Of a DNA stretch of 64,000 nucleotides, positions 1-64,000 are shown piece after piece. How positions within the stretch are numbered: position 1 is the stretch's first letter; every line of letters begins with the position of its first letter. Source of the DNA: Bacteroidota bacterium. Lineage in GTDB: Bacteria > Bacteroidota > Bacteroidia > Cytophagales > Cyclobacteriaceae. Location: the NCBI GenBank assembly GCA_038043425.1, contig JBBTBZ010000013.1:6197-70196 (forward strand), written 5' to 3'. The position numbers and the translations under genes are program-made. The notes under the pieces were generated by a model that saw nothing but the letters and a program-made list of their open reading frames with translations, was not told the DNA's origin and did not search any database.

Positions 1-1
1 T

Positions 2-667
2 GCCCTATCGGTCATTCATGCCAAGCATCTTGGCCTCACCAATTACTCAATCCTAACCTCACATGTTTTAGTTCCACCTGCCATGGAAGCGATCATCAAT
101 GATGACACGAATGTGGTGCAAGGCTTTTTGGCAGCAGGACATGTTTGCACTATTATGGGTATGGGTGAATATTACCCGCTCGTAAAGAAATATAAAATAC
201 CGATGGTAGTGACTGGCTTTGAACCTGTTGATTTATTACAAGGTATTGCCATGTTGGTGAAACAATTAGAGAATGGAGAATACAAATTGGAGAATCAATA
301 CAGTCGCGTGGTGAATGAAGATGGAAACCCGGCTGCGCGCAACACCATAACGCAAGTATTTGAATCATCTGATAGAGAGTGGCGTGGCATTGGGATGATT
401 CCTGGAAGCGGGCTTGAATTGCGTGACGATTTTTCAGCTTTTGATGCCAATAAAAAATTTCAGGTCGACATTCCGAAAGCAGAGGAGAATAAAGATTGCA
501 TTGCCGGACAAATATTACGAGGTTTAAAGAAGCCGCATGAATGTAGTCAGTTTGGTAAACAGTGCAGACCCTCTAATCCGTTAGGGGCACCCATGGTTTC
601 TTCTGAAGGTGCTTGTGCAGCCTACTATCATTATTCCCATACGGAAGAACAAATGGAGACTATATAA
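2..667 (+). CDS. hypD: Hydrogenase maturation protein HypD, C-terminal part (5' end lies outside the window)
   Basis: The frame is open from the window edge. The translation carries the HypD-like C-terminal segment GAPMVSSEGACAAYY and GFEPVDLL. hypE follows immediately. Confidence 0.8.
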   Translation, partial: ALSVIHAKHLGLTNYSILTSHVLVPPAMEAIINDDTNVVQGFLAAGHVCTIMGMGEYYPLVKKYKIPMVVTGFEPVDLLQGIAMLVKQLENGEYKLENQYSRVVNEDGNPAARNTITQVFESSDREWRGIGMIPGSGLELRDDFSAFDANKKFQVDIPKAEENKDCIAGQILRGLKKPHECSQFGKQCRPSNPLGAPMVSSEGACAAYYHYSHTEEQMETI

Positions 668-671
668 TGGG

Positions 672-1730
672 ATGACGAACAATAAAATCAAAATGAACTT
701 AAGTTGCCCCATGCCGAAGCTGGACTTTGATGTCATCACCCTGGGGCATGGCAGTGGTGGAACACTTTCTCAACAGCTATTGGATAGTGGCGTTTTTACC
801 GTCTTATCAAATCCCTTACTTGACGAACGACATGACGGTGCCATATTCAATCTAAATGGACGCATTGCTTTTAGCTCAGATAGCTACGTCATCTCACCCA
901 TCTTCTTTCCCGGTGGTAACATTGGCGAATTAGCGGTTAACGGAACTGTTAATGATTTGGCGATGTGCGGGGCGTTACCTAAATACCTATCTCTATCTTT
1001 TATTATTGAGGAAGGATTAACGATGATTGAATTCTGGGACATTATTAACAGCATCAAAACAGCTTGTGATAAAGCAGGAGTTCAAGTAGTTACAGGAGAC
1101 ACAAAAGTGGTGGAAAGGGGAAAAGGAGATAAGATTTTTATCAATACCAGTGGCTTGGGATTGCTTCATCCAAAAGCAGCTATTCACTTAAATCGGATCA
1201 AGCCGGGTGATAAAATCATTTTAAGCAATCCAATTGCTAACCATGGTATGGCAGTTATCTCAGTTCGAAAAGGACTTGAGTTCGAGTCAGAAATAGTGAG
1301 TGATACCCGCCCACTTAATCATACTGTAAAATTATTACTTGATCAATTTGGTGATTCCATCCACTTCTTAAGAGATCCAACACGTGGTGGAGTAGCCTCT
1401 GTATTAAATGAAGTGGCCAGTGATGGGAAAGTCGGGATTACTATTTTCCAGAAGGATATACCGGTAAATGAGTCGGTAGCCGGAGCCTGTGAGATGCTCG
1501 GCCTTGATCCGCTGTATGTCGCCAACGAAGGAGTATTTATCGCGATCGTGGATGAATCCATTGCGCATGATGTAGTTCAATTTCTTCGGCAGCAGTCAGA
1601 TACCGCTGCAGCTTGCATCGTTGGTCACGTTTGCACAGAACATCCAAAACAAGTAATACTCGCCAGCACTATTGGTGGTCGAAGGGTTGTCAACCGACTG
1701 ACGGGCGAACAACTACCCAGGATTTGTTAA
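672..1730 (+). CDS. hypE: Hydrogenase maturation protein HypE (carbamoyl dehydratase)
   Basis: ORF trimmed to ATG 672, just after the hypD stop (ATG 693 is an alternative). PurM/AIR-synthase-like sequence ending in ...GEQLPRIC, the C-terminal Cys tail typical of HypE. Confidence 0.85.
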   Translation: MTNNKIKMNLSCPMPKLDFDVITLGHGSGGTLSQQLLDSGVFTVLSNPLLDERHDGAIFNLNGRIAFSSDSYVISPIFFPGGNIGELAVNGTVNDLAMCGALPKYLSLSFIIEEGLTMIEFWDIINSIKTACDKAGVQVVTGDTKVVERGKGDKIFINTSGLGLLHPKAAIHLNRIKPGDKIILSNPIANHGMAVISVRKGLEFESEIVSDTRPLNHTVKLLLDQFGDSIHFLRDPTRGGVASVLNEVASDGKVGITIFQKDIPVNESVAGACEMLGLDPLYVANEGVFIAIVDESIAHDVVQFLRQQSDTAAACIVGHVCTEHPKQVILASTIGGRRVVNRLTGEQLPRIC

Positions 1731-1870
1731 TGGTGACGTCACACAGACTATTTACAAACTCAACTTTTTGAAGAAAACACCATTATTCGATTTCATCTAA
1801 AATCCCTTGTGTAAAAACAATGATCGGATTGCCTGTTATAAAAATAGTTTAGCTGGTAGTACCATTTTCC

Positions 1871-1878
1871 TACCTTTG
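1871..1878 (+). promoter_or_regulatory. Candidate Bacteroidota sigma-A -7 box (TACCTTTG)
   Basis: Matches TAnnTTTG, 17 nt upstream of ATG 1895. No clean -33 TTTG is seen. Confidence 0.3.
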
Positions 1879-1894
1879 CAAAAAAATAGCATAC

Positions 1895-2881
1895 ATGCGT
1901 ACTGGTAAGGAGTTGATAGCTGCAAGCAAAGAATTTACAGGAGAAAACCGAGTAAGAAGCTGGGGCGAGATTCTTATAACAATTCTTTTGGCCGCTATCG
2001 CGTTAAGGATCTCCTTTCTAACTATTCCAATACTCTTTCGGGTTTCGAGCAGCTTACTTTGCGGACTATTGTATGTACGGATGTTTGTAATTTATCACGA
2101 CTATCAACACCGTGCCATTCTGCAAAAATCAACTGCCGCAGAATGGTTGATGCAAGCTGTTGGTATTTATTTACTAGCTCCTCAAACTATCTGGAAAAGA
2201 TCTCACGAGCATCATCACAATAATAATTCCAAGCTGACGATCACGGGAATTGGCTCCTATCCTACTATTACAAAAACCAGGTTCTTAGGCTTAAGTAAAA
2301 AGGAGCAGCGAATCTATTTACTTAATCGTCACCCGCTCACCATTATATTAGGCTACTTTACGTTATTCATTTATTGGCTCAACCTCAAATCCTTTATCCA
2401 AAGTCCAGCGCGGCATATTGACTCTTTGATTGCTCTACTCTTTCACGGAGTCTGTGCGACCACCATTTGGTACTTTTTAGGGGCAAGCACATTCCTGATC
2501 AGTTGGTTCATTCCTTTCTTCTTAGCCTTTGCTACAGGTTCATATCTTTTTTATTGTCAGCATAATTTCCCGGATGCAAAATTTCAGGAAAATCACGACT
2601 GGACGTATGACTATGCGGCCATGGCATCTACAAGTTATATGCCCATGAACCCCATCATGCAGTGGTTTACCGGCAATATTGGGTATCATCACGTGCATCA
2701 TTTAAATTCAAGAATTCCTTTCTACCGTTTAGTAGAAACCATGCAAAGTATGCCGGAGTTAAAAAATGCCCCAACAACCTCATGGGATTTAGTTGAAATT
2801 ATCCGGTGCTTCCGTCTCAAACTGTGGGATCCTGACAGGGGAAAGATGATTTCCCTTCACCAACTCAATCAACTTTATTGA
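1895..2881 (+). CDS. Membrane fatty-acid desaturase family protein
   Basis: Three histidine boxes (HDYQH, HEHHH, HHVHH) spaced as in membrane desaturases, with several hydrophobic segments. Confidence 0.8.
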   Translation: MRTGKELIAASKEFTGENRVRSWGEILITILLAAIALRISFLTIPILFRVSSSLLCGLLYVRMFVIYHDYQHRAILQKSTAAEWLMQAVGIYLLAPQTIWKRSHEHHHNNNSKLTITGIGSYPTITKTRFLGLSKKEQRIYLLNRHPLTIILGYFTLFIYWLNLKSFIQSPARHIDSLIALLFHGVCATTIWYFLGASTFLISWFIPFFLAFATGSYLFYCQHNFPDAKFQENHDWTYDYAAMASTSYMPMNPIMQWFTGNIGYHHVHHLNSRIPFYRLVETMQSMPELKNAPTTSWDLVEIIRCFRLKLWDPDRGKMISLHQLNQLY

Positions 2882-3816
2882 CCAAAGAAAAATGTAAGAT
2901 TTGCCTGGACCATTACATTTAATCTGGGCTGGCCTGCAATGAATTTTGTTATTCTTAGTGAGGTGGCCGCTTTCGCTCCCATCATTTTACCAAAGTCTGT
3001 TCTGAGAAATAAGAAGTTGGTTTTTTCAGTGAACGAGTAGGCGTATAATACATTCAACGAAAACCATCCGTCCCAATCCTTTACCTGCACCACCATTGGA
3101 ATAGACATTGATAAGTTCTGCACTCTTTTTTCTTTTTCAGGATTATTAGGATCAGGTATACCATCACTTCCACCCTGGCTATTGGCATCCGCGCCAGAAA
3201 TCTGAAACCTTACATCAGGATAAAAGACTATTTCTGATGACGATCGCATCGTGAATATCAAACCAGGTTTATACAACCACGTCCCAGCCCCCCTTCCCAA
3301 AGTAGATTCTCCTGTAGGTGCAGTAACCTCAAATGCTACGGAGACCCTCTCTAGTCCTATGGTGCTTTTCTTTCGATAGGGAACAGCTAAATAGGACATT
3401 TTAATATCACCCATACCGGTCGTATTCTCAAATCCGGCATAGTCAGCATTGAAGATGGTATGAACAAAGGGCAACGACATTCCAAACTGGTGACGTTGGT
3501 TTTTAATACCGTAGAAGTAGCCAAATCGCATTGCATAAAATTTAGCGCCACCATAAAAGAAATAGGATTCCGCGTCAATGGATGCTCTGGTTTCGGTGTT
3601 TACGGGATCTGAGGCATCAAAGGAGTTCAATTGTTGGCCAAAACTAAGAAGTGGAAGCAGGCAAAATCCAAGAATGAAAAATGAACACCTACTTAAATGC
3701 GGGTAATAACTAGTGAAAAGGTGGATTAATGATTTCCTTACCCCAACGAGTTCGTGGTCTGCCAAAGGCTTTACCCTAACGTGGTCGGGTGATCTTAAAT
3801 TAAGAGCTAGTTTCAT
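2875..3816 (-). CDS. Outer-membrane beta-barrel channel-like protein (MetA/phenol-degradation-like); start uncertain
   Basis: Hydrophobic leader ...FFILGFCLLPLLSFGQQ, alternating beta-strand pattern and an aromatic C-terminus (..FFFGQ). The track ORF starts at TTG 3882. ATG 3816 is the first ATG but lies far upstream of the leader. Confidence 0.45.
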   Translation of the reverse strand: MKLALNLRSPDHVRVKPLADHELVGVRKSLIHLFTSYYPHLSRCSFFILGFCLLPLLSFGQQLNSFDASDPVNTETRASIDAESYFFYGGAKFYAMRFGYFYGIKNQRHQFGMSLPFVHTIFNADYAGFENTTGMGDIKMSYLAVPYRKKSTIGLERVSVAFEVTAPTGESTLGRGAGTWLYKPGLIFTMRSSSEIVFYPDVRFQISGADANSQGGSDGIPDPNNPEKEKRVQNLSMSIPMVVQVKDWDGWFSLNVLYAYSFTEKTNFLFLRTDFGKMMGAKAATSLRITKFIAGQPRLNVMVQANLTFFFGQ

Positions 3817-4185
3817 ACCGGCAAGATAATTTGAACTTGTTAGAAATACTTTTCTTGTACCACCTTTCACCGTGTATTGCAAATTGAGACTTTTCAGAAA
3901 CAGAATTTATTTTCGGCAAAATCCCAACATGGGAAGTAAAGATGGAATTGCGGGCGAACTCCTGGTTTCACCAAAAAAATGAAGCGCATCCGAATTTAAC
4001 CCGGTGTGAAATTAAGTCAAGAACCATACATCCATTAGAATACCCATCAACTGGAGAAGTGCCCTTAGATGAACCCAGAGAGCGTATCGCTAAAATTGAA
4101 GACTCCACATTTTAAAAATAATAATTTCCGATCCTTTAATGAAAGTAAAAAATGTAGTAAAATTGGAGGCAAAACCAATAAACCC

Positions 4186-5076
4186 ATGAAATTGACTAGT
4201 CTTCGTGTACTCTTATTCGCAACTCTCATAGCCTTTGGCATTTGGTCATGTGGCTCATCCTCCAAGGAGGAAAATAATAATTCTGATGATTTTAACCAAC
4301 CTGAGGAATCGCTAAAAGACCAGATTCTGGAATTGATGGATAACCTCCCATCTCCCACTGAAATCCCCTATTTGTTGGAAGCCACGGGAGCAGAGTATAA
4401 TCAAAGCCTGATTAACGATGTTAAAAAGGTTGATCAATATACCATCAGAAATGACAAAGCCGCTCTTAACCTGGGCATTTATGCGGCCGACATTGGCTAC
4501 TTAAGCTCTTATGAAAAGACTCAGGAATCAATAACCTACATGGCCGCAGTAAAAAGCCTGGCTGACAAATTGGGCGTAATCGGGTCCTTCGATTTAAATG
4601 AAATGGAGCGCTTTGAAAGCAATATTTCTAACAAAGATTCACTTACGTCCATCCTTAATACCTCTGTGAAAAAGACTAAAATTTATTTGCAGGATGACAA
4701 CCGCAATAAGTTAGCAGCCCTTATGTTAACGGGGAGTTTTATAGAAGGCCTCTATATTTCAACCGGTCTGATCAAATCTTATCCAAAAAATCTTCTTCCG
4801 GATGATTCGCGCAACCTGGTACTTACTCCTCTTATGCGGATTATTCTTGAACAGGAAAAGTCAGTTGACGAATTGGTGAAAATGTTACAGTCCGTAGAAC
4901 AAGCTGACCCCGTGACCACCATTGTGGCAGACCTAACCTCACTTCAAGCAAGCTATCGTGCCCTTGAAATTGAAGATCAGATTAAAAATAATAAGGCTAG
5001 CATGGTTCTGACTGATAAAAACCTGGTAGACATCACAGTCATTGTTGAAAAGATCAGAAAGTCCATTACGGATTAA
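4186..5076 (+). CDS. Hypothetical lipoprotein
   Basis: ATG 4186 gives MKLTSLRVLLFATLIAFGIWSCGSS, a lipobox with Cys. The track ORF has an unlikely 39-aa N-terminal extension. Confidence 0.6.
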   Translation: MKLTSLRVLLFATLIAFGIWSCGSSSKEENNNSDDFNQPEESLKDQILELMDNLPSPTEIPYLLEATGAEYNQSLINDVKKVDQYTIRNDKAALNLGIYAADIGYLSSYEKTQESITYMAAVKSLADKLGVIGSFDLNEMERFESNISNKDSLTSILNTSVKKTKIYLQDDNRNKLAALMLTGSFIEGLYISTGLIKSYPKNLLPDDSRNLVLTPLMRIILEQEKSVDELVKMLQSVEQADPVTTIVADLTSLQASYRALEIEDQIKNNKASMVLTDKNLVDITVIVEKIRKSITD

Positions 5077-5096
5077 TTTGATATCAAACTACAAGC

Positions 5097-5128
5097 AAGG
5101 ATTGGTTAAATGCCAATCCTTTTTTTTT
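5097..5128 (+). terminator. Rho-independent terminator after the lipoprotein gene
   Basis: 9-bp perfect stem AAGGATTGG / CCAATCCTT with loop TTAAATG, followed by a T-run (5120-5128). Confidence 0.6.
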
Positions 5129-5168
5129 CCTGCTGCACGGGTTTACTATCTTTAAATAAATTCTGCGT

Positions 5169-8100
5169 ATGAGCGAACCTGTACTCAAAGCCATCATGCA
5201 TCTTTTTGCTTTTGTAGCAAAAGAAGACCTGATCACGAATCAGGAACGTGATCATATTCGCTCTTTCCTTGAGAACCACCTTAGTCAAAAGGCAGTTGAC
5301 ACTCAATTAAAATTATTTGATCAGTTTACTTCACAACTTACCGGCAATCTCAATGCCCAGCAGGAAGATGACACAATCAACCGAATCTGTAAAGAAATTA
5401 ATGAGGAGGTAACTCAAAAGCAGAAGATCGTTATCATGATCGAGCTGATGGATATCATTCTTGCCGATGGTTCCATTTCAGCAAGAGAAGATAGTATAGC
5501 AAAAACAATTGGGAAAGCTTTTAACATTGCTTCAGAAGATATTGACGTAATCAAAGAATATGTTCTTGGAGCAACAGAGCCCGAATTTACTAGCCAGAGT
5601 ATTCTCATCATCAACTCTGGCTTACAACCTACTGGTCGGTATAAACACATATTCAGAGAAGGATTGAACGGCCTTATTGCTATTTTATATATCAAAAGTA
5701 CTGACATCTATTTTTTTAAATACATCGGCCAAACTGATGTTTTCTTAAATGGTGTGCCTCATAAGCCTGGCAATATTAATGTATTAGGCAACGGCAGTAC
5801 AATACGATGGGAAGATGCTGATCCAGTCTATTATGGCGATGTTTTGCGACTATTCAAGACTATGGGTAGCAACACACGCACCAGTTTTGAAGCCAAAAAT
5901 ATCTCATATCAATTTAAAAACGGAAGGCTTGGGTTGCGTGATGTAAATATCTTTGAGGAGTCTGGGAAATTAATTGCCCTGATGGGTGCAAGTGGGGCTG
6001 GCAAGTCTACCCTCCTCCATGTGCTCAACGGCACAGAAAAACCATCGAAAGGACAGGTGTTAATCAACAGTATTGATATACATCAATCACCTGATAAAAT
6101 TGAAGGGGTCATAGGATTCGTTCCACAAGACGATCTTTTAATTGAAGATCTGACTGTTTATCAAAACCTCTACTTTGCCGCTCGACTTTGTTTTAGTCAC
6201 CTTTCTGAAAAAGAAATAGATGACCTCGTACTGCAGACGCTTGATGACCTGGGCCTTGTCGAAACTAAAAACCTCACAGTAGGTTCTCCCCTGCGCAAAA
6301 CAATCAGCGGAGGTCAACGCAAAAGATTAAATATCGGACTGGAACTATTACGTGAGCCGGCAGTGCTCTTCTGTGATGAGCCGACTTCCGGACTTTCCTC
6401 ACGAGATTCTGAGAATATAATTGACCTGTTAAAAGAGCTTTCTCTTAAAGGAAAATTGGTTTTTGCCGTCATTCATCAGCCTTCATCAGACATTTTTAAA
6501 ATGTTTGACAAATTAGTCATTCTGGATACCGGTGGATTTCAGATTTATTATGGAAATCCAGTTGACGGCATCAACTATTTCAAACGTAACATCAATTTAG
6601 TTAACAGTGAACAGGGAGAATGCCATGCTTGCGGAAACGTCAACCCCGAACAGATTTTTAATATCATTGAGACTAAAGTCATTAATGAATACGGCAACTT
6701 CTCCAATGAACGGAAGTTCAATCCAGAACAATGGAATCAAATTTACCTGACGAAAATTAAACCTGCCGCTGTAACTCCTTCCGTAGAAGTCCCACATTCC
6801 ACATTGCGAATTCCCGGATGGTTCAAACAAACCTATCTTTTCTCCCTTCGCGATCTTCTGGCAAAACTCAGCAATAAGCAATACTTAATCATTAATTTAT
6901 TGGAAGCTCCCTTGCTTGCTTTCATTCTGGCATTCATAGTGCGTTACCACAATGTAGATGATCCATTTACCTCAGCATATATCTTTAGCAAAAACTTGAA
7001 TATGCCAGCCTATTTTTTCATGAGTGTAATTGTTGCCTTGTTTATGGGGCTCTCGGTGAGTGCCGAGGAGATTATTCGTGACCGTAAAATTCTAAAACGT
7101 GAAGCCTTTCTCCACCTGAGTAGAAGCAGCTACATCTTTTCTAAAATTGGCATTTTGTTCATGATTTCGGCTATTCAAACCTTCTTGTTTGTGATGGTAG
7201 CCCATTACATTCTTAAAATTGATGGAATGTTACCGATTCACTGGAGTATTTTATTCACTGCTTCATGTTTTGCAAATCTTTTGGGCCTTAACATCTCCTC
7301 AGCTTTTAACTCCGCAGTAACCATTTACATACTAATACCCATCCTCCTGATCCCTCAGCTTATTCTCAGTGGCGTTGTGGTAAAGTTTGATAAACTTAAT
7401 CCTGCCATAGGTAATACAGCGACTGTTCCCTTTGTGGGTGATTTAATGGCTTCGCGTTGGGCATTCGAAGCCTCCATGGTAGCGCAGTATAAAGACAATG
7501 CTTTTGAAAAAAAATTTTACATGTATGATAAAATGATGTCCGAATCAGATTACAAGAAAATCTACTTCATCCCTCAGCTCGAAAGCAAGCTCGATTTTGT
7601 AAATCTGCATTACAATAATCAAGATCCCGTAATTCGCACGGAAGTAAACAAAGCCCTGAAATTGGTGAGAAATGAAATATCCAACGAATTGGCAATAGTC
7701 GGGCGGGAGAATTTTAATGGGCTAGACGATCTAACCCATGAAACGTATGATTCATCTGTTTACCGACAAACCATTGACTTTGTTAATCGTCTGGAAAAAT
7801 ACTATATCAGACAGTATAACAAGGCGGACTTACTGAAAGATCGGGAAGTGGCTGAACTTACCCGCACCATTGAAATGGAAAAAAAATTTGAATCCTTTCG
7901 GAATGCATATCAAAATGAAGCCATTACCGAATTGGTAAAAAATACCTCAGAACCAAATCGAATTCTTGAGAAGGATGGAAAATTTGTTCAAAAGATTTAT
8001 CCAATTTATAAAGACCCTGATCCAGACCATATGGTTGATTTCGATGCGCAGTTTTATATGCCTAAAAAGCATTTTCTCAATCGAAACATTGACACCTATT

Positions 8101-8225
8101 ATTTCAATATGGGTGTGATTTGGTTTATGACATTATCTCTCGTTGTAACATTGTATTTTGAAATTTTACTTAAAATTGTTGATGGGCTGGGTAATCTCTC
8201 AAACCCACTACCAAAACGAATGTAG
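5169..8225 (+). CDS. Fusion ABC transporter: TerB-like N-domain + FHA-like domain + ABC ATPase + ABC-2/ABCG-type permease with long C-terminal extension
   Basis: Walker A GASGAGKST (5985-6011), signature SGGQRKRL and Walker B VLFCDEPT. Six or more hydrophobic segments follow residue ~600. The N-terminal helical segment is TerB-like, and residues ~150-240 look FHA-like. Confidence 0.8.
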   Translation: MSEPVLKAIMHLFAFVAKEDLITNQERDHIRSFLENHLSQKAVDTQLKLFDQFTSQLTGNLNAQQEDDTINRICKEINEEVTQKQKIVIMIELMDIILADGSISAREDSIAKTIGKAFNIASEDIDVIKEYVLGATEPEFTSQSILIINSGLQPTGRYKHIFREGLNGLIAILYIKSTDIYFFKYIGQTDVFLNGVPHKPGNINVLGNGSTIRWEDADPVYYGDVLRLFKTMGSNTRTSFEAKNISYQFKNGRLGLRDVNIFEESGKLIALMGASGAGKSTLLHVLNGTEKPSKGQVLINSIDIHQSPDKIEGVIGFVPQDDLLIEDLTVYQNLYFAARLCFSHLSEKEIDDLVLQTLDDLGLVETKNLTVGSPLRKTISGGQRKRLNIGLELLREPAVLFCDEPTSGLSSRDSENIIDLLKELSLKGKLVFAVIHQPSSDIFKMFDKLVILDTGGFQIYYGNPVDGINYFKRNINLVNSEQGECHACGNVNPEQIFNIIETKVINEYGNFSNERKFNPEQWNQIYLTKIKPAAVTPSVEVPHSTLRIPGWFKQTYLFSLRDLLAKLSNKQYLIINLLEAPLLAFILAFIVRYHNVDDPFTSAYIFSKNLNMPAYFFMSVIVALFMGLSVSAEEIIRDRKILKREAFLHLSRSSYIFSKIGILFMISAIQTFLFVMVAHYILKIDGMLPIHWSILFTASCFANLLGLNISSAFNSAVTIYILIPILLIPQLILSGVVVKFDKLNPAIGNTATVPFVGDLMASRWAFEASMVAQYKDNAFEKKFYMYDKMMSESDYKKIYFIPQLESKLDFVNLHYNNQDPVIRTEVNKALKLVRNEISNELAIVGRENFNGLDDLTHETYDSSVYRQTIDFVNRLEKYYIRQYNKADLLKDREVAELTRTIEMEKKFESFRNAYQNEAITELVKNTSEPNRILEKDGKFVQKIYPIYKDPDPDHMVDFDAQFYMPKKHFLNRNIDTYYFNMGVIWFMTLSLVVTLYFEILLKIVDGLGNLSNPLPKRM

Positions 8226-8234
8226 GAATAGACC

Positions 8235-9002
8235 ATGTTCTTTATTCTTTCCAAAACCATGAGCTACTTGACACAGCCACTCGTCATCGTGTGTCTGTTA
8301 CTCGTTGCTTCTGTGGTTATCAAAAATACACGTTGGAAGAAATGGCTTTTCCACTCCGGCCTTGGCTTGTTGCTGTTCTTCTCAAATGACTTTATTGCAA
8401 ATGAAATGATAACCTGGTGGGAAGTAAAGCCTACGCCATTTACTGCTATTAGAAAACAATATGACTATGGAATATTGCTCACCGGTGTTACTAAATCTGA
8501 AATGGAACCGAAAGACAGGGTCTATTTTAGCCGGGGTGCGGATCGTGTAACACATAGTATGCAGCTTTACAAACTGGGTATCATTAAGAAAATATTAGTT
8601 TCAGGCGGAAGCGGCCGTCTTATTACTATCAAAGAACGTGAAGCGGATGAAGTCGCCAAGGCGCTGCTCTTAATGGGTGTGCCTCAAATTGATATTGAGA
8701 TAGAAAATCAATCTAAAAACACGCGTGAATCCGCTATTGCTGTAAAAAAAATACTGAATGGTAAAATTCTGCCGGAGAACTGCCTCCTTATTACTTCCGG
8801 GTATCACTTACGCAGATCTGCCGCTTGCTTTCGCAAAGTAGGGTTACCCATGGATTTGTTCGCTACAGATTTTCTTTCACATAAAAGAACGTATACGCTA
8901 GACGTTCTGATTATCCCAAAAGTTGACGGATTAAATACATGGTCCGCTCTGATAAAAGAATGGGTTGGATTTACAGCCTATTGGATTTCAGGTTACGTTT
9001 AA
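8235..9002 (+). CDS. YdcF/ElyC (DUF218) family membrane-associated protein
   Basis: N-terminal TM segment followed by a DUF218-like core (ILVSGGSG..., ITSGYHLRRS). Confidence 0.7.
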   Translation: MFFILSKTMSYLTQPLVIVCLLLVASVVIKNTRWKKWLFHSGLGLLLFFSNDFIANEMITWWEVKPTPFTAIRKQYDYGILLTGVTKSEMEPKDRVYFSRGADRVTHSMQLYKLGIIKKILVSGGSGRLITIKEREADEVAKALLLMGVPQIDIEIENQSKNTRESAIAVKKILNGKILPENCLLITSGYHLRRSAACFRKVGLPMDLFATDFLSHKRTYTLDVLIIPKVDGLNTWSALIKEWVGFTAYWISGYV

Positions 9003-9075
9003 AAGGCTTTCCAACTTGCTTCATACGCTGACGCCAAAATAAGGTTTCAGCCTGCACCTCTTACTTTTTCAGCGT

Positions 9076-9443
9076 TCACTTAATCAGCTGTACCCACCCT
9101 TTACACGTCAAATTTTCCTGATTAATCTTAGCCTCATAATAATAAACGCCAGCGCCAAACTTTCACCAGACCAATTGTCTTTATAATTATCCTTCGCAAA
9201 AATTTTCTCTCCCCAACGATTAAAAATCACCAGCGATGTTTTTACTCCACCAATTGAAATCGGCTGATCGTTCAAAAGAATTTTAAACGTATCATTCTTG
9301 CCAGGGGATTGATTCGGAGTAATGACATTTGGCACCTTAATGGAGTAGATCGGAATTACATCTTTCTTTTCGTAAACACAGAATTCCTTTCTTCCTACTA
9401 TCCGAACAGAATAATGACTGATCTTTTCATTTTCACTAACCAA
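9076..9443 (-). pseudogene. Decayed remnant of a T9SS type-B (gliding-associated) C-terminal sorting domain from a large surface protein
   Basis: The translation has VPNVITPNQSPGKNDTFKI...VIFNRWGEKIFAKDNYKDNWSGES. The canonical ending AGVYYYEAKINQENLTCKGWVQLIK* continues in another frame down to stop 9076-9078, so there is an indel near 9150-9165. Upstream sequence (to ~9540) shows further frame breaks, and no N-terminal body is present. Confidence 0.6.
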
Positions 9444-9545
9444 TACTTAAAGATACACCGAACCCTTGAATGGTAACAACCGATTGCGTGATGAGAGGAT
9501 TCTTTTTATCAAAGCCTCCAACCCAATTAGTCAAGGAAAAATCAA

Positions 9546-9553
9546 TAGATTTG
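9546..9553 (+). promoter_or_regulatory. Candidate -7 box (TAGATTTG) for ppc
   Basis: Matches TAnnTTTG, 20 nt upstream of ATG 9573. Confidence 0.3.
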
Positions 9554-9572
9554 TTTCTGACCCACTTTCAAA

Positions 9573-12143
9573 ATGACGACACGATACGACCAGGCAGTTT
9601 CTACACGGTACCATATCTACAATAGCCTTTTTCTAAATCTTCCTTTTAGGGAAATTTATCGCACCGGAACTTTGTTGCCTTTGCTTCAGCAGGATTGTGT
9701 GGATGGATTTGAAGAAGGTAAGAATCCAGCCCAAATCATCAATGAATTTTTTGCTGACTACGTACCCGAATCATCGAAAGATATACGATTTGAAATGCTT
9801 TTTCACTTTATTCAATATGTAGAACGGCAAGTTGTTCTTTTTGATTCATTAGAAGATGCTTCTTTTGAACAAATTAATGATCTGAAAGGAAAGGGAACAC
9901 TCTCAGCTTTATTACTTCAGGCATCCTCTGGAGATAACATACAAAATCTTAAAAAGAAATTAGAAAAATTTAGCGTACGAATCGTACTCACCGCCCACCC
10001 TACTCAATTTTATCCGGGTCCTGTACTGGCCATTATTACGGATCTCGAAGAAGCAATTCGAGAAAATAATGTAGATCATATTAATTTATTACTTCAGCAG
10101 CTAGGAAAAACAGCATTCTTTAAAAGGGAAAAGCCAACACCGTATGATGAAGCCATCAGCCTTTGCTGGTATTTAGAATTTGTTTTTTATAAGGCCATTC
10201 CTGCTATCCTTAAGCAGCTGGCCGATGGGTTAAGTACTGCCCTAATAGATTGGAAAAATAACCAACTTGTACGGATTGGCTTTTGGCCAGGTGGCGACCG
10301 TGATGGCAATCCTTTTGTTACGCATGACATTACTGTTAAAGTTGCCCAGCGTCTCCGCGAGACAATTCTTCGTTGTTACCATCGCGACTTACGTTTTCTA
10401 AAACGAAGATTAACCTTCAAGGGAGTTGATACACTGATTACGGAGGCGGAGCAACGCACGTATCAAACATTGGTTGGAGGAAAAAACGCCTATACGCAAA
10501 CTGGTGAATTGGAAGAACAACTTTTGCGAGCGAGGAAGATTCTCTTACAGGACCATGATGGCTTGTTTCTTGACTTACTGGATAATTTCATCGTGAAGAT
10601 TCGGGCATTCGGTTTTTACTTTGCTAGTTTAGATGTTAGGCAAGAAAGTAAAAAACACCACCAACTTTGGCAATACATAATCAGAATGCTCAGCGGAAAA
10701 AATTCAGGTATTACAGAAGCTGAATTTAATGAGCTTGATGAGAACGCCCAAGTTGAGTATTTATTGAAAGTCTCGGTCAATCCTGTTTTTCTGGATGTAG
10801 AAGAGCCCTTCATGGAGGAGATGATCAGGAGCTTCAAAGCCATTCAAACTATACAACAACTCAATGGCGAATTAGGTTGTCACCGGTATGTCATCAGCAA
10901 TTGCGGATCAGCACTTAACGTTATTGAGGTATTCAAATTGGCACAATTACTGGTTGGCAATGCCAATCATCTTCCCCTGGACATTGTTCCGCTTTTCGAA
11001 AGTATAGAAGACTTAGGCAACGCGCATGAAGTAATGCGCAACTTATATTCCATCCCCGCCTATCGCGATCATATTCATTCAAGGGATAATAAGCAAACGA
11101 TCATGTTGGGATTTTCAGACGGCACAAAAGACGGAGGCTATCTCCGGGCAAACTGGTCGATCTTCAGAGCCAAGGAAGAACTCACTCGAATTTCCAGAGA
11201 GTTTGGAATCATCGCACTATTCTTTGATGGACGTGGCGGACCGCCAGCACGTGGTGGTGGCAATACGCATGACTTCTACGCTTCACTTGGCAATACCATT
11301 GAAAATGAAGAAGTCCAAATTACTATACAAGGACAAACCATAAGCTCAAATTACGGAAAGGAAGTATCGTGTCGGTATAACCTGGAACAGTTGATCTCGG
11401 CTGGTGTGGAAAGCAGCGTCTTTCCGGAAAGAGCACACTCCTTTTCAACGGAAGAAAAAACATTGTTAGATGATCTTGCCAATGCAGGCTATGAAGCCTA
11501 CCTGACACTCAAACATGATCCTAAGTTTGTTCCTTATCTGGAAAAAGTCACACCTCTTCCTTTTTTCGGTGACACGAATATTGGCTCACGACCCGTAAAG
11601 CGCAGTCAAACAGAGGAATTAAAATTGGAAGATCTTCGCGCCATTCCATTTGTTGGTTCGTGGGCGCAAATGAAACAAAATATTCCCGGTTTCTTCGGTG
11701 TTGGATCGGCTATTGAAAAACTTAAAAAAAATAATCAATTGAACCAACTCAGGTTGCTATATCATGATTCACTTTTCTTCCGAACCCTGCTCGGCAATAG
11801 TATGATGTCGCTCACGAAATCATTTTACCCTGCCACCGCACACCTCGCAAATGATGCCGAGTTTGGTGGGATCTGGAATAAAATGTTTATGGAATTTAAA
11901 CTGTCAAAATCAGGGATTTTGGAAGCAAGTAATCTTCCGGAACTCATGGAGAACAATATATCTATTCGTGATTCCATTAAACTCAGGGAGCGAATTGTAC
12001 TTCCGCTAATAACGATTCAGCAATGCGCGTTACAACAATTACGAAATCCAACGGAGGAAAACAAAGTCTTTGAAAAACAGTACAAGACACTTGCGCTGAG
12101 ATGTATGTTTGGAATCATTAATGCAGCCAGGAATTCTGCTTAA
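9573..12143 (+). CDS. ppc: Phosphoenolpyruvate carboxylase
   Basis: 856 aa with VLTAHPTQ, GFSDGTKDGGYL and FDGRGGPPARGGGNTH, the hallmark PEPC motifs. Confidence 0.95.
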   Translation: MTTRYDQAVSTRYHIYNSLFLNLPFREIYRTGTLLPLLQQDCVDGFEEGKNPAQIINEFFADYVPESSKDIRFEMLFHFIQYVERQVVLFDSLEDASFEQINDLKGKGTLSALLLQASSGDNIQNLKKKLEKFSVRIVLTAHPTQFYPGPVLAIITDLEEAIRENNVDHINLLLQQLGKTAFFKREKPTPYDEAISLCWYLEFVFYKAIPAILKQLADGLSTALIDWKNNQLVRIGFWPGGDRDGNPFVTHDITVKVAQRLRETILRCYHRDLRFLKRRLTFKGVDTLITEAEQRTYQTLVGGKNAYTQTGELEEQLLRARKILLQDHDGLFLDLLDNFIVKIRAFGFYFASLDVRQESKKHHQLWQYIIRMLSGKNSGITEAEFNELDENAQVEYLLKVSVNPVFLDVEEPFMEEMIRSFKAIQTIQQLNGELGCHRYVISNCGSALNVIEVFKLAQLLVGNANHLPLDIVPLFESIEDLGNAHEVMRNLYSIPAYRDHIHSRDNKQTIMLGFSDGTKDGGYLRANWSIFRAKEELTRISREFGIIALFFDGRGGPPARGGGNTHDFYASLGNTIENEEVQITIQGQTISSNYGKEVSCRYNLEQLISAGVESSVFPERAHSFSTEEKTLLDDLANAGYEAYLTLKHDPKFVPYLEKVTPLPFFGDTNIGSRPVKRSQTEELKLEDLRAIPFVGSWAQMKQNIPGFFGVGSAIEKLKKNNQLNQLRLLYHDSLFFRTLLGNSMMSLTKSFYPATAHLANDAEFGGIWNKMFMEFKLSKSGILEASNLPELMENNISIRDSIKLRERIVLPLITIQQCALQQLRNPTEENKVFEKQYKTLALRCMFGIINAARNSA

Positions 12144-12214
12144 AAAAAGCAGATCATACCTTCGATGTCAATTATGCTAAAGCAACTTGCTCTGAGCAAC
12201 ACCTGGACTTTGTT

Positions 12215-12745
12215 TTAGAAACTAAACTCATGTAGGAGCAATCCAGACGCAATCAATCCAGTAACGCTTGGGATGGACTGAAATTTTCCGTTAACTAATG
12301 TATAGCCGATAGTATTCCTTGTTTCAGGATCAACCATCCAATACTCTTTTATGCCACTACGCTCATACACGTCTTTCTTACTCGTCATATCATAATTCCG
12401 ATTTGATGGAGAAAGTACTTCAAGCACAAGATCAGGAGCGCCATGCAATCCGTCTTCCTGAATCAAGTGAACATTCTGCTTCGCTACAAAAACAAGGTCA
12501 GGCTGAAATGCATTTTTAGTATCCAGATAAACATCATATGGTGAAAACCGCACTTCACCAAGGTCATGATCCTCCACAAAATCCCCAATCAATCGGTACA
12601 ATTTTCCAAGAATCTTTTGATGACCGTCTAAAGATGCAGGAGACATAATTAAATTATTTTCAATTAATTGAATGAGAGTCCCTTCAGGGAGACTTTTATA
12701 TACCTCAAGGAGCGTGCGTGGTGGAGTTTCAATAATAGTTTGCAT
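12215..12745 (-). CDS. Uma2 (DUF820) family PD-(D/E)xK endonuclease-like protein
   Basis: Core FQPDLVFV...GAPDLVLEVLSPSN...KKDVYERSGIKEYWMVD is typical of Uma2. Confidence 0.75.
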   Translation of the reverse strand: MQTIIETPPRTLLEVYKSLPEGTLIQLIENNLIMSPASLDGHQKILGKLYRLIGDFVEDHDLGEVRFSPYDVYLDTKNAFQPDLVFVAKQNVHLIQEDGLHGAPDLVLEVLSPSNRNYDMTSKKDVYERSGIKEYWMVDPETRNTIGYTLVNGKFQSIPSVTGLIASGLLLHEFSF

Positions 12746-12787
12746 AACTGGTTCAAAAGTTGGGTAAAGTTACTGAAAAAATTCCAG

Positions 12788-15358
12788 TTACCCCTCCTTT
12801 CGAAGCACCTGCAAAGGAGGAGTTGTTATTACTTCTCGTGAATTTAAATACCCAATAAAAACAGTAAGCATCACAACTCCTGCACCAATTAGACTCAATT
12901 CTTTCTCATCAAATGAAAAGGTAATCTCAAAGAAAAATTTCGTTAGCACCCAACCTGAAAGCAGTGACAAAATGATTCCGGTCAACGCTGAGAACAAACC
13001 CAGGTAGGTATACTCAATCAATGTAATTTTAGTAAGTTGACTTGTACGTGCACCAATAGTTCGAAGCAAAACATTCTCCTTGATGCGAACAAATTTGCTA
13101 TTGAGTACTGCCCCAGCTAAGACAACAAGCCCTGTAATAATGCTAAACATGGCTAGGAAGCGGATGACTAATCCAATTTTACTGAATAGCTCATTCACGG
13201 TGCTTAACACCAATCTTAAATCAATTAAAGAAACATTCGGATAACTTATCACTAACTCTTGCTGAAACTTGTTTGCAATACTATTGTCGTTCGCACGGGT
13301 TGCGGCCACCCAAATTTGCGGAGCATTATCCAATACCCCTTTAGGAAATACAAAAATAAAATTGGGAGGATCTTTCGGCCAATCCACTTTGCGGATTCCA
13401 CTTATATAGGCCTTCACCGGCACACCCTGTACATCAAAAGTCAGTGAATCACCTATGTCAACCTGCAACGTCTCCTGAAAGCCCTCTGAGATGCTAACCC
13501 AAACGGAATCCTTCTGACCTGGTTTACGGGTATGCAATTCACCCTTGATCAGTTCTTCCGACACGTGAAGGCTGTCGCGATAGGTGACGCGGTATTCCCG
13601 GGTAAGCGCCCAGTTTGGAATTTCATCGCCCGCATCATTTTGTAAAAATTCAATAGTCTTCCCCTTCACTTCACTTAGCCTGCACGTGATGATGGGTACA
13701 ACCTGATTTACAGGAAGTTTATTATCCTCGAGCAAATTTATCACTCCGTCTTTTTGCGCAGGTTGAATATCAAACAAAATGGTATTGGATTGATTTTCTC
13801 CACCCGTAAACTCCACCTGACTGAGCAGGCTGCTCTGAATGATGTTTAGTGTAGATATGATAAAGGCACCAAGACCAATAGACACCATCAAAACGCGTGT
13901 TTGATTATTGGGTCTGAATAAATTTGAGAGGGCATGACGAAAAATAAAATTTGAGTTCTTTGGAAAAAATCGTCTTACCAAAAAAAGTAAAAGCATGGCA
14001 ACAAGAGTCAGACACCCCAGGGCAACAGCCAATCCTACCGCAAACAATGCACCTATCAAAATACTACCGGTTTGATATGCAGCCGACAGTATTGGAAAAA
14101 GGATGATAAGAATAATCGCTGCAATTTTTGTCCTTGAGAAAATTCTTCCCGGCTCAAAGTCCGCCCGAAGTACAGTAAGGGGCGGCACAAACCGGACGGA
14201 AACTAATGGAAGAACGGTAAATAAAACTGAGATCACCACACCCAAAAACAGACCTTCCATGACGGCAACCCAAGAAATAGAAAACTGCAAATCAACTGGA
14301 ATAAACTCATCGAACACTGCTGGTACGATCTGTTGAATAGCCACACCAAGGACTGAACCGATGACGCTCCCAGCCACCCCCAATACAAAAACCTGAATAA
14401 AATATATATTAAATGCTTGCCACCCGGAAGAACCAACACACCGCAATACCGCTACCTCGTCACGTTTCTCACGAGCATAAATATGAACAGAACTGGCAAC
14501 ACCAATACATCCCAAAATCAACGCCACGAAAGCCAGCAGCGAAAAAAACCGATAGACGGATTTAAAACCTTCACCCAAGCCCTCCCTTCTTCCTTCAACC
14601 GTCTCGTACCAATGCCCATACTTCTTTAGAATTGGTCCTAATTTCTTAGCTGCCAGTTCCGCTTCTTTATCCGTTATGGTTTTAAAAAACTGGTGATACG
14701 TTACCCTGCTTCCATACTGCACAAGTCCTGTCGAATCTAGTTCGTTCTGCGCTATATACACTGATGGTGTAAAGGTAGCCGTTATCCCTCCGCCACCAGG
14801 GATCTTTAAAACTACGCCTGCAATCTTAAAAATAGTATTACCAACTTTCACTGAATCGTCTGAACTCACCTCAAACTGCCTCGCCAAAGCATCGTCCAAC
14901 ATGACATATCTGCCTGATTTCATTTTGGAATATGCATCAGAAGGTTGTGTCTCCAGCTTTCCGTAAAAAGGAAAATTTCCCTCTATCGAAACTACCCTGA
15001 CAAGACGCGACTGTCGGGTATTCATAAACATCACCATGGAGGCCATTTCTGCCTGTGATGCTTGTTCAAATTTTAATGAATCAAATTCAGCATTCACTTC
15101 AGGTTCAAATTTTTTATTACCGTTGGCCACAAGGTCTGCTCCCAGAAGTTCCTTTGCATTTCGGTCCAGATCATCCTGCAAGGAATTATTAAGGGAGCCA
15201 ATCGCGACTACGGCTGCGATTCCGGTTATTAAGGAAGCGGTGAAAAGAAAAAGACGGGAGAAATTATGACGTGCATCCCGCCAGGCCATTAGCCACACCC
15301 ACCGATCTTTGAAAATAGAGCGGGTCTCTCTTTTGATCCTAATAAAGTATTCAATCAT
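12788..15358 (-). CDS. ABC transporter permease with duplicated FtsX domains (YbbP-like)
   Basis: 856 aa with two blocks of 4 TM helices separated by large extracytoplasmic domains. ATGA overlap with the upstream ATPase gene. Confidence 0.85.
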   Translation of the reverse strand: MIEYFIRIKRETRSIFKDRWVWLMAWRDARHNFSRLFLFTASLITGIAAVVAIGSLNNSLQDDLDRNAKELLGADLVANGNKKFEPEVNAEFDSLKFEQASQAEMASMVMFMNTRQSRLVRVVSIEGNFPFYGKLETQPSDAYSKMKSGRYVMLDDALARQFEVSSDDSVKVGNTIFKIAGVVLKIPGGGGITATFTPSVYIAQNELDSTGLVQYGSRVTYHQFFKTITDKEAELAAKKLGPILKKYGHWYETVEGRREGLGEGFKSVYRFFSLLAFVALILGCIGVASSVHIYAREKRDEVAVLRCVGSSGWQAFNIYFIQVFVLGVAGSVIGSVLGVAIQQIVPAVFDEFIPVDLQFSISWVAVMEGLFLGVVISVLFTVLPLVSVRFVPPLTVLRADFEPGRIFSRTKIAAIILIILFPILSAAYQTGSILIGALFAVGLAVALGCLTLVAMLLLFLVRRFFPKNSNFIFRHALSNLFRPNNQTRVLMVSIGLGAFIISTLNIIQSSLLSQVEFTGGENQSNTILFDIQPAQKDGVINLLEDNKLPVNQVVPIITCRLSEVKGKTIEFLQNDAGDEIPNWALTREYRVTYRDSLHVSEELIKGELHTRKPGQKDSVWVSISEGFQETLQVDIGDSLTFDVQGVPVKAYISGIRKVDWPKDPPNFIFVFPKGVLDNAPQIWVAATRANDNSIANKFQQELVISYPNVSLIDLRLVLSTVNELFSKIGLVIRFLAMFSIITGLVVLAGAVLNSKFVRIKENVLLRTIGARTSQLTKITLIEYTYLGLFSALTGIILSLLSGWVLTKFFFEITFSFDEKELSLIGAGVVMLTVFIGYLNSREVITTPPLQVLRKEG

Positions 15359-16047
15359 ACCAAGCTCGTGATTTTGTCTCCAATCACTTTTCCTCCTCTC
15401 ATCTGCAGGATTCTCTCTGTGCGTTGCGCCAATTCCAAATTGTGCGTAACCAAAATGAGTGTTGTTTTCTGCTCACGGTTCATACCAAACAACAGATCGG
15501 TAATGTGACTTGCATTTTCTTCATCAAGGTTCCCTGTTGGTTCATCAGCAAAAAGGATTTTGGGCGCTGTAATAAACGCCCGCGCTATGGCCACACGTTG
15601 TTGCTCGCCTCCTGATAGTTGGGAGGGATAGTGCTGTAAGCGGTCTTCTAAACCAACCCTATTAAGTAACTCTTTTGCTTTTCTCGCCACATTTCGCTCT
15701 CCCCGAAGTTCGAGCGGTACCATTACATTTTCCAAGGCGGTGAGTGTTGAGAGTAATTGGAAATTTTGAAATATAAAACCAACAAACCGGTTACGCATAT
15801 AAGCGCGGTCATCTTCATCCATTGCATTCAATTTGAAGCTCATGAGTGAGATGGTTCCTGTTGTAGGTACATCCAATCCGGCACAAAGCCCCAATAAGGT
15901 TGTTTTGCCGCTTCCAGATGGTCCAATAATGGAAAGACTGGTCCCTTGTTCTACACTAAAACTTACCTGATCAAGGACTGTAAGTTTCCGATCTCCTGAT
16001 GAGTATATTTTTGTCAGGCCTTCCGACTGTAGTACAATTTCTGCCAT
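15355..16047 (-). CDS. ABC transporter ATP-binding protein (YbbA/LolD-like)
   Basis: Walker [10 protein letters not shown], signature LSGGEQQRV, Walker B ILFADEPT. Confidence 0.9.
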
Positions 16048-16129
16048 AGTATTCCTTTAACTGTTCAAGAAATAAATCGTTAATTACCAAAAATTGTTTC
16101 AAAATAAATCATTTACTCCAGCTACTTTT

Positions 16130-16738
16130 ATGATTGTCGTGAAATACCTGCTGATTATTGCATTTACCATCACTCTCCAAACTCCACAAAAGAAAGTGAT
16201 CCTGTTTTTTGGAGATAGCCTAACAGCAGGTTATGGGTTATCTATAGAAGAAGCTTTCCCGGCCCTTGCCGAAAAGCACCTCAACAAATCTGGTAAAACG
16301 GTGAAGGCGGTGAATGCCGGTTTAAGTGGTGAGACATCTGCCGGGGGGCTAACCCGTATTGATTGGATATTGCGCCAGCCCATTGATATTTTTGTTTTAG
16401 AACTTGGTGCTAACGATGGATTGCGCGGTTTGCCGCTCGACCAGACCCGAAAGAATCTTCAGGCCATTATTGACAAAGTGAGAATTAAATATCCCAACGT
16501 AAAATTTGTTTTGGCTGGGATGATGGTGCCGCCCAATATGGGAAAGGAATATACAACTGAATTTAAGAAGATTTATCCCGACCTCGCCAAAAAGAACAAG
16601 GCGACATTAATTCCTTTCTTACTTGAAGGCGTTGGTGGAAACGAAAAGCTTAACCAGGCAGATGGAATACATCCCAATGTGGAAGGGCACAAGATCGTAG
16701 CAGGGAATATTTCAAAAATCCTGAAGACACTTCTATAA
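16130..16738 (+). CDS. tesA: SGNH/GDSL arylesterase-thioesterase (TesA-like)
   Basis: FGDSLTAGYG, GANDG and DGIHPN blocks. Divergent from the ybbA/ybbP-like pair, as in E. coli. ATG 16130 is preferred over the track's TTG 16094. Confidence 0.75.
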   Translation: MIVVKYLLIIAFTITLQTPQKKVILFFGDSLTAGYGLSIEEAFPALAEKHLNKSGKTVKAVNAGLSGETSAGGLTRIDWILRQPIDIFVLELGANDGLRGLPLDQTRKNLQAIIDKVRIKYPNVKFVLAGMMVPPNMGKEYTTEFKKIYPDLAKKNKATLIPFLLEGVGGNEKLNQADGIHPNVEGHKIVAGNISKILKTLL

Positions 16739-16770
16739 TCGGTGATTGGTAATCGGGTAGGTGAGTGATA

Positions 16771-17451
16771 TTACCTCTTACCTGTTAATTCCATCATAAT
16801 TCTGTCGACCCAAAGCGTGTACATCTTGCCTGAAGGATGCAATCCATCGCTCGCCACAAGTTCAGGTTGTTCCAGGCCTTTTCGTGAAATATCAGTTATA
16901 GAAAAATAGTTGACACCAAGTCTTTTGGTAATGTTCTTATTGATGTAATTAAACTGATCCAGTGCTTTTGATATCTCAGGTTGTTTTAATTTACCAAATG
17001 GAGTATAACCATAGTCCGGGATAGAGACCACAAATACATTATCCCGTTTTCCTTTTGCAAGTTGAATGGCTGTCTGTAACAAATCTTCAAAGTCAATAGC
17101 ATATTGATCCGTTGATTTGCCCTGATATTGATTATTGACTCCAATCAACAACGAAACCAGATCGTATTCATTATTGAGTTGTGCCTTATCAATCGTATCT
17201 TTGAGATTATCCGCTCGCCAGCCTGTTCTGGCAATGATTACAGGATCACCTATTGTCTGACCTTTTTCCCTCAAAGCTTTAGCAAGCTGAACAGGCCATC
17301 GTTCATTTTCGCCAACGCTTTCACCTATGGTATACGAATCGCCTAAGGCAAGGTACTTTCCTTCTGTTTGAAAAACTTCTTCTGTTGGAAAAACGGACAT
17401 CAACCAAACAAACGCCAGCGGTTGAAAAGTTAAATAGAATACCCCAATCAA
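16771..17451 (-). CDS. SGNH/GDSL hydrolase family protein
   Basis: LGDSYTIGE, GVNNQ and DGLHPS blocks. TTG start overlaps the upstream stop (TTGA). Confidence 0.7.
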   Translation of the reverse strand: MIGVFYLTFQPLAFVWLMSVFPTEEVFQTEGKYLALGDSYTIGESVGENERWPVQLAKALREKGQTIGDPVIIARTGWRADNLKDTIDKAQLNNEYDLVSLLIGVNNQYQGKSTDQYAIDFEDLLQTAIQLAKGKRDNVFVVSIPDYGYTPFGKLKQPEISKALDQFNYINKNITKRLGVNYFSITDISRKGLEQPELVASDGLHPSGKMYTLWVDRIMMELTGKR

Positions 17452-17969
17452 TTTTTATTAAAAGTAAAGGTGTCAACGATTGAAGTCCCATCAAACGTGT
17501 GCGTCATCTTAATTTTCAAGATAGAATCAGAAAGCTCAATCACCTCACCCGGGTATGGAAAAATGGAGCTAAACGGAAAAGCAGTTTGGCTTGAAGTCAA
17601 TACCTCATTCACGAAGACCAGCATGGTTCCGTCCAAAGTAAATGCCCAAGTTCCTTTTTCAACAACTGAAGCGTCTAAAGGGTCGCATTTTGTTGATCCC
17701 TCTGATTCCTCATAGTCCTGGGCCGCATTATTTGAGAATTTGTAAATATTATCACTTGCGCATCCAAAAAGGGTCAATGTTTCGTCTGCTCCTGTACCTA
17801 CTTTCTCAGTAAAGGTGACCAACTTCCAGGATTTGCTTTGGCCAACATCCCCTGCCAATAGAGCGGCTTTTACTTCTGCCTGCAATGGCACAGGATCATC
17901 TTCCTTGCAGCCTGAAATAAATTCGAAGACGATTAAAAGAACAGAAAGTGTCAAACCATATTGCCTCAT
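17448..17969 (-). CDS. Hypothetical lipoprotein (lipocalin-like size)
   Basis: MRQYGLTLSVLLIVFEFISGC lipobox; beta-rich sequence of 173 aa. Confidence 0.5.
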   Translation of the reverse strand: MRQYGLTLSVLLIVFEFISGCKEDDPVPLQAEVKAALLAGDVGQSKSWKLVTFTEKVGTGADETLTLFGCASDNIYKFSNNAAQDYEESEGSTKCDPLDASVVEKGTWAFTLDGTMLVFVNEVLTSSQTAFPFSSIFPYPGEVIELSDSILKIKMTHTFDGTSIVDTFTFNKN

Positions 17970-18170
17970 ATTGTAAATATTTTATTAATTAAAGATGTCA
18001 TTTTATTTTAACAAAACCCGTGTAAACCATTGAATTATTTCTTGTCATTTTTCATCTCTACTAAGTACAAGCAAGTATTAAATTCAAAATACTTCTTTCC
18101 ATCAAACAAGACCCGATTAATTTAAACAGAGAAAAAAACCAGCACTGGCCTGTGTGTTGTAGGCGCAGTT

Positions 18171-18194
18171 TGGCGGAGAGAGGGATTTGTATCC
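18171..18194 (-). other. tRNA-Ser 3'-end-like fragment (possible integration scar)
   Basis: The minus strand reads GGATACAAATCCCTCTCTCCGCCA. It has a T-loop tail, the acceptor 3' strand TCTCTCC, discriminator G and CCA. No D arm, anticodon arm or 5' acceptor strand is found upstream. Confidence 0.3.
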
Positions 18195-18567
18195 TATCTC
18201 TAAATAGTTGATTCACAGACTTTGGGTGATTTCGAAATTCAAACTGCACCGAGTCTGATGCTCTTCTTTTTCGAGGTGGGTTTTGATCCTCCTGAGCAAT
18301 GACCGTCCATAACGCTCGCCACTCCGTGATACGCTGGATGTCTTTTGTGAAGATAGTTATCCTTTCGATTCTTATATTCGATACTCATACACTACGAAAA
18401 GCGAGTACCCCACCTATTTTTTAGCTTTCAATTCCTGACGTCATGTTTGAACCAGGTTCGAATATTGCCTGAGGAGATATTGAAGGTAGAACTCTTAAAA
18501 ATCTATCAACAAGGTTCTTTATCATAGAAATTAGTTAAGAGTCAACATGGTATTTGATCGTATTTCC

Positions 18568-20418
18568 TTACTGGATTACACATGCCCCACCCGCGCAAGC
18601 TGCTTCAGCCTGCAAATCGGTAGCATCATCCGGCTCAAATACGAATGACAAATTGATTGTGTGGAGTGACTGTTCCAGCGTTTCAAACCGTTCGCGGGTG
18701 ATGTCCTCAAAAGGTGCTTGTTTGTAATTGCCGTTATCGTAGGGTAACACGCTCAAGCCATTGTAACTGGCTTTATTTATCCACATCCATTCTCCAACTT
18801 TACACCACTCTTCATCCTTTATAGATACCGTGGCCGAAACATTGTTGGCATTATAGCCCAGGCGATATCCCTTGCGTACCCAATTTACATTAAACTGTTT
18901 TACGCGCTCCAGCATATCCATCGCACTTTCCGTTCTTAGGATGCTCCCATCCGGTGCTTTTTGCGGGATGCAAACAATGGCCTGCTTGCTATTAAGCAGA
19001 TCATCCTCAATCAACTCTGGATGATTGTCCTTCAGATATTCATAAAGGGACTCATTCTTCCCTATGCGCATTCTGCGCAGGTAATAATCATTGTGCCATG
19101 CATGAATACCTGATGATGTACCTAGCACCAGCGAACTGGTTCCTGAAGGTTTGATGGTTGTGCAGCGCGCAGCGAACGAAATACCAATCTTATTGGAGAC
19201 TTCATTATTTACATGTTTAACTTCATCGGCTGCTTCTTTCAAATCGAGTTTAGCTACCTGGCCACTGGCAATACCGGTCATACCAACACCAATGAGCGCA
19301 TCCTGCTCAGTTGTATTTTTCCACACTTCGCGCAAATAGTGAAAGTCAGTAAACCCTGCCTGCAAAGTACCTAGAAAACCGGCAGCCCTGGCGCGGCCAT
19401 TTAGTTCTTCCTGAGTTTCAATGTCCGAAACGTTGATCTCGCACAGGTTGCAGAATTGAAATGGACGCAGGGCTATTTCACAACAAGGATTGGTTCCCCA
19501 ATCCGGGTGGTTACTGAAGTAGAAACCAGGCTCGCCTGCCCCTGACAATTCAATTTTCTTCCAGAGGTCAAAGAATTCCTTTTCAGTAGTATGTTCCCTG
19601 GAAAACACGACTGAATTATTGGCCCTGCCACGTTGCTCATTCAACTCCCACCAATTTCCAAATTTGCAGGTAAGCATTTCTTCGTCTTCCGGTGAGAACA
19701 AGGATATCATGGCCGATCTGCGTATGCCTCCGGCCAATACAGCATTGGCAATGTAGCACATCAGATCATGACACTCCAAGGGAGTAAGTTGTTCACCGTT
19801 TTTCTTCCGATCCAGAATGGCTATCAGGTGGGCATGACAGACTTTTAATGGTTCCGGGCCAGGTGCTTTACCTCCCGCAGTAACAAGCCTGGCACCTTTC
19901 GGCCGAATGTCCGAATAGTCAAAATCAGGTAAGGCCTCACTTTGCCCAAAGTAGGCTTTCATGATCATTTTGATGGAGTCGGCCCAGCCTTCCAGGCTGT
20001 CACCAATAAGAAACCTTCTTCTCTTTTCAGCTTTACGAATGGGGGGTAGCTTGGCCACATGATGAAGTTGCACGGAGTATCCAACGCCTGTTCCGCCCAG
20101 CAACAAGAACATTGCTTCCGAGAAGGCCCTCACTTCATCTACAGGCATGTAGGCACAGTTATAAATGCGGCTGTTGTTCTTTATGATCGGGGCCCCGGCA
20201 AACTGCATGGCCCGCATGGAGGGAAGAACTTTTTTCTGCAACACCCATTGCATATTTTCCCTGATTTCCTCCTTGAGGTAAGGATATTTTTCCGCCATCA
20301 TGGTTTCGTAACGGCCGCAGATTTCAGGCCATATTTCCCTTCGCTGTAGTTCCGGAAGGTAGCGGGCATACTTCATATAAATTACAATGTCGCTGAGGAT
20401 TTCCTGATTTAGTTCCAT
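18568..20418 (-). CDS. nrdJ: Adenosylcobalamin-dependent ribonucleotide reductase, class II, monomeric RTPR-like
   Basis: The N-terminus YMKYARYLPELQRREIWPE resembles the RTPR lead-in. Active-site stretch NPCCEIALRPFQFCNLCEI and C-terminal Cys pair CAGGAC. Confidence 0.75.
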   Translation of the reverse strand: MELNQEILSDIVIYMKYARYLPELQRREIWPEICGRYETMMAEKYPYLKEEIRENMQWVLQKKVLPSMRAMQFAGAPIIKNNSRIYNCAYMPVDEVRAFSEAMFLLLGGTGVGYSVQLHHVAKLPPIRKAEKRRRFLIGDSLEGWADSIKMIMKAYFGQSEALPDFDYSDIRPKGARLVTAGGKAPGPEPLKVCHAHLIAILDRKKNGEQLTPLECHDLMCYIANAVLAGGIRRSAMISLFSPEDEEMLTCKFGNWWELNEQRGRANNSVVFSREHTTEKEFFDLWKKIELSGAGEPGFYFSNHPDWGTNPCCEIALRPFQFCNLCEINVSDIETQEELNGRARAAGFLGTLQAGFTDFHYLREVWKNTTEQDALIGVGMTGIASGQVAKLDLKEAADEVKHVNNEVSNKIGISFAARCTTIKPSGTSSLVLGTSSGIHAWHNDYYLRRMRIGKNESLYEYLKDNHPELIEDDLLNSKQAIVCIPQKAPDGSILRTESAMDMLERVKQFNVNWVRKGYRLGYNANNVSATVSIKDEEWCKVGEWMWINKASYNGLSVLPYDNGNYKQAPFEDITRERFETLEQSLHTINLSFVFEPDDATDLQAEAACAGGACVIQ

Positions 20419-20468
20419 AGGGTTGTAGCGGTTAAGTTTAAAAAAGTTATGTATGAAAAATTTTTTGG

Positions 20469-21155
20469 TCAGTCGGCTGCGAATATCTTCTCCAGGACCA
20501 GGGCTTCCGGAAATAGTGCCTCGTCCTCCAGGTTAATGATGTTCACCATGCTTCTCTCAAAGTCATCCAGTTTCAAACAAGCTTCCTTGTATTGTTTACT
20601 CGTATTTGTGGGTATCTTATAATATTGGCTTAATTCTTTGATCTCGCTGAGAATGGCTTTTGCAGATACGTGCTCTGATTCCAGGCTTTCAATCGGGTAC
20701 TTCAACCAAAAAGGAAGCAGGTCATCCGAGGGTCGAAGTTGCCTGGCCCACAGATTAATAAACACAGGAAACAAGATCATCTCTTCCTTGTAAAGGTGGA
20801 TTTCCAGGTTTTCGTTCAGGAGTTCAAACTTTAATTTGGTCGTGAGGAGTTCATACTGATATGAGGTTTCGTGCTCAATGGCGATGAGCAGTGCTTCGCG
20901 AATAAGCGGTATTTTAATTTTTATAAGCTGATGTTGGTAAAGTATGCTATCGAGCAGACGGTCAAAAGCTTCTGGCAATTGTTTTGAAAACCTTCTGAGA
21001 TTAGCCAACTCCAGCTTTACTTGTTGGGAATTAATGGAATATCTTTGGCAGGCCTCTTCCAAATCTAAATCAAGGCAGTTTGAATATTCGAGCCCGTATT
21101 TCTTAAAAACGGTACCACTCAGGGGTTCAGCCTTAAGGATGTTGGCGATGGTCAT
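20469..21155 (-). CDS. RIC/YtfE-like di-iron (hemerythrin-type) iron-sulfur cluster repair protein
   Basis: A divergent ScdA_N-like N-terminus (FKKYGLEYSNCLDLDLEEAC) plus hemerythrin motifs HLYKEEMILFP and ESEH. Confidence 0.6.
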   Translation of the reverse strand: MTIANILKAEPLSGTVFKKYGLEYSNCLDLDLEEACQRYSINSQQVKLELANLRRFSKQLPEAFDRLLDSILYQHQLIKIKIPLIREALLIAIEHETSYQYELLTTKLKFELLNENLEIHLYKEEMILFPVFINLWARQLRPSDDLLPFWLKYPIESLESEHVSAKAILSEIKELSQYYKIPTNTSKQYKEACLKLDDFERSMVNIINLEDEALFPEALVLEKIFAAD

Positions 21156-21158
21156 TTC

Positions 21159-21563
21159 CTAGCTCTTAACCGGAAGGTTAAATTCTTTTTCGAGAAGGAC
21201 AGCTTCAGAGTATCCATTTTCCTGATGACCATTTCCCTCATGGCTTGTTATTATCTTTTTTAAATGCTTGCGGTTGGAAACAATAAACCATACCTCCGGA
21301 CCGCGATAAGCGCCATCGCCAAACATGCTGCCATATTCCATCAAGGCATATTTTTGAAACAGTGTTTGTCCGTTCTGAATATCCTGCTTGGTGATAATCG
21401 TTTTCCCCTCCTTCGTCATATAATCGGGCACGGGGGGTGCTTCCGTATAGGGGTGCAAACCCATCATAAAAACTCCGGAAAGGCTGATTACAAAGATTAT
21501 CAATAATGGTAACCACCAGTTTTTGGGGTTCAACAGATACTCCATAAAATTCCGATTGTACAT
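21159..21563 (-). pseudogene. N-terminal ~134 aa of a quinol-type nitric-oxide reductase (qNor/NorB), apparently truncated
   Basis: A TM helix followed by GQTLFQKYALMEYGSMFGDGAYRGPE matches the qNor N-terminal periplasmic domain. The ~600-aa heme-copper core that should follow is absent. The stop lies 4 bp before the RIC start. Confidence 0.5.
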
Positions 21564-21866
21564 AATTCAGTTTTGTCTGTTCAAACTTAATAAAAGATAA
21601 ACAACTCTTTTATAGGATGTGAATAAAAAGATAATTTAGTCTTCTAATAAGAAAACCACCGGAGGACTCAAATTTCTACCAAATTGGGAGTTGTCTGGCT
21701 TTGCATTCATCCGGCTGGGATGAATCGGCTGGCGTGCAACCGGCTTCCAAATCAGGGGGCAATACTTTGCGCGAGGCCTGATGATCAGGGAGTGGAGACT
21801 AGGGCTCAGCCTACTTGAATTAGCACTAGAGGCAGTAGAACATAAGTTTTTGCTCGAAGTTAGAAG

Positions 21867-22877
21867 CTACTTTATCCAGCCATTTTCTTTATACCAATCT
21901 AACGTTTCTTCCATTCCTTTCTCCAGGGTAAATTCCGGAGATGTGCGAATGTCGCGCCAGATTTCTTCGCTATCGCACTTCCAGTTGGCGCTGCTTATTT
22001 CATTTACCTTCTCAACGTTTAAGAAAGGTTGTTTACCAAACATCAAATAAATAGTTTCAATTCCCTTTATCGCCCAACGAAACGGTGTGGCCGGTAATTT
22101 ATATTTCAGGGTTTTTTTTCCGAGGATTTTCTTAATAATCTCACCCAATTGTTCTTTATCATAATCAAAACCATCAGAAATTAAATAAGAATGATTTTGG
22201 GAAGGTGATTTCATCGCCAGCATCACTGCCTTGGCCAGATCTTTTACATAGAGTAAAGAAATCATTTGACGATTGCTGCTTACATAAAATTCAAACCCAT
22301 GATTGATCAACTTGATAAAGCCAAGAAAATCTTTATCGCGCGGCCCATAAACTGCCGTAGGATTGATAATCAGGTAAGGAAACGAGGAAAGGGACCTCAA
22401 ATGTTGTTCGGCCATAAGTTTACTTTTTCCGTAAGTGGATATTGGATGTGGAGCGTCCGAAATTTTGATGGGTTCGAAGGTTTCACTATTACCTGGGCCC
22501 AATGCAGCAAGTGAACTGATAAGCACAAATTTTTCCATTGACATTCCGGATGTCAGGATAGCATTTGTCAAATTTTTTGTATATGAATAATTTACTTGTA
22601 TAAAATCTTTTTTTTTTGGCGCATACGTGATGCCCGCATTATGAATCACATAATCGAAGCCTCCATGCTCTTCAACCAATGAAGTGATTTCTTTTTTCAG
22701 ATTTTCCTCCGAAGAAAAGTCCAGTTCAATGAATTTAATGCGCTCGTCTCTAAGGTATTCCCTACTGCTTGTGTGACGAATGCCGGCCCATACTTCAAAA
22801 CCCTGATGAAGGGCCGCCTCCACCAAAAAACTTCCAATAAAACCACTGGCTCCAGTGATGAGAACTTTATTTTTCAT
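21867..22877 (-). CDS. NAD-dependent epimerase/dehydratase family SDR (candidate 3-keto-sphingoid/capnoid reductase)
   Basis: GASGFIGSFLV Rossmann motif and YGKSK catalytic YxxxK. Last gene of a three-gene co-directional set. Confidence 0.8.
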   Translation of the reverse strand: MKNKVLITGASGFIGSFLVEAALHQGFEVWAGIRHTSSREYLRDERIKFIELDFSSEENLKKEITSLVEEHGGFDYVIHNAGITYAPKKKDFIQVNYSYTKNLTNAILTSGMSMEKFVLISSLAALGPGNSETFEPIKISDAPHPISTYGKSKLMAEQHLRSLSSFPYLIINPTAVYGPRDKDFLGFIKLINHGFEFYVSSNRQMISLLYVKDLAKAVMLAMKSPSQNHSYLISDGFDYDKEQLGEIIKKILGKKTLKYKLPATPFRWAIKGIETIYLMFGKQPFLNVEKVNEISSANWKCDSEEIWRDIRTSPEFTLEKGMEETLDWYKENGWIK

Positions 22878-22894
22878 GACTGGCTATGCAGGGG

Positions 22895-24016
22895 CTATAA
22901 ATATTTAATGAAACAGCGCCTCCGTTTATGCTGTACGGCTTCGTAATACTCCCATAATGATTGTACTTGCAAATTACTTTCTAACTCTGGATTTGATTCA
23001 GCATATTCAATTCCATTTTTAATATACGATTTTGTCAATTCATACATGAGCATAGCGTTTATGCCTTTACCTTGCAATTCCTTGCGTATGGCAACCAAAT
23101 ACAAATCACCTGTTTTATTTCTTTTCAGAGCTTTTAAAATATGAATGAAACCAAATGGTAACAAACTACCTTTAGCCTTTTGTAAGGCTAACGACAAGGA
23201 TGGCATCGTAATTCCAAACGCAGCCAGTTTACCGTCCTTGCCAACAATCAAGGAAACAAAATCGGGACGTATAAATGAAAAGTACTGTTTCGTGTAGTAC
23301 TCAATTTGCTTTTTGGTGAGGGGAACAACCCCGTATAAATCGGAATAAGTTGAATTAATCAGGTCAAATATTTCATTCGCATAAGGCAGTATTTCTTTGG
23401 CTGACCGGGCGACCAACGCGTGAAGGCCCAATCTTCGCTGAACCATAGCTGCTATTTTTGATAACTTTTCGGGCACCGTGCCCGGCACTTTTATTTTGTA
23501 TTCCACCCAATCAATATCTTTTTTGTAACCCAATTTCTCAAGCAATCTTGGGTAATAGGGATAATTGTAAATAGTAGCAAGAGTTCCTAATTGATCATAA
23601 CCCTCAATCAACATTCCTTCATGGTCCAAATCCGTAAACCCAAGCGGGCCATGAATGGCGACCAATCCTTTTTCCTTTGCCCAGTCTTCTACCTTTTCTA
23701 AAAGTAATTTGACGATCTCCTCGTCCTCCTCAAAATCAATCCACCCAAAACGTATATAAGAATTTTCCCATTTTTGGATATAGGCATGGTTAATAATCCC
23801 AGCGACACGCCCTACAACTCTTCCATCTTTGTAGGCAAGCCAATATTTCGCCTCACAATAATCAAAAGCTGGGTTCTTGTCTTTTCGCAACGTTGCCACT
23901 TCATCAAATCGCAGAGGAGGAACAAAATAACGATGCCCCCTGTACAACCGATAAGGAAGATCAATGAAATCGTTCAATTGCTTCCTTTTCGTTACCTCAT
24001 TGACTGTGATGGTCAT
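22895..24016 (-). CDS. GNAT-fold acyltransferase-like protein (candidate N-acyltransferase)
   Basis: 373 aa. The C-terminal half has VAIRKELQGKGINAML, resembling the GNAT acyl-CoA binding loop. It lies 7 bp after the oxoamine synthase gene. Confidence 0.5.
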   Translation of the reverse strand: MTITVNEVTKRKQLNDFIDLPYRLYRGHRYFVPPLRFDEVATLRKDKNPAFDYCEAKYWLAYKDGRVVGRVAGIINHAYIQKWENSYIRFGWIDFEEDEEIVKLLLEKVEDWAKEKGLVAIHGPLGFTDLDHEGMLIEGYDQLGTLATIYNYPYYPRLLEKLGYKKDIDWVEYKIKVPGTVPEKLSKIAAMVQRRLGLHALVARSAKEILPYANEIFDLINSTYSDLYGVVPLTKKQIEYYTKQYFSFIRPDFVSLIVGKDGKLAAFGITMPSLSLALQKAKGSLLPFGFIHILKALKRNKTGDLYLVAIRKELQGKGINAMLMYELTKSYIKNGIEYAESNPELESNLQVQSLWEYYEAVQHKRRRCFIKYL

Positions 24017-24023
24017 TGTTTAC

Positions 24024-25244
24024 TTATAATACCTCAAGTCTTACTGAAATGTTGTACAGTTTTTCTATCGCCTTTTCAATTTGGTCTCGTGTATGGGTTG
24101 CCATTAAGCTGAACCTGATAAGTGCATTTTCTTTTGCTACTGCCGGAGAAGCTATCGGGTTTATAAAAACACCTTCTTCCAAAAGCATCTTTGACAACCG
24201 AAACGTTTTTAGCTCATCCCGAATGTAGATCGGAATAATAGGTGTGCACGAGGCCCCTGTATCAAAGCCCAGGCGGTTTAATTCTGTGAGGGCAAAGTTA
24301 GTATTCGTCCACAATTTTTCGATCCGCTCTGGCTCTCGTTCAATGATTTCAAGCGCAGCTAACACGCTGGCCGTAGCAGCTGGCGAAATACTTGCACTAA
24401 AAATTAATGATCTCGCATGATGTTTTAGATAATTTATAGTTGCTCTGTCAGATGCAATAAATCCACCAATTGAGGCCAATGATTTGCTAAACGTACCCAT
24501 GATAAGGTGGGGCTTATTGGTAAGATTGAAATGAGAGGCAGTTCCCCGCCCACCTTCACCGATTACTCCGAGTGCATGGGCATCATCAACCATGATAGTA
24601 GCGCTGTATTTTTCAGCAAGCTGAACAATCTGTGGCAACCTGGCGATGTCACCATCCATACTAAAGATGCCATCTATAACTATTAATTTCAATTTATCCG
24701 GATGACAATCCCGTAATACTTTTTCCAGCGACTCCATGTTATTGTGCCTGAACTTTCGTGTTTGTCCAAGGCATAGATTAGCGCCTTCTATGATTGAGGC
24801 ATGGTCTAACTCATCCAGGATCAGGTAATCGTGTCGGCCAACAAGTGCCGGGATAACACCGATGTTCACCTGGAACCCAGTGCTGAATAAGAGTGCCTCT
24901 TCTTTGCCCACAAACTCTGCCAACTTCTGCTCTAACTCCAGGTGAATATCTAATGTGCCATTGAGAAATCTTGAGCCTGCACAGCCGCAGCCGTATTTAT
25001 TGACCGCTTCGATAGATTTTCTTTTTACTTCGGGATGATTCGTAAGCCCCAGGTAACTGTTTGATCCGAACATCAAAACCTTTTTCTTATCAATTATTAC
25101 TTCAGAATCCTGATCTGATTCAATAACATGGAAATAGGGGTATAATCCTGCCTGTTTCAGTTGATCAGCCCTTGTAAATTTTGAGATTTTTTCGAAGAGC
25201 ATAGTCGCAACGGGGACTACTCCACACTGATCAGTATTGTTCAT
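24024..25244 (-). CDS. PLP-dependent alpha-oxoamine synthase (serine palmitoyltransferase / cysteate-fatty-acyl transferase / KBL family)
   Basis: GTFSKSLASIGG PLP-lysine motif, DDAH and SNSYLGL blocks. The track start 25274 is GTG; ATG 25244 or 25202 is more likely. Confidence 0.85.
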   Translation of the reverse strand: MNNTDQCGVVPVATMLFEKISKFTRADQLKQAGLYPYFHVIESDQDSEVIIDKKKVLMFGSNSYLGLTNHPEVKRKSIEAVNKYGCGCAGSRFLNGTLDIHLELEQKLAEFVGKEEALLFSTGFQVNIGVIPALVGRHDYLILDELDHASIIEGANLCLGQTRKFRHNNMESLEKVLRDCHPDKLKLIVIDGIFSMDGDIARLPQIVQLAEKYSATIMVDDAHALGVIGEGGRGTASHFNLTNKPHLIMGTFSKSLASIGGFIASDRATINYLKHHARSLIFSASISPAATASVLAALEIIEREPERIEKLWTNTNFALTELNRLGFDTGASCTPIIPIYIRDELKTFRLSKMLLEEGVFINPIASPAVAKENALIRFSLMATHTRDQIEKAIEKLYNISVRLEVL

Positions 25245-25374
25245 GGTCGGTAGGCATTGTTCAATATTCCTCACATTCTGTGAATTTCTACAAACATAAT
25301 AAAAGACAAATCTATCTTAATATTGTTAAAAAAGATATTTTTGCGTTTTATTTAACAAAATCGCACGAAAAAAA

Positions 25375-25800
25375 ATGGTTTCCATTTGTAAAATTTTCAG
25401 ATTCGAGGCAGCACATGCTATTCATCACTACCCCGGTAAGTGCGCACATATACATGGTCATTCGTATGAATTGCACGTAACCGTACAAGCGAAACAACCT
25501 TTTGATAATTTTATCGATGGACTGGGTATTATTATTGACTTTAAAGAATTAAAAGCTCTGGTGCAAAATGAGGTTATTGAAACATTAGATCATAAGCTTA
25601 TTTTGTCCAAGGCTTATCTTTCTGAAACCAAAGGTCAATTTTCACACGATGAACTTGTAGTGTTTGACGTTGAACCAACTGCGGAGAACCTGTTATTGTT
25701 TCTGCGCATGCAGATAATTTCCGCATTACCTGAGCATGTTCGCCTTCATTCTTTAAAATTGTGGGAGACCCGCGATTCGTATGCGGAGTGGCTAGCGTGA
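25375..25800 (+). CDS. queD: 6-carboxy-5,6,7,8-tetrahydropterin synthase
   Basis: FRFEAAHAI...CAHIHGHSYEL zinc/His motif of the QueD/PTPS family; 141 aa. Confidence 0.9.
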   Translation: MVSICKIFRFEAAHAIHHYPGKCAHIHGHSYELHVTVQAKQPFDNFIDGLGIIIDFKELKALVQNEVIETLDHKLILSKAYLSETKGQFSHDELVVFDVEPTAENLLLFLRMQIISALPEHVRLHSLKLWETRDSYAEWLA

Positions 25801-25880
25801 GGTTTTTTTAGCTTTGGCATTCTTCAGGAAAGTCTTGCCTTTAACAAGGTCCTGGGCCAATACTTGTATAGTTGTTTCTC

Positions 25881-26240
25881 TCAAAACCATACGCAGCCGG
25901 TCTCTTCATTTACCGTTTTCTTACCTCCGCAGCAGAAATCAATACCAAATTTTTTAAATACTTCTGCCCTCCGAAAGTCGCTGGCTACCAGTTCACCGAT
26001 GGTTGAATCTTGGACTGTCAATAATTTTGAAATATGCACCTTCCACCGATCAGGACCCTCTTGTAAATATTTCCAGCTAAATGTTTTTCCTCGCTCGGCC
26101 AGCATTTGATAATATAGAGGCTTGGGATCATGATCGGTGTCAATAACAAATTCGCCTCCTGGCGGTAGTGCATCAAAGCGTTGAAAAATAGTTGGATGCT
26201 TAAGACGGGGTAACAGTTGGGCTACATCTAATGTTTCCAT
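25881..26240 (-). pseudogene. DUF2249 domain + start of an ScdA_N/RIC domain, truncated
   Basis: LPPGGEFVIDTDHDPKPLYYQ...GPDRWKVHISK (DUF2249-like) is followed by ELVASDFRRAEVFKKFGIDFCCGGKKTV (ScdA_N). The frame stops 8 codons later, with no hemerythrin part. Only 80 bp remain before the queD end. Confidence 0.45.
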
Positions 26241-26425
26241 AGGAAGTGTTTAAGTTTAAAATAATAATATTTGTGATACCAAAGAAACATGGTTGTCAGT
26301 CTTCCTATTTATGATTTGAATTAGAGGATATAAAAGTCTTTTATTAGTATATTCGCAAGATTTTCCCCTGCTTGGAAAAAGGATAACACATTTAATTCAA
26401 ATCAGGCTTTCAATAAGAAAATGCT

Positions 26426-26551
26426 ATGAAAAGTACACCGATGATTTATGGCTTGATATTGAACGGTGTAAAAAGTTCGACAATGACTAAGGACAAAGGT
26501 CTGATAGAGTACCACGGTAAACCCAGCGCGAGCATTCGTATGAAATGCTAG
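26426..26551 (+). pseudogene. 41-codon remnant resembling the N-terminus of MobA-like NTP transferase
   Basis: MKSTPMIYGLILNGVKSSTMTKDKGLIEYHGKP resembles G(L/V)ILAGGKSSRMGxDKGLLxxxGKP with the GG and R positions mutated. A stop falls after 41 codons. Confidence 0.35.
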
Positions 26552-26793
26552 GTGCCGATATGAAAAGAATGTTCCAGAATATTTAAATCCTATTGTAGGC
26601 CAAATTGAAATAAAAAGTCCATTGATTGATTTGGCAACTATCCGATATCTGATTTCTCAACGAAGCAGTCAGCATATTTTCACGCTTTCTGTAAGAAACT
26701 AAAAATATGTACAATTTCAATTTTGGGCTGCCCGAGATAGTGAGGAGGCAAGCTAAATTCAAAAACTCTAGCTCTTAACAGTCCAGTCAATTG

Positions 26794-26880
26794 CGGAGAG
26801 AGTGAGATTCGAACTCACGGTACAGTTGCCCGCACAACGGTTTTCGAGACCGTCCCATTCAGCCTCTCTGGCATCTCTCC
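26794..26880 (-). tRNA. tRNA-Ser (anticodon CGA), class II with long variable arm
   Basis: GGAGAGA acceptor pairs with TCTCTCC. Anticodon stem ACGGT/ACCGT with loop CTCGAAA. T arm GTGAG-TTCGAAT-CTCAC. CCA is not encoded. Confidence 0.9.
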
Positions 26881-26889
26881 TAGTTCGTA

Positions 26890-26897
26890 CAAAAATA
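26890..26897 (-). promoter_or_regulatory. Candidate -7 box (TATTTTTG) for tRNA-Ser
   Basis: Matches TAnnTTTG on the minus strand, ending 9 nt before the tRNA 5' end. Confidence 0.4.
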
Positions 26898-26981
26898 TAA
26901 ACTCTCCGGTTGGCTAGTCTTATTTTATACCTGCTATTATAATTGAAGTCTCTCCCCGCTGAAAAGGGATTTAGTGAGGTG

Positions 26982-28217
26982 CTATTCAAACCTCAACGAT
27001 TCTATTGGATCAAGTTTTGATGCCTTATAGGCTGGATAATATCCGGAAAGTAAACCTACCGACACGCAGACAATCAAGCCCATCAGCATCCATACCCAGG
27101 GCACCACAAAAGCATCAATCCCAATGGCTTTTGAAATCAGATTGCCAATTAAAATCCCTAGAATAATCCCGGCCACACCACCCAAAATACAAACCACAAT
27201 AGCCTCAATAATAAATTGCTGACGAATGCGAAGTGGTGTTGCACCAAGCGCTTTTCTCACTCCTACTTCCCGTGTCCGCTCCGTTACCGAAACCAACATG
27301 ATATTCATTAAAGCAATAGCAGCCCCAAGTAATGTTATAAAGCCAACACCAAAGCCGCCAATTCGCAAAGCACCTGTGATGCTTGCCATTTCTTCAGCGA
27401 GCGTTTCACTTTTCGCGAGTTCGAATGAATTGGGCTGCCCCACTCTATCCTGGCGTATGGCACGCATGAGACCGGTTGCTTCCCCCATGGCAAGATCCAT
27501 TTGTGTAATATCCGTTACGCCAACAGTCAACCAATAATCAAGTCCTCGGCCACCGGCAAGTTGGTTGGCAACGATAATCGGAATAATGGCCATATTGTCA
27601 TAATTATCTTCGGCCAGTTGACCTTTCTCTTTTAATACTCCAATAACCTTAAACTGTGTCCCTTTAAAAGATACCTCCGTACCTATCGGTTCTTCGTTAT
27701 CCTCATAAATGGCATCCACTACTTTCTTTCCAAGAATTACAACTTTGGTACCGTATTGAATTTCAATAGGCGAGAAATTTCTTCCCTTATCAATATTCAA
27801 ACCTTTAATTGCTAAGTACTCTTCATTCACTCCATTTACACTGATGTTAGGATTTGTCTTTTTTGAAAAATGTCGTACTTCTGCTATCTGTGTAAGATCT
27901 GCTGAAAGGCTAATGCTGGCTGGAAATGTAAACCTGTCAATAAATTTCTGAGCTTCATTCAGTTGTACGGGCTGATAGACTTTTTCTTTAATGCCCTGTT
28001 GATTTCCCCCCCGGTTTCTTTTGGAAGAAATATCAAATACATTGACGCCCAGTGACGATAAACTCTCTGATACCGAGTATTCAATACCGTCAATTGCGGT
28101 AAGGATGCCTACTAAGGAAGTTATTCCAATCGCCACAATGAGTGCCGTCAGCACCGAGCGAAGGAGGTTAGCTTGAATGGAACGTAAGCCTTCTTTAAAG
28201 TTTTCTATCAGGTTCAT
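26982..28217 (-). CDS. ABC transporter permease, MacB/FtsX type
   Basis: N-terminal TM, large periplasmic domain and a C-terminal FtsX 3-TM block, 411 aa. No adjacent ATPase gene. Confidence 0.85.
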   Translation of the reverse strand: MNLIENFKEGLRSIQANLLRSVLTALIVAIGITSLVGILTAIDGIEYSVSESLSSLGVNVFDISSKRNRGGNQQGIKEKVYQPVQLNEAQKFIDRFTFPASISLSADLTQIAEVRHFSKKTNPNISVNGVNEEYLAIKGLNIDKGRNFSPIEIQYGTKVVILGKKVVDAIYEDNEEPIGTEVSFKGTQFKVIGVLKEKGQLAEDNYDNMAIIPIIVANQLAGGRGLDYWLTVGVTDITQMDLAMGEATGLMRAIRQDRVGQPNSFELAKSETLAEEMASITGALRIGGFGVGFITLLGAAIALMNIMLVSVTERTREVGVRKALGATPLRIRQQFIIEAIVVCILGGVAGIILGILIGNLISKAIGIDAFVVPWVWMLMGLIVCVSVGLLSGYYPAYKASKLDPIESLRFE

Positions 28218-28321
28218 GAGTTCTTTTTACCGGGGATCAAAAATATGATGTCGATCGTTATGTATTGAGACTTTTATTCGAATATTTTGTAATGCCGTTA
28301 CTCCGGCTGAATGCTCTAACG

Positions 28322-29578
28322 ATGCGGTTTATCATTTTGTTTTGTTTTATGGCCCTGGCGCATATATCTGCCGCCAACTACATTTTCATCCCCATGGATG
28401 AAAAACAATCCAATCACTTGAAAGCATATGGCTTGGCCTACTGGGTTTTGAAATCAGATAACGAAGTAGATTGGCTCCTGAACTACAGGGGAGGCAGTTT
28501 TATGTGTAAATATCATCCGAAGATTCAAAATGAACTTGTTGTAAGAGGGATCAGCTTCGAGGTCATTTCAGATGCTCAAGCGAATTCAATTATTACAGAG
28601 ATTGCGAGCCCGGCCGTTAATTACGACCTGATGAAGCTGGAGAAATATCCTCGTATTGCTGTGTATTCACCTAAAACCAAGCAGCCTTGGGATGATGCTG
28701 TGACGCTGGTACTTACGTATGCAGAAATACCGTATGATGTGATATTTGATGAGGAGGTCTTAAAGGGAAATTTACCAAAGTACGACTGGCTTCACCTTCA
28801 CCACGAAGATTTTACAGGCCAGTATGGAAAGTTCTTTGGCAACTATGCCAACATGCCCTGGTACATTGAGCAGCAAAAAGAGTCTGAAGAAACGGCCCGC
28901 AACAATGGGTTTCATAAAGTCTCGCAAATGAAATTAGCTGTGGCGAAAAGCATAAAAGAATTTGTTGCCGGTGGGGGCTTTTTATTTGCCATGTGTTCCG
29001 CCACTGATTCATATGATATTGCCCTGGCAGCAGAAGGCATTGATATATGCGAACGCATGTATGATGGTGATGCCGCTGACCCGCAAGCCCAGGAAAAATT
29101 AAACTTTGAAAATACATTTGCCTTTACCGATTTTAGACTCGTACGCGATCCGTACCAATATGAATTTTCGGATATCGACAATCAGCCCACACAACGTGGC
29201 CTTCGCCAGGACAACGATTATTTTTCTGTGTTCGAATTCTCAGCAAAATGGGATCCCATCCCTTCGATGCTGACGCAAAACCACACCCGCGTGATCAAAG
29301 GATTCTATGGCCAAACAACAGGTTTTAAAAAGCACCTGATAAAATCAGATGTTACGATCATGGGAGAGAATAAAGAGATAAGTGAAGCAAAATATTTGCA
29401 CGGTATTTTTGGAAAAGGATTTTGGACATTCTATGGCGGTCACGACCCTGAAGACTATCAGCATCAGGTAGGTGAAGAGCCAACCGATCTCAATCTTCAT
29501 CCCAACTCAGCCGGGTATAGATTGATTTTGAACAATATTCTTTTCCCCGCAGCAAAGAAAAAGAAACAGAAAACTTGA
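28322..29578 (+). CDS. Conserved secreted hypothetical protein
   Basis: ATG 28322 gives a signal-like MRFIILFCFMALAHISAANY. A possible nucleophile-elbow-like GGGFLFAMCSATD is present. No confident family call. Confidence 0.45.
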   Translation: MRFIILFCFMALAHISAANYIFIPMDEKQSNHLKAYGLAYWVLKSDNEVDWLLNYRGGSFMCKYHPKIQNELVVRGISFEVISDAQANSIITEIASPAVNYDLMKLEKYPRIAVYSPKTKQPWDDAVTLVLTYAEIPYDVIFDEEVLKGNLPKYDWLHLHHEDFTGQYGKFFGNYANMPWYIEQQKESEETARNNGFHKVSQMKLAVAKSIKEFVAGGGFLFAMCSATDSYDIALAAEGIDICERMYDGDAADPQAQEKLNFENTFAFTDFRLVRDPYQYEFSDIDNQPTQRGLRQDNDYFSVFEFSAKWDPIPSMLTQNHTRVIKGFYGQTTGFKKHLIKSDVTIMGENKEISEAKYLHGIFGKGFWTFYGGHDPEDYQHQVGEEPTDLNLHPNSAGYRLILNNILFPAAKKKKQKT

Positions 29579-29590
29579 TTTGGAGTAAGC

Positions 29591-29629
29591 CCCAATGTCT
29601 CAATTGTATTGGTTGGTAAATTGGGTTTT
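29591..29629 (+). terminator. Possible terminator hairpin
   Basis: CCCAAT ... ATTGGG outer stem with nested CAAT/ATTG, followed by TTTT. The loop is long, so this is weak. Confidence 0.3.
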
Positions 29630-29644
29630 ATGTATCTTTGATTT

Positions 29645-30178
29645 ATGAAAGCTGACCAGATCATTCCGCGTTATACTTACAAAGATTACTCCGCCTGGGA
29701 AGGCGACTGGGAGCTTATCAATGGCTACCCCTACGCGATGAGTCCATCAGCCAGGATGAAGCATCAATTGACGGGCAAAAAAATCGTGAGGAATATAGAC
29801 GACTCTTTCCTTCGCAACAAAACGTGCGGATGTCAGGCTGTATATGAATTGGATTGGATAATTGACGACTCAACCGTAGTGAGACCGGACATCATGGTTA
29901 TCTGCGGGCCGCTGGATGGTGATTTTCTGCGCTACCCACCAACCTTGATCGTTGAAATACTATCAGAAACGACCCGCTTTAAAGACCGGCATACCAAATT
30001 CGATTTATACCAACAGCAAGGTGTTAAATATTATCTGCTTGCAGATACTACTAAAGAAACTCTGGAAATATTTGAATTAAAAGATAACCAATACCGCTCC
30101 AACGATTCATTAAAAATTTTTGACTTTCATGGAAAATGCCAGGTAGAGATTGGGTTGGATTCAATATTTGTTACTTGA
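29645..30178 (+). CDS. Uma2 (DUF820) family endonuclease-like protein, second copy
   Basis: VVRPDIMVI...PPTLIVEILSETT...KFDLYQQQGVKYYLLAD; same motif layout as 12215-12745. Confidence 0.75.
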   Translation: MKADQIIPRYTYKDYSAWEGDWELINGYPYAMSPSARMKHQLTGKKIVRNIDDSFLRNKTCGCQAVYELDWIIDDSTVVRPDIMVICGPLDGDFLRYPPTLIVEILSETTRFKDRHTKFDLYQQQGVKYYLLADTTKETLEIFELKDNQYRSNDSLKIFDFHGKCQVEIGLDSIFVT

Positions 30179-30374
30179 TGTCTCTTTAACAATTACTTCC
30201 CAAAACTAAACCACGTTTTGTCCCAGTTCACACCTCTCTGATATGATTGGCATGAAATCAGAAAACAGTATTGATTTGCTGCGATATAGATATGCACAAA
30301 GGTGGTTGTATTGTTACGGCTCAAGAATTTTCGCTTCTGTATTTCGCAATGCCCAAGCCCCAATGCCCTTTGCT

Positions 30375-30968
30375 TTAGTGCATTCTATCTCCTCTTACTT
30401 CCAGGTGCTTGACAATCTCCGCCTCCGCTGCAAGTATTTCCCGCCAACGGACTTCCACCACAACTGGATCTATATAGTGTTTGGCCAAAGAGAGAAACGT
30501 TTTGTAATGGCCTGCTTCCGCCACCATCAATTCATAATAAAATTCACTTAGTCCTGGGTCAGCGATTTCTTTCCAGAGCAAGCGAAAGCGTTCACAACTT
30601 CGGGCTTCTATCAAAGCGTTGATCAGAAGTTTTTCAACTACTTGTTGCTCGCGGCTTCCACCTTGTTTAATGATCGTATTTAACTTCACTACATATTCAT
30701 CTTTGCGTTGTGGCCCCAATTTCATGCCTCGCTTTTTCAACTCGTTAAGTACGCGTTCAAAGTGCGACCATTCCTCCGCCACCACAACTGTGAGGACTTC
30801 CACCAGTTTTTCCTTCTCCGGGTATTGAACGATGATGGAAATGCCAGAGGAAGCAGCCTTCTGTTCACAGTAAGCATGGTCAACCAATATCTCCTCAATA
30901 TTTTTCTGGGCGATATTTACCCATCGCGGATCAGTAGGTAACTCCAGACCTAATACATGCTTTTCCAT
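30375..30968 (-). CDS. miaE: tRNA-(ms2io6A)-hydroxylase
   Basis: Ferritin-like di-iron motifs DHAYCEQKAA and EEWSHFE; about 197 aa from ATG 30968, directly after the upstream stop. Confidence 0.85.
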   Translation of the reverse strand: MEKHVLGLELPTDPRWVNIAQKNIEEILVDHAYCEQKAASSGISIIVQYPEKEKLVEVLTVVVAEEWSHFERVLNELKKRGMKLGPQRKDEYVVKLNTIIKQGGSREQQVVEKLLINALIEARSCERFRLLWKEIADPGLSEFYYELMVAEAGHYKTFLSLAKHYIDPVVVEVRWREILAAEAEIVKHLEVRGDRMH

Positions 30969-30969
30969 T

Positions 30970-32895
30970 TTAATCGAACAACAAAAGTTCAAAACCAAAA
31001 TCAAGTACGTTGCCCTGGCCAGGATAATCCGGAGTGGGCAAGTGCCCCGACTTCGTAATCATCTGGACAAAATTATGATACTTCACGAAAAATTTCCCAG
31101 TCTTTATTTTCCCGTTTAGAAAAATATCAACCAGCGGAAAAGCCGGTGATATCACCTTATTCTGAACGTAAAATTGCTGGATGGCGGGATCATAGCCCAA
31201 GGCAGCGTATGCCGAATGCCAATGGGCATCTATTCCCGTTTGGACTTGAATATTATTTTTGAACAGTAAGCCTTCAAACACCAACTGGCTGTTAACAAAC
31301 AGCTCTGGCACTTGCAAAGCATTATCATCATTCCGGATGAGTTGCGAATAAATTACCTGAGGGCGGAAATGAAAACCTCTGAAAAATGTAAAATCCATTC
31401 GAAGTTCAGGGGAAAACAATGTCTGAATGCCAGCAGACTGCACCGGCAACACCCGTTGGTCAATGGTGGGGAATCCGTTTATTTCAGAATAATAAATGTA
31501 GTTCTGATACGCAGTGTAGGTAAATCCTGGCGAGACAAACAATGGGCCAAGATTAGCTTTTAAGAATGCAAAAGCCTGGTCGACTTGTACATTCGAGAAA
31601 TTATTATTCCAGTAGTCAAAACTTCCGCGATAGGCATTCTGAACAAAACCTGGTTTGGCCAAAATTCGTTTAGCCGATGCATCCACCCACTTCGTATTCA
31701 AGTCACCTTTAACCCGGTAGTTCCCATCCAATAAGTATTCAACCCACCCGCCTGCTGAATTTAGTGAATCAAATGAATACATAATCTTAGCGCCTGCATA
31801 TTCTTCTTTTGCTTCAGGATCAAGGGCAAGAGAATCAGGGCTAAGATATTTGTAGCTGAATTGATACGACCTTATCTTATAGTAAAAATTATAAAAGAGA
31901 CCTTTCGCATTTCCTTTAATACCAAATTCATTTTGCAAATAGGCAAACTTGACACTGTCCTTTGTTTGGATCGAGTCTTTGCCTAATTTCTTTTCATAGT
32001 GATCATAATAATCTGGTTCCTGAGACAAGTCATCCCTGTACAGATTATACTGTTTTCCCCAGTCACCTTTATGATAAATTTGCAAACCTTTGCCAACTTT
32101 TAATTGATGGAAGTAATGAAAATTATTTCGTTGCTCCACACTGGTGGCGTATGATAACTTTGGTTTGATATTTTTTAGAAATAAGGAAGCATATGTTGAA
32201 TCCGGTGGCTTGGTAACATTAACCCCACCATTCTCATTGACGGTATGCCGAATGCGTCTGTAATTAGCCAGAACTGAATACCTATCATTTTCCGTTCGAT
32301 AGGCCATATAGGTGTCAACATAATGACTTACTGTTTGCCGGTCACCTTTTCCCTTGCGTTGAACTTGCTTGTCAACCAACAGCGGACGATAATTAAATCC
32401 AAAGTTCCAACGTGGATTTATATTGCGACTAAACTCAACGCGCGTTGCAGCCCTGCCTTTCCCACCCCAAACAACATACATTCGTGTATACGGTGACTTG
32501 GTATCAAAATATTTTAACTCCTCACTCTTGTAGTAGGGTTCATAGACAGTGTATCCTGTCGATACACCACTGGAAGAAGGAAGTACTGGGAAAATCGAGC
32601 TTAGGGCGGTACCAACAAAACCTAAATCTTTATAGAAGTTATTGAAGCGTTGAACATACGTCCATCGATGATAATTGGCGATCGATGTGTCGATGGGCTG
32701 GTAATTGTTCTTGTTTTCAAAAAGATCTTTTTCAGTAATCCATTTGGAAGTCTTTGGACCGTAAATATTTTTGGTTGAGTCGTCAATTATTTTAGAGCCA
32801 ATACGACTTTTGCCTTCCGTATTCTGGGAAAACCCTTGCATCAACGGCAAGACAATCATTAAAATGGTTAGAAAATTTTTCAAAAACACCTGCAA
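30970..32895 (-). CDS. Large outer-membrane beta-barrel protein (putative-porin-like)
   Basis: Signal-like N-terminus ...ILMIVLPLMQGFSQ and a Tyr/Phe/Asn-rich alternating pattern ending ...FGFELLLFD. TTG start, so the start is uncertain. Confidence 0.55.
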   Translation of the reverse strand: MQVFLKNFLTILMIVLPLMQGFSQNTEGKSRIGSKIIDDSTKNIYGPKTSKWITEKDLFENKNNYQPIDTSIANYHRWTYVQRFNNFYKDLGFVGTALSSIFPVLPSSSGVSTGYTVYEPYYKSEELKYFDTKSPYTRMYVVWGGKGRAATRVEFSRNINPRWNFGFNYRPLLVDKQVQRKGKGDRQTVSHYVDTYMAYRTENDRYSVLANYRRIRHTVNENGGVNVTKPPDSTYASLFLKNIKPKLSYATSVEQRNNFHYFHQLKVGKGLQIYHKGDWGKQYNLYRDDLSQEPDYYDHYEKKLGKDSIQTKDSVKFAYLQNEFGIKGNAKGLFYNFYYKIRSYQFSYKYLSPDSLALDPEAKEEYAGAKIMYSFDSLNSAGGWVEYLLDGNYRVKGDLNTKWVDASAKRILAKPGFVQNAYRGSFDYWNNNFSNVQVDQAFAFLKANLGPLFVSPGFTYTAYQNYIYYSEINGFPTIDQRVLPVQSAGIQTLFSPELRMDFTFFRGFHFRPQVIYSQLIRNDDNALQVPELFVNSQLVFEGLLFKNNIQVQTGIDAHWHSAYAALGYDPAIQQFYVQNKVISPAFPLVDIFLNGKIKTGKFFVKYHNFVQMITKSGHLPTPDYPGQGNVLDFGFELLLFD

Positions 32896-32937
32896 AGATA
32901 ATTAAAGAGCCTACTCGACAAGAAAAGGTGAACGATC

Positions 32938-33975
32938 CTACACTTTTATTGCCTGAGTCACCAGTTTATCAAATTCTGAACCATCTTTTAAGAATACGGT
33001 TTCAATAGGCAGGTGGAACCATGGCATTTCTTTAATTATTTCTACTAATTCCGGATCGACTAACCTAACCATATCTTTTTCAGTAGTCAAAATGGAAACG
33101 GGCTTCCCTAAACCCAACAGAAACTTTCTGATATTTAACAGTTGATCTTTATGGTATTGATGATGGTCTTTATAGCAAAAGTGTTTCATCACGTTATATT
33201 TTGTTTGCGCATAGGCTTCAAAAGTAATATGATTGGAAATTCCCGAAACTAGAATTACATCTTTTGACAGCAGACGGGATGTTCCAAAAAAAGAAACGGG
33301 AATGCCATATTCAATCGAAGTGAAGAAAATAGGCTTATTCCCTGCTATCCTGCTAATTGAATAAGTAATATCATTCATCTCAGAATCTGAAATTTTTGAA
33401 TCGCATTTTGTTACAATAATGACATCAGCCCGTGTGGAACCAATTCTAGCCTCTCTTAATTTACCAAATGGCATAACATAATCCTTATAAAATGGGGATG
33501 CATATTCTGTTAACAGGATATTGAGCTTGGGATTAACAGAACGATGTTGAAAAGAATCATCCATTAAAATTAGATCGGTTTGCGGAAGCTCGTATAAGAT
33601 ATTAGGTATCGCGAATGCCCTGTCTTCGCAGACAACCACATTAACTTTTCCCTTAAATGACTTAAAAAATTGCAATGGCTCGTCTCCTATTGTCAGGGCC
33701 GAATCATTGTCTCTGGCGAAGCGTAACCCTTTTGTTAAACGGCCATAACCGCGACTTAAGACAGTTATATGGTTTCCTGATATGAGCAGCCTGACTAAAT
33801 ACTCTATCATAGGAGTCTTGCCTGACCCACCCACGTTGAGGTTTCCTACCCCAATTACCGGAATTTCAAATTGAAAAGAACGCGTATAGCCTATGTTGTA
33901 GAGATGATTGCGAAATCGAGTGACCCCATCATAGAGGAGAGTAAATGGGAAAAGGAGTATCCTTAATAATAACAT
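32938..33975 (-). CDS. lpxK: Tetraacyldisaccharide 4'-kinase
   Basis: P-loop GNLNVGGSGKTP and DDSFQH motif; 345 aa. Confidence 0.9.
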   Translation of the reverse strand: MLLLRILLFPFTLLYDGVTRFRNHLYNIGYTRSFQFEIPVIGVGNLNVGGSGKTPMIEYLVRLLISGNHITVLSRGYGRLTKGLRFARDNDSALTIGDEPLQFFKSFKGKVNVVVCEDRAFAIPNILYELPQTDLILMDDSFQHRSVNPKLNILLTEYASPFYKDYVMPFGKLREARIGSTRADVIIVTKCDSKISDSEMNDITYSISRIAGNKPIFFTSIEYGIPVSFFGTSRLLSKDVILVSGISNHITFEAYAQTKYNVMKHFCYKDHHQYHKDQLLNIRKFLLGLGKPVSILTTEKDMVRLVDPELVEIIKEMPWFHLPIETVFLKDGSEFDKLVTQAIKV

Positions 33976-34000
33976 ACAGTAGCAGGCGTAATTCTTTATG

Positions 34001-34008
34001 TATTTTTG
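34001..34008 (+). promoter_or_regulatory. Candidate -7 box (TATTTTTG)
   Basis: Matches TAnnTTTG, 25 nt upstream of ATG 34033. Confidence 0.3.
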
Positions 34009-34032
34009 GTTAAAACTAAGGAATCAATTGAA

Positions 34033-35130
34033 ATGACAAAGATAAAAGATGTGATAGCCCATTTGGAATCGTTCGCACCCAGAACATTTCAGGAAAGCTA
34101 TGACAATAGTGGTTTACTTACAGGAGATCCGAATGCAGACGTTCACGGAGTATTGGTAACTTTAGATTGTACGGAAGCCGTGGTAGACGAGGCCTTGAAT
34201 TTAAAGTGCAATCTCATTGTGGCCCATCATCCCATTATCTTCGAAGGATTAAAAAAACTTATTGGACAGAACTATGTTGAGCGCACTGTGATTAAGGCAA
34301 TTAAAAACGATATCGGCATTTATGCGATTCACACAAACCTGGATAATGTTCACCTTGGTGTGAATAAAAAAATCAGTGAGTTGATCGGGTTGAGAAGCCT
34401 CTCCGTGCTGGCCCCCAGGAAAGATACGCTAATGAAACTCGTTACCTTTGTTCCCAAGGAGAAAGAAGAGGTTGTCATTCAGGCCCTGCACCAATCCGGA
34501 GCAGGAAATATCGGCCAATACAAAAATTGTAGTTTTAGGGTAAACGGTACAGGAACCTTCACTCCAACAGAAGGTTCAACACCTCACATTGGTAAATTAA
34601 ATGAACTAGAGAAGGTGGAAGAAGTAAGGATCGAACTGATCTTTCCCATCTTTCTTGAGTCACAAATAATGAATACCCTTCGTCAGGTGCATCCCTATGA
34701 AGAGGTTGCCCACTATCTCACACGATTGGAAAATGAAAACCAGGATGTAGGGGCTGGCATGATAGGCGAACTTGAGGGCCCCATGGATCCATTGGCCTTT
34801 ATTGAGCATTTGAAAATAAACATGAGAACCTCCTGCGTTCGATACACGCAACCCCATAAAAAGATGGTTCGGAAAATAGCAATATGCGGTGGTTCGGGCA
34901 GCTTTCTATTGTCTCGGGCCATGGCGAAAGAAGCCGATGTTTACGTTTCAGCAGATTTTAAATATCATGAATTCTTTGAAGCAGACGGAAAAATCATGAT
35001 TGCCGATATTGGCCACTATGAAAGCGAGCAGTTTACGAAAGAACTTCTTGTCAAGGTTATTAGGGAAAAATTCGATACTTTTGCGATCATTTTTTCAAAA
35101 ATTATTACAAATCCAATCAGTTATTTATAA
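34033..35130 (+). CDS. Nif3-like dinuclear metal centre protein (GTP cyclohydrolase 1 type 2 family)
   Basis: NSGLLTG, VAHHPIIF and IYAIHTNLD motifs, plus an inserted PII-like domain and a C-terminal GHYESE. Confidence 0.85.
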   Translation: MTKIKDVIAHLESFAPRTFQESYDNSGLLTGDPNADVHGVLVTLDCTEAVVDEALNLKCNLIVAHHPIIFEGLKKLIGQNYVERTVIKAIKNDIGIYAIHTNLDNVHLGVNKKISELIGLRSLSVLAPRKDTLMKLVTFVPKEKEEVVIQALHQSGAGNIGQYKNCSFRVNGTGTFTPTEGSTPHIGKLNELEKVEEVRIELIFPIFLESQIMNTLRQVHPYEEVAHYLTRLENENQDVGAGMIGELEGPMDPLAFIEHLKINMRTSCVRYTQPHKKMVRKIAICGGSGSFLLSRAMAKEADVYVSADFKYHEFFEADGKIMIADIGHYESEQFTKELLVKVIREKFDTFAIIFSKIITNPISYL

Positions 35131-35133
35131 GTA

Positions 35134-35922
35134 ATGGAAAATCAGACAGTTGCGCAGAAACTTGAGGCTCTTGTTAAATTACAATTTATCGATAGCAAGC
35201 TGGATCAGTTAAAGAAACTCAGAGGGGATCTTCCGGATGAAGTTCAAGACCTGGAGGACGAAATGGAGGGCTATAAAACCCGCTTAAGCCGCTTTGAAGA
35301 GGATCAAAAAGAGATTGAAGATATTATCAAAAAAAATAAAGAGGGCATAAAAGAAGCGGAAAAGCTGGTTAAGAAATACAATGAACAGCAGAAGAATGTA
35401 AAGAATAATCGTGAGTTTGATGCCATTACCAAAGAAGTTGAATTACAAGAATTAGAGGTTCAGATTTGTGACAAAAGAATAAAAGAGGCGAAAGATAAAG
35501 CCGAAGCAAAAAAAGTTGAGATCGCGAATATCGAAAAACTCATCAAGGACAGGATGGAAGACCTTGATAACAAGAAAAATGAGTTGAACGATATACTCGG
35601 TGAGAGCCAGGAAGAAGAACGGAAGTTAAATGTTGAACGCGAAAAGGCAGCTAAGAAAATTGAAGAGAAACTGTTAAAATACTATAATCGCCTGAGAGGA
35701 AGCCTCTCCAATGGTTTAGCTGTGGTACGTGTAGTAAGGGGAGCAGCGGAAGGATGTAACATCGTAATCCCTCCTCAAAAAATTGCCGAGATCCGTGAGA
35801 AAAAGAAAATAGTTATTGATGAACACTCTGGAAGAATTCTGGCTGACGTTGACATGGAGTCAATGGAAGATGAAGTAAAACCAAAGAAAGCAGCACCTGT
35901 TAAAAGAAAAAAAGTTGGCTAA
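35134..35922 (+). CDS. DUF164/zinc-ribbon-family coiled-coil protein (Nif3 partner), Zn ligands largely lost
   Basis: Long E/K-rich coiled coil, then a C-terminal ...GAAEGCNIVIPPQ...IDEHSGRIL that resembles the CxxC...CxxCGRIL ribbon. Confidence 0.6.
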   Translation: MENQTVAQKLEALVKLQFIDSKLDQLKKLRGDLPDEVQDLEDEMEGYKTRLSRFEEDQKEIEDIIKKNKEGIKEAEKLVKKYNEQQKNVKNNREFDAITKEVELQELEVQICDKRIKEAKDKAEAKKVEIANIEKLIKDRMEDLDNKKNELNDILGESQEEERKLNVEREKAAKKIEEKLLKYYNRLRGSLSNGLAVVRVVRGAAEGCNIVIPPQKIAEIREKKKIVIDEHSGRILADVDMESMEDEVKPKKAAPVKRKKVG

Positions 35923-37408
35923 CCAGCTTGCCTACGTCATACATAAAGCAGGCATTACCGCCTGCTTTTTTTTACTTTCCTTTTCATCGTTTAGCGGTGA
36001 CAAAATCTGGGTATTCGATCCTGATCTTCAAAAGGCATATCAGCTGATACTGAATTTGCAAACAGATCAAGCGTATTCGGAACTAAAGAAAATCAATTCA
36101 AAGTCAAATGAACTTCACAAGCTCTATGTTCTGAGCTTGTGCGAGACAGTTGATGTGCTAATCACCGAGGATGCCGGTAAGTTCGAAAAGATAGACGCCA
36201 ATTTCAAAGAGCGATTGCGATTTATTCAAAGCCTTCCTGTTAGTGCAGAAACTCTTTTTTTGGAGGCAGAGCTCAATCTTCAAAGGGGCTTCAACCTGAT
36301 AAATCTGAACCAAGAGCTTAGCGCTGTGTTTGCCATAAAAGCGGCTTATAACGCTGCCCAGGAGTGCCAAAAAAATTACCCGGACTTCATTCCAATAAAA
36401 AAAACCAGCGGTGTCATTCAGGTAATGGTAGGATCTGTGCCTGATAAATTTCATTGGTTCATGAGCCTGTTGGGTATGAAGGGCTCAGTTAAGGTAGGCC
36501 AGAAACAACTCGAAGAATTAAAAGCGTCTAACTCCTCTTTACATCTTGAGGCAACTATTTTATTCTTTACCATCAAAGGTTTTATTAATCAACAATTTGA
36601 AGAAGCTTCAAAAGGCATTGCTGACTGCCTCAAGAGTCAGCCAGATAATAGGTTGCTTCTCTTTCTTGGTGTTAACATGATGATGAAGAATTCACAAAGT
36701 GAAGAAGCGCTGACGTTAATTCATGCACTCGATAATCTGACGAGTGGGTTACCTGTATATTACATGGAATACCTCAGAGGAGAAATTCTTTTACAAAAAG
36801 GCGACTATACGCATGCTATACACGCCTATCAAAAGTTCATTCAAGGCTACAAGAGTCATAGCTTCAAGAAAGACGCTTATTATAAAATTTCGCTCTGCTA
36901 TGTTCTCCAAAATAAGCATGACCTCGCACGAACAAATTTTGACCTGGCAAAAAAAATGGGAAAAGAAGTCGCGGAACCTGACAAAGCAGCCGCAGCTCAG
37001 CTAAGAGAAGATAAATTTCCAAATACTAAAATTTTGAAAGTGCGGTTTTACACCGATGGTGGATATTACAAAGAAGCAAAGGAAGCCTTGCATGTCATCC
37101 TTCCACCTGATTTAGCGTTGTCCAAAGATCTAATTGAATACTATTATCGCAAAGCAAGATTGTCGCATAAGACAGGGGAATTACCTGCAGCCAAACTGTT
37201 TTATAATCAAACCATTGATATGACTGGAGAAAATCCCTGGTACTTCGCACCTAATTCAGCCTTGCAACTGGGCTATATAGCCCAATCACAAAAAGATTTT
37301 CCGTCTGCAAAAAAGTATTTTGAAAAGGCACTTAGCTACAAGCGCCATGAATATAAAAACAGTATTGACGGCAAAGCAAAATCAGCTCTTGACGCATTGG
37401 AGAATTAA
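35915..37408 (+). CDS. TPR-repeat protein with N-terminal hydrophobic leader
   Basis: Leader AGITACFFLLSFSSFSG and several TPR-like A/Y/L helical pairs. TTG start, no nearby ATG. Confidence 0.5.
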   Translation: MANQLAYVIHKAGITACFFLLSFSSFSGDKIWVFDPDLQKAYQLILNLQTDQAYSELKKINSKSNELHKLYVLSLCETVDVLITEDAGKFEKIDANFKERLRFIQSLPVSAETLFLEAELNLQRGFNLINLNQELSAVFAIKAAYNAAQECQKNYPDFIPIKKTSGVIQVMVGSVPDKFHWFMSLLGMKGSVKVGQKQLEELKASNSSLHLEATILFFTIKGFINQQFEEASKGIADCLKSQPDNRLLLFLGVNMMMKNSQSEEALTLIHALDNLTSGLPVYYMEYLRGEILLQKGDYTHAIHAYQKFIQGYKSHSFKKDAYYKISLCYVLQNKHDLARTNFDLAKKMGKEVAEPDKAAAAQLREDKFPNTKILKVRFYTDGGYYKEAKEALHVILPPDLALSKDLIEYYYRKARLSHKTGELPAAKLFYNQTIDMTGENPWYFAPNSALQLGYIAQSQKDFPSAKKYFEKALSYKRHEYKNSIDGKAKSALDALEN

Positions 37409-38049
37409 GTTGCTAGAGCCGGGGTTTCCTTCCCGACCAGTTCCAAATGACGGGTATCATTGTGCTTTTCTATTGAAAATATGGTTCCTGTAAAATACAA
37501 TTGATACAAGCACAAATTGGTATGTTCAAAGGTGTCCATGTTTTTCAAAGGATAGTTAAAAAGCTGACAGAGTAGAATCCGCATAGCTCTGCCATGCATG
37601 CAGATTAGGATTGTCTTTGCGTCACTTTTGATTATCGATTCAATGACTCCCTTCTGACGAGCTGCAACCTCCTCCGGGCTTTCACCTCCTTCTATTCGCA
37701 AACTGGTATGGCCTTCTTTCCATTGACTTAGTACCCAGTGATAATAAGCATCTTCATCTACTGTTATGATTTGTCCTTCTTTATTCCCCCAACTTATCTC
37801 GTTCAACCCGGGATTTGGCTCATGTAGAATCCCAAGATCTATGAACTCTTTAACAGACTCAATGCTTCTTTTCAGACTTGATGTATAGATTTTATCGAAA
37901 GGCAAATGACCATAGGTTTTAAAAAAGGCGTTTGCTTGTTCACGGCCATATTGGTTGATTGAAGAGTCAATCCCACTTCCCTGCACAATGCCCCGGAGGT
38001 TATAATCGGTCTGCCCGTGGCGGATCAGGTATATTTTTTTGCTGGTCAA
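37405..38049 (-). CDS. Histidine phosphatase (phosphoglycerate mutase) family protein
   Basis: IYLIRHGQTDYN catalytic RHG motif and a later CMHGRAMR motif; TTG start. Confidence 0.8.
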   Translation of the reverse strand: MTSKKIYLIRHGQTDYNLRGIVQGSGIDSSINQYGREQANAFFKTYGHLPFDKIYTSSLKRSIESVKEFIDLGILHEPNPGLNEISWGNKEGQIITVDEDAYYHWVLSQWKEGHTSLRIEGGESPEEVAARQKGVIESIIKSDAKTILICMHGRAMRILLCQLFNYPLKNMDTFEHTNLCLYQLYFTGTIFSIEKHNDTRHLELVGKETPALAT

Positions 38050-38115
38050 TTTCTTCTAATTTGGCTGCAAAAATACTGAAATAGTCCTTTTCTAATGGTT
38101 CCCCACTTTCATTCT

Positions 38116-38541
38116 ATGTCTTTTATTCAAAAGGGAATAACTATTGAACAACTCAACAAGTTGTCGGTTAACACATTAGCCGCCCATTTGGGAATTGAAT
38201 TTATTGAGATCGGTGACGATTTTATAACCGCAAAAATGCCTGTAGACCATCGAACTCACCAGCCTTTTGGCATGTTACATGGCGGTGCATCTGTAGCGTT
38301 GGCTGAAACATTAGGCAGTTTTGGCGCACATTGTTGCCTCGATAACAATATACAATATTGTGTTGGACTTGAAATCAATGCCAATCATATTAAGAGTATT
38401 AAGGAAGGCTTCGTAGTGGGCACAACAAAACCTATCCATCTTGGTAAAAGAACACAAGTGTGGGAAATAAGAATTACAAATGAGCAAGAAGAACTCATTT
38501 GCATAAGCAGGATAACCATGGCCGTGATTGACAAGCGATAA
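38116..38541 (+). CDS. Hotdog-fold thioesterase, PaaI/YdiI type (candidate 1,4-dihydroxy-2-naphthoyl-CoA hydrolase)
   Basis: GMLHGGASVALAETLGS motif; immediately upstream of menF-D-B-E. Confidence 0.7.
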   Translation: MSFIQKGITIEQLNKLSVNTLAAHLGIEFIEIGDDFITAKMPVDHRTHQPFGMLHGGASVALAETLGSFGAHCCLDNNIQYCVGLEINANHIKSIKEGFVVGTTKPIHLGKRTQVWEIRITNEQEELICISRITMAVIDKR

Positions 38542-38551
38542 GTCCCAAACC

Positions 38552-39742
38552 ATGCAAGACTCTGAACCTGTAGCCACACGAACCCTCACTGAAGGAGAAT
38601 CATTACCCTGTCTCCTCACTCATCATCTGGGTAGTGGTCATTCTGTAAGCTTATGGAGACTGCCTGACGCAGATGAAAAAAATTTACTGGTAAACACAGA
38701 AGGTGTAAAGTTTCTGGACGAAGTCATTTTGGAAGAGTCAACTCCAGGCTTTGTATTCAGTCCGTTTGATAATAAAAAACCTAAATTGTTTCTAAAAGGT
38801 GATCTCATTTTCACGTTCAAGAATGGAGCGCTTTCGAAAGAAAGCAATTCCTATTTAGGTTCTGTAGATCCGCTATTTCAATTACCTGCCGACCAAAAAA
38901 AACCATCTTACTTCTTTCAGGATGACAAATCCTGTATGCCAACTGGAAAAAACGAGTATACGTTGCTGGTTGAAAAATGTCTTACAGGCATCTGTGACGG
39001 CCAATTCGAGAAGGTGGTTCCTTCCAGAAGGCAATCTTTTGCATTACCATCGGATTTTGATCTCCTCGCTACTTTTCATGCCCTCTGCGAAACCTATCCA
39101 CATGCCTTTATCTCATTGGTCTCAACTCCTGAAACCGGAACCTGGATTGGGGCAACTCCGGAACTTCTGGTAAGTATCGACCGGCATATGAAATTTAAAA
39201 CAGTTGCACTGGCTGGCACAAAAGTATTTCAACCTGGTGCTGATATGAAATCAATAGCCTGGACGCAAAAAGATATTGAAGAGCAAGCCCTGGTATCAAG
39301 GTATATCATTAATTGTTTTAAAAAGATACGCCTTAGAGAATATGATGAACATGGCCCCAGAACTTCTCTGGCTGGAAATCTTATCCATTTGGAAACTGAT
39401 TATGAAGTGGACATGATCGCAACCAATTTTCCGCAGTTGGGATCGGTCATGCTTAATCTGCTTCATCCAACTTCTGCCGTTTGCGGAATGCCCCTGGAAA
39501 ATGCCACGAAGTTCATAAAAGAGCATGAGGGTTACGATCGCGAATATTACAGCGGTTATCTTGGGCCAGTGAATCTTAAAAATGAGAGCCATATTTTCGT
39601 CAACCTTAGGTGCATGCAAGTGCAAAAGACAACAGCGTGGTGCTATGCTGGTGCAGGCATCACAACCGACTCCGAGCCCGAACAAGAATGGCAAGAAACA
39701 GAAATGAAAATGAATACACTTTTGCAGGTGCTAAACCGGTAG
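38552..39742 (+). CDS. menF: Isochorismate synthase
   Basis: Chorismate-binding C-terminal block (LHPTSAVCG, YSGYLGP, RCMQV, AGAGIT); sits in the men cluster. Confidence 0.8.
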   Translation: MQDSEPVATRTLTEGESLPCLLTHHLGSGHSVSLWRLPDADEKNLLVNTEGVKFLDEVILEESTPGFVFSPFDNKKPKLFLKGDLIFTFKNGALSKESNSYLGSVDPLFQLPADQKKPSYFFQDDKSCMPTGKNEYTLLVEKCLTGICDGQFEKVVPSRRQSFALPSDFDLLATFHALCETYPHAFISLVSTPETGTWIGATPELLVSIDRHMKFKTVALAGTKVFQPGADMKSIAWTQKDIEEQALVSRYIINCFKKIRLREYDEHGPRTSLAGNLIHLETDYEVDMIATNFPQLGSVMLNLLHPTSAVCGMPLENATKFIKEHEGYDREYYSGYLGPVNLKNESHIFVNLRCMQVQKTTAWCYAGAGITTDSEPEQEWQETEMKMNTLLQVLNR

Positions 39743-39748
39743 TAGCGT

Positions 39749-41479
39749 ATGAAGCACTGGCAGCCTATTTATGACATCGCACAGCTTTGTTCACGTAAAG
39801 GAATACACCACGCCATACTCTGCCCTGGCTCACGATCAGCACCACTCACACACGCATTTGCCCAACACCCAAAAATAATCACGAGAACATTTAGCGATGA
39901 GAGAAGCGCAGCATTTATCGCCCTTGGCATCGCCCAGCAAACAAACACACCTGTCGTATTAGTCTGTACGTCAGGAAGTGCGGCTTATAATTTTGCACCA
40001 GGTGTTGCAGAGGCATTCTTTCAATGCATACCCTTAATTGTTTTTACGGCTGATCGTCCATTGGAATGGATTGATCAGTTGGATGGACAAACCATCCGTC
40101 AGAAAAATATGTATGGTACACATGTGAAGAAATCATTTGACTTACCGCAAGACTATGAACGGGGAGATAGCCATTGGTACCTTAACAGGCTGGTGAACGA
40201 AGCCATCAATCTATCACAAGAATTTCCACGAGGACCCGTTCACATTAACGCACCCTTTGCGGAACCTTTGTACCCAACTAGCGAAGAGTCCATTCACTTC
40301 AGTGAGGAAGGAAGATCCATAGAACCATCCTATCCACGTCATTCGCTTTCGGCTAAATCGATTGACAGCCTTCAAAAAAAATTATCCTCTTTTACGAAAG
40401 TCCTGATCCTAGCCGGACAAGCGGACTATGATGATGGATTGTTAAAATCACTTGATAAGTTTTGTAAAAGTCAAACCTCACCCGCGGTTGCCGAGATCAT
40501 CTCAAATTTACATTCACTAAAATATGCCATCAAGCATGCAGACGTGTTACTGGGCCAGTCAGGCGAATCTATAAAAAAATCACTTCGTCCGGAACTGTTG
40601 ATTACCTTTGGTAAATCAGTCATCTCCAAACAAGTTAAACTATTTCTCCGTCAACATCCACCGCACGAACACTGGCACATCCAACCGGCCGGTTATGTTG
40701 CTGATACATTTCAAAAACTCACAAACACGATTGCAACTGAGCCTGCATCCTTCTTTGAAGAATTAAGCAAGTCAAAGAATGCCTCAAATTTTGAAATCCA
40801 AAAACGCGAAAATTATTACAGACTGTGGGAGGTTGAAGAACATCGTATTGAGCGGACGATGGCGACTTTCTTTTCAGTGCCCACGCTCAGTGAACTACAC
40901 TTTGTGCGGGAAGTTATTCGATGTCTTCCCTCACGCTGCAACCTTCACCTGGCCAATAGCATGTCGGTGCGGTATGCTAATATTATCGGCCTGGAGGCAA
41001 GCCAAAGAGGAATCCATGTTTTCTCAAACCGTGGAACAAGCGGAATTGATGGGTGCACCAGCACGGCCATTGGACATGCCCTGAGCAGTGACGTGCCCAA
41101 TATTTTAATCACTGGAGATGTCGCCTTTTTTTATGATCGGAATGCATTCTGGCATAACTATTCCTTATCTAATTTGCATGTGGTCATACTCAATAACCAT
41201 GGGGGAATTATTTTTAATATGATTGACGGGCCCGGAAATCTGCCAGAGGCGGGAGAATATTTTGTTACCGATCAAAGACTCACAGCAAAAAATCTTGCAG
41301 CCGAATTTGATTTTGATTATCTGAAACCGGATAACCTCCGAAAACTTAAAAACACAATACAGAATTTTTTCTTATTCGATGGTCGCACCAAAATCATGGA
41401 AATTGAAACAGAAAAAGGCTTGACCAAAAAAATATTTGACGACTTTAAAAATACTATTAAAAAGGAATATGAAGCTTAA
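39749..41479 (+). CDS. menD: SEPHCHC synthase (2-succinyl-5-enolpyruvyl-6-hydroxy-3-cyclohexene-1-carboxylate synthase)
   Basis: ThDP enzyme layout ([33 protein letters not shown]); 576 aa. Confidence 0.9.
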
Positions 41480-42293
41480 CTACGATTGGAATCCTGTTAA
41501 AGAATACCAGGAAATACTTTTTCATAAATACGATGGCATTGCGCGGATCAGCATCAACAGGCCACACGTGCACAACGCCTTCACACCGTTGACCGTGCAG
41601 GAAATGATTGATGCTATGAATATTTGCCGGGAAGATTCAGAGGTAGGTGTGATCATCTTAACAGGAGAAGGAGGCAAAGCATTTTGCAGCGGTGGCGATC
41701 AAAGCGTGCGTGGCCATGGTGGATACATCGGCTCAGATACAGTTCCAAGGTTGAATGTCTTAGATCTTCAAAAATTAATCCGGTCTATTTCAAAACCTGT
41801 CATTGCGGCTGTAGCTGGATGGGCCATTGGAGGAGGCCATGTGTTACATGTAGTTTGTGATTTAAGCCTTGCTGCTGAGAATGCACGCTTCGGACAAACA
41901 GGTCCCATGGTCGGCAGCTTTGATGGCGGCTTTGGCGCTTCATATTTAGCCAGAATTGTAGGTCAAAAAAAAGCACGGGAAATCTGGTATTTATGTGATC
42001 AATACGATGCGCAGGAAGCCCTGGATATGGGATTGGTAAATAAAGTGGTGCCTTTGGAAAAGCTGGAAGAAACGTATGTTCAATGGGCTAAGAAAATTTT
42101 AAAGAAAAGCCCTCTTGCTATACGTATGCTGAAATGCTCTTTCAATGCGGAACTGGATGGTCAGGCTGGAATTCAAGAACTGGCAGGCAACGCTACCTTG
42201 CTGTACTATTTAAGTGATGAGGCCAAAGAAGGTAAAAATGCCTTTCTTGAAAAAAGAGAACCTGATTTTTCAAAATTTCCAAAATTTCCATAG
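41469..42293 (+). CDS. menB: 1,4-dihydroxy-2-naphthoyl-CoA synthase
   Basis: Crotonase fold with [11 protein letters not shown] and [15 protein letters not shown] 41469 overlaps the menD stop. Confidence 0.95.
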
Positions 42294-42344
42294 CCAGACT
42301 TTTATTAAATTGAAAAATGGGTATCTCAACAGGCCAATGATAAC

Positions 42345-43451
42345 ATGAGTTCGATCCAACCGTGGTTAAATTTGAATGGAGTAACGTACACTCTAGATCA
42401 ACTGAAATCCGGATCGTTTAAAACTAATCTCAGTGCCTTTGAACAAAGCACCTTACTTTTTTGCCACCGTTGGTTAAACACTGAACTGGAGTTTCAATTA
42501 CAAACTTCGGGTTCAACAGGTGCGCCTAAAATAATTACTATCACTCGCCAACAAATGGAGTACAGTGCCAGCCTCACGATTAATGCACTACATCTAAAAC
42601 CAGGCTACACAGCTCTTGTGTGCCTGGATCCAAAATACATTGCCGGACAAATGATGTTAGTGCGCAGCCTCCTCCTTGGAATGAATATGGTTGCCGTTGA
42701 TCCTGTTGCCAATCCCTTTGAGAAAATCAGTGCCACTACATCCCTGGACTTTGCAGCCTTCGTTCCTTATCAGGTGCAGGCTATTCTTAACTCCGCATTC
42801 AAATCCAGAATGGAAGGATTAAAATGTGTTATCATTGGTGGAGCACCACTTGACCAGGTTACAAAAAAATCAGTGCAATCTTTTGAAGGCGAATTTTACG
42901 CCACCTATGGAATGACGGAAACGATTTCGCACATCGCGCTTCAGCGATTAAATGGAGAACAGCGGCAAGATTTTTTTGAAGTGTTGGATGATATTAAAAT
43001 ATGTAATGATGAAAGAGGGTGCCTGGTCATCGAGGTGGGCTTTTTAAATCCTAAAAAAATAATTACAAACGATCTGGTCGAAATCATCAGCAAAAAGCAT
43101 TTCCGCTGGCTTGGCCGGTGGGACCATATTATTAATTCTGGTGGCGTAAAAGTTATGCCCGAAAAAGTGGAAGTATCCGTTCGGGAAATATTCAACTCAC
43201 TGACTTTATCCAATCGGTTTTTTATAGCCGGGTTGCCGGATGAAAAGCTAAGCCAAAAAGTGACGTTGGTAATTGAAGGTGTTCCGTTTAGCACGGAGCT
43301 CACATCAGAAATAGCGAGAAGGATTGAAGACACAACCCAACCTTTCGAGCGACCACGGGAAATGCGGTTTATCAATAACTTCAGACTAACAGAGAATGGA
43401 AAGGTAATGCGAGAGGAGACATTGAATCTAATCCCCGTCAAACCTCAATAA
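42345..43451 (+). CDS. menE: O-succinylbenzoate-CoA ligase (short Bacteroidota-type AMP-binding enzyme)
   Basis: TSGSTGAPK AMP-binding motif, YGMTET and a late GKV/K motif; men cluster context. Confidence 0.75.
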   Translation: MSSIQPWLNLNGVTYTLDQLKSGSFKTNLSAFEQSTLLFCHRWLNTELEFQLQTSGSTGAPKIITITRQQMEYSASLTINALHLKPGYTALVCLDPKYIAGQMMLVRSLLLGMNMVAVDPVANPFEKISATTSLDFAAFVPYQVQAILNSAFKSRMEGLKCVIIGGAPLDQVTKKSVQSFEGEFYATYGMTETISHIALQRLNGEQRQDFFEVLDDIKICNDERGCLVIEVGFLNPKKIITNDLVEIISKKHFRWLGRWDHIINSGGVKVMPEKVEVSVREIFNSLTLSNRFFIAGLPDEKLSQKVTLVIEGVPFSTELTSEIARRIEDTTQPFERPREMRFINNFRLTENGKVMREETLNLIPVKPQ

Positions 43452-43493
43452 ATTGAGACCTGACGAGTTTCGACTAACCGCTAAGCTAATTTT

Positions 43494-44279
43494 CTATTTC
43501 TTTGTTTTTAAATGCACGATCTCATTTTGAAGATCAAGTACCATACTGGCAAGTTGCTCAACCGATACTTCATTTTTGCTTTCTACATCAGGGAACTGCA
43601 CACTGATATAGGCCTTTGCTGACCATGCCTCCACCACATCTTCAGCATCAATTTGATAAGGTGCATAGTGTCTGTTGTCTGAGACCAGGAATAGTTTGCC
43701 TGTGTCTGCGATATAATTGAATGCTCTTTTATACACTATACCCTCGCGCTTTGTAACCAAAACATATGTTTTTCCATTTTTCAAATTGCGCAAATCATCC
43801 ATATATTCTCCGATCACGATTGTGCCGGGCATGAGCGGCAACATAGAATCACCGCTAATTTCAAACGCGCGATACGTTCCCTGGCCTAAAATAGGAAGCT
43901 TGAATTTTGGAAGTTCTTTTACATACTCTGAGTCCGCATAGCCATTCAAATAACCGGCAGCCGCTTTGAGTGGTACCAGTTCAATATTGTCTTTTTTAAA
44001 TTCATCCACCGTTATCACCAGCACATCTTTGCCTCTTAGGTATTTTTCAGGTTTTTCTGGTATGGCATCTGCTTTTGTGATATCGCTTCCAATGAGGGTG
44101 TCTACTGAAATGCCAGCGAACTCCGCCATCTTTTGCAGTAGATCCAGGCGAGGTTCGGCCCTGCCTTCTTCGTAAGCACCTACCAGCGATCTTTTAATAC
44201 CTAACTTTTGGGCAAACTGATCTTGCGTCAGATTCATTTGCTTCCGAATGAACCTTACATTCTCATTTAACTTGTGCAT
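43494..44279 (-). CDS. XRE-family HTH + S24 (LexA/CI-like) self-cleaving repressor
   Basis: N-terminal HTH (MNLTQDQFAQKLGIKRSLVGAYEEG), S24 Ser motif GDSMLP and downstream VYKR Lys. Confidence 0.8.
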   Translation of the reverse strand: MHKLNENVRFIRKQMNLTQDQFAQKLGIKRSLVGAYEEGRAEPRLDLLQKMAEFAGISVDTLIGSDITKADAIPEKPEKYLRGKDVLVITVDEFKKDNIELVPLKAAAGYLNGYADSEYVKELPKFKLPILGQGTYRAFEISGDSMLPLMPGTIVIGEYMDDLRNLKNGKTYVLVTKREGIVYKRAFNYIADTGKLFLVSDNRHYAPYQIDAEDVVEAWSAKAYISVQFPDVESKNEVSVEQLASMVLDLQNEIVHLKTKK

Positions 44280-44297
44280 AGCTAAAAGGATTAATCA

Positions 44298-44564
44298 TTA
44301 CTGTTTAAAAACTAAAATCTTTCCGGAATTCACTTCTCGATTTTTCAATGAAAACAGGTTTCGCTGGTAGTACCGATCTGAACGCTGCATGGCACCAATA
44401 TGCCTGCTAATTTTTTGAACTACTTCACGAAGTGAGGTCTTGGGCTCTGCCAAAAGATATCCGTAGCATTCCTGGGAAAAACCCTGCGTCACAAAGTTGA
44501 CTTGAAAACGGCCGGAATCCAGCCGTTTGCTCTTAAGCCTAAGCCTACATTCTAAATCCTCCAT
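44298..44564 (-). CDS. Small hypothetical protein upstream of the repressor
   Basis: 88 aa from ATG 44564 (95 aa from TTG 44585); 18 bp upstream of the repressor on the same strand. No recognisable motif. Confidence 0.3.
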   Translation of the reverse strand: MEDLECRLRLKSKRLDSGRFQVNFVTQGFSQECYGYLLAEPKTSLREVVQKISRHIGAMQRSDRYYQRNLFSLKNREVNSGKILVFKQ

Positions 44565-44597
44565 CTCACTAAATATTTTAGCCAATTAAAGCCATTA

Positions 44598-44635
44598 ATT
44601 TAGTAATTGCAATAATTATGACTAAATATTTTAGT
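44598..44635. promoter_or_regulatory. Inverted-repeat cluster (candidate operator)
   Basis: ATTTAGT (44598-44604) pairs with ACTAAAT (44621-44627). The palindrome ACTAAATATTTTAGT lies at 44621-44635, between the menC stop and the small ORF. Confidence 0.25.
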
Positions 44636-45721
44636 TTATTCGTTTATTACCCATTCCTGACGCGGATTGTGGATAAGTAAACCTTTATCCATCTTCAGAG
44701 GAGATTCGAAATTATCGTCATATAAGGTGCCTGTGCCCAAACCCTGAGGTTTATCAAGTGTATAATTAGCGGCAAATTGGGCGATTGCGTTTAGCCCTAC
44801 GTTGGACTCCAGTGCAGAAGTAAGCCACCACTCTATCTTTCGGGCCTCGGCAATCTCAATCCATTCAGCACAAGATTGCAGGCCTCCATGTAAAGTGGGT
44901 TTAAGTATAATGAAGGGTGGTATTATTCGATCAAGTAGCTCTTCTCTTTGCGACTTTTTAGAGATACCAATCAGTTCCTCATCCAATGCTACTTTAATGG
45001 GTGAAGTCCGGCAAAGCTCAGGCAGGAAATCTGATTTGGTCTTGATGGGTTGCTCTATAGAATGAATGTCAAACTTTGACAGCTCTTTGAGTTTATACAA
45101 CACGTCATCCGGCTTAAATGCCCCATTGGCATCCAACCGGATGACAATATTTAAACGAAAATACTTTCTTCGGATATATTGAAGGATATCACACTCTTTT
45201 TCAAAATCAAGACCTCCCACTTTCAATTTTATACATCGAAATCCATCCTGAATTTTAATCTCCACTTGTTGCAACATAAAATCAAGTCCTCCCATCCAGA
45301 TCAGTCCGTTGATGGGGATGGATTGACCTTTAATAAAATCATTTTTGAAAATGGTTCGATTGCCTCCATGGGATAAATCAAGCAAAGCAGTTTCAATTGA
45401 AAAAATGACAGACGGATAGTTTTCTAAGAAATCGAAGCTTTCGTTTATAAACGCAGAGACGAAGGTGAGATCACTATTGGGATTAAGTTGAAGTTGTCCC
45501 TCGTTTATTTTGTCTACCACTCTGCCAAGAACCTCTTCGGCATCAGTTTCAACACTTAACCCGGGTAATGGCCCACACTCTCCAATTCCAAAGGAATCGG
45601 GATTCTTTTCGTCCCAGATTCTAATGAACCATGAATGTTTTTCTTTCATGGTGCCGCGCGAAGTGCGGGCATCGAAGCGAAAGTGGAATGTTTTTTTAAA
45701 TGAGCTTGCCCGAAGCGCCAT
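44636..45721 (-). CDS. menC: o-Succinylbenzoate synthase (enolase superfamily)
   Basis: Enolase-superfamily metal-ligand layout (IKLKVGG, RLDANGAF, IEQP, LDEEL); near the other men genes. Confidence 0.7.
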   Translation of the reverse strand: MALRASSFKKTFHFRFDARTSRGTMKEKHSWFIRIWDEKNPDSFGIGECGPLPGLSVETDAEEVLGRVVDKINEGQLQLNPNSDLTFVSAFINESFDFLENYPSVIFSIETALLDLSHGGNRTIFKNDFIKGQSIPINGLIWMGGLDFMLQQVEIKIQDGFRCIKLKVGGLDFEKECDILQYIRRKYFRLNIVIRLDANGAFKPDDVLYKLKELSKFDIHSIEQPIKTKSDFLPELCRTSPIKVALDEELIGISKKSQREELLDRIIPPFIILKPTLHGGLQSCAEWIEIAEARKIEWWLTSALESNVGLNAIAQFAANYTLDKPQGLGTGTLYDDNFESPLKMDKGLLIHNPRQEWVINE

Positions 45722-45822
45722 GGTATATATCCAAAATTCAAAATTAAAAGTGGTAATTCAATCTTGAATATTGAATATTGAGCCTTGAATTTCAAATTTA
45801 TACCGGAAATTGATATTCTTTC

Positions 45823-47010
45823 ATGCAGCCTACAATTAACATCAAAGATTATTTTTATGAATTACCCTCTGACCGGATTGCCATACATCCTCTTCAGCAT
45901 AGGGACCAATCGAAATTATTACTTTATAAAGCAGGTGAAATACGCCACTCCAAATTTGCTTCGTTGGCTGATGAACTACCAAATAACTCCATCCTCTTTT
46001 TCAATGACACAAAAGTAATACCCGCCAGGTTATTCTTTCAAAAAAAAACCGGAGCACAGATCGAATTATTCTTACTGAATCCTACCGATCCATCTCCGCT
46101 GCTTCAGCTTGCTATGGAGGCAACTGGGAGGGCCTCATGGAAATGTGCTATCGGAAACTTAAAACGATGGCCAGTTGGAACTACTCTTACTAAAAAGGTA
46201 ACAAACATCGAATTGCAAGTGCGTCTTGAAAACCGACAAGAAAACATAGTCAAGTTTACGTGGACCCCAGAAAATATTTCGTTTGCAGAAATTGTTAATG
46301 CGTTCGGTGTTACACCTTTGCCCCCCTATCTCCATCGGGAAGCCAATGCAACAGATCGTGAACGTTACCAAACCGTCTATTCACAGTATGAAGGGGCTGT
46401 AGCAGCGCCCACAGCAGGTCTTCACTTTTCCGAAAAATTACTGACGCACATCAAACAAAAGGGAATTGGAATCGACTTTCTCACCTTACACGTAAGTGCG
46501 GGGACCTTTCAACCGGTTAAGGTGGATAATGCCACGGACCACGAGATGCATTCTGAGCAGATCATTGTCTCCAAAAAAAACCTTGACAATCTTTTAGCTA
46601 ATAAAACAACAATTGCTGTTGGCACTACTTCCGCACGAACACTTGAAAGTTTGTATTGGTACGGGGTGAAACTGATTCAAAACCCAAAAACTGATTTTAT
46701 CATCAGCCAGTTTGAACCATATGAGTTGGCAACCCACTATTCAAAGAAAGAAGCGTTGGAGGCGGTGGCTGGTAAAATGAAAAAAGAACATCTTGAATCC
46801 ATCACTGGCCATACCTCCATTTTTATTTTACCGGGCTATTCATTCAAAATGTGCGATGGGCTCATTACCAATTTCCACCAGCCAGGCTCTACACTTATGC
46901 TTCTTGTGGCCGCTTTTATTGATGCCGATTGGAAAAGAGTCTACCAGCAGGCGTTGAATAATGATTACAGATTTCTGAGCTATGGGGATAGCTCTTTTTT
47001 ACTACGATAA
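45823..47010 (+). CDS. queA: S-adenosylmethionine:tRNA ribosyltransferase-isomerase
   Basis: YELPSDRIA, TPLPPYL, YQTVY and GLHF motifs; ITNFHQPGSTLL-like C-terminal block. Confidence 0.95.
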   Translation: MQPTINIKDYFYELPSDRIAIHPLQHRDQSKLLLYKAGEIRHSKFASLADELPNNSILFFNDTKVIPARLFFQKKTGAQIELFLLNPTDPSPLLQLAMEATGRASWKCAIGNLKRWPVGTTLTKKVTNIELQVRLENRQENIVKFTWTPENISFAEIVNAFGVTPLPPYLHREANATDRERYQTVYSQYEGAVAAPTAGLHFSEKLLTHIKQKGIGIDFLTLHVSAGTFQPVKVDNATDHEMHSEQIIVSKKNLDNLLANKTTIAVGTTSARTLESLYWYGVKLIQNPKTDFIISQFEPYELATHYSKKEALEAVAGKMKKEHLESITGHTSIFILPGYSFKMCDGLITNFHQPGSTLMLLVAAFIDADWKRVYQQALNNDYRFLSYGDSSFLLR

Positions 47011-47293
47011 CTACTTTGTCTCATAAGTAAGTCAATCTATCCCAAGAGAACCTTAACAATCTAAAAAACATTGCTATTACATCCGTCTCATTGCCGCAAA
47101 ATTCTTTAAAATCAATGCCCATTTTCTGATTTGGCAATACACTTTACGCTCAATTTCTAAGCGCGATCTTACTTGAGATGAAGTAACCTTAACGTATGGA
47201 GTTCAATTAATTGTGCTGCAACGCAAAATGAAAAAGATTTCAATAGGAATTTTGCTCAAAACTTATGAATTTAGAGTTTAAGCTATCTCTTCT

Positions 47294-50200
47294 ATGAAAC
47301 AACGCATTTTAAAATTCCTGGACGTTGAGCCCGAAGAATCAGCTCCGGTGTTTCTCCTTCTTGCCATAAGCTTCATGTTGGGGATGTTCTTAGCCACTGT
47401 TACCGTTGCTTCCCAATCGCTTTTTCTTACACACTTTAGTGAAACGAAAGATTTGCCGGTGGCACTGGTGATTTCCGGAGTACTAGGTTTAGGAGCAACT
47501 GCTATTTATAATTTCCTGCAAGGCAGGATACCGTTCAGATTTCTAGCCTTGGGAAGTCTATCCATAGTCCTGGCGCTTACTGCCTTTATTGAATTCGGTG
47601 ATTCTTTTGTGGAGGATGTTAATTTCCTTTACTATTATGGTTTTACCCTGATTCTGCCTTTTACCTTCATTTGCCTCCTGGTTTTCTGGGGTGCCTTTGA
47701 GAGGATGTTCAACCTCCGTCAGTCGAAGCGAATAATTGGTAGTGTTGACCTAGGAACAATGGTGGCGCAAATCCTTGCGTTCTTTACCATACCTGTACTT
47801 TTGCAAATTGGTATACCGGTCACCACTCTTTATACCATTGGGCTCTTTAGTATAACAGGCTATTTTCTCTTGTTCTTTGTTTTATCTAACCGATTCTTAG
47901 GAGCTGCAGCGTCCGCTGCTTCTGAAAAGTTCCATCAAAAAATAACAGCTGTTCAATTATTCAATAATAAGTATATCATTTGGATGTCTTTATTTATTAT
48001 CGTTTCACTGGTTGCCTTGCGATTTATCGACTATTCCTTCTTCAACGTATCAACCCAGCGGTTTGACAACGAGCGTCTTCCTTACTTTTTGTCTTTGTTC
48101 GAGGCAACCATCGTGATTTTTAGCTTCCTTTTTACAACATTCGGTACGGACAGAATATTGCAAGACTATGGCTTGAGGGTCTCCCTTTTAATCACTCCGT
48201 TGTTGCTCATCCTCTTTACAGGGGGAGCATTTGCACTTGGTCTGGCCTTTGGTTTTGATGTAAGTAAGGAGGGGAATGTCATCTTCTTCTTTATTATGGT
48301 CGCGATGAGTAAATTATTCATCAACTCCTTACGTGATGCCCTGGATAGTCCGGTATTCAAATTCTACTACGTGCCCATTGATAAAACGATAAAGTTAGAT
48401 GCCCAAACCAAACTGGAAGGATTTGTTACCGCGCTGGGAAGTACCATTGCAGGAGGTTTAATTGTGTTGATTAATCAGTTCAAAATATTCGACCTCTTAT
48501 CAATTACCATGTTTACCATTCCTGTACTGGTGGTCTGGTATCTGGTGACGAATAAAATGTATAGCGGATACCGTAGTACACTACAGAATTCCTTAGTTAA
48601 AAATAAAACTACTGTAGATAAAGACCATGTGAGGGAATACACTATGGACAGCGTTTTGGAAAAGGAAGTGCGAAGCACAGCAGAAGAAAAAGTTATTTAT
48701 GGTCTTCGGCTTACCGAAAAGCTTGAACCCGCCTTATTCGAAAACTCCATCATTAGTCTGGTAGAAAGTAAACTAAAAAAGGTAAAGCAATTCGCTCAGG
48801 ATAAAATCCAACAGTTGGGCCTAACTCCAGAATCTGAAATACATGGTCTGGCAAAGCGTGCTGCCGGTGAACTCGAAGACAGTGATTTACTTTCTATTTC
48901 TCCCGAAAAGCTTATGAAGTTAAGTAAATCGGTAAAGCAAACAGACCGATTACTGGCCGCCAAACTTTTGCGAAAGCTGATCAGCCCAAAAACCATTTTT
49001 ATTCTTTTGGAAATGCTCAGGGATCCAGACCCTAAAGTAAGAAACGAAGCGCTGCTTACAGCCAGAAAAGTCAAACGCCCGGAAACCTGGAACGTTTTGG
49101 TTGAATTGCTTGCCTCTCCCTCCTATTCTTCACAAGCAGCCTCCGCCTTGAAAGAAGCTGGCCAGCCGGCACTTCTATATTTAGAAACCGCTTTTCATAA
49201 ATCAGGTCAAAGCGATCTCGTGATGCTCAAGATCGTATCGATCATTGGCCATATCGGAGGAAAAGAAGGAATGGAACTCTTGTGGAAAAAAGTAGATTAT
49301 CCGGACAAGCGCATCGTAAAACAAATTTTGTACTCCTTTCGCTATATTGATTATCACGCCAAGGGTAGAGAAGTATTAGCTGTAAAAGATTTGCTCGATG
49401 TTGAAATGAGCAAAACGCTTTGGAACCTGGCTGCTCTTGAAGAATTGCCAGCGTTACCTCATTTTGAGTTTCTAAGAGAAGCTTTGAAAGAGGAAATCCG
49501 CGATAATTATGATCACCTGGCGCTATTATTGTCCTTATTATATGACTCAGAGTCTGTTCAATTAGTGAAGGAAAATATTGAAACAGGAACTCCTGATTCT
49601 ATATCCTACGCACTGGAGCTATTGGATTTGTTTGTTGATCAGGATCTCAAACCAAAACTGATACCACTTCTCGATGATTCCAAACTTCTTGACAAACTGG
49701 AAAAACTTCAAACCTATTTTCCGCGGGAAAGCTATAACCCGGTTCAGGTAATAAACTACATCCTCAACAGAGACTTCAATTACAATAATCGCTGGACAAA
49801 GCTATGTGCTGTTCATGCTTCTGCTTACATTCCGGATTTCCGGGTGAGCCGCGGTCTTATCAGCCAAATGTTCAATCAGGACAAACTTCTGCAGGAAACA
49901 GCAGCATGGGTAATTTATAATAAAGATAAAACTATCTACCCCGTCATATCTGAAAGACTACCTCTAAAAGACAAAAAATTCTTAGACTCAGCAATTGAAA
50001 ATAACCAGCTGCTGGATGGCCTGGATGACGGCTTCTTCTTGGGGTTTGAAATGGTATTGTTTATCAAGCAATTGCCTGTCTTCAAGGGGATATCAGGAAA
50101 CTTAGTCAGCGATCTGGCTGATAAAATAATTCCGGTTACGCTTAACGCGAAAGACAAACTCGTTCTGAATGAAGTAGATGACAATCAGCCAATCTTAATT

Positions 50201-50449
50201 TTGGCACATGGGACAGCGAGGATAAAAAACGGAGCGGAAGAAGTTGGTGTGCTTAAACAAGGCGATGTCTTTGGGGATCTGTTTCAGGAAGGCCCTTCTC
50301 AAAAGGTCACCGAAGTGGAGGCAACCGAACGAACAGTGATATTTAAAATCAACCTCGTGGATTTCTATTTTGTACTTGCCAATCATCATGATCTGGTACA
50401 GGGACTTATAAAAAATGTGACGGGCACGCGTGTGAAGCAAACAGTATAG
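47294..50449 (+). CDS. Fusion protein: ~12-TM ATP/ADP-translocase-like (TLC/MFS) membrane domain + HEAT repeats + cyclic-nucleotide-binding (CAP_ED-like) domain
   Basis: Hydrophobic segments span roughly 47340-48560. HEAT/PBS-lyase-like repeats (LLEMLRDPDPKVRNEAL..) span roughly 48940-49330. The C-terminal beta-roll (LPVFKGISGNL...GDVFGDLF...ATERTVIF) spans roughly 50045-50430. Confidence 0.7.
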   Translation: MKQRILKFLDVEPEESAPVFLLLAISFMLGMFLATVTVASQSLFLTHFSETKDLPVALVISGVLGLGATAIYNFLQGRIPFRFLALGSLSIVLALTAFIEFGDSFVEDVNFLYYYGFTLILPFTFICLLVFWGAFERMFNLRQSKRIIGSVDLGTMVAQILAFFTIPVLLQIGIPVTTLYTIGLFSITGYFLLFFVLSNRFLGAAASAASEKFHQKITAVQLFNNKYIIWMSLFIIVSLVALRFIDYSFFNVSTQRFDNERLPYFLSLFEATIVIFSFLFTTFGTDRILQDYGLRVSLLITPLLLILFTGGAFALGLAFGFDVSKEGNVIFFFIMVAMSKLFINSLRDALDSPVFKFYYVPIDKTIKLDAQTKLEGFVTALGSTIAGGLIVLINQFKIFDLLSITMFTIPVLVVWYLVTNKMYSGYRSTLQNSLVKNKTTVDKDHVREYTMDSVLEKEVRSTAEEKVIYGLRLTEKLEPALFENSIISLVESKLKKVKQFAQDKIQQLGLTPESEIHGLAKRAAGELEDSDLLSISPEKLMKLSKSVKQTDRLLAAKLLRKLISPKTIFILLEMLRDPDPKVRNEALLTARKVKRPETWNVLVELLASPSYSSQAASALKEAGQPALLYLETAFHKSGQSDLVMLKIVSIIGHIGGKEGMELLWKKVDYPDKRIVKQILYSFRYIDYHAKGREVLAVKDLLDVEMSKTLWNLAALEELPALPHFEFLREALKEEIRDNYDHLALLLSLLYDSESVQLVKENIETGTPDSISYALELLDLFVDQDLKPKLIPLLDDSKLLDKLEKLQTYFPRESYNPVQVINYILNRDFNYNNRWTKLCAVHASAYIPDFRVSRGLISQMFNQDKLLQETAAWVIYNKDKTIYPVISERLPLKDKKFLDSAIENNQLLDGLDDGFFLGFEMVLFIKQLPVFKGISGNLVSDLADKIIPVTLNAKDKLVLNEVDDNQPILILAHGTARIKNGAEEVGVLKQGDVFGDLFQEGPSQKVTEVEATERTVIFKINLVDFYFVLANHHDLVQGLIKNVTGTRVKQTV

Positions 50450-50482
50450 GGAAGTTGAATTGAGAATTTTGGGATTAGCATA

Positions 50483-50504
50483 GTGATTTGAATTCTGAAA
50501 TCAC
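50483..50504 (+). other. Intergenic hairpin without U-tract
   Basis: GTGATTT / AAATCAC 7-bp stem with an 8-nt loop, in the 93-bp spacer between the cNMP-domain gene and the TIR-like gene. Confidence 0.35.
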
Positions 50505-50542
50505 AAATTAAAAACAGGCAAAGGAAATAAACTTACGTAACG

Positions 50543-51985
50543 ATGGCTTTTGAAATAGACGTTCTCATCACTTTCGCAGACAAAGACAATGAAACTGCAA
50601 AGAAGAATGAAGCTGGCTGGGTATCGCAATTCAAGAAATTTTTGGAGCTGATGCTCTATCAAGTGCTGGGCGAGAAACCAAACATCCTGTTAAAGGGAGA
50701 ATATGATTCTGTAACTGCCGCTACATTGGACAATGCTGCTGTTCTGGTCACTATTCTTTCAAAAGACTTCGTGCAGTCGGGCAGATGCTTAGATACTGTG
50801 GAGGGATTCTACAAAGCAACCGCTTCATCAAAAGTAAACCGCGTTTTCAAAGTTTTAAAATCCCCCCTCTCCAATCAGGAACATCCTCCCCGCTTACGCG
50901 ATCTGCTGGGATACGACATGTTCCAGTTAGATACAGAAACAGGTTCCATGAAGGAATATTCTGATTTCTTTAGTCTGGAAGCTGAAAAACAATATTGGAT
51001 GAAGATGGTTGACCTTGCTTATGATATACACGAATCACTTCTGCTACTCAGGCAAGGTGAGACAAAATCAGAAGTGAAAAACATCTTTAAAAGAAAGACT
51101 ATCTATCTGGCAGAAACCGGACACGACATATCTGTTCAGCGAAACATCATCAAACGCGAACTTTTGCGTCACGGGTATATTGTGTTACCCAAGCAAACAT
51201 TACCGCAACGTCTCTCTGAACTGGAAACCATGGTGAAGAAAGATCTGGAAGATTGTAGTCTCTCCATTCACTTAATCGGAAGCTCCTATGGAGAAATTCC
51301 GGAAGGCGCGGATCGCTCATTGGTAGACATTCAAAACCAGCTGGCAGCAGAACAAAGCCTGGTGAAAAAACAAAAAAAAGAGGAGTTTGGCCGGTTAATT
51401 TGGATCGCTCCAAACCTCAAGAATGCCAGCGACAAACAAAAATCTTTTATTGATAGCATCAAACGTGATGTGGAAGCCCAGGAAGGGGCTGAGATTCTTC
51501 AGAATCCGCTGGAGGATTTTAAGAACATCATGCGTGAAGAATTATTGGAGTCCCTCGAGAGAAAAGACCCCGATGATTACACAGGCAAATCGATATATGT
51601 AGTACATGACCGGATGGACGATCAGGAGGTTAGACCATTCAAAGAAGCGATTGAAAAATCCGGGTTTAGAATTCTGACACCGGCATTCGAAGGTGAACTC
51701 CTGGACGTGAGGAAAAATCACATTGAGAACCTCAAAAATCTGGACGGAGCGATCATCTTTAAAGGCAAAGTAAATGATCAGTGGGTAAGAATGAAGGCGT
51801 TGGATTTATTGAAGGCACCAGGGTTTGGAAGAAAAAAACCAATCCTTGGAAAAGCTATTGTGTCATCCTCCTCCAACAGCGTTGAGCTGGAAACTTTTAA
51901 GAGTCAGAATATGACCGTTATTTCCGGAGATCAGAATAAAAGGATGGAGTCCTTAAAAATGTTTTTAGAAGAATTTAAAGCATAA
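50543..51985 (+). CDS. Triple-module TIR / DUF4062 / TIR-like domain protein
   Basis: Module 1 starts at residue 1 (FEIDVLITFADKD...ILSKDFVQSGRCLDTVE). Module 2 starts at residue ~185 (KTIYLAETGHD...DCSLSIHLIGSSYG, DUF4062-like). Module 3 starts at residue ~349 (KSIYVVHDRMDD...LDGAIIF). No signal peptide or TM segment. Confidence 0.55.
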   Translation: MAFEIDVLITFADKDNETAKKNEAGWVSQFKKFLELMLYQVLGEKPNILLKGEYDSVTAATLDNAAVLVTILSKDFVQSGRCLDTVEGFYKATASSKVNRVFKVLKSPLSNQEHPPRLRDLLGYDMFQLDTETGSMKEYSDFFSLEAEKQYWMKMVDLAYDIHESLLLLRQGETKSEVKNIFKRKTIYLAETGHDISVQRNIIKRELLRHGYIVLPKQTLPQRLSELETMVKKDLEDCSLSIHLIGSSYGEIPEGADRSLVDIQNQLAAEQSLVKKQKKEEFGRLIWIAPNLKNASDKQKSFIDSIKRDVEAQEGAEILQNPLEDFKNIMREELLESLERKDPDDYTGKSIYVVHDRMDDQEVRPFKEAIEKSGFRILTPAFEGELLDVRKNHIENLKNLDGAIIFKGKVNDQWVRMKALDLLKAPGFGRKKPILGKAIVSSSSNSVELETFKSQNMTVISGDQNKRMESLKMFLEEFKA

Positions 51986-51990
51986 ATACT

Positions 51991-54900
51991 ATGAGCAAGT
52001 CAACTGAAGAAATGAAAGGTGCTTCCACCCAGGTTGGGGTGGATAACCCATTCCCCGGACTTCGTCCTTTCAAAATAGAGGAAAGTCACCTCTTTTTTGG
52101 ACGAGAGGGACAGAGTGACGAAGTCTTGCTAAAACTTTCCAAGAGCCGGTTTGTTGGTGTTATCGGTCCTTCAGGAAGTGGTAAGTCTTCATTCATTTAC
52201 TGTGGGGTGTTGCCCATTTTATATGGAGGCTTTTTAACAGACACCAGTCCTAACTGGGAGGTAGTAGTCACCCGCCCTGGTGCAGGCCCAATCGATAATC
52301 TTGCAGAGTCACTACTCAAGACGTCAAAGGAATACAACAGTGCCGATCCGGATGATCGCAAGATCAAACGTACCATTGTTTCTACTTTATTGAGAAGTAG
52401 TTCCCTGGGTTTGGTAGAAGCCATTCAGCAATCAAGAAGATCTTCGGATGTCAATTACCTGATTCTGGTAGACCAGTTTGAGGAATTGTTCCGCTTCAAA
52501 GATAGTACTGATCCTAACTCTGTAAACGAGACCCTTGCTTTCGTCAACCTGTTGATGGAGGCCATCAACTATACCGACAATCCAATCTACGTAGCCATCA
52601 CCATGCGTTCAGATTTTATCGGTGATTGTTCACAGTTTCCTGAATTAACACGCAAGATCAACGACAGCCATTACCTGATTCCTCAAATGACCCGCGAACA
52701 AAAGCGCAGGGCCATTGAAGGACCCGTGGCAGTTGGTGGCGCTCAGATTTCTCCTCGTCTTGTTCAACAATTATTAAATGACCTGGGAGATAATCCAGAT
52801 CAGCTTCCTATTCTCCAGCACGCCCTTATGCGCACATGGAGTTATTGGGCTAATTACAAAGACTACGATGAGGAAAATGTAGACCTCAAGCATTATGAAG
52901 CCATTGGAACCATGGCTGAAGCGTTGTCGCAGCACGCGAACGAAGCATATGATGAATTGGATGAGGACCAGAAACGGATTTGTGAAATCATATTCAAAGC
53001 GATAACTGAAAAACGAGGTGAGAACTTTGGTATACGCAGGCCTACGCGCTTAAATGAGATCGCATCCATTGCCGATGTTTCCGAAGCAGATGTGATAGAA
53101 GTGCTGGAGAAATTCCGCGAGCCCGGCAGATCACTCCTCACACCAGCTTATGGGACCACATTAGGTTCCAAATCAATGATCGACATCTCGCATGAAAGTT
53201 TGATGCGGATTTGGGTACGCTTAAAGAACTGGGTGGATGATGAAGCAGATGCGGTGCAAATGTATTTGCGTCTGGCGGAAGCGGCTTCCATGTACCAGGT
53301 AGGTAAGGCAGGCCTATGGAGGCCACCGGATTTACAACTTGCACTCAACTGGCAGGTTAAGCACAAGCCAACTTTAGTTTGGGGCCAGCGCTATCATCCG
53401 GCTTTTGAACGTACGATGATCTTCCTCGAATACTCCAAAAAGGAATTCGAGACCGAGCAACGTATAAAGGAACTAGAGCAGAAAAGAAAACTACAACGCG
53501 CCCGTACAGTAGCGTTGGTATTAGGCGCATTCCTGGTGTTGGCTTTGGTGGCTGTGGTGTATGCGTTTGTTCAGCAAACAGAGGCGAACCGTCAACGAGA
53601 GTTGGCTGATGCAAATGCTAAGGAAGCTTTGGTGCAATCTGAATTAGCTAAAAGTGAGGCGGTACGCGCAAATGCTGCGGCTGAAGAAGCTAAAAGAGCT
53701 CAGGCTGAGGCTGAAACAGCAAGAATAGCAGCTGATAAAAGTGCCGCTGAAGCCATTGCCGCTCAGAAAATAGCGGAAGAGCAAAGGCAGTTAGCAATCC
53801 TTCAAGAGCAAAAGGCTTTAAAGAATGAGAAGACGGCAAAAGAGCAAACTAAGATTGCGCAAGAACAAAAAATAATTGCCGATAAAAACGCTGCTGCAGC
53901 TCTCCGTCAGCAATACTTATCAACTGCCAAATCGATGGCCCTGAAGTCAAAGGAACTTACCAATGACGTTGAGCAAGAATCTTTGATTGCACAGCAGGCC
54001 TATCTCTTTAATAAAGCCAATACCGGATATCCGTATGACAATGATATTTATAATGGTCTGTCAAAGGCGCTAAGTCAAAACAAAGATCCACTTACACTGA
54101 ATCTTGAAGGTCACGACAAAGGTGCCGCAAGAGCCTTGGTGGCACACGAAAAAGCGAATCATATCTATAGCGGAGGAAGCGATGGAAGAATTATTCAGTG
54201 GAGCCTGGTTGATAATAAATGGACACCAACTGAATTGGTGGCCTTTAGAGGCGATGTCTATCAGGTTTTTGCTATGGATGTTAGCCCGGACGGACGATGG
54301 CTGGCAGCAGGTGGCTTGGCTGCTGGTGATGCTTCCAAAAATTATGTTGAGCTCTACGACCTTCAAAACATGACGGCACCACCTAAAACGATTAATGGAT
54401 TTGTTTACAATGTGGATGATATTGATTTCACTGTGGACAGTAAAGGATTCTATGCACGCGACAATGCCGGACATAGTATTAAATATTCAGATCTGACAAC
54501 GGCAAGAGAAGTAATCACTGCGAAAGAAAAGATTACAGATATTGCCCTTAGTCCCGATGGCACCAGAATTGCCGGCACAGGAAGTAATGGTATCCTCTAC
54601 TCGTGGGACGTGACTAATAATTTTTCTGCGAAAGAGGTATTTAAAAACCCCTCTGGGGCGGAACTCACTACGCTCGCCTATGCCCCTGATAAAACCAGGA
54701 GAATAATCGTTGGAGATAATGCGGGGCTTATACGGATAGTGACTGAGGATACTAATTTACCTCCACGTATTCTTTCGGGCCACACCGCCCATATTGAACA
54801 AATCCATTTCAACCATGCCGGAAAGTTCGTGGCTACCACCAGCCGTGACAGAACAGTGAGGTTATGGAACTGGGAAAAGTTGAATGAGCAACCGATTGTG

Positions 54901-55164
54901 CTTAGCGACCATGCCGACTGGGTATGGAGTGCAACCTTTTCACCCAATGACGAGCAATTGCTGGTAGGCATCAATAGCAGTAGTAGCAATGCCGCCAAGG
55001 CAAATGAAACCATTCACGCCTGGCCTACTGAAATTGAAAGCATGTCGGGGCTATTGTGCAAATATGTGAAGCGCAATATCAACAAGGAAGAATGGGATGT
55101 GTATGTAAGTACTGACCTTCCCTATGAGAAAACGTGTGACAATTATCCAGCGAATAATAAGTAA
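51991..55164 (+). CDS. STAND-type P-loop NTPase - single TM helix - coiled coil - WD40 repeat protein
   Basis: Lead-in NPFPGLRPFKIEESHLFFGRE. Walker A GPSGSGKSS (52165-52191) and Walker B LILVDQFEE (52456-52485). HESLMRIWVRLKNWV helix. TM VALVLGAFLVLALVAVVYAFV (53509-53571). A/E/K/Q-rich coil (~53578-53950). At least 6 WD40-like blades (~54100-55020; e.g. LSGHTAHIEQIHFNHAGKFVATTSRDRTVRLWNW). Confidence 0.75.
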   Translation: MSKSTEEMKGASTQVGVDNPFPGLRPFKIEESHLFFGREGQSDEVLLKLSKSRFVGVIGPSGSGKSSFIYCGVLPILYGGFLTDTSPNWEVVVTRPGAGPIDNLAESLLKTSKEYNSADPDDRKIKRTIVSTLLRSSSLGLVEAIQQSRRSSDVNYLILVDQFEELFRFKDSTDPNSVNETLAFVNLLMEAINYTDNPIYVAITMRSDFIGDCSQFPELTRKINDSHYLIPQMTREQKRRAIEGPVAVGGAQISPRLVQQLLNDLGDNPDQLPILQHALMRTWSYWANYKDYDEENVDLKHYEAIGTMAEALSQHANEAYDELDEDQKRICEIIFKAITEKRGENFGIRRPTRLNEIASIADVSEADVIEVLEKFREPGRSLLTPAYGTTLGSKSMIDISHESLMRIWVRLKNWVDDEADAVQMYLRLAEAASMYQVGKAGLWRPPDLQLALNWQVKHKPTLVWGQRYHPAFERTMIFLEYSKKEFETEQRIKELEQKRKLQRARTVALVLGAFLVLALVAVVYAFVQQTEANRQRELADANAKEALVQSELAKSEAVRANAAAEEAKRAQAEAETARIAADKSAAEAIAAQKIAEEQRQLAILQEQKALKNEKTAKEQTKIAQEQKIIADKNAAAALRQQYLSTAKSMALKSKELTNDVEQESLIAQQAYLFNKANTGYPYDNDIYNGLSKALSQNKDPLTLNLEGHDKGAARALVAHEKANHIYSGGSDGRIIQWSLVDNKWTPTELVAFRGDVYQVFAMDVSPDGRWLAAGGLAAGDASKNYVELYDLQNMTAPPKTINGFVYNVDDIDFTVDSKGFYARDNAGHSIKYSDLTTAREVITAKEKITDIALSPDGTRIAGTGSNGILYSWDVTNNFSAKEVFKNPSGAELTTLAYAPDKTRRIIVGDNAGLIRIVTEDTNLPPRILSGHTAHIEQIHFNHAGKFVATTSRDRTVRLWNWEKLNEQPIVLSDHADWVWSATFSPNDEQLLVGINSSSSNAAKANETIHAWPTEIESMSGLLCKYVKRNINKEEWDVYVSTDLPYEKTCDNYPANNK

Positions 55165-55189
55165 ATGGATTTAAACAAAACTGATAATT

Positions 55190-55335
55190 GGCCGTCATCG
55201 CGAGCCTGCCTGTCCGGTAGGCAGGTACCAGCTAAAGAAAGCGGGTGGGGCGAGGCGATCCCCTCAATCGGAGATTGCCCGCCCGGATGGTTCGGTCGGA
55301 CGGGCTTCGCGCTAACGCACAAATCTTCTGCAGAC
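55190..55335. repeat. GC-rich palindromic intergenic element
   Basis: A visibly GC-rich island in an AT-rich genome with three hairpins. These are CCTGCCT-N7-AGGCAGG (55205-55225), GGGG-N9-CCCC (55247-55263) and GCCCG..CGGGC (55277-55305). A related CCTACCTG-N4-CAGGCAGG hairpin recurs at 57846-57865. Confidence 0.45.
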
Positions 55336-55385
55336 GCTCGCAAAGACGTTTATTGTTTTTTTTTAGTTCTATAAATAATGATGAA

Positions 55386-56447
55386 ATGAGAAAAATAGTT
55401 GGCTTCGTTTTTTTATCTCTTATTTTCTTTTCAAACCATGTATTTGGGCAGGCCTCATCTTGTACCCAAACCCTCCGCCTTGTGCAGTCTACCTATGAGC
55501 AGGGACGATTGCACGAACTGGAAGGCTTAATGACTGCATGTCTTAAAAGTGGATTTGACGCGCAGCAAAAAGTATCGGCATACAAGTACCTCACCCTCGC
55601 TTACATCTACCTGGAAGAGCCTGAAAAAGCAGATGCCGCCATGCTGGAACTGCTAAACTCGGATCACTTCTTCAGTCCCAATGATGCCGTAGACCCAGCA
55701 GAGTTTATTGCCCTATACCGCAAATTCAGGGTTAATCCATTATTCCGCGTAGGATTCAGACTTGGCCCCTCGGCTACTATGCCCGCCATTCGAGAGACTT
55801 TTTATGTGGGTAGTAGTGCCCAGGGAAATGGCAAATTTGCTCCAAAGGTCGGGTTCTCATTGGGCCTGGTCTTTGAAAAGGACTTTCCTGCTTTTATCAA
55901 AAATTTCTCCATCGCGCCCGAAATAGTGTTCATCTCACGAAGCTACAATTACACTAATCCCACATTAGCGGTAAGTGATGAAACCGGAGCTACCACCATC
56001 TCACAGGATCAGAACCTGGTAAAACAGAATTGGCTTGACCTGAACCCGCTCATTCAGTACAAATTCAAAGAAAACAAGTTCAATCCATACGTTAGCATTG
56101 GCCCCGGTATCAGCTATTTGTTGAATTCTTCCTGGGAAATAGCTACCCAGGTGGAAGGTCAGGGTGCCGTTACCGGGTCAGCGGTAGACTCTAAAACCGT
56201 CTACAATCCCCTATCCTATTCCGTTATTGTGGCGGTGGGTTCAAAAATTCGGCTCGGAGGCTTTTACCTTACCGGGGATATCCGGTATCAATACGGACTT
56301 AACAACGTGGTGAATGAATCCAACCGAAGTAACAATGAAGCGCTTTTTGATTACGGATTCGTGCCACCCAATTACAGTCATAACAATTTAACCATCAATG
56401 CAGGCTTGGTGATTCCTTATTTTAGTCCTAAGAAATTGATCAACTAA
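55386..56447 (+). CDS. Outer-membrane beta-barrel protein with N-terminal helical (TPR-like) region
   Basis: ATG 55386 gives the signal MRKIVGFVFLSLIFFSNHVFGQ. A helical ~100 aa is followed by an alternating beta-strand pattern. The track's upstream extension crosses the GC-rich repeat and is not credible. Confidence 0.55.
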   Translation: MRKIVGFVFLSLIFFSNHVFGQASSCTQTLRLVQSTYEQGRLHELEGLMTACLKSGFDAQQKVSAYKYLTLAYIYLEEPEKADAAMLELLNSDHFFSPNDAVDPAEFIALYRKFRVNPLFRVGFRLGPSATMPAIRETFYVGSSAQGNGKFAPKVGFSLGLVFEKDFPAFIKNFSIAPEIVFISRSYNYTNPTLAVSDETGATTISQDQNLVKQNWLDLNPLIQYKFKENKFNPYVSIGPGISYLLNSSWEIATQVEGQGAVTGSAVDSKTVYNPLSYSVIVAVGSKIRLGGFYLTGDIRYQYGLNNVVNESNRSNNEALFDYGFVPPNYSHNNLTINAGLVIPYFSPKKLIN

Positions 56448-56550
56448 AGGTTAATATTTATAAACTGAATTTAATATGTCGTCAGACGTTTCATTTTCTT
56501 AACAAACAAGGCCACTTAGATAATACACTATTGAATTGAATTCTACCACG

Positions 56551-57765
56551 ATGAAAAAAATTCTTTACCTGTCACTAACTGCACTTCTTGCTTCTTGCCT
56601 ATCCGAAAAAAATGCCGACCCCGGCACACCCTCAACGTTTGTCCGCTATTTCAATGGAGGCAATAACGACTTCGCACAGTTAGCGGAAGAAACATCTGAT
56701 AAAGGAATTATCATCCTTGGGACTACAGAGATTACCGATGAAGATCTGACTAAACGATATAAAATTAAGCTTGTTAAAACAGATGAGTATGGAAATGTAA
56801 TCTGGAGCAATGTCTATCCTGCCGATTTCGCCAAGACGGCAGAAAATCTCAGAGGCCGTTCCTTACTTCAACTTGCCTCAGGAGGTTTCATCGTGATTGG
56901 AGAAAATGTGTTGCCCTCTAAGTCCGACATGCATATCATAGAAGTGAGCGCGGATGGTGCAATAGTCACCCAAAAAACAATCGACTTCGGTTCTACCTTG
57001 TCAATTCATGGAGCCGCTATTCAAGTAAACAGCAACGGTAATTACCTGGTGCTGGGAGCCATCGAGGATAACACAGACAATATGTTACTGGCAGAACTTG
57101 ACAAATCAAGTCTTGTTGTACTCTGGGCAAAAAAATACGGGGCAGGAACTTCTTCGCTTTCCGGTAAAATCTTCCTGGATGCTTCCGACAATGTTTTTTG
57201 GTCGGGCACCGTTACACGAAGTTCTTCTGATGTCCGCCTGGTGAAGACGGCCCAAAATTCTTTGAATACACTCTTTGATCTTCCCATTGGCGCACCGGAA
57301 TTTGAAGAAACCGGCAATGACATTTGCCGCTATGGCAACGGCTTTGCCGTAGTAGGAACCACCAACCAAACAACAATAGGTGACCAGGACATACTTTTTA
57401 AAATCCTGGCAGACGATGGCTCAGTGCTGTACAGCAACAATCTGGCTCCCTATGGATTCGGTGATACGGATGTAGGTAATTCTATCACCACCGTAAGAGG
57501 AGGCTTGGCTATTTTAGGAACGGCAAAAACGGTACCTGCGACTGAGGGCGGCCGAGGGCTCGAAGACTATTACCTCATTAAAGTGGACGCTTTCGGAAAT
57601 CAGGTATGGCCTGCCCCCCGGATCTTCGGCAGCAAAAACAAAGACACCGGTGCCAGCGTGCGCCAGATGTCTGATGGATCGTTGCTGGTGCTTGGCACAA
57701 CAGACTTTGGAGGGGTGAACACCATGATGTTGATGAAGACGGATAGCGAGGGGAACATAGAATAG
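56551..57765 (+). CDS. Lipoprotein with repeated propeller-like blades
   Basis: MKKILYLSLTALLASC lipobox. Recurring ...G..I.LGTT....D..L.K.D..GN..W... units. Confidence 0.6.
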   Translation: MKKILYLSLTALLASCLSEKNADPGTPSTFVRYFNGGNNDFAQLAEETSDKGIIILGTTEITDEDLTKRYKIKLVKTDEYGNVIWSNVYPADFAKTAENLRGRSLLQLASGGFIVIGENVLPSKSDMHIIEVSADGAIVTQKTIDFGSTLSIHGAAIQVNSNGNYLVLGAIEDNTDNMLLAELDKSSLVVLWAKKYGAGTSSLSGKIFLDASDNVFWSGTVTRSSSDVRLVKTAQNSLNTLFDLPIGAPEFEETGNDICRYGNGFAVVGTTNQTTIGDQDILFKILADDGSVLYSNNLAPYGFGDTDVGNSITTVRGGLAILGTAKTVPATEGGRGLEDYYLIKVDAFGNQVWPAPRIFGSKNKDTGASVRQMSDGSLLVLGTTDFGGVNTMMLMKTDSEGNIE

Positions 57766-57807
57766 AATAAGAGAAACGTAGAGTAAGAATAGTGTATCTC
57801 TAAGACT

Positions 57808-57839
57808 CCTTACCCTTCTCATTTAGGAGAAGGGTAAGG
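57808..57839 (+). terminator. Perfect 13-bp hairpin after the lipoprotein gene (no U-tract)
   Basis: CCTTACCCTTCTC - ATTTAG - GAGAAGGGTAAGG, 43 bp after stop 57765. Confidence 0.4.
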
Positions 57840-57845
57840 GTTGGG

Positions 57846-57865
57846 CCTACCTGGCGGCAGGCAGG
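57846..57865. repeat. Second copy of the CCTnCCTG/CAGGCAGG palindromic motif
   Basis: CCTACCTG-GCGG-CAGGCAGG (one mismatch); compare 55205-55225. Confidence 0.4.
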
Positions 57866-57948
57866 GTGATCTAAGAAAAGGTTTTTAGAGACGCACGATA
57901 GTTTATATTTTTTATAAGAGCATTTTTGGACTTTAATACTACATCCCT

Positions 57949-60900
57949 ATGAAGAGAATTTTTACTCTTTTTGTTTCCTTAACTTTTTTACTACAACTGA
58001 GATCAGTCAGAAATTTCGTTCTCCTGTTTGCATTTGGATTGGCCTCATGGACAGCTGCCGGGCAACCAACAGTTCCCGTTTCAGGTCTAAACTTTGAGCC
58101 TGTTCCTGGTGCTAACCAATCGACTTCAATTAAAATTAATTGGACGACCAATGGCACAGGCGGTGTTGGCAGGTTAGTTGTGGTTAAGAATGCAACAGGG
58201 GCCTTTAAACCCGTGACCAACACAGACCTTACAGCTTTGGTCAATCCTGATTTTAGTGCTGGAGGTAATGATTTAGATGCTGGAACTGGGATAGCAAAAG
58301 CAGTGGCATTAATTACCGGAGGAGGCCAAACTGCTACGGTAAGTGGTCTAACTAGCGGGACGTCTTATTTTGTTCAAGTGTATGAGTTCAGTGATGCTTC
58401 AACCAGCCCCGATTATATTTTTACGACCAATGCAACAAACCCAAAAGGGTTTACCTACTATTCAGCAGATGGAAATTTTATTGTACCTATTGATGTATCA
58501 TCCGTAACCGTTCAGGCCCTTGGTGGTGGTGGCGGTGGTGGTGGTGCGGATGGGCTAAATACCAACAGTAGAGCGGGTGGTGGAGGAGCTGGAGGCTCTT
58601 ACACATTAGCGGCTGGCACCGCAGTTACTCCTGGTGCTTCAATACCAGTCGATGTTGGGGCTGGGGGCCCAGGCGGAGCCGGTGGAAATAGCTCTACTCC
58701 TGGTGTTACAGGTTTTACTTCAGACTTTGGAGGTCTTGTGACGGCCGTGGGTGGCGCAGGGGGTATAAATGCAACTTCAAGCAATGAGACAGGGGCTGGA
58801 GCTGGAACAACCATAGGCACAACGCGTAATGGTGGTGCTGGTGCTGAGGCTCCGCCTACTGGTGGAGATGACGTTATGGCAACTGCCAGCGGTGCTGGCG
58901 GGGGTGGTGCCGGTACCACAGGCGATGGTTCTCCAGCTTCCGGTTCAACGGCAGGTAACGGAGGAACTGGCGGAGGAGGAATTGGAGCTGCAGGTCTAAC
59001 AGGAATTGCGAGCGGAGCCTTCAGTCTGGGAATTGATGCTACTCAATTTGGAGGCGGTGGAAGTGGTGGGTGGGATAATAATGCAGACATCAGTCCTGCC
59101 AATGGTGGCGCGGGAGCTCAAGGGTATATTATTGTCTCCTACAACGACAACACAGCTCCAACTGCAACCATTATCCGGGAGCCCGCAACAGCGAATCCTT
59201 ATACCAACGCCACATCTGTACAGTTCAAAGTTACGTTCAATGAACCCGTTAGCAACGTAAGCGCTGATGGTTCTGATTTTACAGTGGGGGTGACTGCATC
59301 AGCTACTGCTTCAGGCATTACTGTTTCTGGTACAGGCCCTTACATTGTAACAGTGGCCACTGTTGGCGGGGAAGGAAACCTTGACCTGAATTTTGCAGGA
59401 GGACAAGACATTGTCGATCTCTCTAATAATGCCTTTGGTGGAACAACGTCAGGCGATGAAATTTACACACGTGATGTTACCTCCCCTGCCGTTTTGCAAG
59501 TTGGAAGCATTACCGCCAAAGGCGGAAATGAAGTGGCCGGATATTGGAACTCCACAAATACCACACTGGAAGTGGTTGTTCCGCTTACCGCTGCCGATGC
59601 CTCACTTGACGGAGGCGCTGTTCAAATTCAAATTCAAAATACCACTAACACCGGTTATGTATCGATTCCCGTTACAGGTATTTCAACTATTACCAATGGA
59701 GAGAGAGTAGCGGCAACAAAAACCGTTATCATTTCTGCCGCAAATCTAATTGCCGCATTTTCCTTATTGACAGGATACCAAAACCTGGAACTCCATAATA
59801 TTCAAGCGTTGGTCACTGATGCCGCAGCCGGAAACGCGGCCGCTACTTTCACGGCCAGTGCCTCCACTCTAAATGTAGACACTACACCCCCCGCCACACC
59901 CACAGCGCCTGATTTAGTGCCTGCATCAGATACCAATATAACCACTGATAATATTACCTTCGATGACACACCTACTTTTGATGTCACAGGTATTGCAACC
60001 TTTAGGCTTGAAATTTTAGAGGGAACCAACGTAATTGCTTTTACCAACTCTGCCTCTGGAATACTGGAACAGCTTACCGCAGCCCCTGCATTGGCAGAAA
60101 ACCCTTCGTACTCCATAACAGCCAGGGTATATGATGCAGCTGGTAATTTCGCCACATCACTGGCTATGTCTCCGGTTTTGAATGTGGATTTAACGCCTCC
60201 AACTGCTCCGCAAACTCCAGACATGACCACGGATACTGGATCTTCCGCAACCGATAATATTTCTAATGATAATACACCAACATTTGCCGAGACTACAAGT
60301 AACCTAAACGTAAATGGGCAGGTTATAACCATTAACAGTAGCATTGATGGAGACCTTGCACCGACCACCACCGTGGCTGGCAATGACTACACAGTTACCA
60401 TCACAACCGTAATGAGCAATGGAGATCATAACATAACTGCAACAACCAAAGACGTAGCTGGAAACATTGCCTCTTCAGGAGTATTGGCTATTACAATTGA
60501 TACACAAGTTCCATCCGTTCAATCTATTGTTCGTGCGAGTGCCAACCCCACAACTGCGGCTTCAGTAAACTATACTGTAACGTTTAATGAAAGTGTTCAG
60601 GCATCGACTGTAACCACCGCTGACTTCACTGTTACCGTTACCCTAACAGCTTTAGGAACTGATGCTGCACCTGCTCCAAGCACTGGAAATTCAGCCGTTT
60701 ATACAGTACCGGTCAATACTATTTCCGGTAATGGAACTATTAGGCTTGACAAAGCCAACACTGCTGTTACCGATGTGGCCGGTAATGCAGGTACCAACAC
60801 ATTTACAACTGGAGAAGTCTATGATGTTGATAACCTCAACCCAACGCTGACACTTACTGTCCCTGCTGCCAGTTCTTCGGTAAATACAGCCAATGTTACC

Positions 60901-63900
60901 TACACTCTGTCTGAAGACTTATCCGCTGGGGCTATTACCTGGACAAGGACTGCCGGACCAGCTGGGAACTTTACAGCTACATTAACAGGATCAGAGCTTA
61001 CTTCAGGCACCAAAACCAATATTATCCTCACCAACGCCCCTGCTTTGAACAATGGAGCAACTTATACTGTTGCCCTTAACGGCTCTGACTTGGCAACCAA
61101 TGCAGGTTCAGCATCTACTAATACGCTGGTTGTGTTTGACAATGCTGCACCCAATTTCACTGCCACGGCTCCAGTTACCAGCGCCACAGTTAGCAATGCC
61201 AATGTTTCATTTACTCCATCCGAAACCTTAACCTCAGGTTCTATCACGTGGGCGCTGGTGGCGGGAACTGATGCTGGTGCACCGCATATTCAGGCTCTTG
61301 CCGGAACAGAATTAAACACCACTGCAAAAACGAATGTAATCCTTACCAATAACCCTGTGCTAAAAAATGGCGCAACGTACGATGTTACATTTAGTGGTAC
61401 GGATGCTGCTGGTAACACAGGAACAGTTATAAGCACTGGAGTTATCTATAATGATAATGTGAATCCGACTACAGGTACAGGAACTGTTTTGGCAGTAACT
61501 GCAACAGGCGGTCACCGTCAAGTTGCACTTTATCTGAATAGTACGAATACTGGCCTGGATGTGGTTGTGCCACTCACGGCCACGGATGGAACATTGGATG
61601 GAGGTACTTTGACCTTACGAATTAAAATGACGGGTGGGGCTTTTGCTGATGTTACTGGTTCTGGCGCATCAACGATAACTAGCGCAGAACGCGCAGCAGG
61701 TTCAAAGACTCTTTTAAATGTTCTTAAATCTGATTTGATTGCTGCCGGTCTAACAGAAGGAGTTGTTTCAGGGTTGGCAGCCTCGGAAACCAGCAAGCTT
61801 ATCGTTACTGCAAAAGTGACAGACAATAACAGCAATCCTTCGGCTGATTATACTCAAAGTGTAACGCAAATTGATTATGACAACAGCCCTCCATCAGCTG
61901 TAAGTAATAATTTTACCGTTGTTCCAGGAGCAGGTAGTGGCGGTAGAGATGCTATTGAATTTGTTCCTTCAGAAATTCTCACTGATTTCGCGGCCTCTCC
62001 GGCTGAACGAATAGATACATATCTTTTTGTTAATAGTACCTCAACAGCCTATGCGGCACCGGGTTTATCTGTTGGCGGTGGTACTACTGTCGGGAATTTA
62101 AATAATGCTCAGTACAAATACATTGGAGGAACCAATACGATCGTCCCCTCTTTCATAAATGTTCACTTAGTTTACCTGGAAAGTATTGCCAATAGCGACA
62201 CATGGGATGTGGCCCAAAGTACCAAAGTACAGTATGTTCCTTTCGGAAGCGGCAGTTCGAATGCTGGTATGCTAAGGGATGCGGCAGGAAATGAAGCGGC
62301 TGCTTTTGATTTAGCTGTTTCTGCAGGATCTAATTCTACTTTAGGATCTGCCACCAGTGGGGTTGCCGCGTCTCCTCTTACCAATAGCCAAACCAATCGG
62401 GTCGTGTTTGCTTTCTCGATTACATCAACGACCTCCATTAACTTGACTGCTCTGAGCATCAAAGCCTCCAGCGATCCAGCGCTTAAGCTCAAAACTTTCA
62501 GGTTGTTTTCCAATCCTACCGGTGATAGTTACCCAGTTGGTGCTTCAGACCTTTTGTTAACAGCTACACCAACCACAACCACAGTTGATTTCAACACCAT
62601 GTCAGTAGGGCTAAGTACTACTACCCGGTATTTTTACCTGGTGGCAGATGTGGAAAATTACTTTTTCTCATCTTCTCCCACCATCCAGTTTTCTTTGCCC
62701 TCCAACAGCCTTCCTAATGCTAACGGAGGGTTCACTGTACCCGGTGGATATGCCGGTACTACTCAAACAGGAACTAATTATACTTTGCAGGATCTTACAG
62801 CCCCTACTATAGCAAGCATTACCAACCTTGTCAATCCCATTTTTGAAGGGGCTTTGACTCAATCGGTGAGGATAATTTTTAATGAGCCCATGAACAACAC
62901 CACTGCACCAGCTGCAGGTATGATAAATATTTCAGGGCCATTGAACTGGGGGGCATTTGCTGGTGGTGCCTGGAGTACAACCACACTTACTAATGATACC
63001 TACACCGTTACACTACTTCACAATGGCACTGGTCAAACCAGTTCTGAAACGTCAACGCTTACTGCAGGATCAGGTATTACAGACTGGGGTAGTAACCCGC
63101 ATATTATTGCAACATCAGCCTCATTTGATATTGATACCCAAAAGCCTTTAACCACTGCCGTAACGGCAACCCCCTCCCCTATCAATTTGACAAACCTCGC
63201 ATTGAATATTCAGGTTACGTACAATGAGCCAATGAACAATACCGTAAACCCGGTAATTACATTAAACCCAGTCAACGCGAAATTTTCGGCCGGAGTTGGA
63301 AATTGGGACGTGACTAACATGATTTATTCCATCATCTATACACATGACGGAACAAGCGAGACGAATTTGGTTGGTACTACTGTAAGCGCGAACGGAGGAA
63401 AAGATATCAAAGGTAACACACAAACTGCGGCAGGTACTTCGGGTTCATTTGTTATTGATACCGATCGCCCAACCGCTGTTTTTATTAACCGAAAGAATAG
63501 CCAATATACCAATGGCAGTTCAGTAATATTCCTTGTTCAATTTAATGAACAAGTCAGTGCACCGCTCTCTACAGATTTTACGATCGTTCCTGATGTCGGG
63601 GTGCTTGGCACTTTTATACCAATTGGAGGAATTTCAAATCCCTCGGCAGATAATCTCAATTATGAAGTCGTTGTGCAATTTACAGGCGGAGGTAACGGTG
63701 ACATTCGCCTTGATCTTAACAGTAGTTCATCTTCCATTACAGATTTTAGAGGTAACGTGCTGACCGCGGGCCGCACAGGCGATGAGGTTTATACAGTTGA
63801 CAATACTCCACCTGTAGTGAGTACGATTACTTTACCGGATGCTGACCCCAACAATACTTCATCCGTGGATTTCTCTGTTGTTTTCGATTCGGATGTAACA

Positions 63901-64000
63901 GGCGTTACTGCCGGGGACTTTGCAGCATATGGTAGCGGAGGAGCGGGAACATCCATTTCTTTTTTACCGGTTTCACCCACCACTTACACGGTTACCGTTT
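57949..64000 (+). CDS. Giant cell-surface adhesin-like protein (signal peptide, FN3-like, glycine-rich domain, many Ig-like repeats); 3' end outside the window
   Basis: ATG 57949 opens a frame that stays open to the window end (about 2017 codons), so it is absent from the ORF track, which lists only closed ORFs. It starts MKRIFTLFVSLTFLLQL... and has recurrent D(T/L)TPP(A/T)xP...TDN(I)(S/T)xDxTPTF Ig-like linkers. It is T/A/G/N-rich throughout. Confidence 0.85.
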   Translation, partial: MKRIFTLFVSLTFLLQLRSVRNFVLLFAFGLASWTAAGQPTVPVSGLNFEPVPGANQSTSIKINWTTNGTGGVGRLVVVKNATGAFKPVTNTDLTALVNPDFSAGGNDLDAGTGIAKAVALITGGGQTATVSGLTSGTSYFVQVYEFSDASTSPDYIFTTNATNPKGFTYYSADGNFIVPIDVSSVTVQALGGGGGGGGADGLNTNSRAGGGGAGGSYTLAAGTAVTPGASIPVDVGAGGPGGAGGNSSTPGVTGFTSDFGGLVTAVGGAGGINATSSNETGAGAGTTIGTTRNGGAGAEAPPTGGDDVMATASGAGGGGAGTTGDGSPASGSTAGNGGTGGGGIGAAGLTGIASGAFSLGIDATQFGGGGSGGWDNNADISPANGGAGAQGYIIVSYNDNTAPTATIIREPATANPYTNATSVQFKVTFNEPVSNVSADGSDFTVGVTASATASGITVSGTGPYIVTVATVGGEGNLDLNFAGGQDIVDLSNNAFGGTTSGDEIYTRDVTSPAVLQVGSITAKGGNEVAGYWNSTNTTLEVVVPLTAADASLDGGAVQIQIQNTTNTGYVSIPVTGISTITNGERVAATKTVIISAANLIAAFSLLTGYQNLELHNIQALVTDAAAGNAAATFTASASTLNVDTTPPATPTAPDLVPASDTNITTDNITFDDTPTFDVTGIATFRLEILEGTNVIAFTNSASGILEQLTAAPALAENPSYSITARVYDAAGNFATSLAMSPVLNVDLTPPTAPQTPDMTTDTGSSATDNISNDNTPTFAETTSNLNVNGQVITINSSIDGDLAPTTTVAGNDYTVTITTVMSNGDHNITATTKDVAGNIASSGVLAITIDTQVPSVQSIVRASANPTTAASVNYTVTFNESVQASTVTTADFTVTVTLTALGTDAAPAPSTGNSAVYTVPVNTISGNGTIRLDKANTAVTDVAGNAGTNTFTTGEVYDVDNLNPTLTLTVPAASSSVNTANVTYTLSEDLSAGAITWTRTAGPAGNFTATLTGSELTSGTKTNIILTNAPALNNGATYTVALNGSDLATNAGSASTNTLVVFDNAAPNFTATAPVTSATVSNANVSFTPSETLTSGSITWALVAGTDAGAPHIQALAGTELNTTAKTNVILTNNPVLKNGATYDVTFSGTDAAGNTGTVISTGVIYNDNVNPTTGTGTVLAVTATGGHRQVALYLNSTNTGLDVVVPLTATDGTLDGGTLTLRIKMTGGAFADVTGSGASTITSAERAAGSKTLLNVLKSDLIAAGLTEGVVSGLAASETSKLIVTAKVTDNNSNPSADYTQSVTQIDYDNSPPSAVSNNFTVVPGAGSGGRDAIEFVPSEILTDFAASPAERIDTYLFVNSTSTAYAAPGLSVGGGTTVGNLNNAQYKYIGGTNTIVPSFINVHLVYLESIANSDTWDVAQSTKVQYVPFGSGSSNAGMLRDAAGNEAAAFDLAVSAGSNSTLGSATSGVAASPLTNSQTNRVVFAFSITSTTSINLTALSIKASSDPALKLKTFRLFSNPTGDSYPVGASDLLLTATPTTTTVDFNTMSVGLSTTTRYFYLVADVENYFFSSSPTIQFSLPSNSLPNANGGFTVPGGYAGTTQTGTNYTLQDLTAPTIASITNLVNPIFEGALTQSVRIIFNEPMNNTTAPAAGMINISGPLNWGAFAGGAWSTTTLTNDTYTVTLLHNGTGQTSSETSTLTAGSGITDWGSNPHIIATSASFDIDTQKPLTTAVTATPSPINLTNLALNIQVTYNEPMNNTVNPVITLNPVNAKFSAGVGNWDVTNMIYSIIYTHDGTSETNLVGTTVSANGGKDIKGNTQTAAGTSGSFVIDTDRPTAVFINRKNSQYTNGSSVIFLVQFNEQVSAPLSTDFTIVPDVGVLGTFIPIGGISNPSADNLNYEVVVQFTGGGNGDIRLDLNSSSSSITDFRGNVLTAGRTGDEVYTVDNTPPVVSTITLPDADPNNTSSVDFSVVFDSDVTGVTAGDFAAYGSGGAGTSISFLPVSPTTYTVTV
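60844..61470 (+). repeat. Two tandem ~103-codon modules inside the adhesin gene
   Basis: Module A (60844-61153) has ..ANVTYTLSEDLSAGAITWTRTAG..LTGSELTSGTKTNIILTNAPALNNGATYTVALNGSDLATNAG. Module B (61154-61470) has ..ANVSFTPSETLTSGSITWALVAG..LAGTELNTTAKTNVILTNNPVLKNGATYDVTFSGTDAAGNTG. Confidence 0.7.

Follow-up and report, generated by a model that had tools for sequence, protein, structure and literature searches.

Background

Conflict and anti-phage systems are the setting in which the nSTAND1, TIR and DUF4062 families are best known. In the NTP-dependent conflict systems centred on nSTAND1, TIR-type domains are located N-terminal to the NTPase or beside it, and a repeat or lectin sensor lies at the C-terminus (Kaur, Iyer, Burroughs and Aravind, eLife 2021; PMC8195603). 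In 2026, DUF4062 was identified as a TIR-like domain with NADase activity that serves Avs and NLR-like proteins as effector; PsAvs2, Vulcan, VstA and human TEP1 all lose this activity when the catalytic Glu is replaced by Gln (E-to-Q). NTT-HEAT-cNBD fusion proteins have also been described, and some NTTs carry NAD (Major et al. 2017, PMC5381601); that article reports no link of these fusions to TIR or STAND genes. TIR and DUF4062 domains on STAND NTPases are now read, almost automatically, as NAD+-depleting immune effectors. In animal TLR signalling, TIR domains and adaptors are non-enzymatic assembly scaffolds.

The locus analysed here, in a 64,000-nucleotide stretch of DNA from a bacterium of the family Cyclobacteriaceae (Bacteroidota), hereinafter the window, offers a widespread counter-example to such reading: its parts are split over two genes, Gln occupies the DUF4062 site, the receptor is threaded through the membrane, and the conserved envelope operon that includes these genes evolves more slowly than the neighbouring housekeeping genes. 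Coordinates are positions in the window, and all features described are on the + strand.

Results

Gene 1 (50543..51985, 480 aa) and gene 2 (51991..55164, 1057 aa) are separated by 5 bp. Both ORFs were confirmed, and their coordinates, their spacing and every motif quoted in the first-pass annotation, including K65 of Walker A, were found in the sequence. Both can be considered real genes, not chance ORFs, because protein searches returned hundreds of full-length homologues and, at E<=1e-30, 812 representatives of 50%-identity clusters. The flanks consist of housekeeping genes (queA, men genes and PEP carboxylase), and no defence or mobile genes were seen around the pair, in agreement with the original remark that no mobile-element genes were visible. 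That annotation had also pointed to no characterised system of this make-up, and a PADLOC search names none, with no meaningful match for gene 1 or gene 2; the check for Avs-type proteins gave only P-loop-level matches to mad3 and mad8 (E 4e-4 and 5e-3, ~25-35 aa). A search of NCBIfam produced nothing specific for either gene, and an Rfam scan of 46.9-58.1 kb produced no riboswitch or other RNA element. A scan for sigma-70 promoters and terminators found fewer promoter-like sites than in shuffled sequence, the sigma-70 model being uninformative for Bacteroidota.

The AlphaFold2 (AF2) model of the gene 1 product comprises three (beta-alpha)5 modules (aa 1-170, 186-334 and 350-480), and a hydropathy scan detected no hydrophobic segment; judging from the model, this is a cytoplasmic protein built of three TIR/NDT-fold modules. 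The first-pass domain calls, namely, TIR, DUF4062 and a further TIR-like unit in gene 1, and a STAND NTPase and WD40 in gene 2, proved right. Module 1 (50543..51058, aa 1-172) is assigned as TIR-like by the TIR_2 profile and by profile alignment: the Pfam TIR_2 match (aa 23-129, 27.1 bits, E 6e-6) is just under the 28-bit cut-off, which many gene 1 homologues pass in precomputed Pfam assignments, and the family profile reaches the TIR domains of SNC1 and RPS4 (E 1e-4 to 7e-4). Module 2 (51098..51544, aa 186-334), the best conserved of the three, is of the DUF4062/NIR type, with matches to Pfam DUF4062 (PF13271; aa 187-259, 26.4 bits, above the 24.7 cut-off), KpSwz (PDB 10wc; E 5.5e-4) and Eva01 (hhalign probability 89%, E 2e-6).

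Module 3 (51590..51982, aa 350-480) has no Pfam match and is assigned as a third, DUF4062-like TIR/NDT-fold unit from AF2, Foldseek, hhalign and conservation. Modelled alone (pLDDT 88.6, pTM 0.84), it retrieves nucleoside 2-deoxyribosyltransferase (NDT), BcmB and the SARM1/AbTir/SPARTA TIR domains in Foldseek; its profile matches module 2 at E 1e-4 (hhalign), and H393, D401, W414, K418, K424 and a PGFGR loop are near-invariant. No significant similarity emerged when the profile of module 1 was compared with those of modules 2 and 3, so that sequence kinship is detectable only between modules 2 and 3. In a Foldseek search with the model of the whole protein, the top ranks are unspecific tandem Rossmann-like matches (CoA synthetases), and the TIR domains of SNC1, MyD88, TLR1, AbTIR and SARM1 rank lower, with target TM-scores of 0.5-0.67 and the aligned module unspecified. 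As far as the models go, the flavodoxin-like (beta-alpha)5 fold of TIR domains is present in gene 1.

Module 1 has Thr85 where the S-x-W-C-x-x-E motif, located where helix C begins, has its catalytic Glu. Among 217 close orthologues, this position is taken by T, N, H, S, I or A, never by E, and it drifts while the remainder of gene 1 stays constrained; it is E in 83 of the 150 distant representatives. In module 2, Gln264-Asn265 replace the catalytic Glu-Tyr of DUF4062, for which the reference Glu is E87 of Eva01, E97 of KpSwz and E108 of PsAvs2, followed by Tyr: hhalign pairs S259, D262, Q264 and N265 with S82, E85, E87 and Y88 of Eva01. Q264 is conserved throughout the close orthologues (217/217) and in 132/150 distant sequences. 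Gln in place of a catalytic Glu typically preserves substrate binding.

The NAD-degrading or signal-generating effector role proposed in the first-pass annotation appears unlikely for this gene 1, because T85 and Q264 stand where the canonical catalytic Glu of the TIR and DUF4062 modules is expected; a lack of catalytic residues was among the outcomes which that annotation had set against its own proposal. Two relatives from the same type of operon keep the Glu, P0360 at the TIR position and P0263 at both the TIR and DUF4062 positions. Loss of the TIR Glu coinciding with the gain of the operon context was considered and is ruled out by these two proteins. Because they retain the Glu, enzymatic output might be the ancestral state of the operon, and D84 or E87, both conserved in the close clade of gene 1, might substitute in the present lineage.

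Gene 2 encodes a single-pass membrane STAND NTPase. The nSTAND1 domain (PF20703; 52048..53298, aa 20-436), of predicted cytoplasmic location, matches its family at E 1e-97 over model positions 1-372 of 379, with intact Walker A (GPSGSGKS, K65) and Walker B (LILVDQFEE) motifs and ~90% identity across 120 orthologues. The membrane anchor reported earlier corresponds to one hydrophobic helix (53515..53571, aa 509-527; hydropathy 2.9), and the nSTAND1 partners in distant relatives have a helix at the equivalent place. Because K and R are in excess on the N-side of this helix (mean K+R of 7.0 vs 3.2 on the C-side in the 120 orthologues), the protein is predicted to adopt the N-in/C-out topology, with the NTPase inside and the stalk and WD40 outside. 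The Ala/Glu/Lys/Gln-rich stretch that follows (53572..54090, aa 528-700; 45% identity among orthologues) shows a weak low-complexity resemblance to TolA and GltJ and, judged from its composition, is a putative coiled-coil stalk that would span the periplasm. A WD40 beta-propeller (aa ~701-1010; WD40/beta-propeller families, the Pfam blades lying at about aa 710-1000) and a C-terminal tail complete the protein (54091..55164); both are predicted to be periplasmic. The WD40 region is 55% identical among orthologues, and the tail residues Cys1023 and Cys1049 are both present in 120/120, an invariant pair that agrees with the predicted topology. Overall, identity falls from ~90% in the cytoplasmic half of gene 2 to 45-55% in the extracytoplasmic half.

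The operon consists, in this order, of genes for a 13-TM/HEAT/cNMP-binding protein, gene 1, gene 2, a PorT-like outer-membrane barrel, a lipoprotein and a giant surface protein; the first-pass view of a self-contained two-gene system does not hold for this organism, in which the pair is the middle of a conserved five-to-six-gene unit. The upstream partner (47294..50449, 1051 aa) combines ~13 hydrophobic helices within aa 1-420, as judged by hydropathy, with HEAT repeats (aa ~540-620; HEAT_2, E 1.7e-9) and a C-terminal cNMP-binding-like domain (aa 955-1031; 25.2 bits for cNMP_binding, under the 27.5 cut-off) that bears a weak resemblance to its counterparts in the Pycsar-type effectors of PADLOC. 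Its membrane part matches no Pfam family, TLC/NTT included, even at E<=10 and has no sequence relative in the PDB. In loci of the Bacteroidota type, this gene is always directly upstream of gene 1.

The outer-membrane beta-barrel (55383..56447; the mechanical ORF begins earlier, at GTG 55245) has a signal peptide, an N-terminal helical region and an OMP_b-brl_2 match at E 1e-17. With 30.5 bits against the 125-bit cut-off of the NCBIfam equivalog PorT/SprT, it scores as only a distant PorT/SprT paralogue within OMP_b-brl_2. The barrel gene is conserved directly downstream of gene 2, which it overlaps in loci L082, L088, L090 and L094, and in several lineages the lipoprotein gene overlaps the barrel gene. 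The next protein (56536..57765, 409 aa, MKKILYLSLTALLASC...) is probably a lipoprotein and is conserved in position; it yielded neither a family match nor a detectable repeat family. By eye, it is internally repetitive. The giant surface protein starts at 57949, and its frame is open past the window end at 64000 (57949..64000, >2017 aa); it contains Gly-rich and Ig-like domains (Gly_rich_2, Big_13 and Big_5), and the giants at the same position in L082, L088 and L092 end in the T9SS Por_Secre_tail.

The genome locus search was seeded with a 12-sequence alignment, the 42-sequence alignment A1 being too diverse as a seed, and 80 species-level loci were kept, all at least 71% identical; a profile search with A1 recovered mainly Fulvivirgaceae-type sequences at 55-92% identity, and the distant contexts come from exact look-ups. 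The order of upstream gene, gene 1, gene 2 and barrel is kept in every sufficiently long locus among the 80. The same operon order is found in Fulvivirga kasyanovii and in relatives with 31-40% gene 1 identity; in the distant operon loci, stop and start codons often overlap, and the five-gene order survives also where the outer flanks differ entirely. Where gene 1 shows 71-77% identity, the values are 52-62% for queA and 56-64% for the menC-like gene; the upstream HEAT/cNMP-binding gene is at 63-75%. By these identities, conservation is higher in gene 1 and in the NTPase half of gene 2 than in queA nearby, and gene 1 and the cytoplasmic half of gene 2 are judged to be under purifying selection. 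The WD40 part is not hypervariable, having diverged about as fast as the neighbours.

The proposed pairing of the two genes was borne out: they are functionally coupled, as attested by the Rosetta-stone protein P0364, a fusion of a gene-1-like protein with nSTAND1, and by the gene 1 relatives outside the close orthologue set: in each of the 12 distinct contexts examined, such a relative is adjacent or fused to an nSTAND1 gene. Because gene 1 relatives always occur with nSTAND1, sometimes fused at its N-terminus, gene 1 can be described as the split-off 'effector' arm of an NLR-type protein. High-GC relatives have the pair only, without the HEAT protein, barrel or lipoprotein; their sensors vary (WD40, EF-Tu-like or none), kinase or CHAT fusions occur, and one of these loci has toxin-antitoxin and transposase neighbours.

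Discussion

We propose that the fixed operon contains a vertically inherited, NLR-like module for envelope signalling, with gene 1 encoding its cytoplasmic adaptor and gene 2 its transmembrane receptor. We give this scenario an even chance. Among the options in the first-pass annotation, a cell-envelope signalling device is the best fit, given the conserved envelope operon and the Glu-less modules. In this scenario, the periplasmic WD40 propeller, carried on the coiled-coil stalk, would read the state of the outer-membrane and surface components encoded downstream; sensing would drive nucleotide-dependent oligomerisation of the cytoplasmic nSTAND1 domains, and the resulting oligomer would template assembly of the three-module TIR-fold gene 1 protein. 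Gene 1 in this lineage would have no catalytic role and would serve as a scaffold or an adaptor that binds nucleotides, in the manner of the TIR adaptors of animal TLR signalling, rather than destroy NAD+, and the HEAT/cNMP-binding membrane protein would be the likeliest output partner. We infer the topology of gene 2, the contacts between partners and the output from sequence. More tentatively, and with appreciable doubt, an NLR-like system might have been domesticated as a housekeeping trans-envelope machine, in which STAND/WD40 monitors an outer-membrane/T9SS complex and signals through a silent TIR/DUF4062 scaffold to the HEAT/cNMP-binding protein. Such a machine would be a prokaryotic counterpart of receptor-to-TIR-adaptor signalling, with a natural 'E-to-Q' DUF4062 as a ligand-binding or assembly module. 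If gene 1 is indeed a scaffold, an immune-type module has been re-used for ordinary cell-envelope signalling in Bacteroidota, and the locus provides a natural pseudo-enzyme for dissecting the functions of DUF4062 and TIR beyond catalysis.

Alternatively, but in our judgement improbably, the locus could be an abortive-infection or NLR-like defence system fixed in the lineage. Phage attack at the envelope would then be sensed by the periplasmic WD40, gene 1 would retain an NAD+-consuming or signal-making activity based on non-canonical residues (such as D84, E87 or the module 3 pocket), and the HEAT/cNMP-binding protein would serve as a signal-gated effector. The family background is consistent with this, nSTAND1 being known from conflict systems and TIR and DUF4062/NIR from the NADase effector role in Avs/NLR-like proteins, as are the faster evolution of the sensor half of gene 2, the catalytic Glu retained by relatives with the same operon type, the conservation of D84 and E87 in the close clade, and the weak Pycsar-like character of the upstream cNMP-binding region; the conflict-like look of the high-GC relatives counts against the envelope scenario. 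However, the defence-island option of the first-pass annotation runs counter to the strict synteny and the unusually high conservation across the family, above that of the neighbouring housekeeping genes, an outcome named beforehand as telling against it: identical order in all long enough loci of 80 species representatives leaves no sign of a mobile or patchy island, and the WD40 part only keeps pace with the neighbours. Furthermore, a natural Gln is found where the same replacement kills four tested DUF4062 enzymes, the TIR Glu position is drifting, PADLOC gives no match, defence and mobile genes are missing from the vicinity, and the operon lacks a nucleotide cyclase. If true, the defence reading would make this a rare core-genome, envelope-sensing NLR system.

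It is still less probable that the pair is self-contained and that the neighbours are kept alongside by shared ancestry only, without a functional link. High-GC relatives do have the pair alone, and the gaps in the window, 93 bp upstream of gene 1 and about 220 bp downstream of gene 2, exceed the 5 bp within the pair; yet, the five-gene order holds at 31-40% gene 1 identity despite entirely different outer flanks, successive overlaps link gene 2, the barrel gene and the lipoprotein gene in several lineages, and a stalked periplasmic WD40 would make most sense with envelope partners. Finally, a regulator of nucleotide/NAD transport, in which gene 1, with silent NAD/nucleotide pockets, and gene 2 tune an NTT-HEAT-cNBD-type carrier encoded upstream by envelope or nucleotide status, is the most remote of the scenarios: the parallel with the NAD-carrying NTTs and their fusions, the substrate binding that Q264 could preserve, the high conservation of module 2 and the 63-75% identity of the upstream gene speak for it, but the latter has no TLC/NTT domain by Pfam at E<=10, no PDB relative and a cNMP_binding score under cut-off, and the barrel, lipoprotein and giant surface protein are left unexplained.

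Comparison with known systems

The claim that an effector, a STAND NTPase and a sensor form a novel combination survives in part: the locus is unnamed in PADLOC, but a TIR-type effector with STAND and repeats is a known kind, because DUF4062 has been shown to be a NADase effector of Avs/NLR-like proteins. Single parts recall Thoeris, Pycsar and Avs as represented in PADLOC, namely, TIR-fold proteins, a cNMP-binding membrane protein and a STAND NTPase. Unlike in Thoeris, gene 1 has no PADLOC match, and the operon contains no ThsA and no SIR2, Macro or SLOG gene; unlike in Pycsar, it contains no nucleotide cyclase; and unlike in Avs, with its single polypeptide, the effector arm is a separate gene. 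Like the NTT-HEAT-cNBD fusions, the upstream partner carries HEAT repeats between a polytopic membrane domain and a C-terminal cNMP-binding-like domain, but, unlike them, it has no detectable TLC/NTT domain.

The locus shares with the nSTAND1 conflict systems the full-length, high-scoring nSTAND1 of gene 2 and, in its high-GC relatives, the sensor variability expected of such systems. In contrast to them, the effector arm here forms its own protein of three modules, the NTPase and the sensor are set apart by a TM helix and a predicted coiled coil, and the locus is fixed, syntenic, highly conserved and in an operon with envelope proteins.

By analogy of operation only, the proposed module resembles animal TLR/IL-1R-MyD88 signalling, in which a single-pass receptor with an extracytoplasmic repeat sensor acts through Glu-less cytoplasmic TIR-fold adaptors; the MyD88 and TLR1 TIR domains match gene 1 module folds in Foldseek. 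No receptor homology is implied, and the difference is that here the NTPase would oligomerise and gene 1 assembly is putative.

The DUF4062/NIR NADases compared here are NIR-Avs2 (PsAvs2), Swarozyc, Evangelion, Vulcan and Vesta, along with the eukaryotic TEP1/NWD1/NWD2 (DUF4062-NACHT-WD40). Unlike in these effectors, the catalytic Glu-Tyr is replaced by Gln-Asn, with the Gln invariant in close orthologues; module 2 is flanked by two more TIR-fold modules on a polypeptide separate from the NTPase; the NTPase is nSTAND1, neither NACHT nor Avs type; the WD40 is predicted to be extracytoplasmic; and the distribution appears conserved, not patchy. Shared features are the alignment of module 2 with KpSwz and Eva01, which extends to the beta-A aromatic residue and the GxxYG strand, and the overall logic, from DUF4062 to STAND NTPase to WD40, which is that of TEP1 and NWD1.

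Domain architecture of the two proteins

Both ORFs lie where the first-pass annotation had placed them, gene 1 at 50543..51985 (480 aa) and gene 2 at 51991..55164 (1057 aa), co-directional on the forward strand and 5 bp apart, and all the motifs that it had quoted were found in them, with K65 as the Walker A lysine. In gene 1, Pfam detects TIR_2 at aa 23-129 (27.1 bits, E 6e-6, slightly below the 28-bit cut-off) and DUF4062 at aa 187-259 (26.4 bits, above the 24.7 cut-off). The product of gene 2 contains an nSTAND1 NTPase (aa 20-436, E 1e-97) and WD40/beta-propeller families at about aa 710-1000; by hydropathy and composition, its sole strongly hydrophobic helix spans aa 509-527 and is followed by a stretch rich in Ala, Lys, Gln and Glu. 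PADLOC and NCBIfam name no family or system for either gene, and the claim that the pair matches no system already named, as judged by PADLOC, is borne out.

The AlphaFold2 model of gene 1, built with 47 homologues (mean pLDDT 78.6), comprises three (beta-alpha)5 modules, aa 1-170, 186-334 and 350-480, connected by disordered linkers. Foldseek matches in the PDB include the TIR domains of SNC1, MyD88, TLR1, AbTIR and SARM1 as well as the CMP N-glycosidase BcmB. Module 3, modelled separately (pLDDT 88.6, pTM 0.84), matches nucleoside 2-deoxyribosyltransferase, BcmB and DNPH1, along with the TIR domains of SARM1, AbTir and SPARTA (TM-score ~0.5-0.67 throughout), and its sequence profile aligns with that of module 2 (E 1e-4). 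Because the models, the Foldseek matches and this profile alignment agree, the description of gene 1 as three tandem TIR-like modules is correct. Module 2 is the best conserved; in module 3, H393, D401, W414, K418, K424 and a PGFGR loop are near-invariant.

Across 120 orthologues of gene 2, the 20 residues preceding the transmembrane helix contain a mean of 7.0 Lys+Arg, compared to 3.2 after it, a bias that recurs in distant nSTAND1 partners, and two C-terminal cysteines are invariant. These features support an N-in/C-out topology, with a predicted cytoplasmic NTPase and a predicted periplasmic stalk and WD40 propeller. In the same 120 orthologues, identity is ~90% in the NTPase and linker (aa 20-508), 45% in the putative coiled coil and 55% in the WD40 domain.

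Replacement of the catalytic glutamates in gene 1

Three 2026 preprints show DUF4062, now called NIR, to be a TIR-like NADase effector. Avs2 and other NLR-like proteins carry it, as do Swarozyc, Evangelion, Vulcan and Vesta and, within a DUF4062-NACHT-WD40 architecture, human TEP1. One Glu is essential in all cases tested in these preprints, namely, E97 of KpSwz, E87 of Eva01 and the residues changed in the E-to-Q mutants of PsAvs2, Vulcan, VstA and TEP1. The gene 1 family profile matches KpSwz (PDB 10wc) via the GxxYG strand. When Eva01, taken from plasmid pMW2, is aligned with the module 2 profile using hhalign (probability 89%, E 2e-6), the paired residues are S82/S259, E85/D262, E87/Q264 and Y88/N265, so that the position of the essential Glu is occupied by Gln. 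Likewise, in profile alignments to the TIR domains of SNC1 and RPS4, the Glu of the S-x-W-C-x-x-E motif corresponds to Thr85 of module 1. Thus, neither of the recognizable TIR and DUF4062 modules retains the canonical Glu, an outcome that counts against the effector role assigned to gene 1 in the first-pass annotation.

A census of 217 close orthologues and 150 distant representatives places these replacements in the context of the family. At position 85, the close orthologues have T, N, H, S, I or A and never Glu (0/217), whereas Glu is present in 83 of the 150 distant representatives. Position 264 is Gln in all 217 close orthologues and in 132 of the distant set, where Glu appears 14 times. 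Given this census, the family archetype consists of a canonical-looking TIR, a Gln-variant DUF4062 and a third DUF4062-like unit, with the TIR Glu lost in addition in the lineage of the window. In that lineage, position 85 drifts and the remainder of gene 1 is tightly constrained. Because D84 and E87 are conserved across the close clade, gene 1 may have residual or altered chemistry.

A conserved envelope operon

A genome scan identified relatives in 501 GTDB species. In the best 80 of these, all Cyclobacteriaceae, Ohtaekwangia or Cytophagales MAGs, gene 1 is 71-90% identical, and every sufficiently long locus shows the same order: the 13-TM/HEAT/cNMP-binding protein (in the window, 47294..50449, + strand), gene 1, gene 2, an OMP_b-brl_2 barrel and a ~410-aa protein. 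The locus is therefore strictly syntenic, which the first-pass annotation had regarded as weighing against its own proposal. Where gene 1 has 71-77% identity to the window, the upstream gene shows 63-75% identity and full-length gene 2 65-69%, the values for queA and the menC-like gene being 52-62% and 56-64%, respectively. The five-gene set also occurs with different outer flanks in Fulvivirga kasyanovii and in contigs where gene 1 is only 31-40% identical; there, a giant Por_Secre_tail (T9SS) surface protein usually comes next, and stop and start codons overlap in several of the loci.

The upstream protein resembles in architecture the uncharacterised NTT-HEAT-cNBD fusions; Pfam and PDB searches assigned no family and no PDB sequence relative to its membrane domain. 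With 30.5 bits vs a 125-bit cut-off, the barrel is related to PorT/SprT only as a distant paralogue. Its ORF begins mechanically at GTG 55245, but a start at 55383, beyond the segment 55245-55382, is more likely, given the typical signal peptide MRKIVGFVFLSLIFFSNHVFGQ. The gene after the barrel starts with a lipoprotein signal. It is followed by a giant ORF at ~57949-64000 (+ strand) that runs off the window end, encoding >2017 aa with a signal-like N-terminus and Gly_rich_2, Big_13 and Big_5 domains; its counterparts in relatives, in the same post-operon position, have 2400-3100 aa and a T9SS Por_Secre_tail end. The products of these downstream genes are expected to act in the periplasm, where the WD40 domain of gene 2 would sit.

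One lineage with the same queA and menC flanks (L090, gene 1 relative P0252) has gene 1 at ~41%, gene 2 at 61% and queA at 57% identity to the window, with Leu at the near-invariant H243; gene 1 seems to have evolved much faster there. The gap between genes 1 and 2 is ~390 bp in L033 and 245 bp in L044, as opposed to 5-40 bp elsewhere, which could stem from inserted sequence or from another choice of start codon. In L094 (2686-5011), the HEAT gene of an operon of this type is immediately preceded by genes for a 482-aa TIR_2 protein and a 294-aa LD_cluster2/SLOG protein, a Thoeris-like pairing of TIR with SLOG.

No RNA elements were found by Rfam over 46.9-58.1 kb of the window, and the remaining neighbours are housekeeping genes. 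These include a menaquinone set (38528-45721) of chorismate-binding MenF-like, TPP-dependent MenD-like, AMP-binding MenE-like and MenC-like genes, interrupted on the opposite strand by a LexA-like HTH_3/Peptidase_S24 repressor (43494-44279) that is ~70% conserved across the family. Farther away, at 5169-8225 (+ strand), TerB (N-terminal), an ABC ATPase and an ABC-2 membrane domain are joined in one protein of 1018 aa, which is an uncommon fusion.

Linkage to nSTAND1 in distant relatives

Scanned in full, a set of 1.84 billion representatives yielded 2923 gene 1 relatives, of which 812 have E<=1e-30 and most are ~480-500 aa long. In P0364, a gene-1-like protein is fused N-terminally to nSTAND1, and outside the close orthologue set a gene 1 relative adjoins or is fused with an nSTAND1 gene in 12/12 distinct contexts examined. 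The functional coupling of the two genes proposed earlier is thus substantiated, and this pattern of fusion and adjacency makes gene 1 the effector arm of an NLR-type protein, split off as a separate gene. Other fusions join relatives to Ser/Thr kinases, to a CHAT peptidase or to an additional TIR domain.

In high-GC contigs, the pair is present alone, without the rest of the operon, and the nSTAND1 partner ends in WD40, in EF-Tu-like domains or in no C-terminal domain; one such locus lies near PIN toxin-antitoxin genes and transposases. This pattern matches the conflict systems reported for nSTAND1. Distant partners likewise have a transmembrane helix after the NTPase.

Individual loci add detail. 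In L083 (4780-10919), P0364 has no C-terminal sensor and is preceded by a 1072-aa NACHT + FGE-sulfatase (lectin-fold) protein; PIN toxin-antitoxin genes and transposases flank the locus. In L084 (9452-12619, from a 9.3-Mb high-GC genome), GTP_EFTU, D2 and D3 domains replace WD40 after the TM-like segment of the partner; they could be an integrated decoy-type sensor, though it would be surprising to find EF-Tu outside the cytoplasm. Gene-1-like three-module units are fused to Ser/Thr protein kinases, at either terminus, or to a CHAT peptidase in L087 (5121-7979), P0310, P0311, P0324, P0338, P0336 and P0290; in L087, a kinase fusion, an nSTAND1 gene still comes next.

Interpretation and comparison with known systems

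We give about even chances to the reading in which the pair forms the receptor and adaptor core of an envelope operon passed on by vertical descent, signalling via a non-catalytic three-module TIR-fold scaffold. What is observed is confined to the architecture, linkage, conservation and residue replacements. In the mechanism that we infer as most likely, the periplasmic WD40 domain of gene 2 would sense some stimulus, nSTAND1 would then oligomerise in the cytoplasm, the oligomer would template assembly of the gene 1 scaffold, and the HEAT/cNMP-binding membrane protein would be the probable output. The main rival, an abortive-infection system that has become fixed, senses the envelope and has a cryptic enzymatic activity, draws some support from the family background and from P0263 and P0360, which belong to operons of this type and keep the Glu; with Thr85 and Gln264 in the window itself, we consider it rather unlikely. 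A mobile defence island is rejected, given the strict synteny in the sufficiently long loci among the 80 species.

We found no paper describing this combination of features. Neither the component domain families nor the overall NLR logic is new: since DUF4062 acts as a TIR-like NADase effector in NLR-like proteins, the association of a TIR-type effector with STAND and repeats belongs to a known kind. The unusual combination is made up of the separate encoding of a triple TIR-fold polypeptide, the naturally Gln-substituted and yet highly conserved DUF4062 domain, the predicted placement of the membrane between the STAND NTPase and its WD40 sensor, and the fixation of the pair in an envelope operon of five to six genes whose evolution is slower than that of the adjoining core genes.
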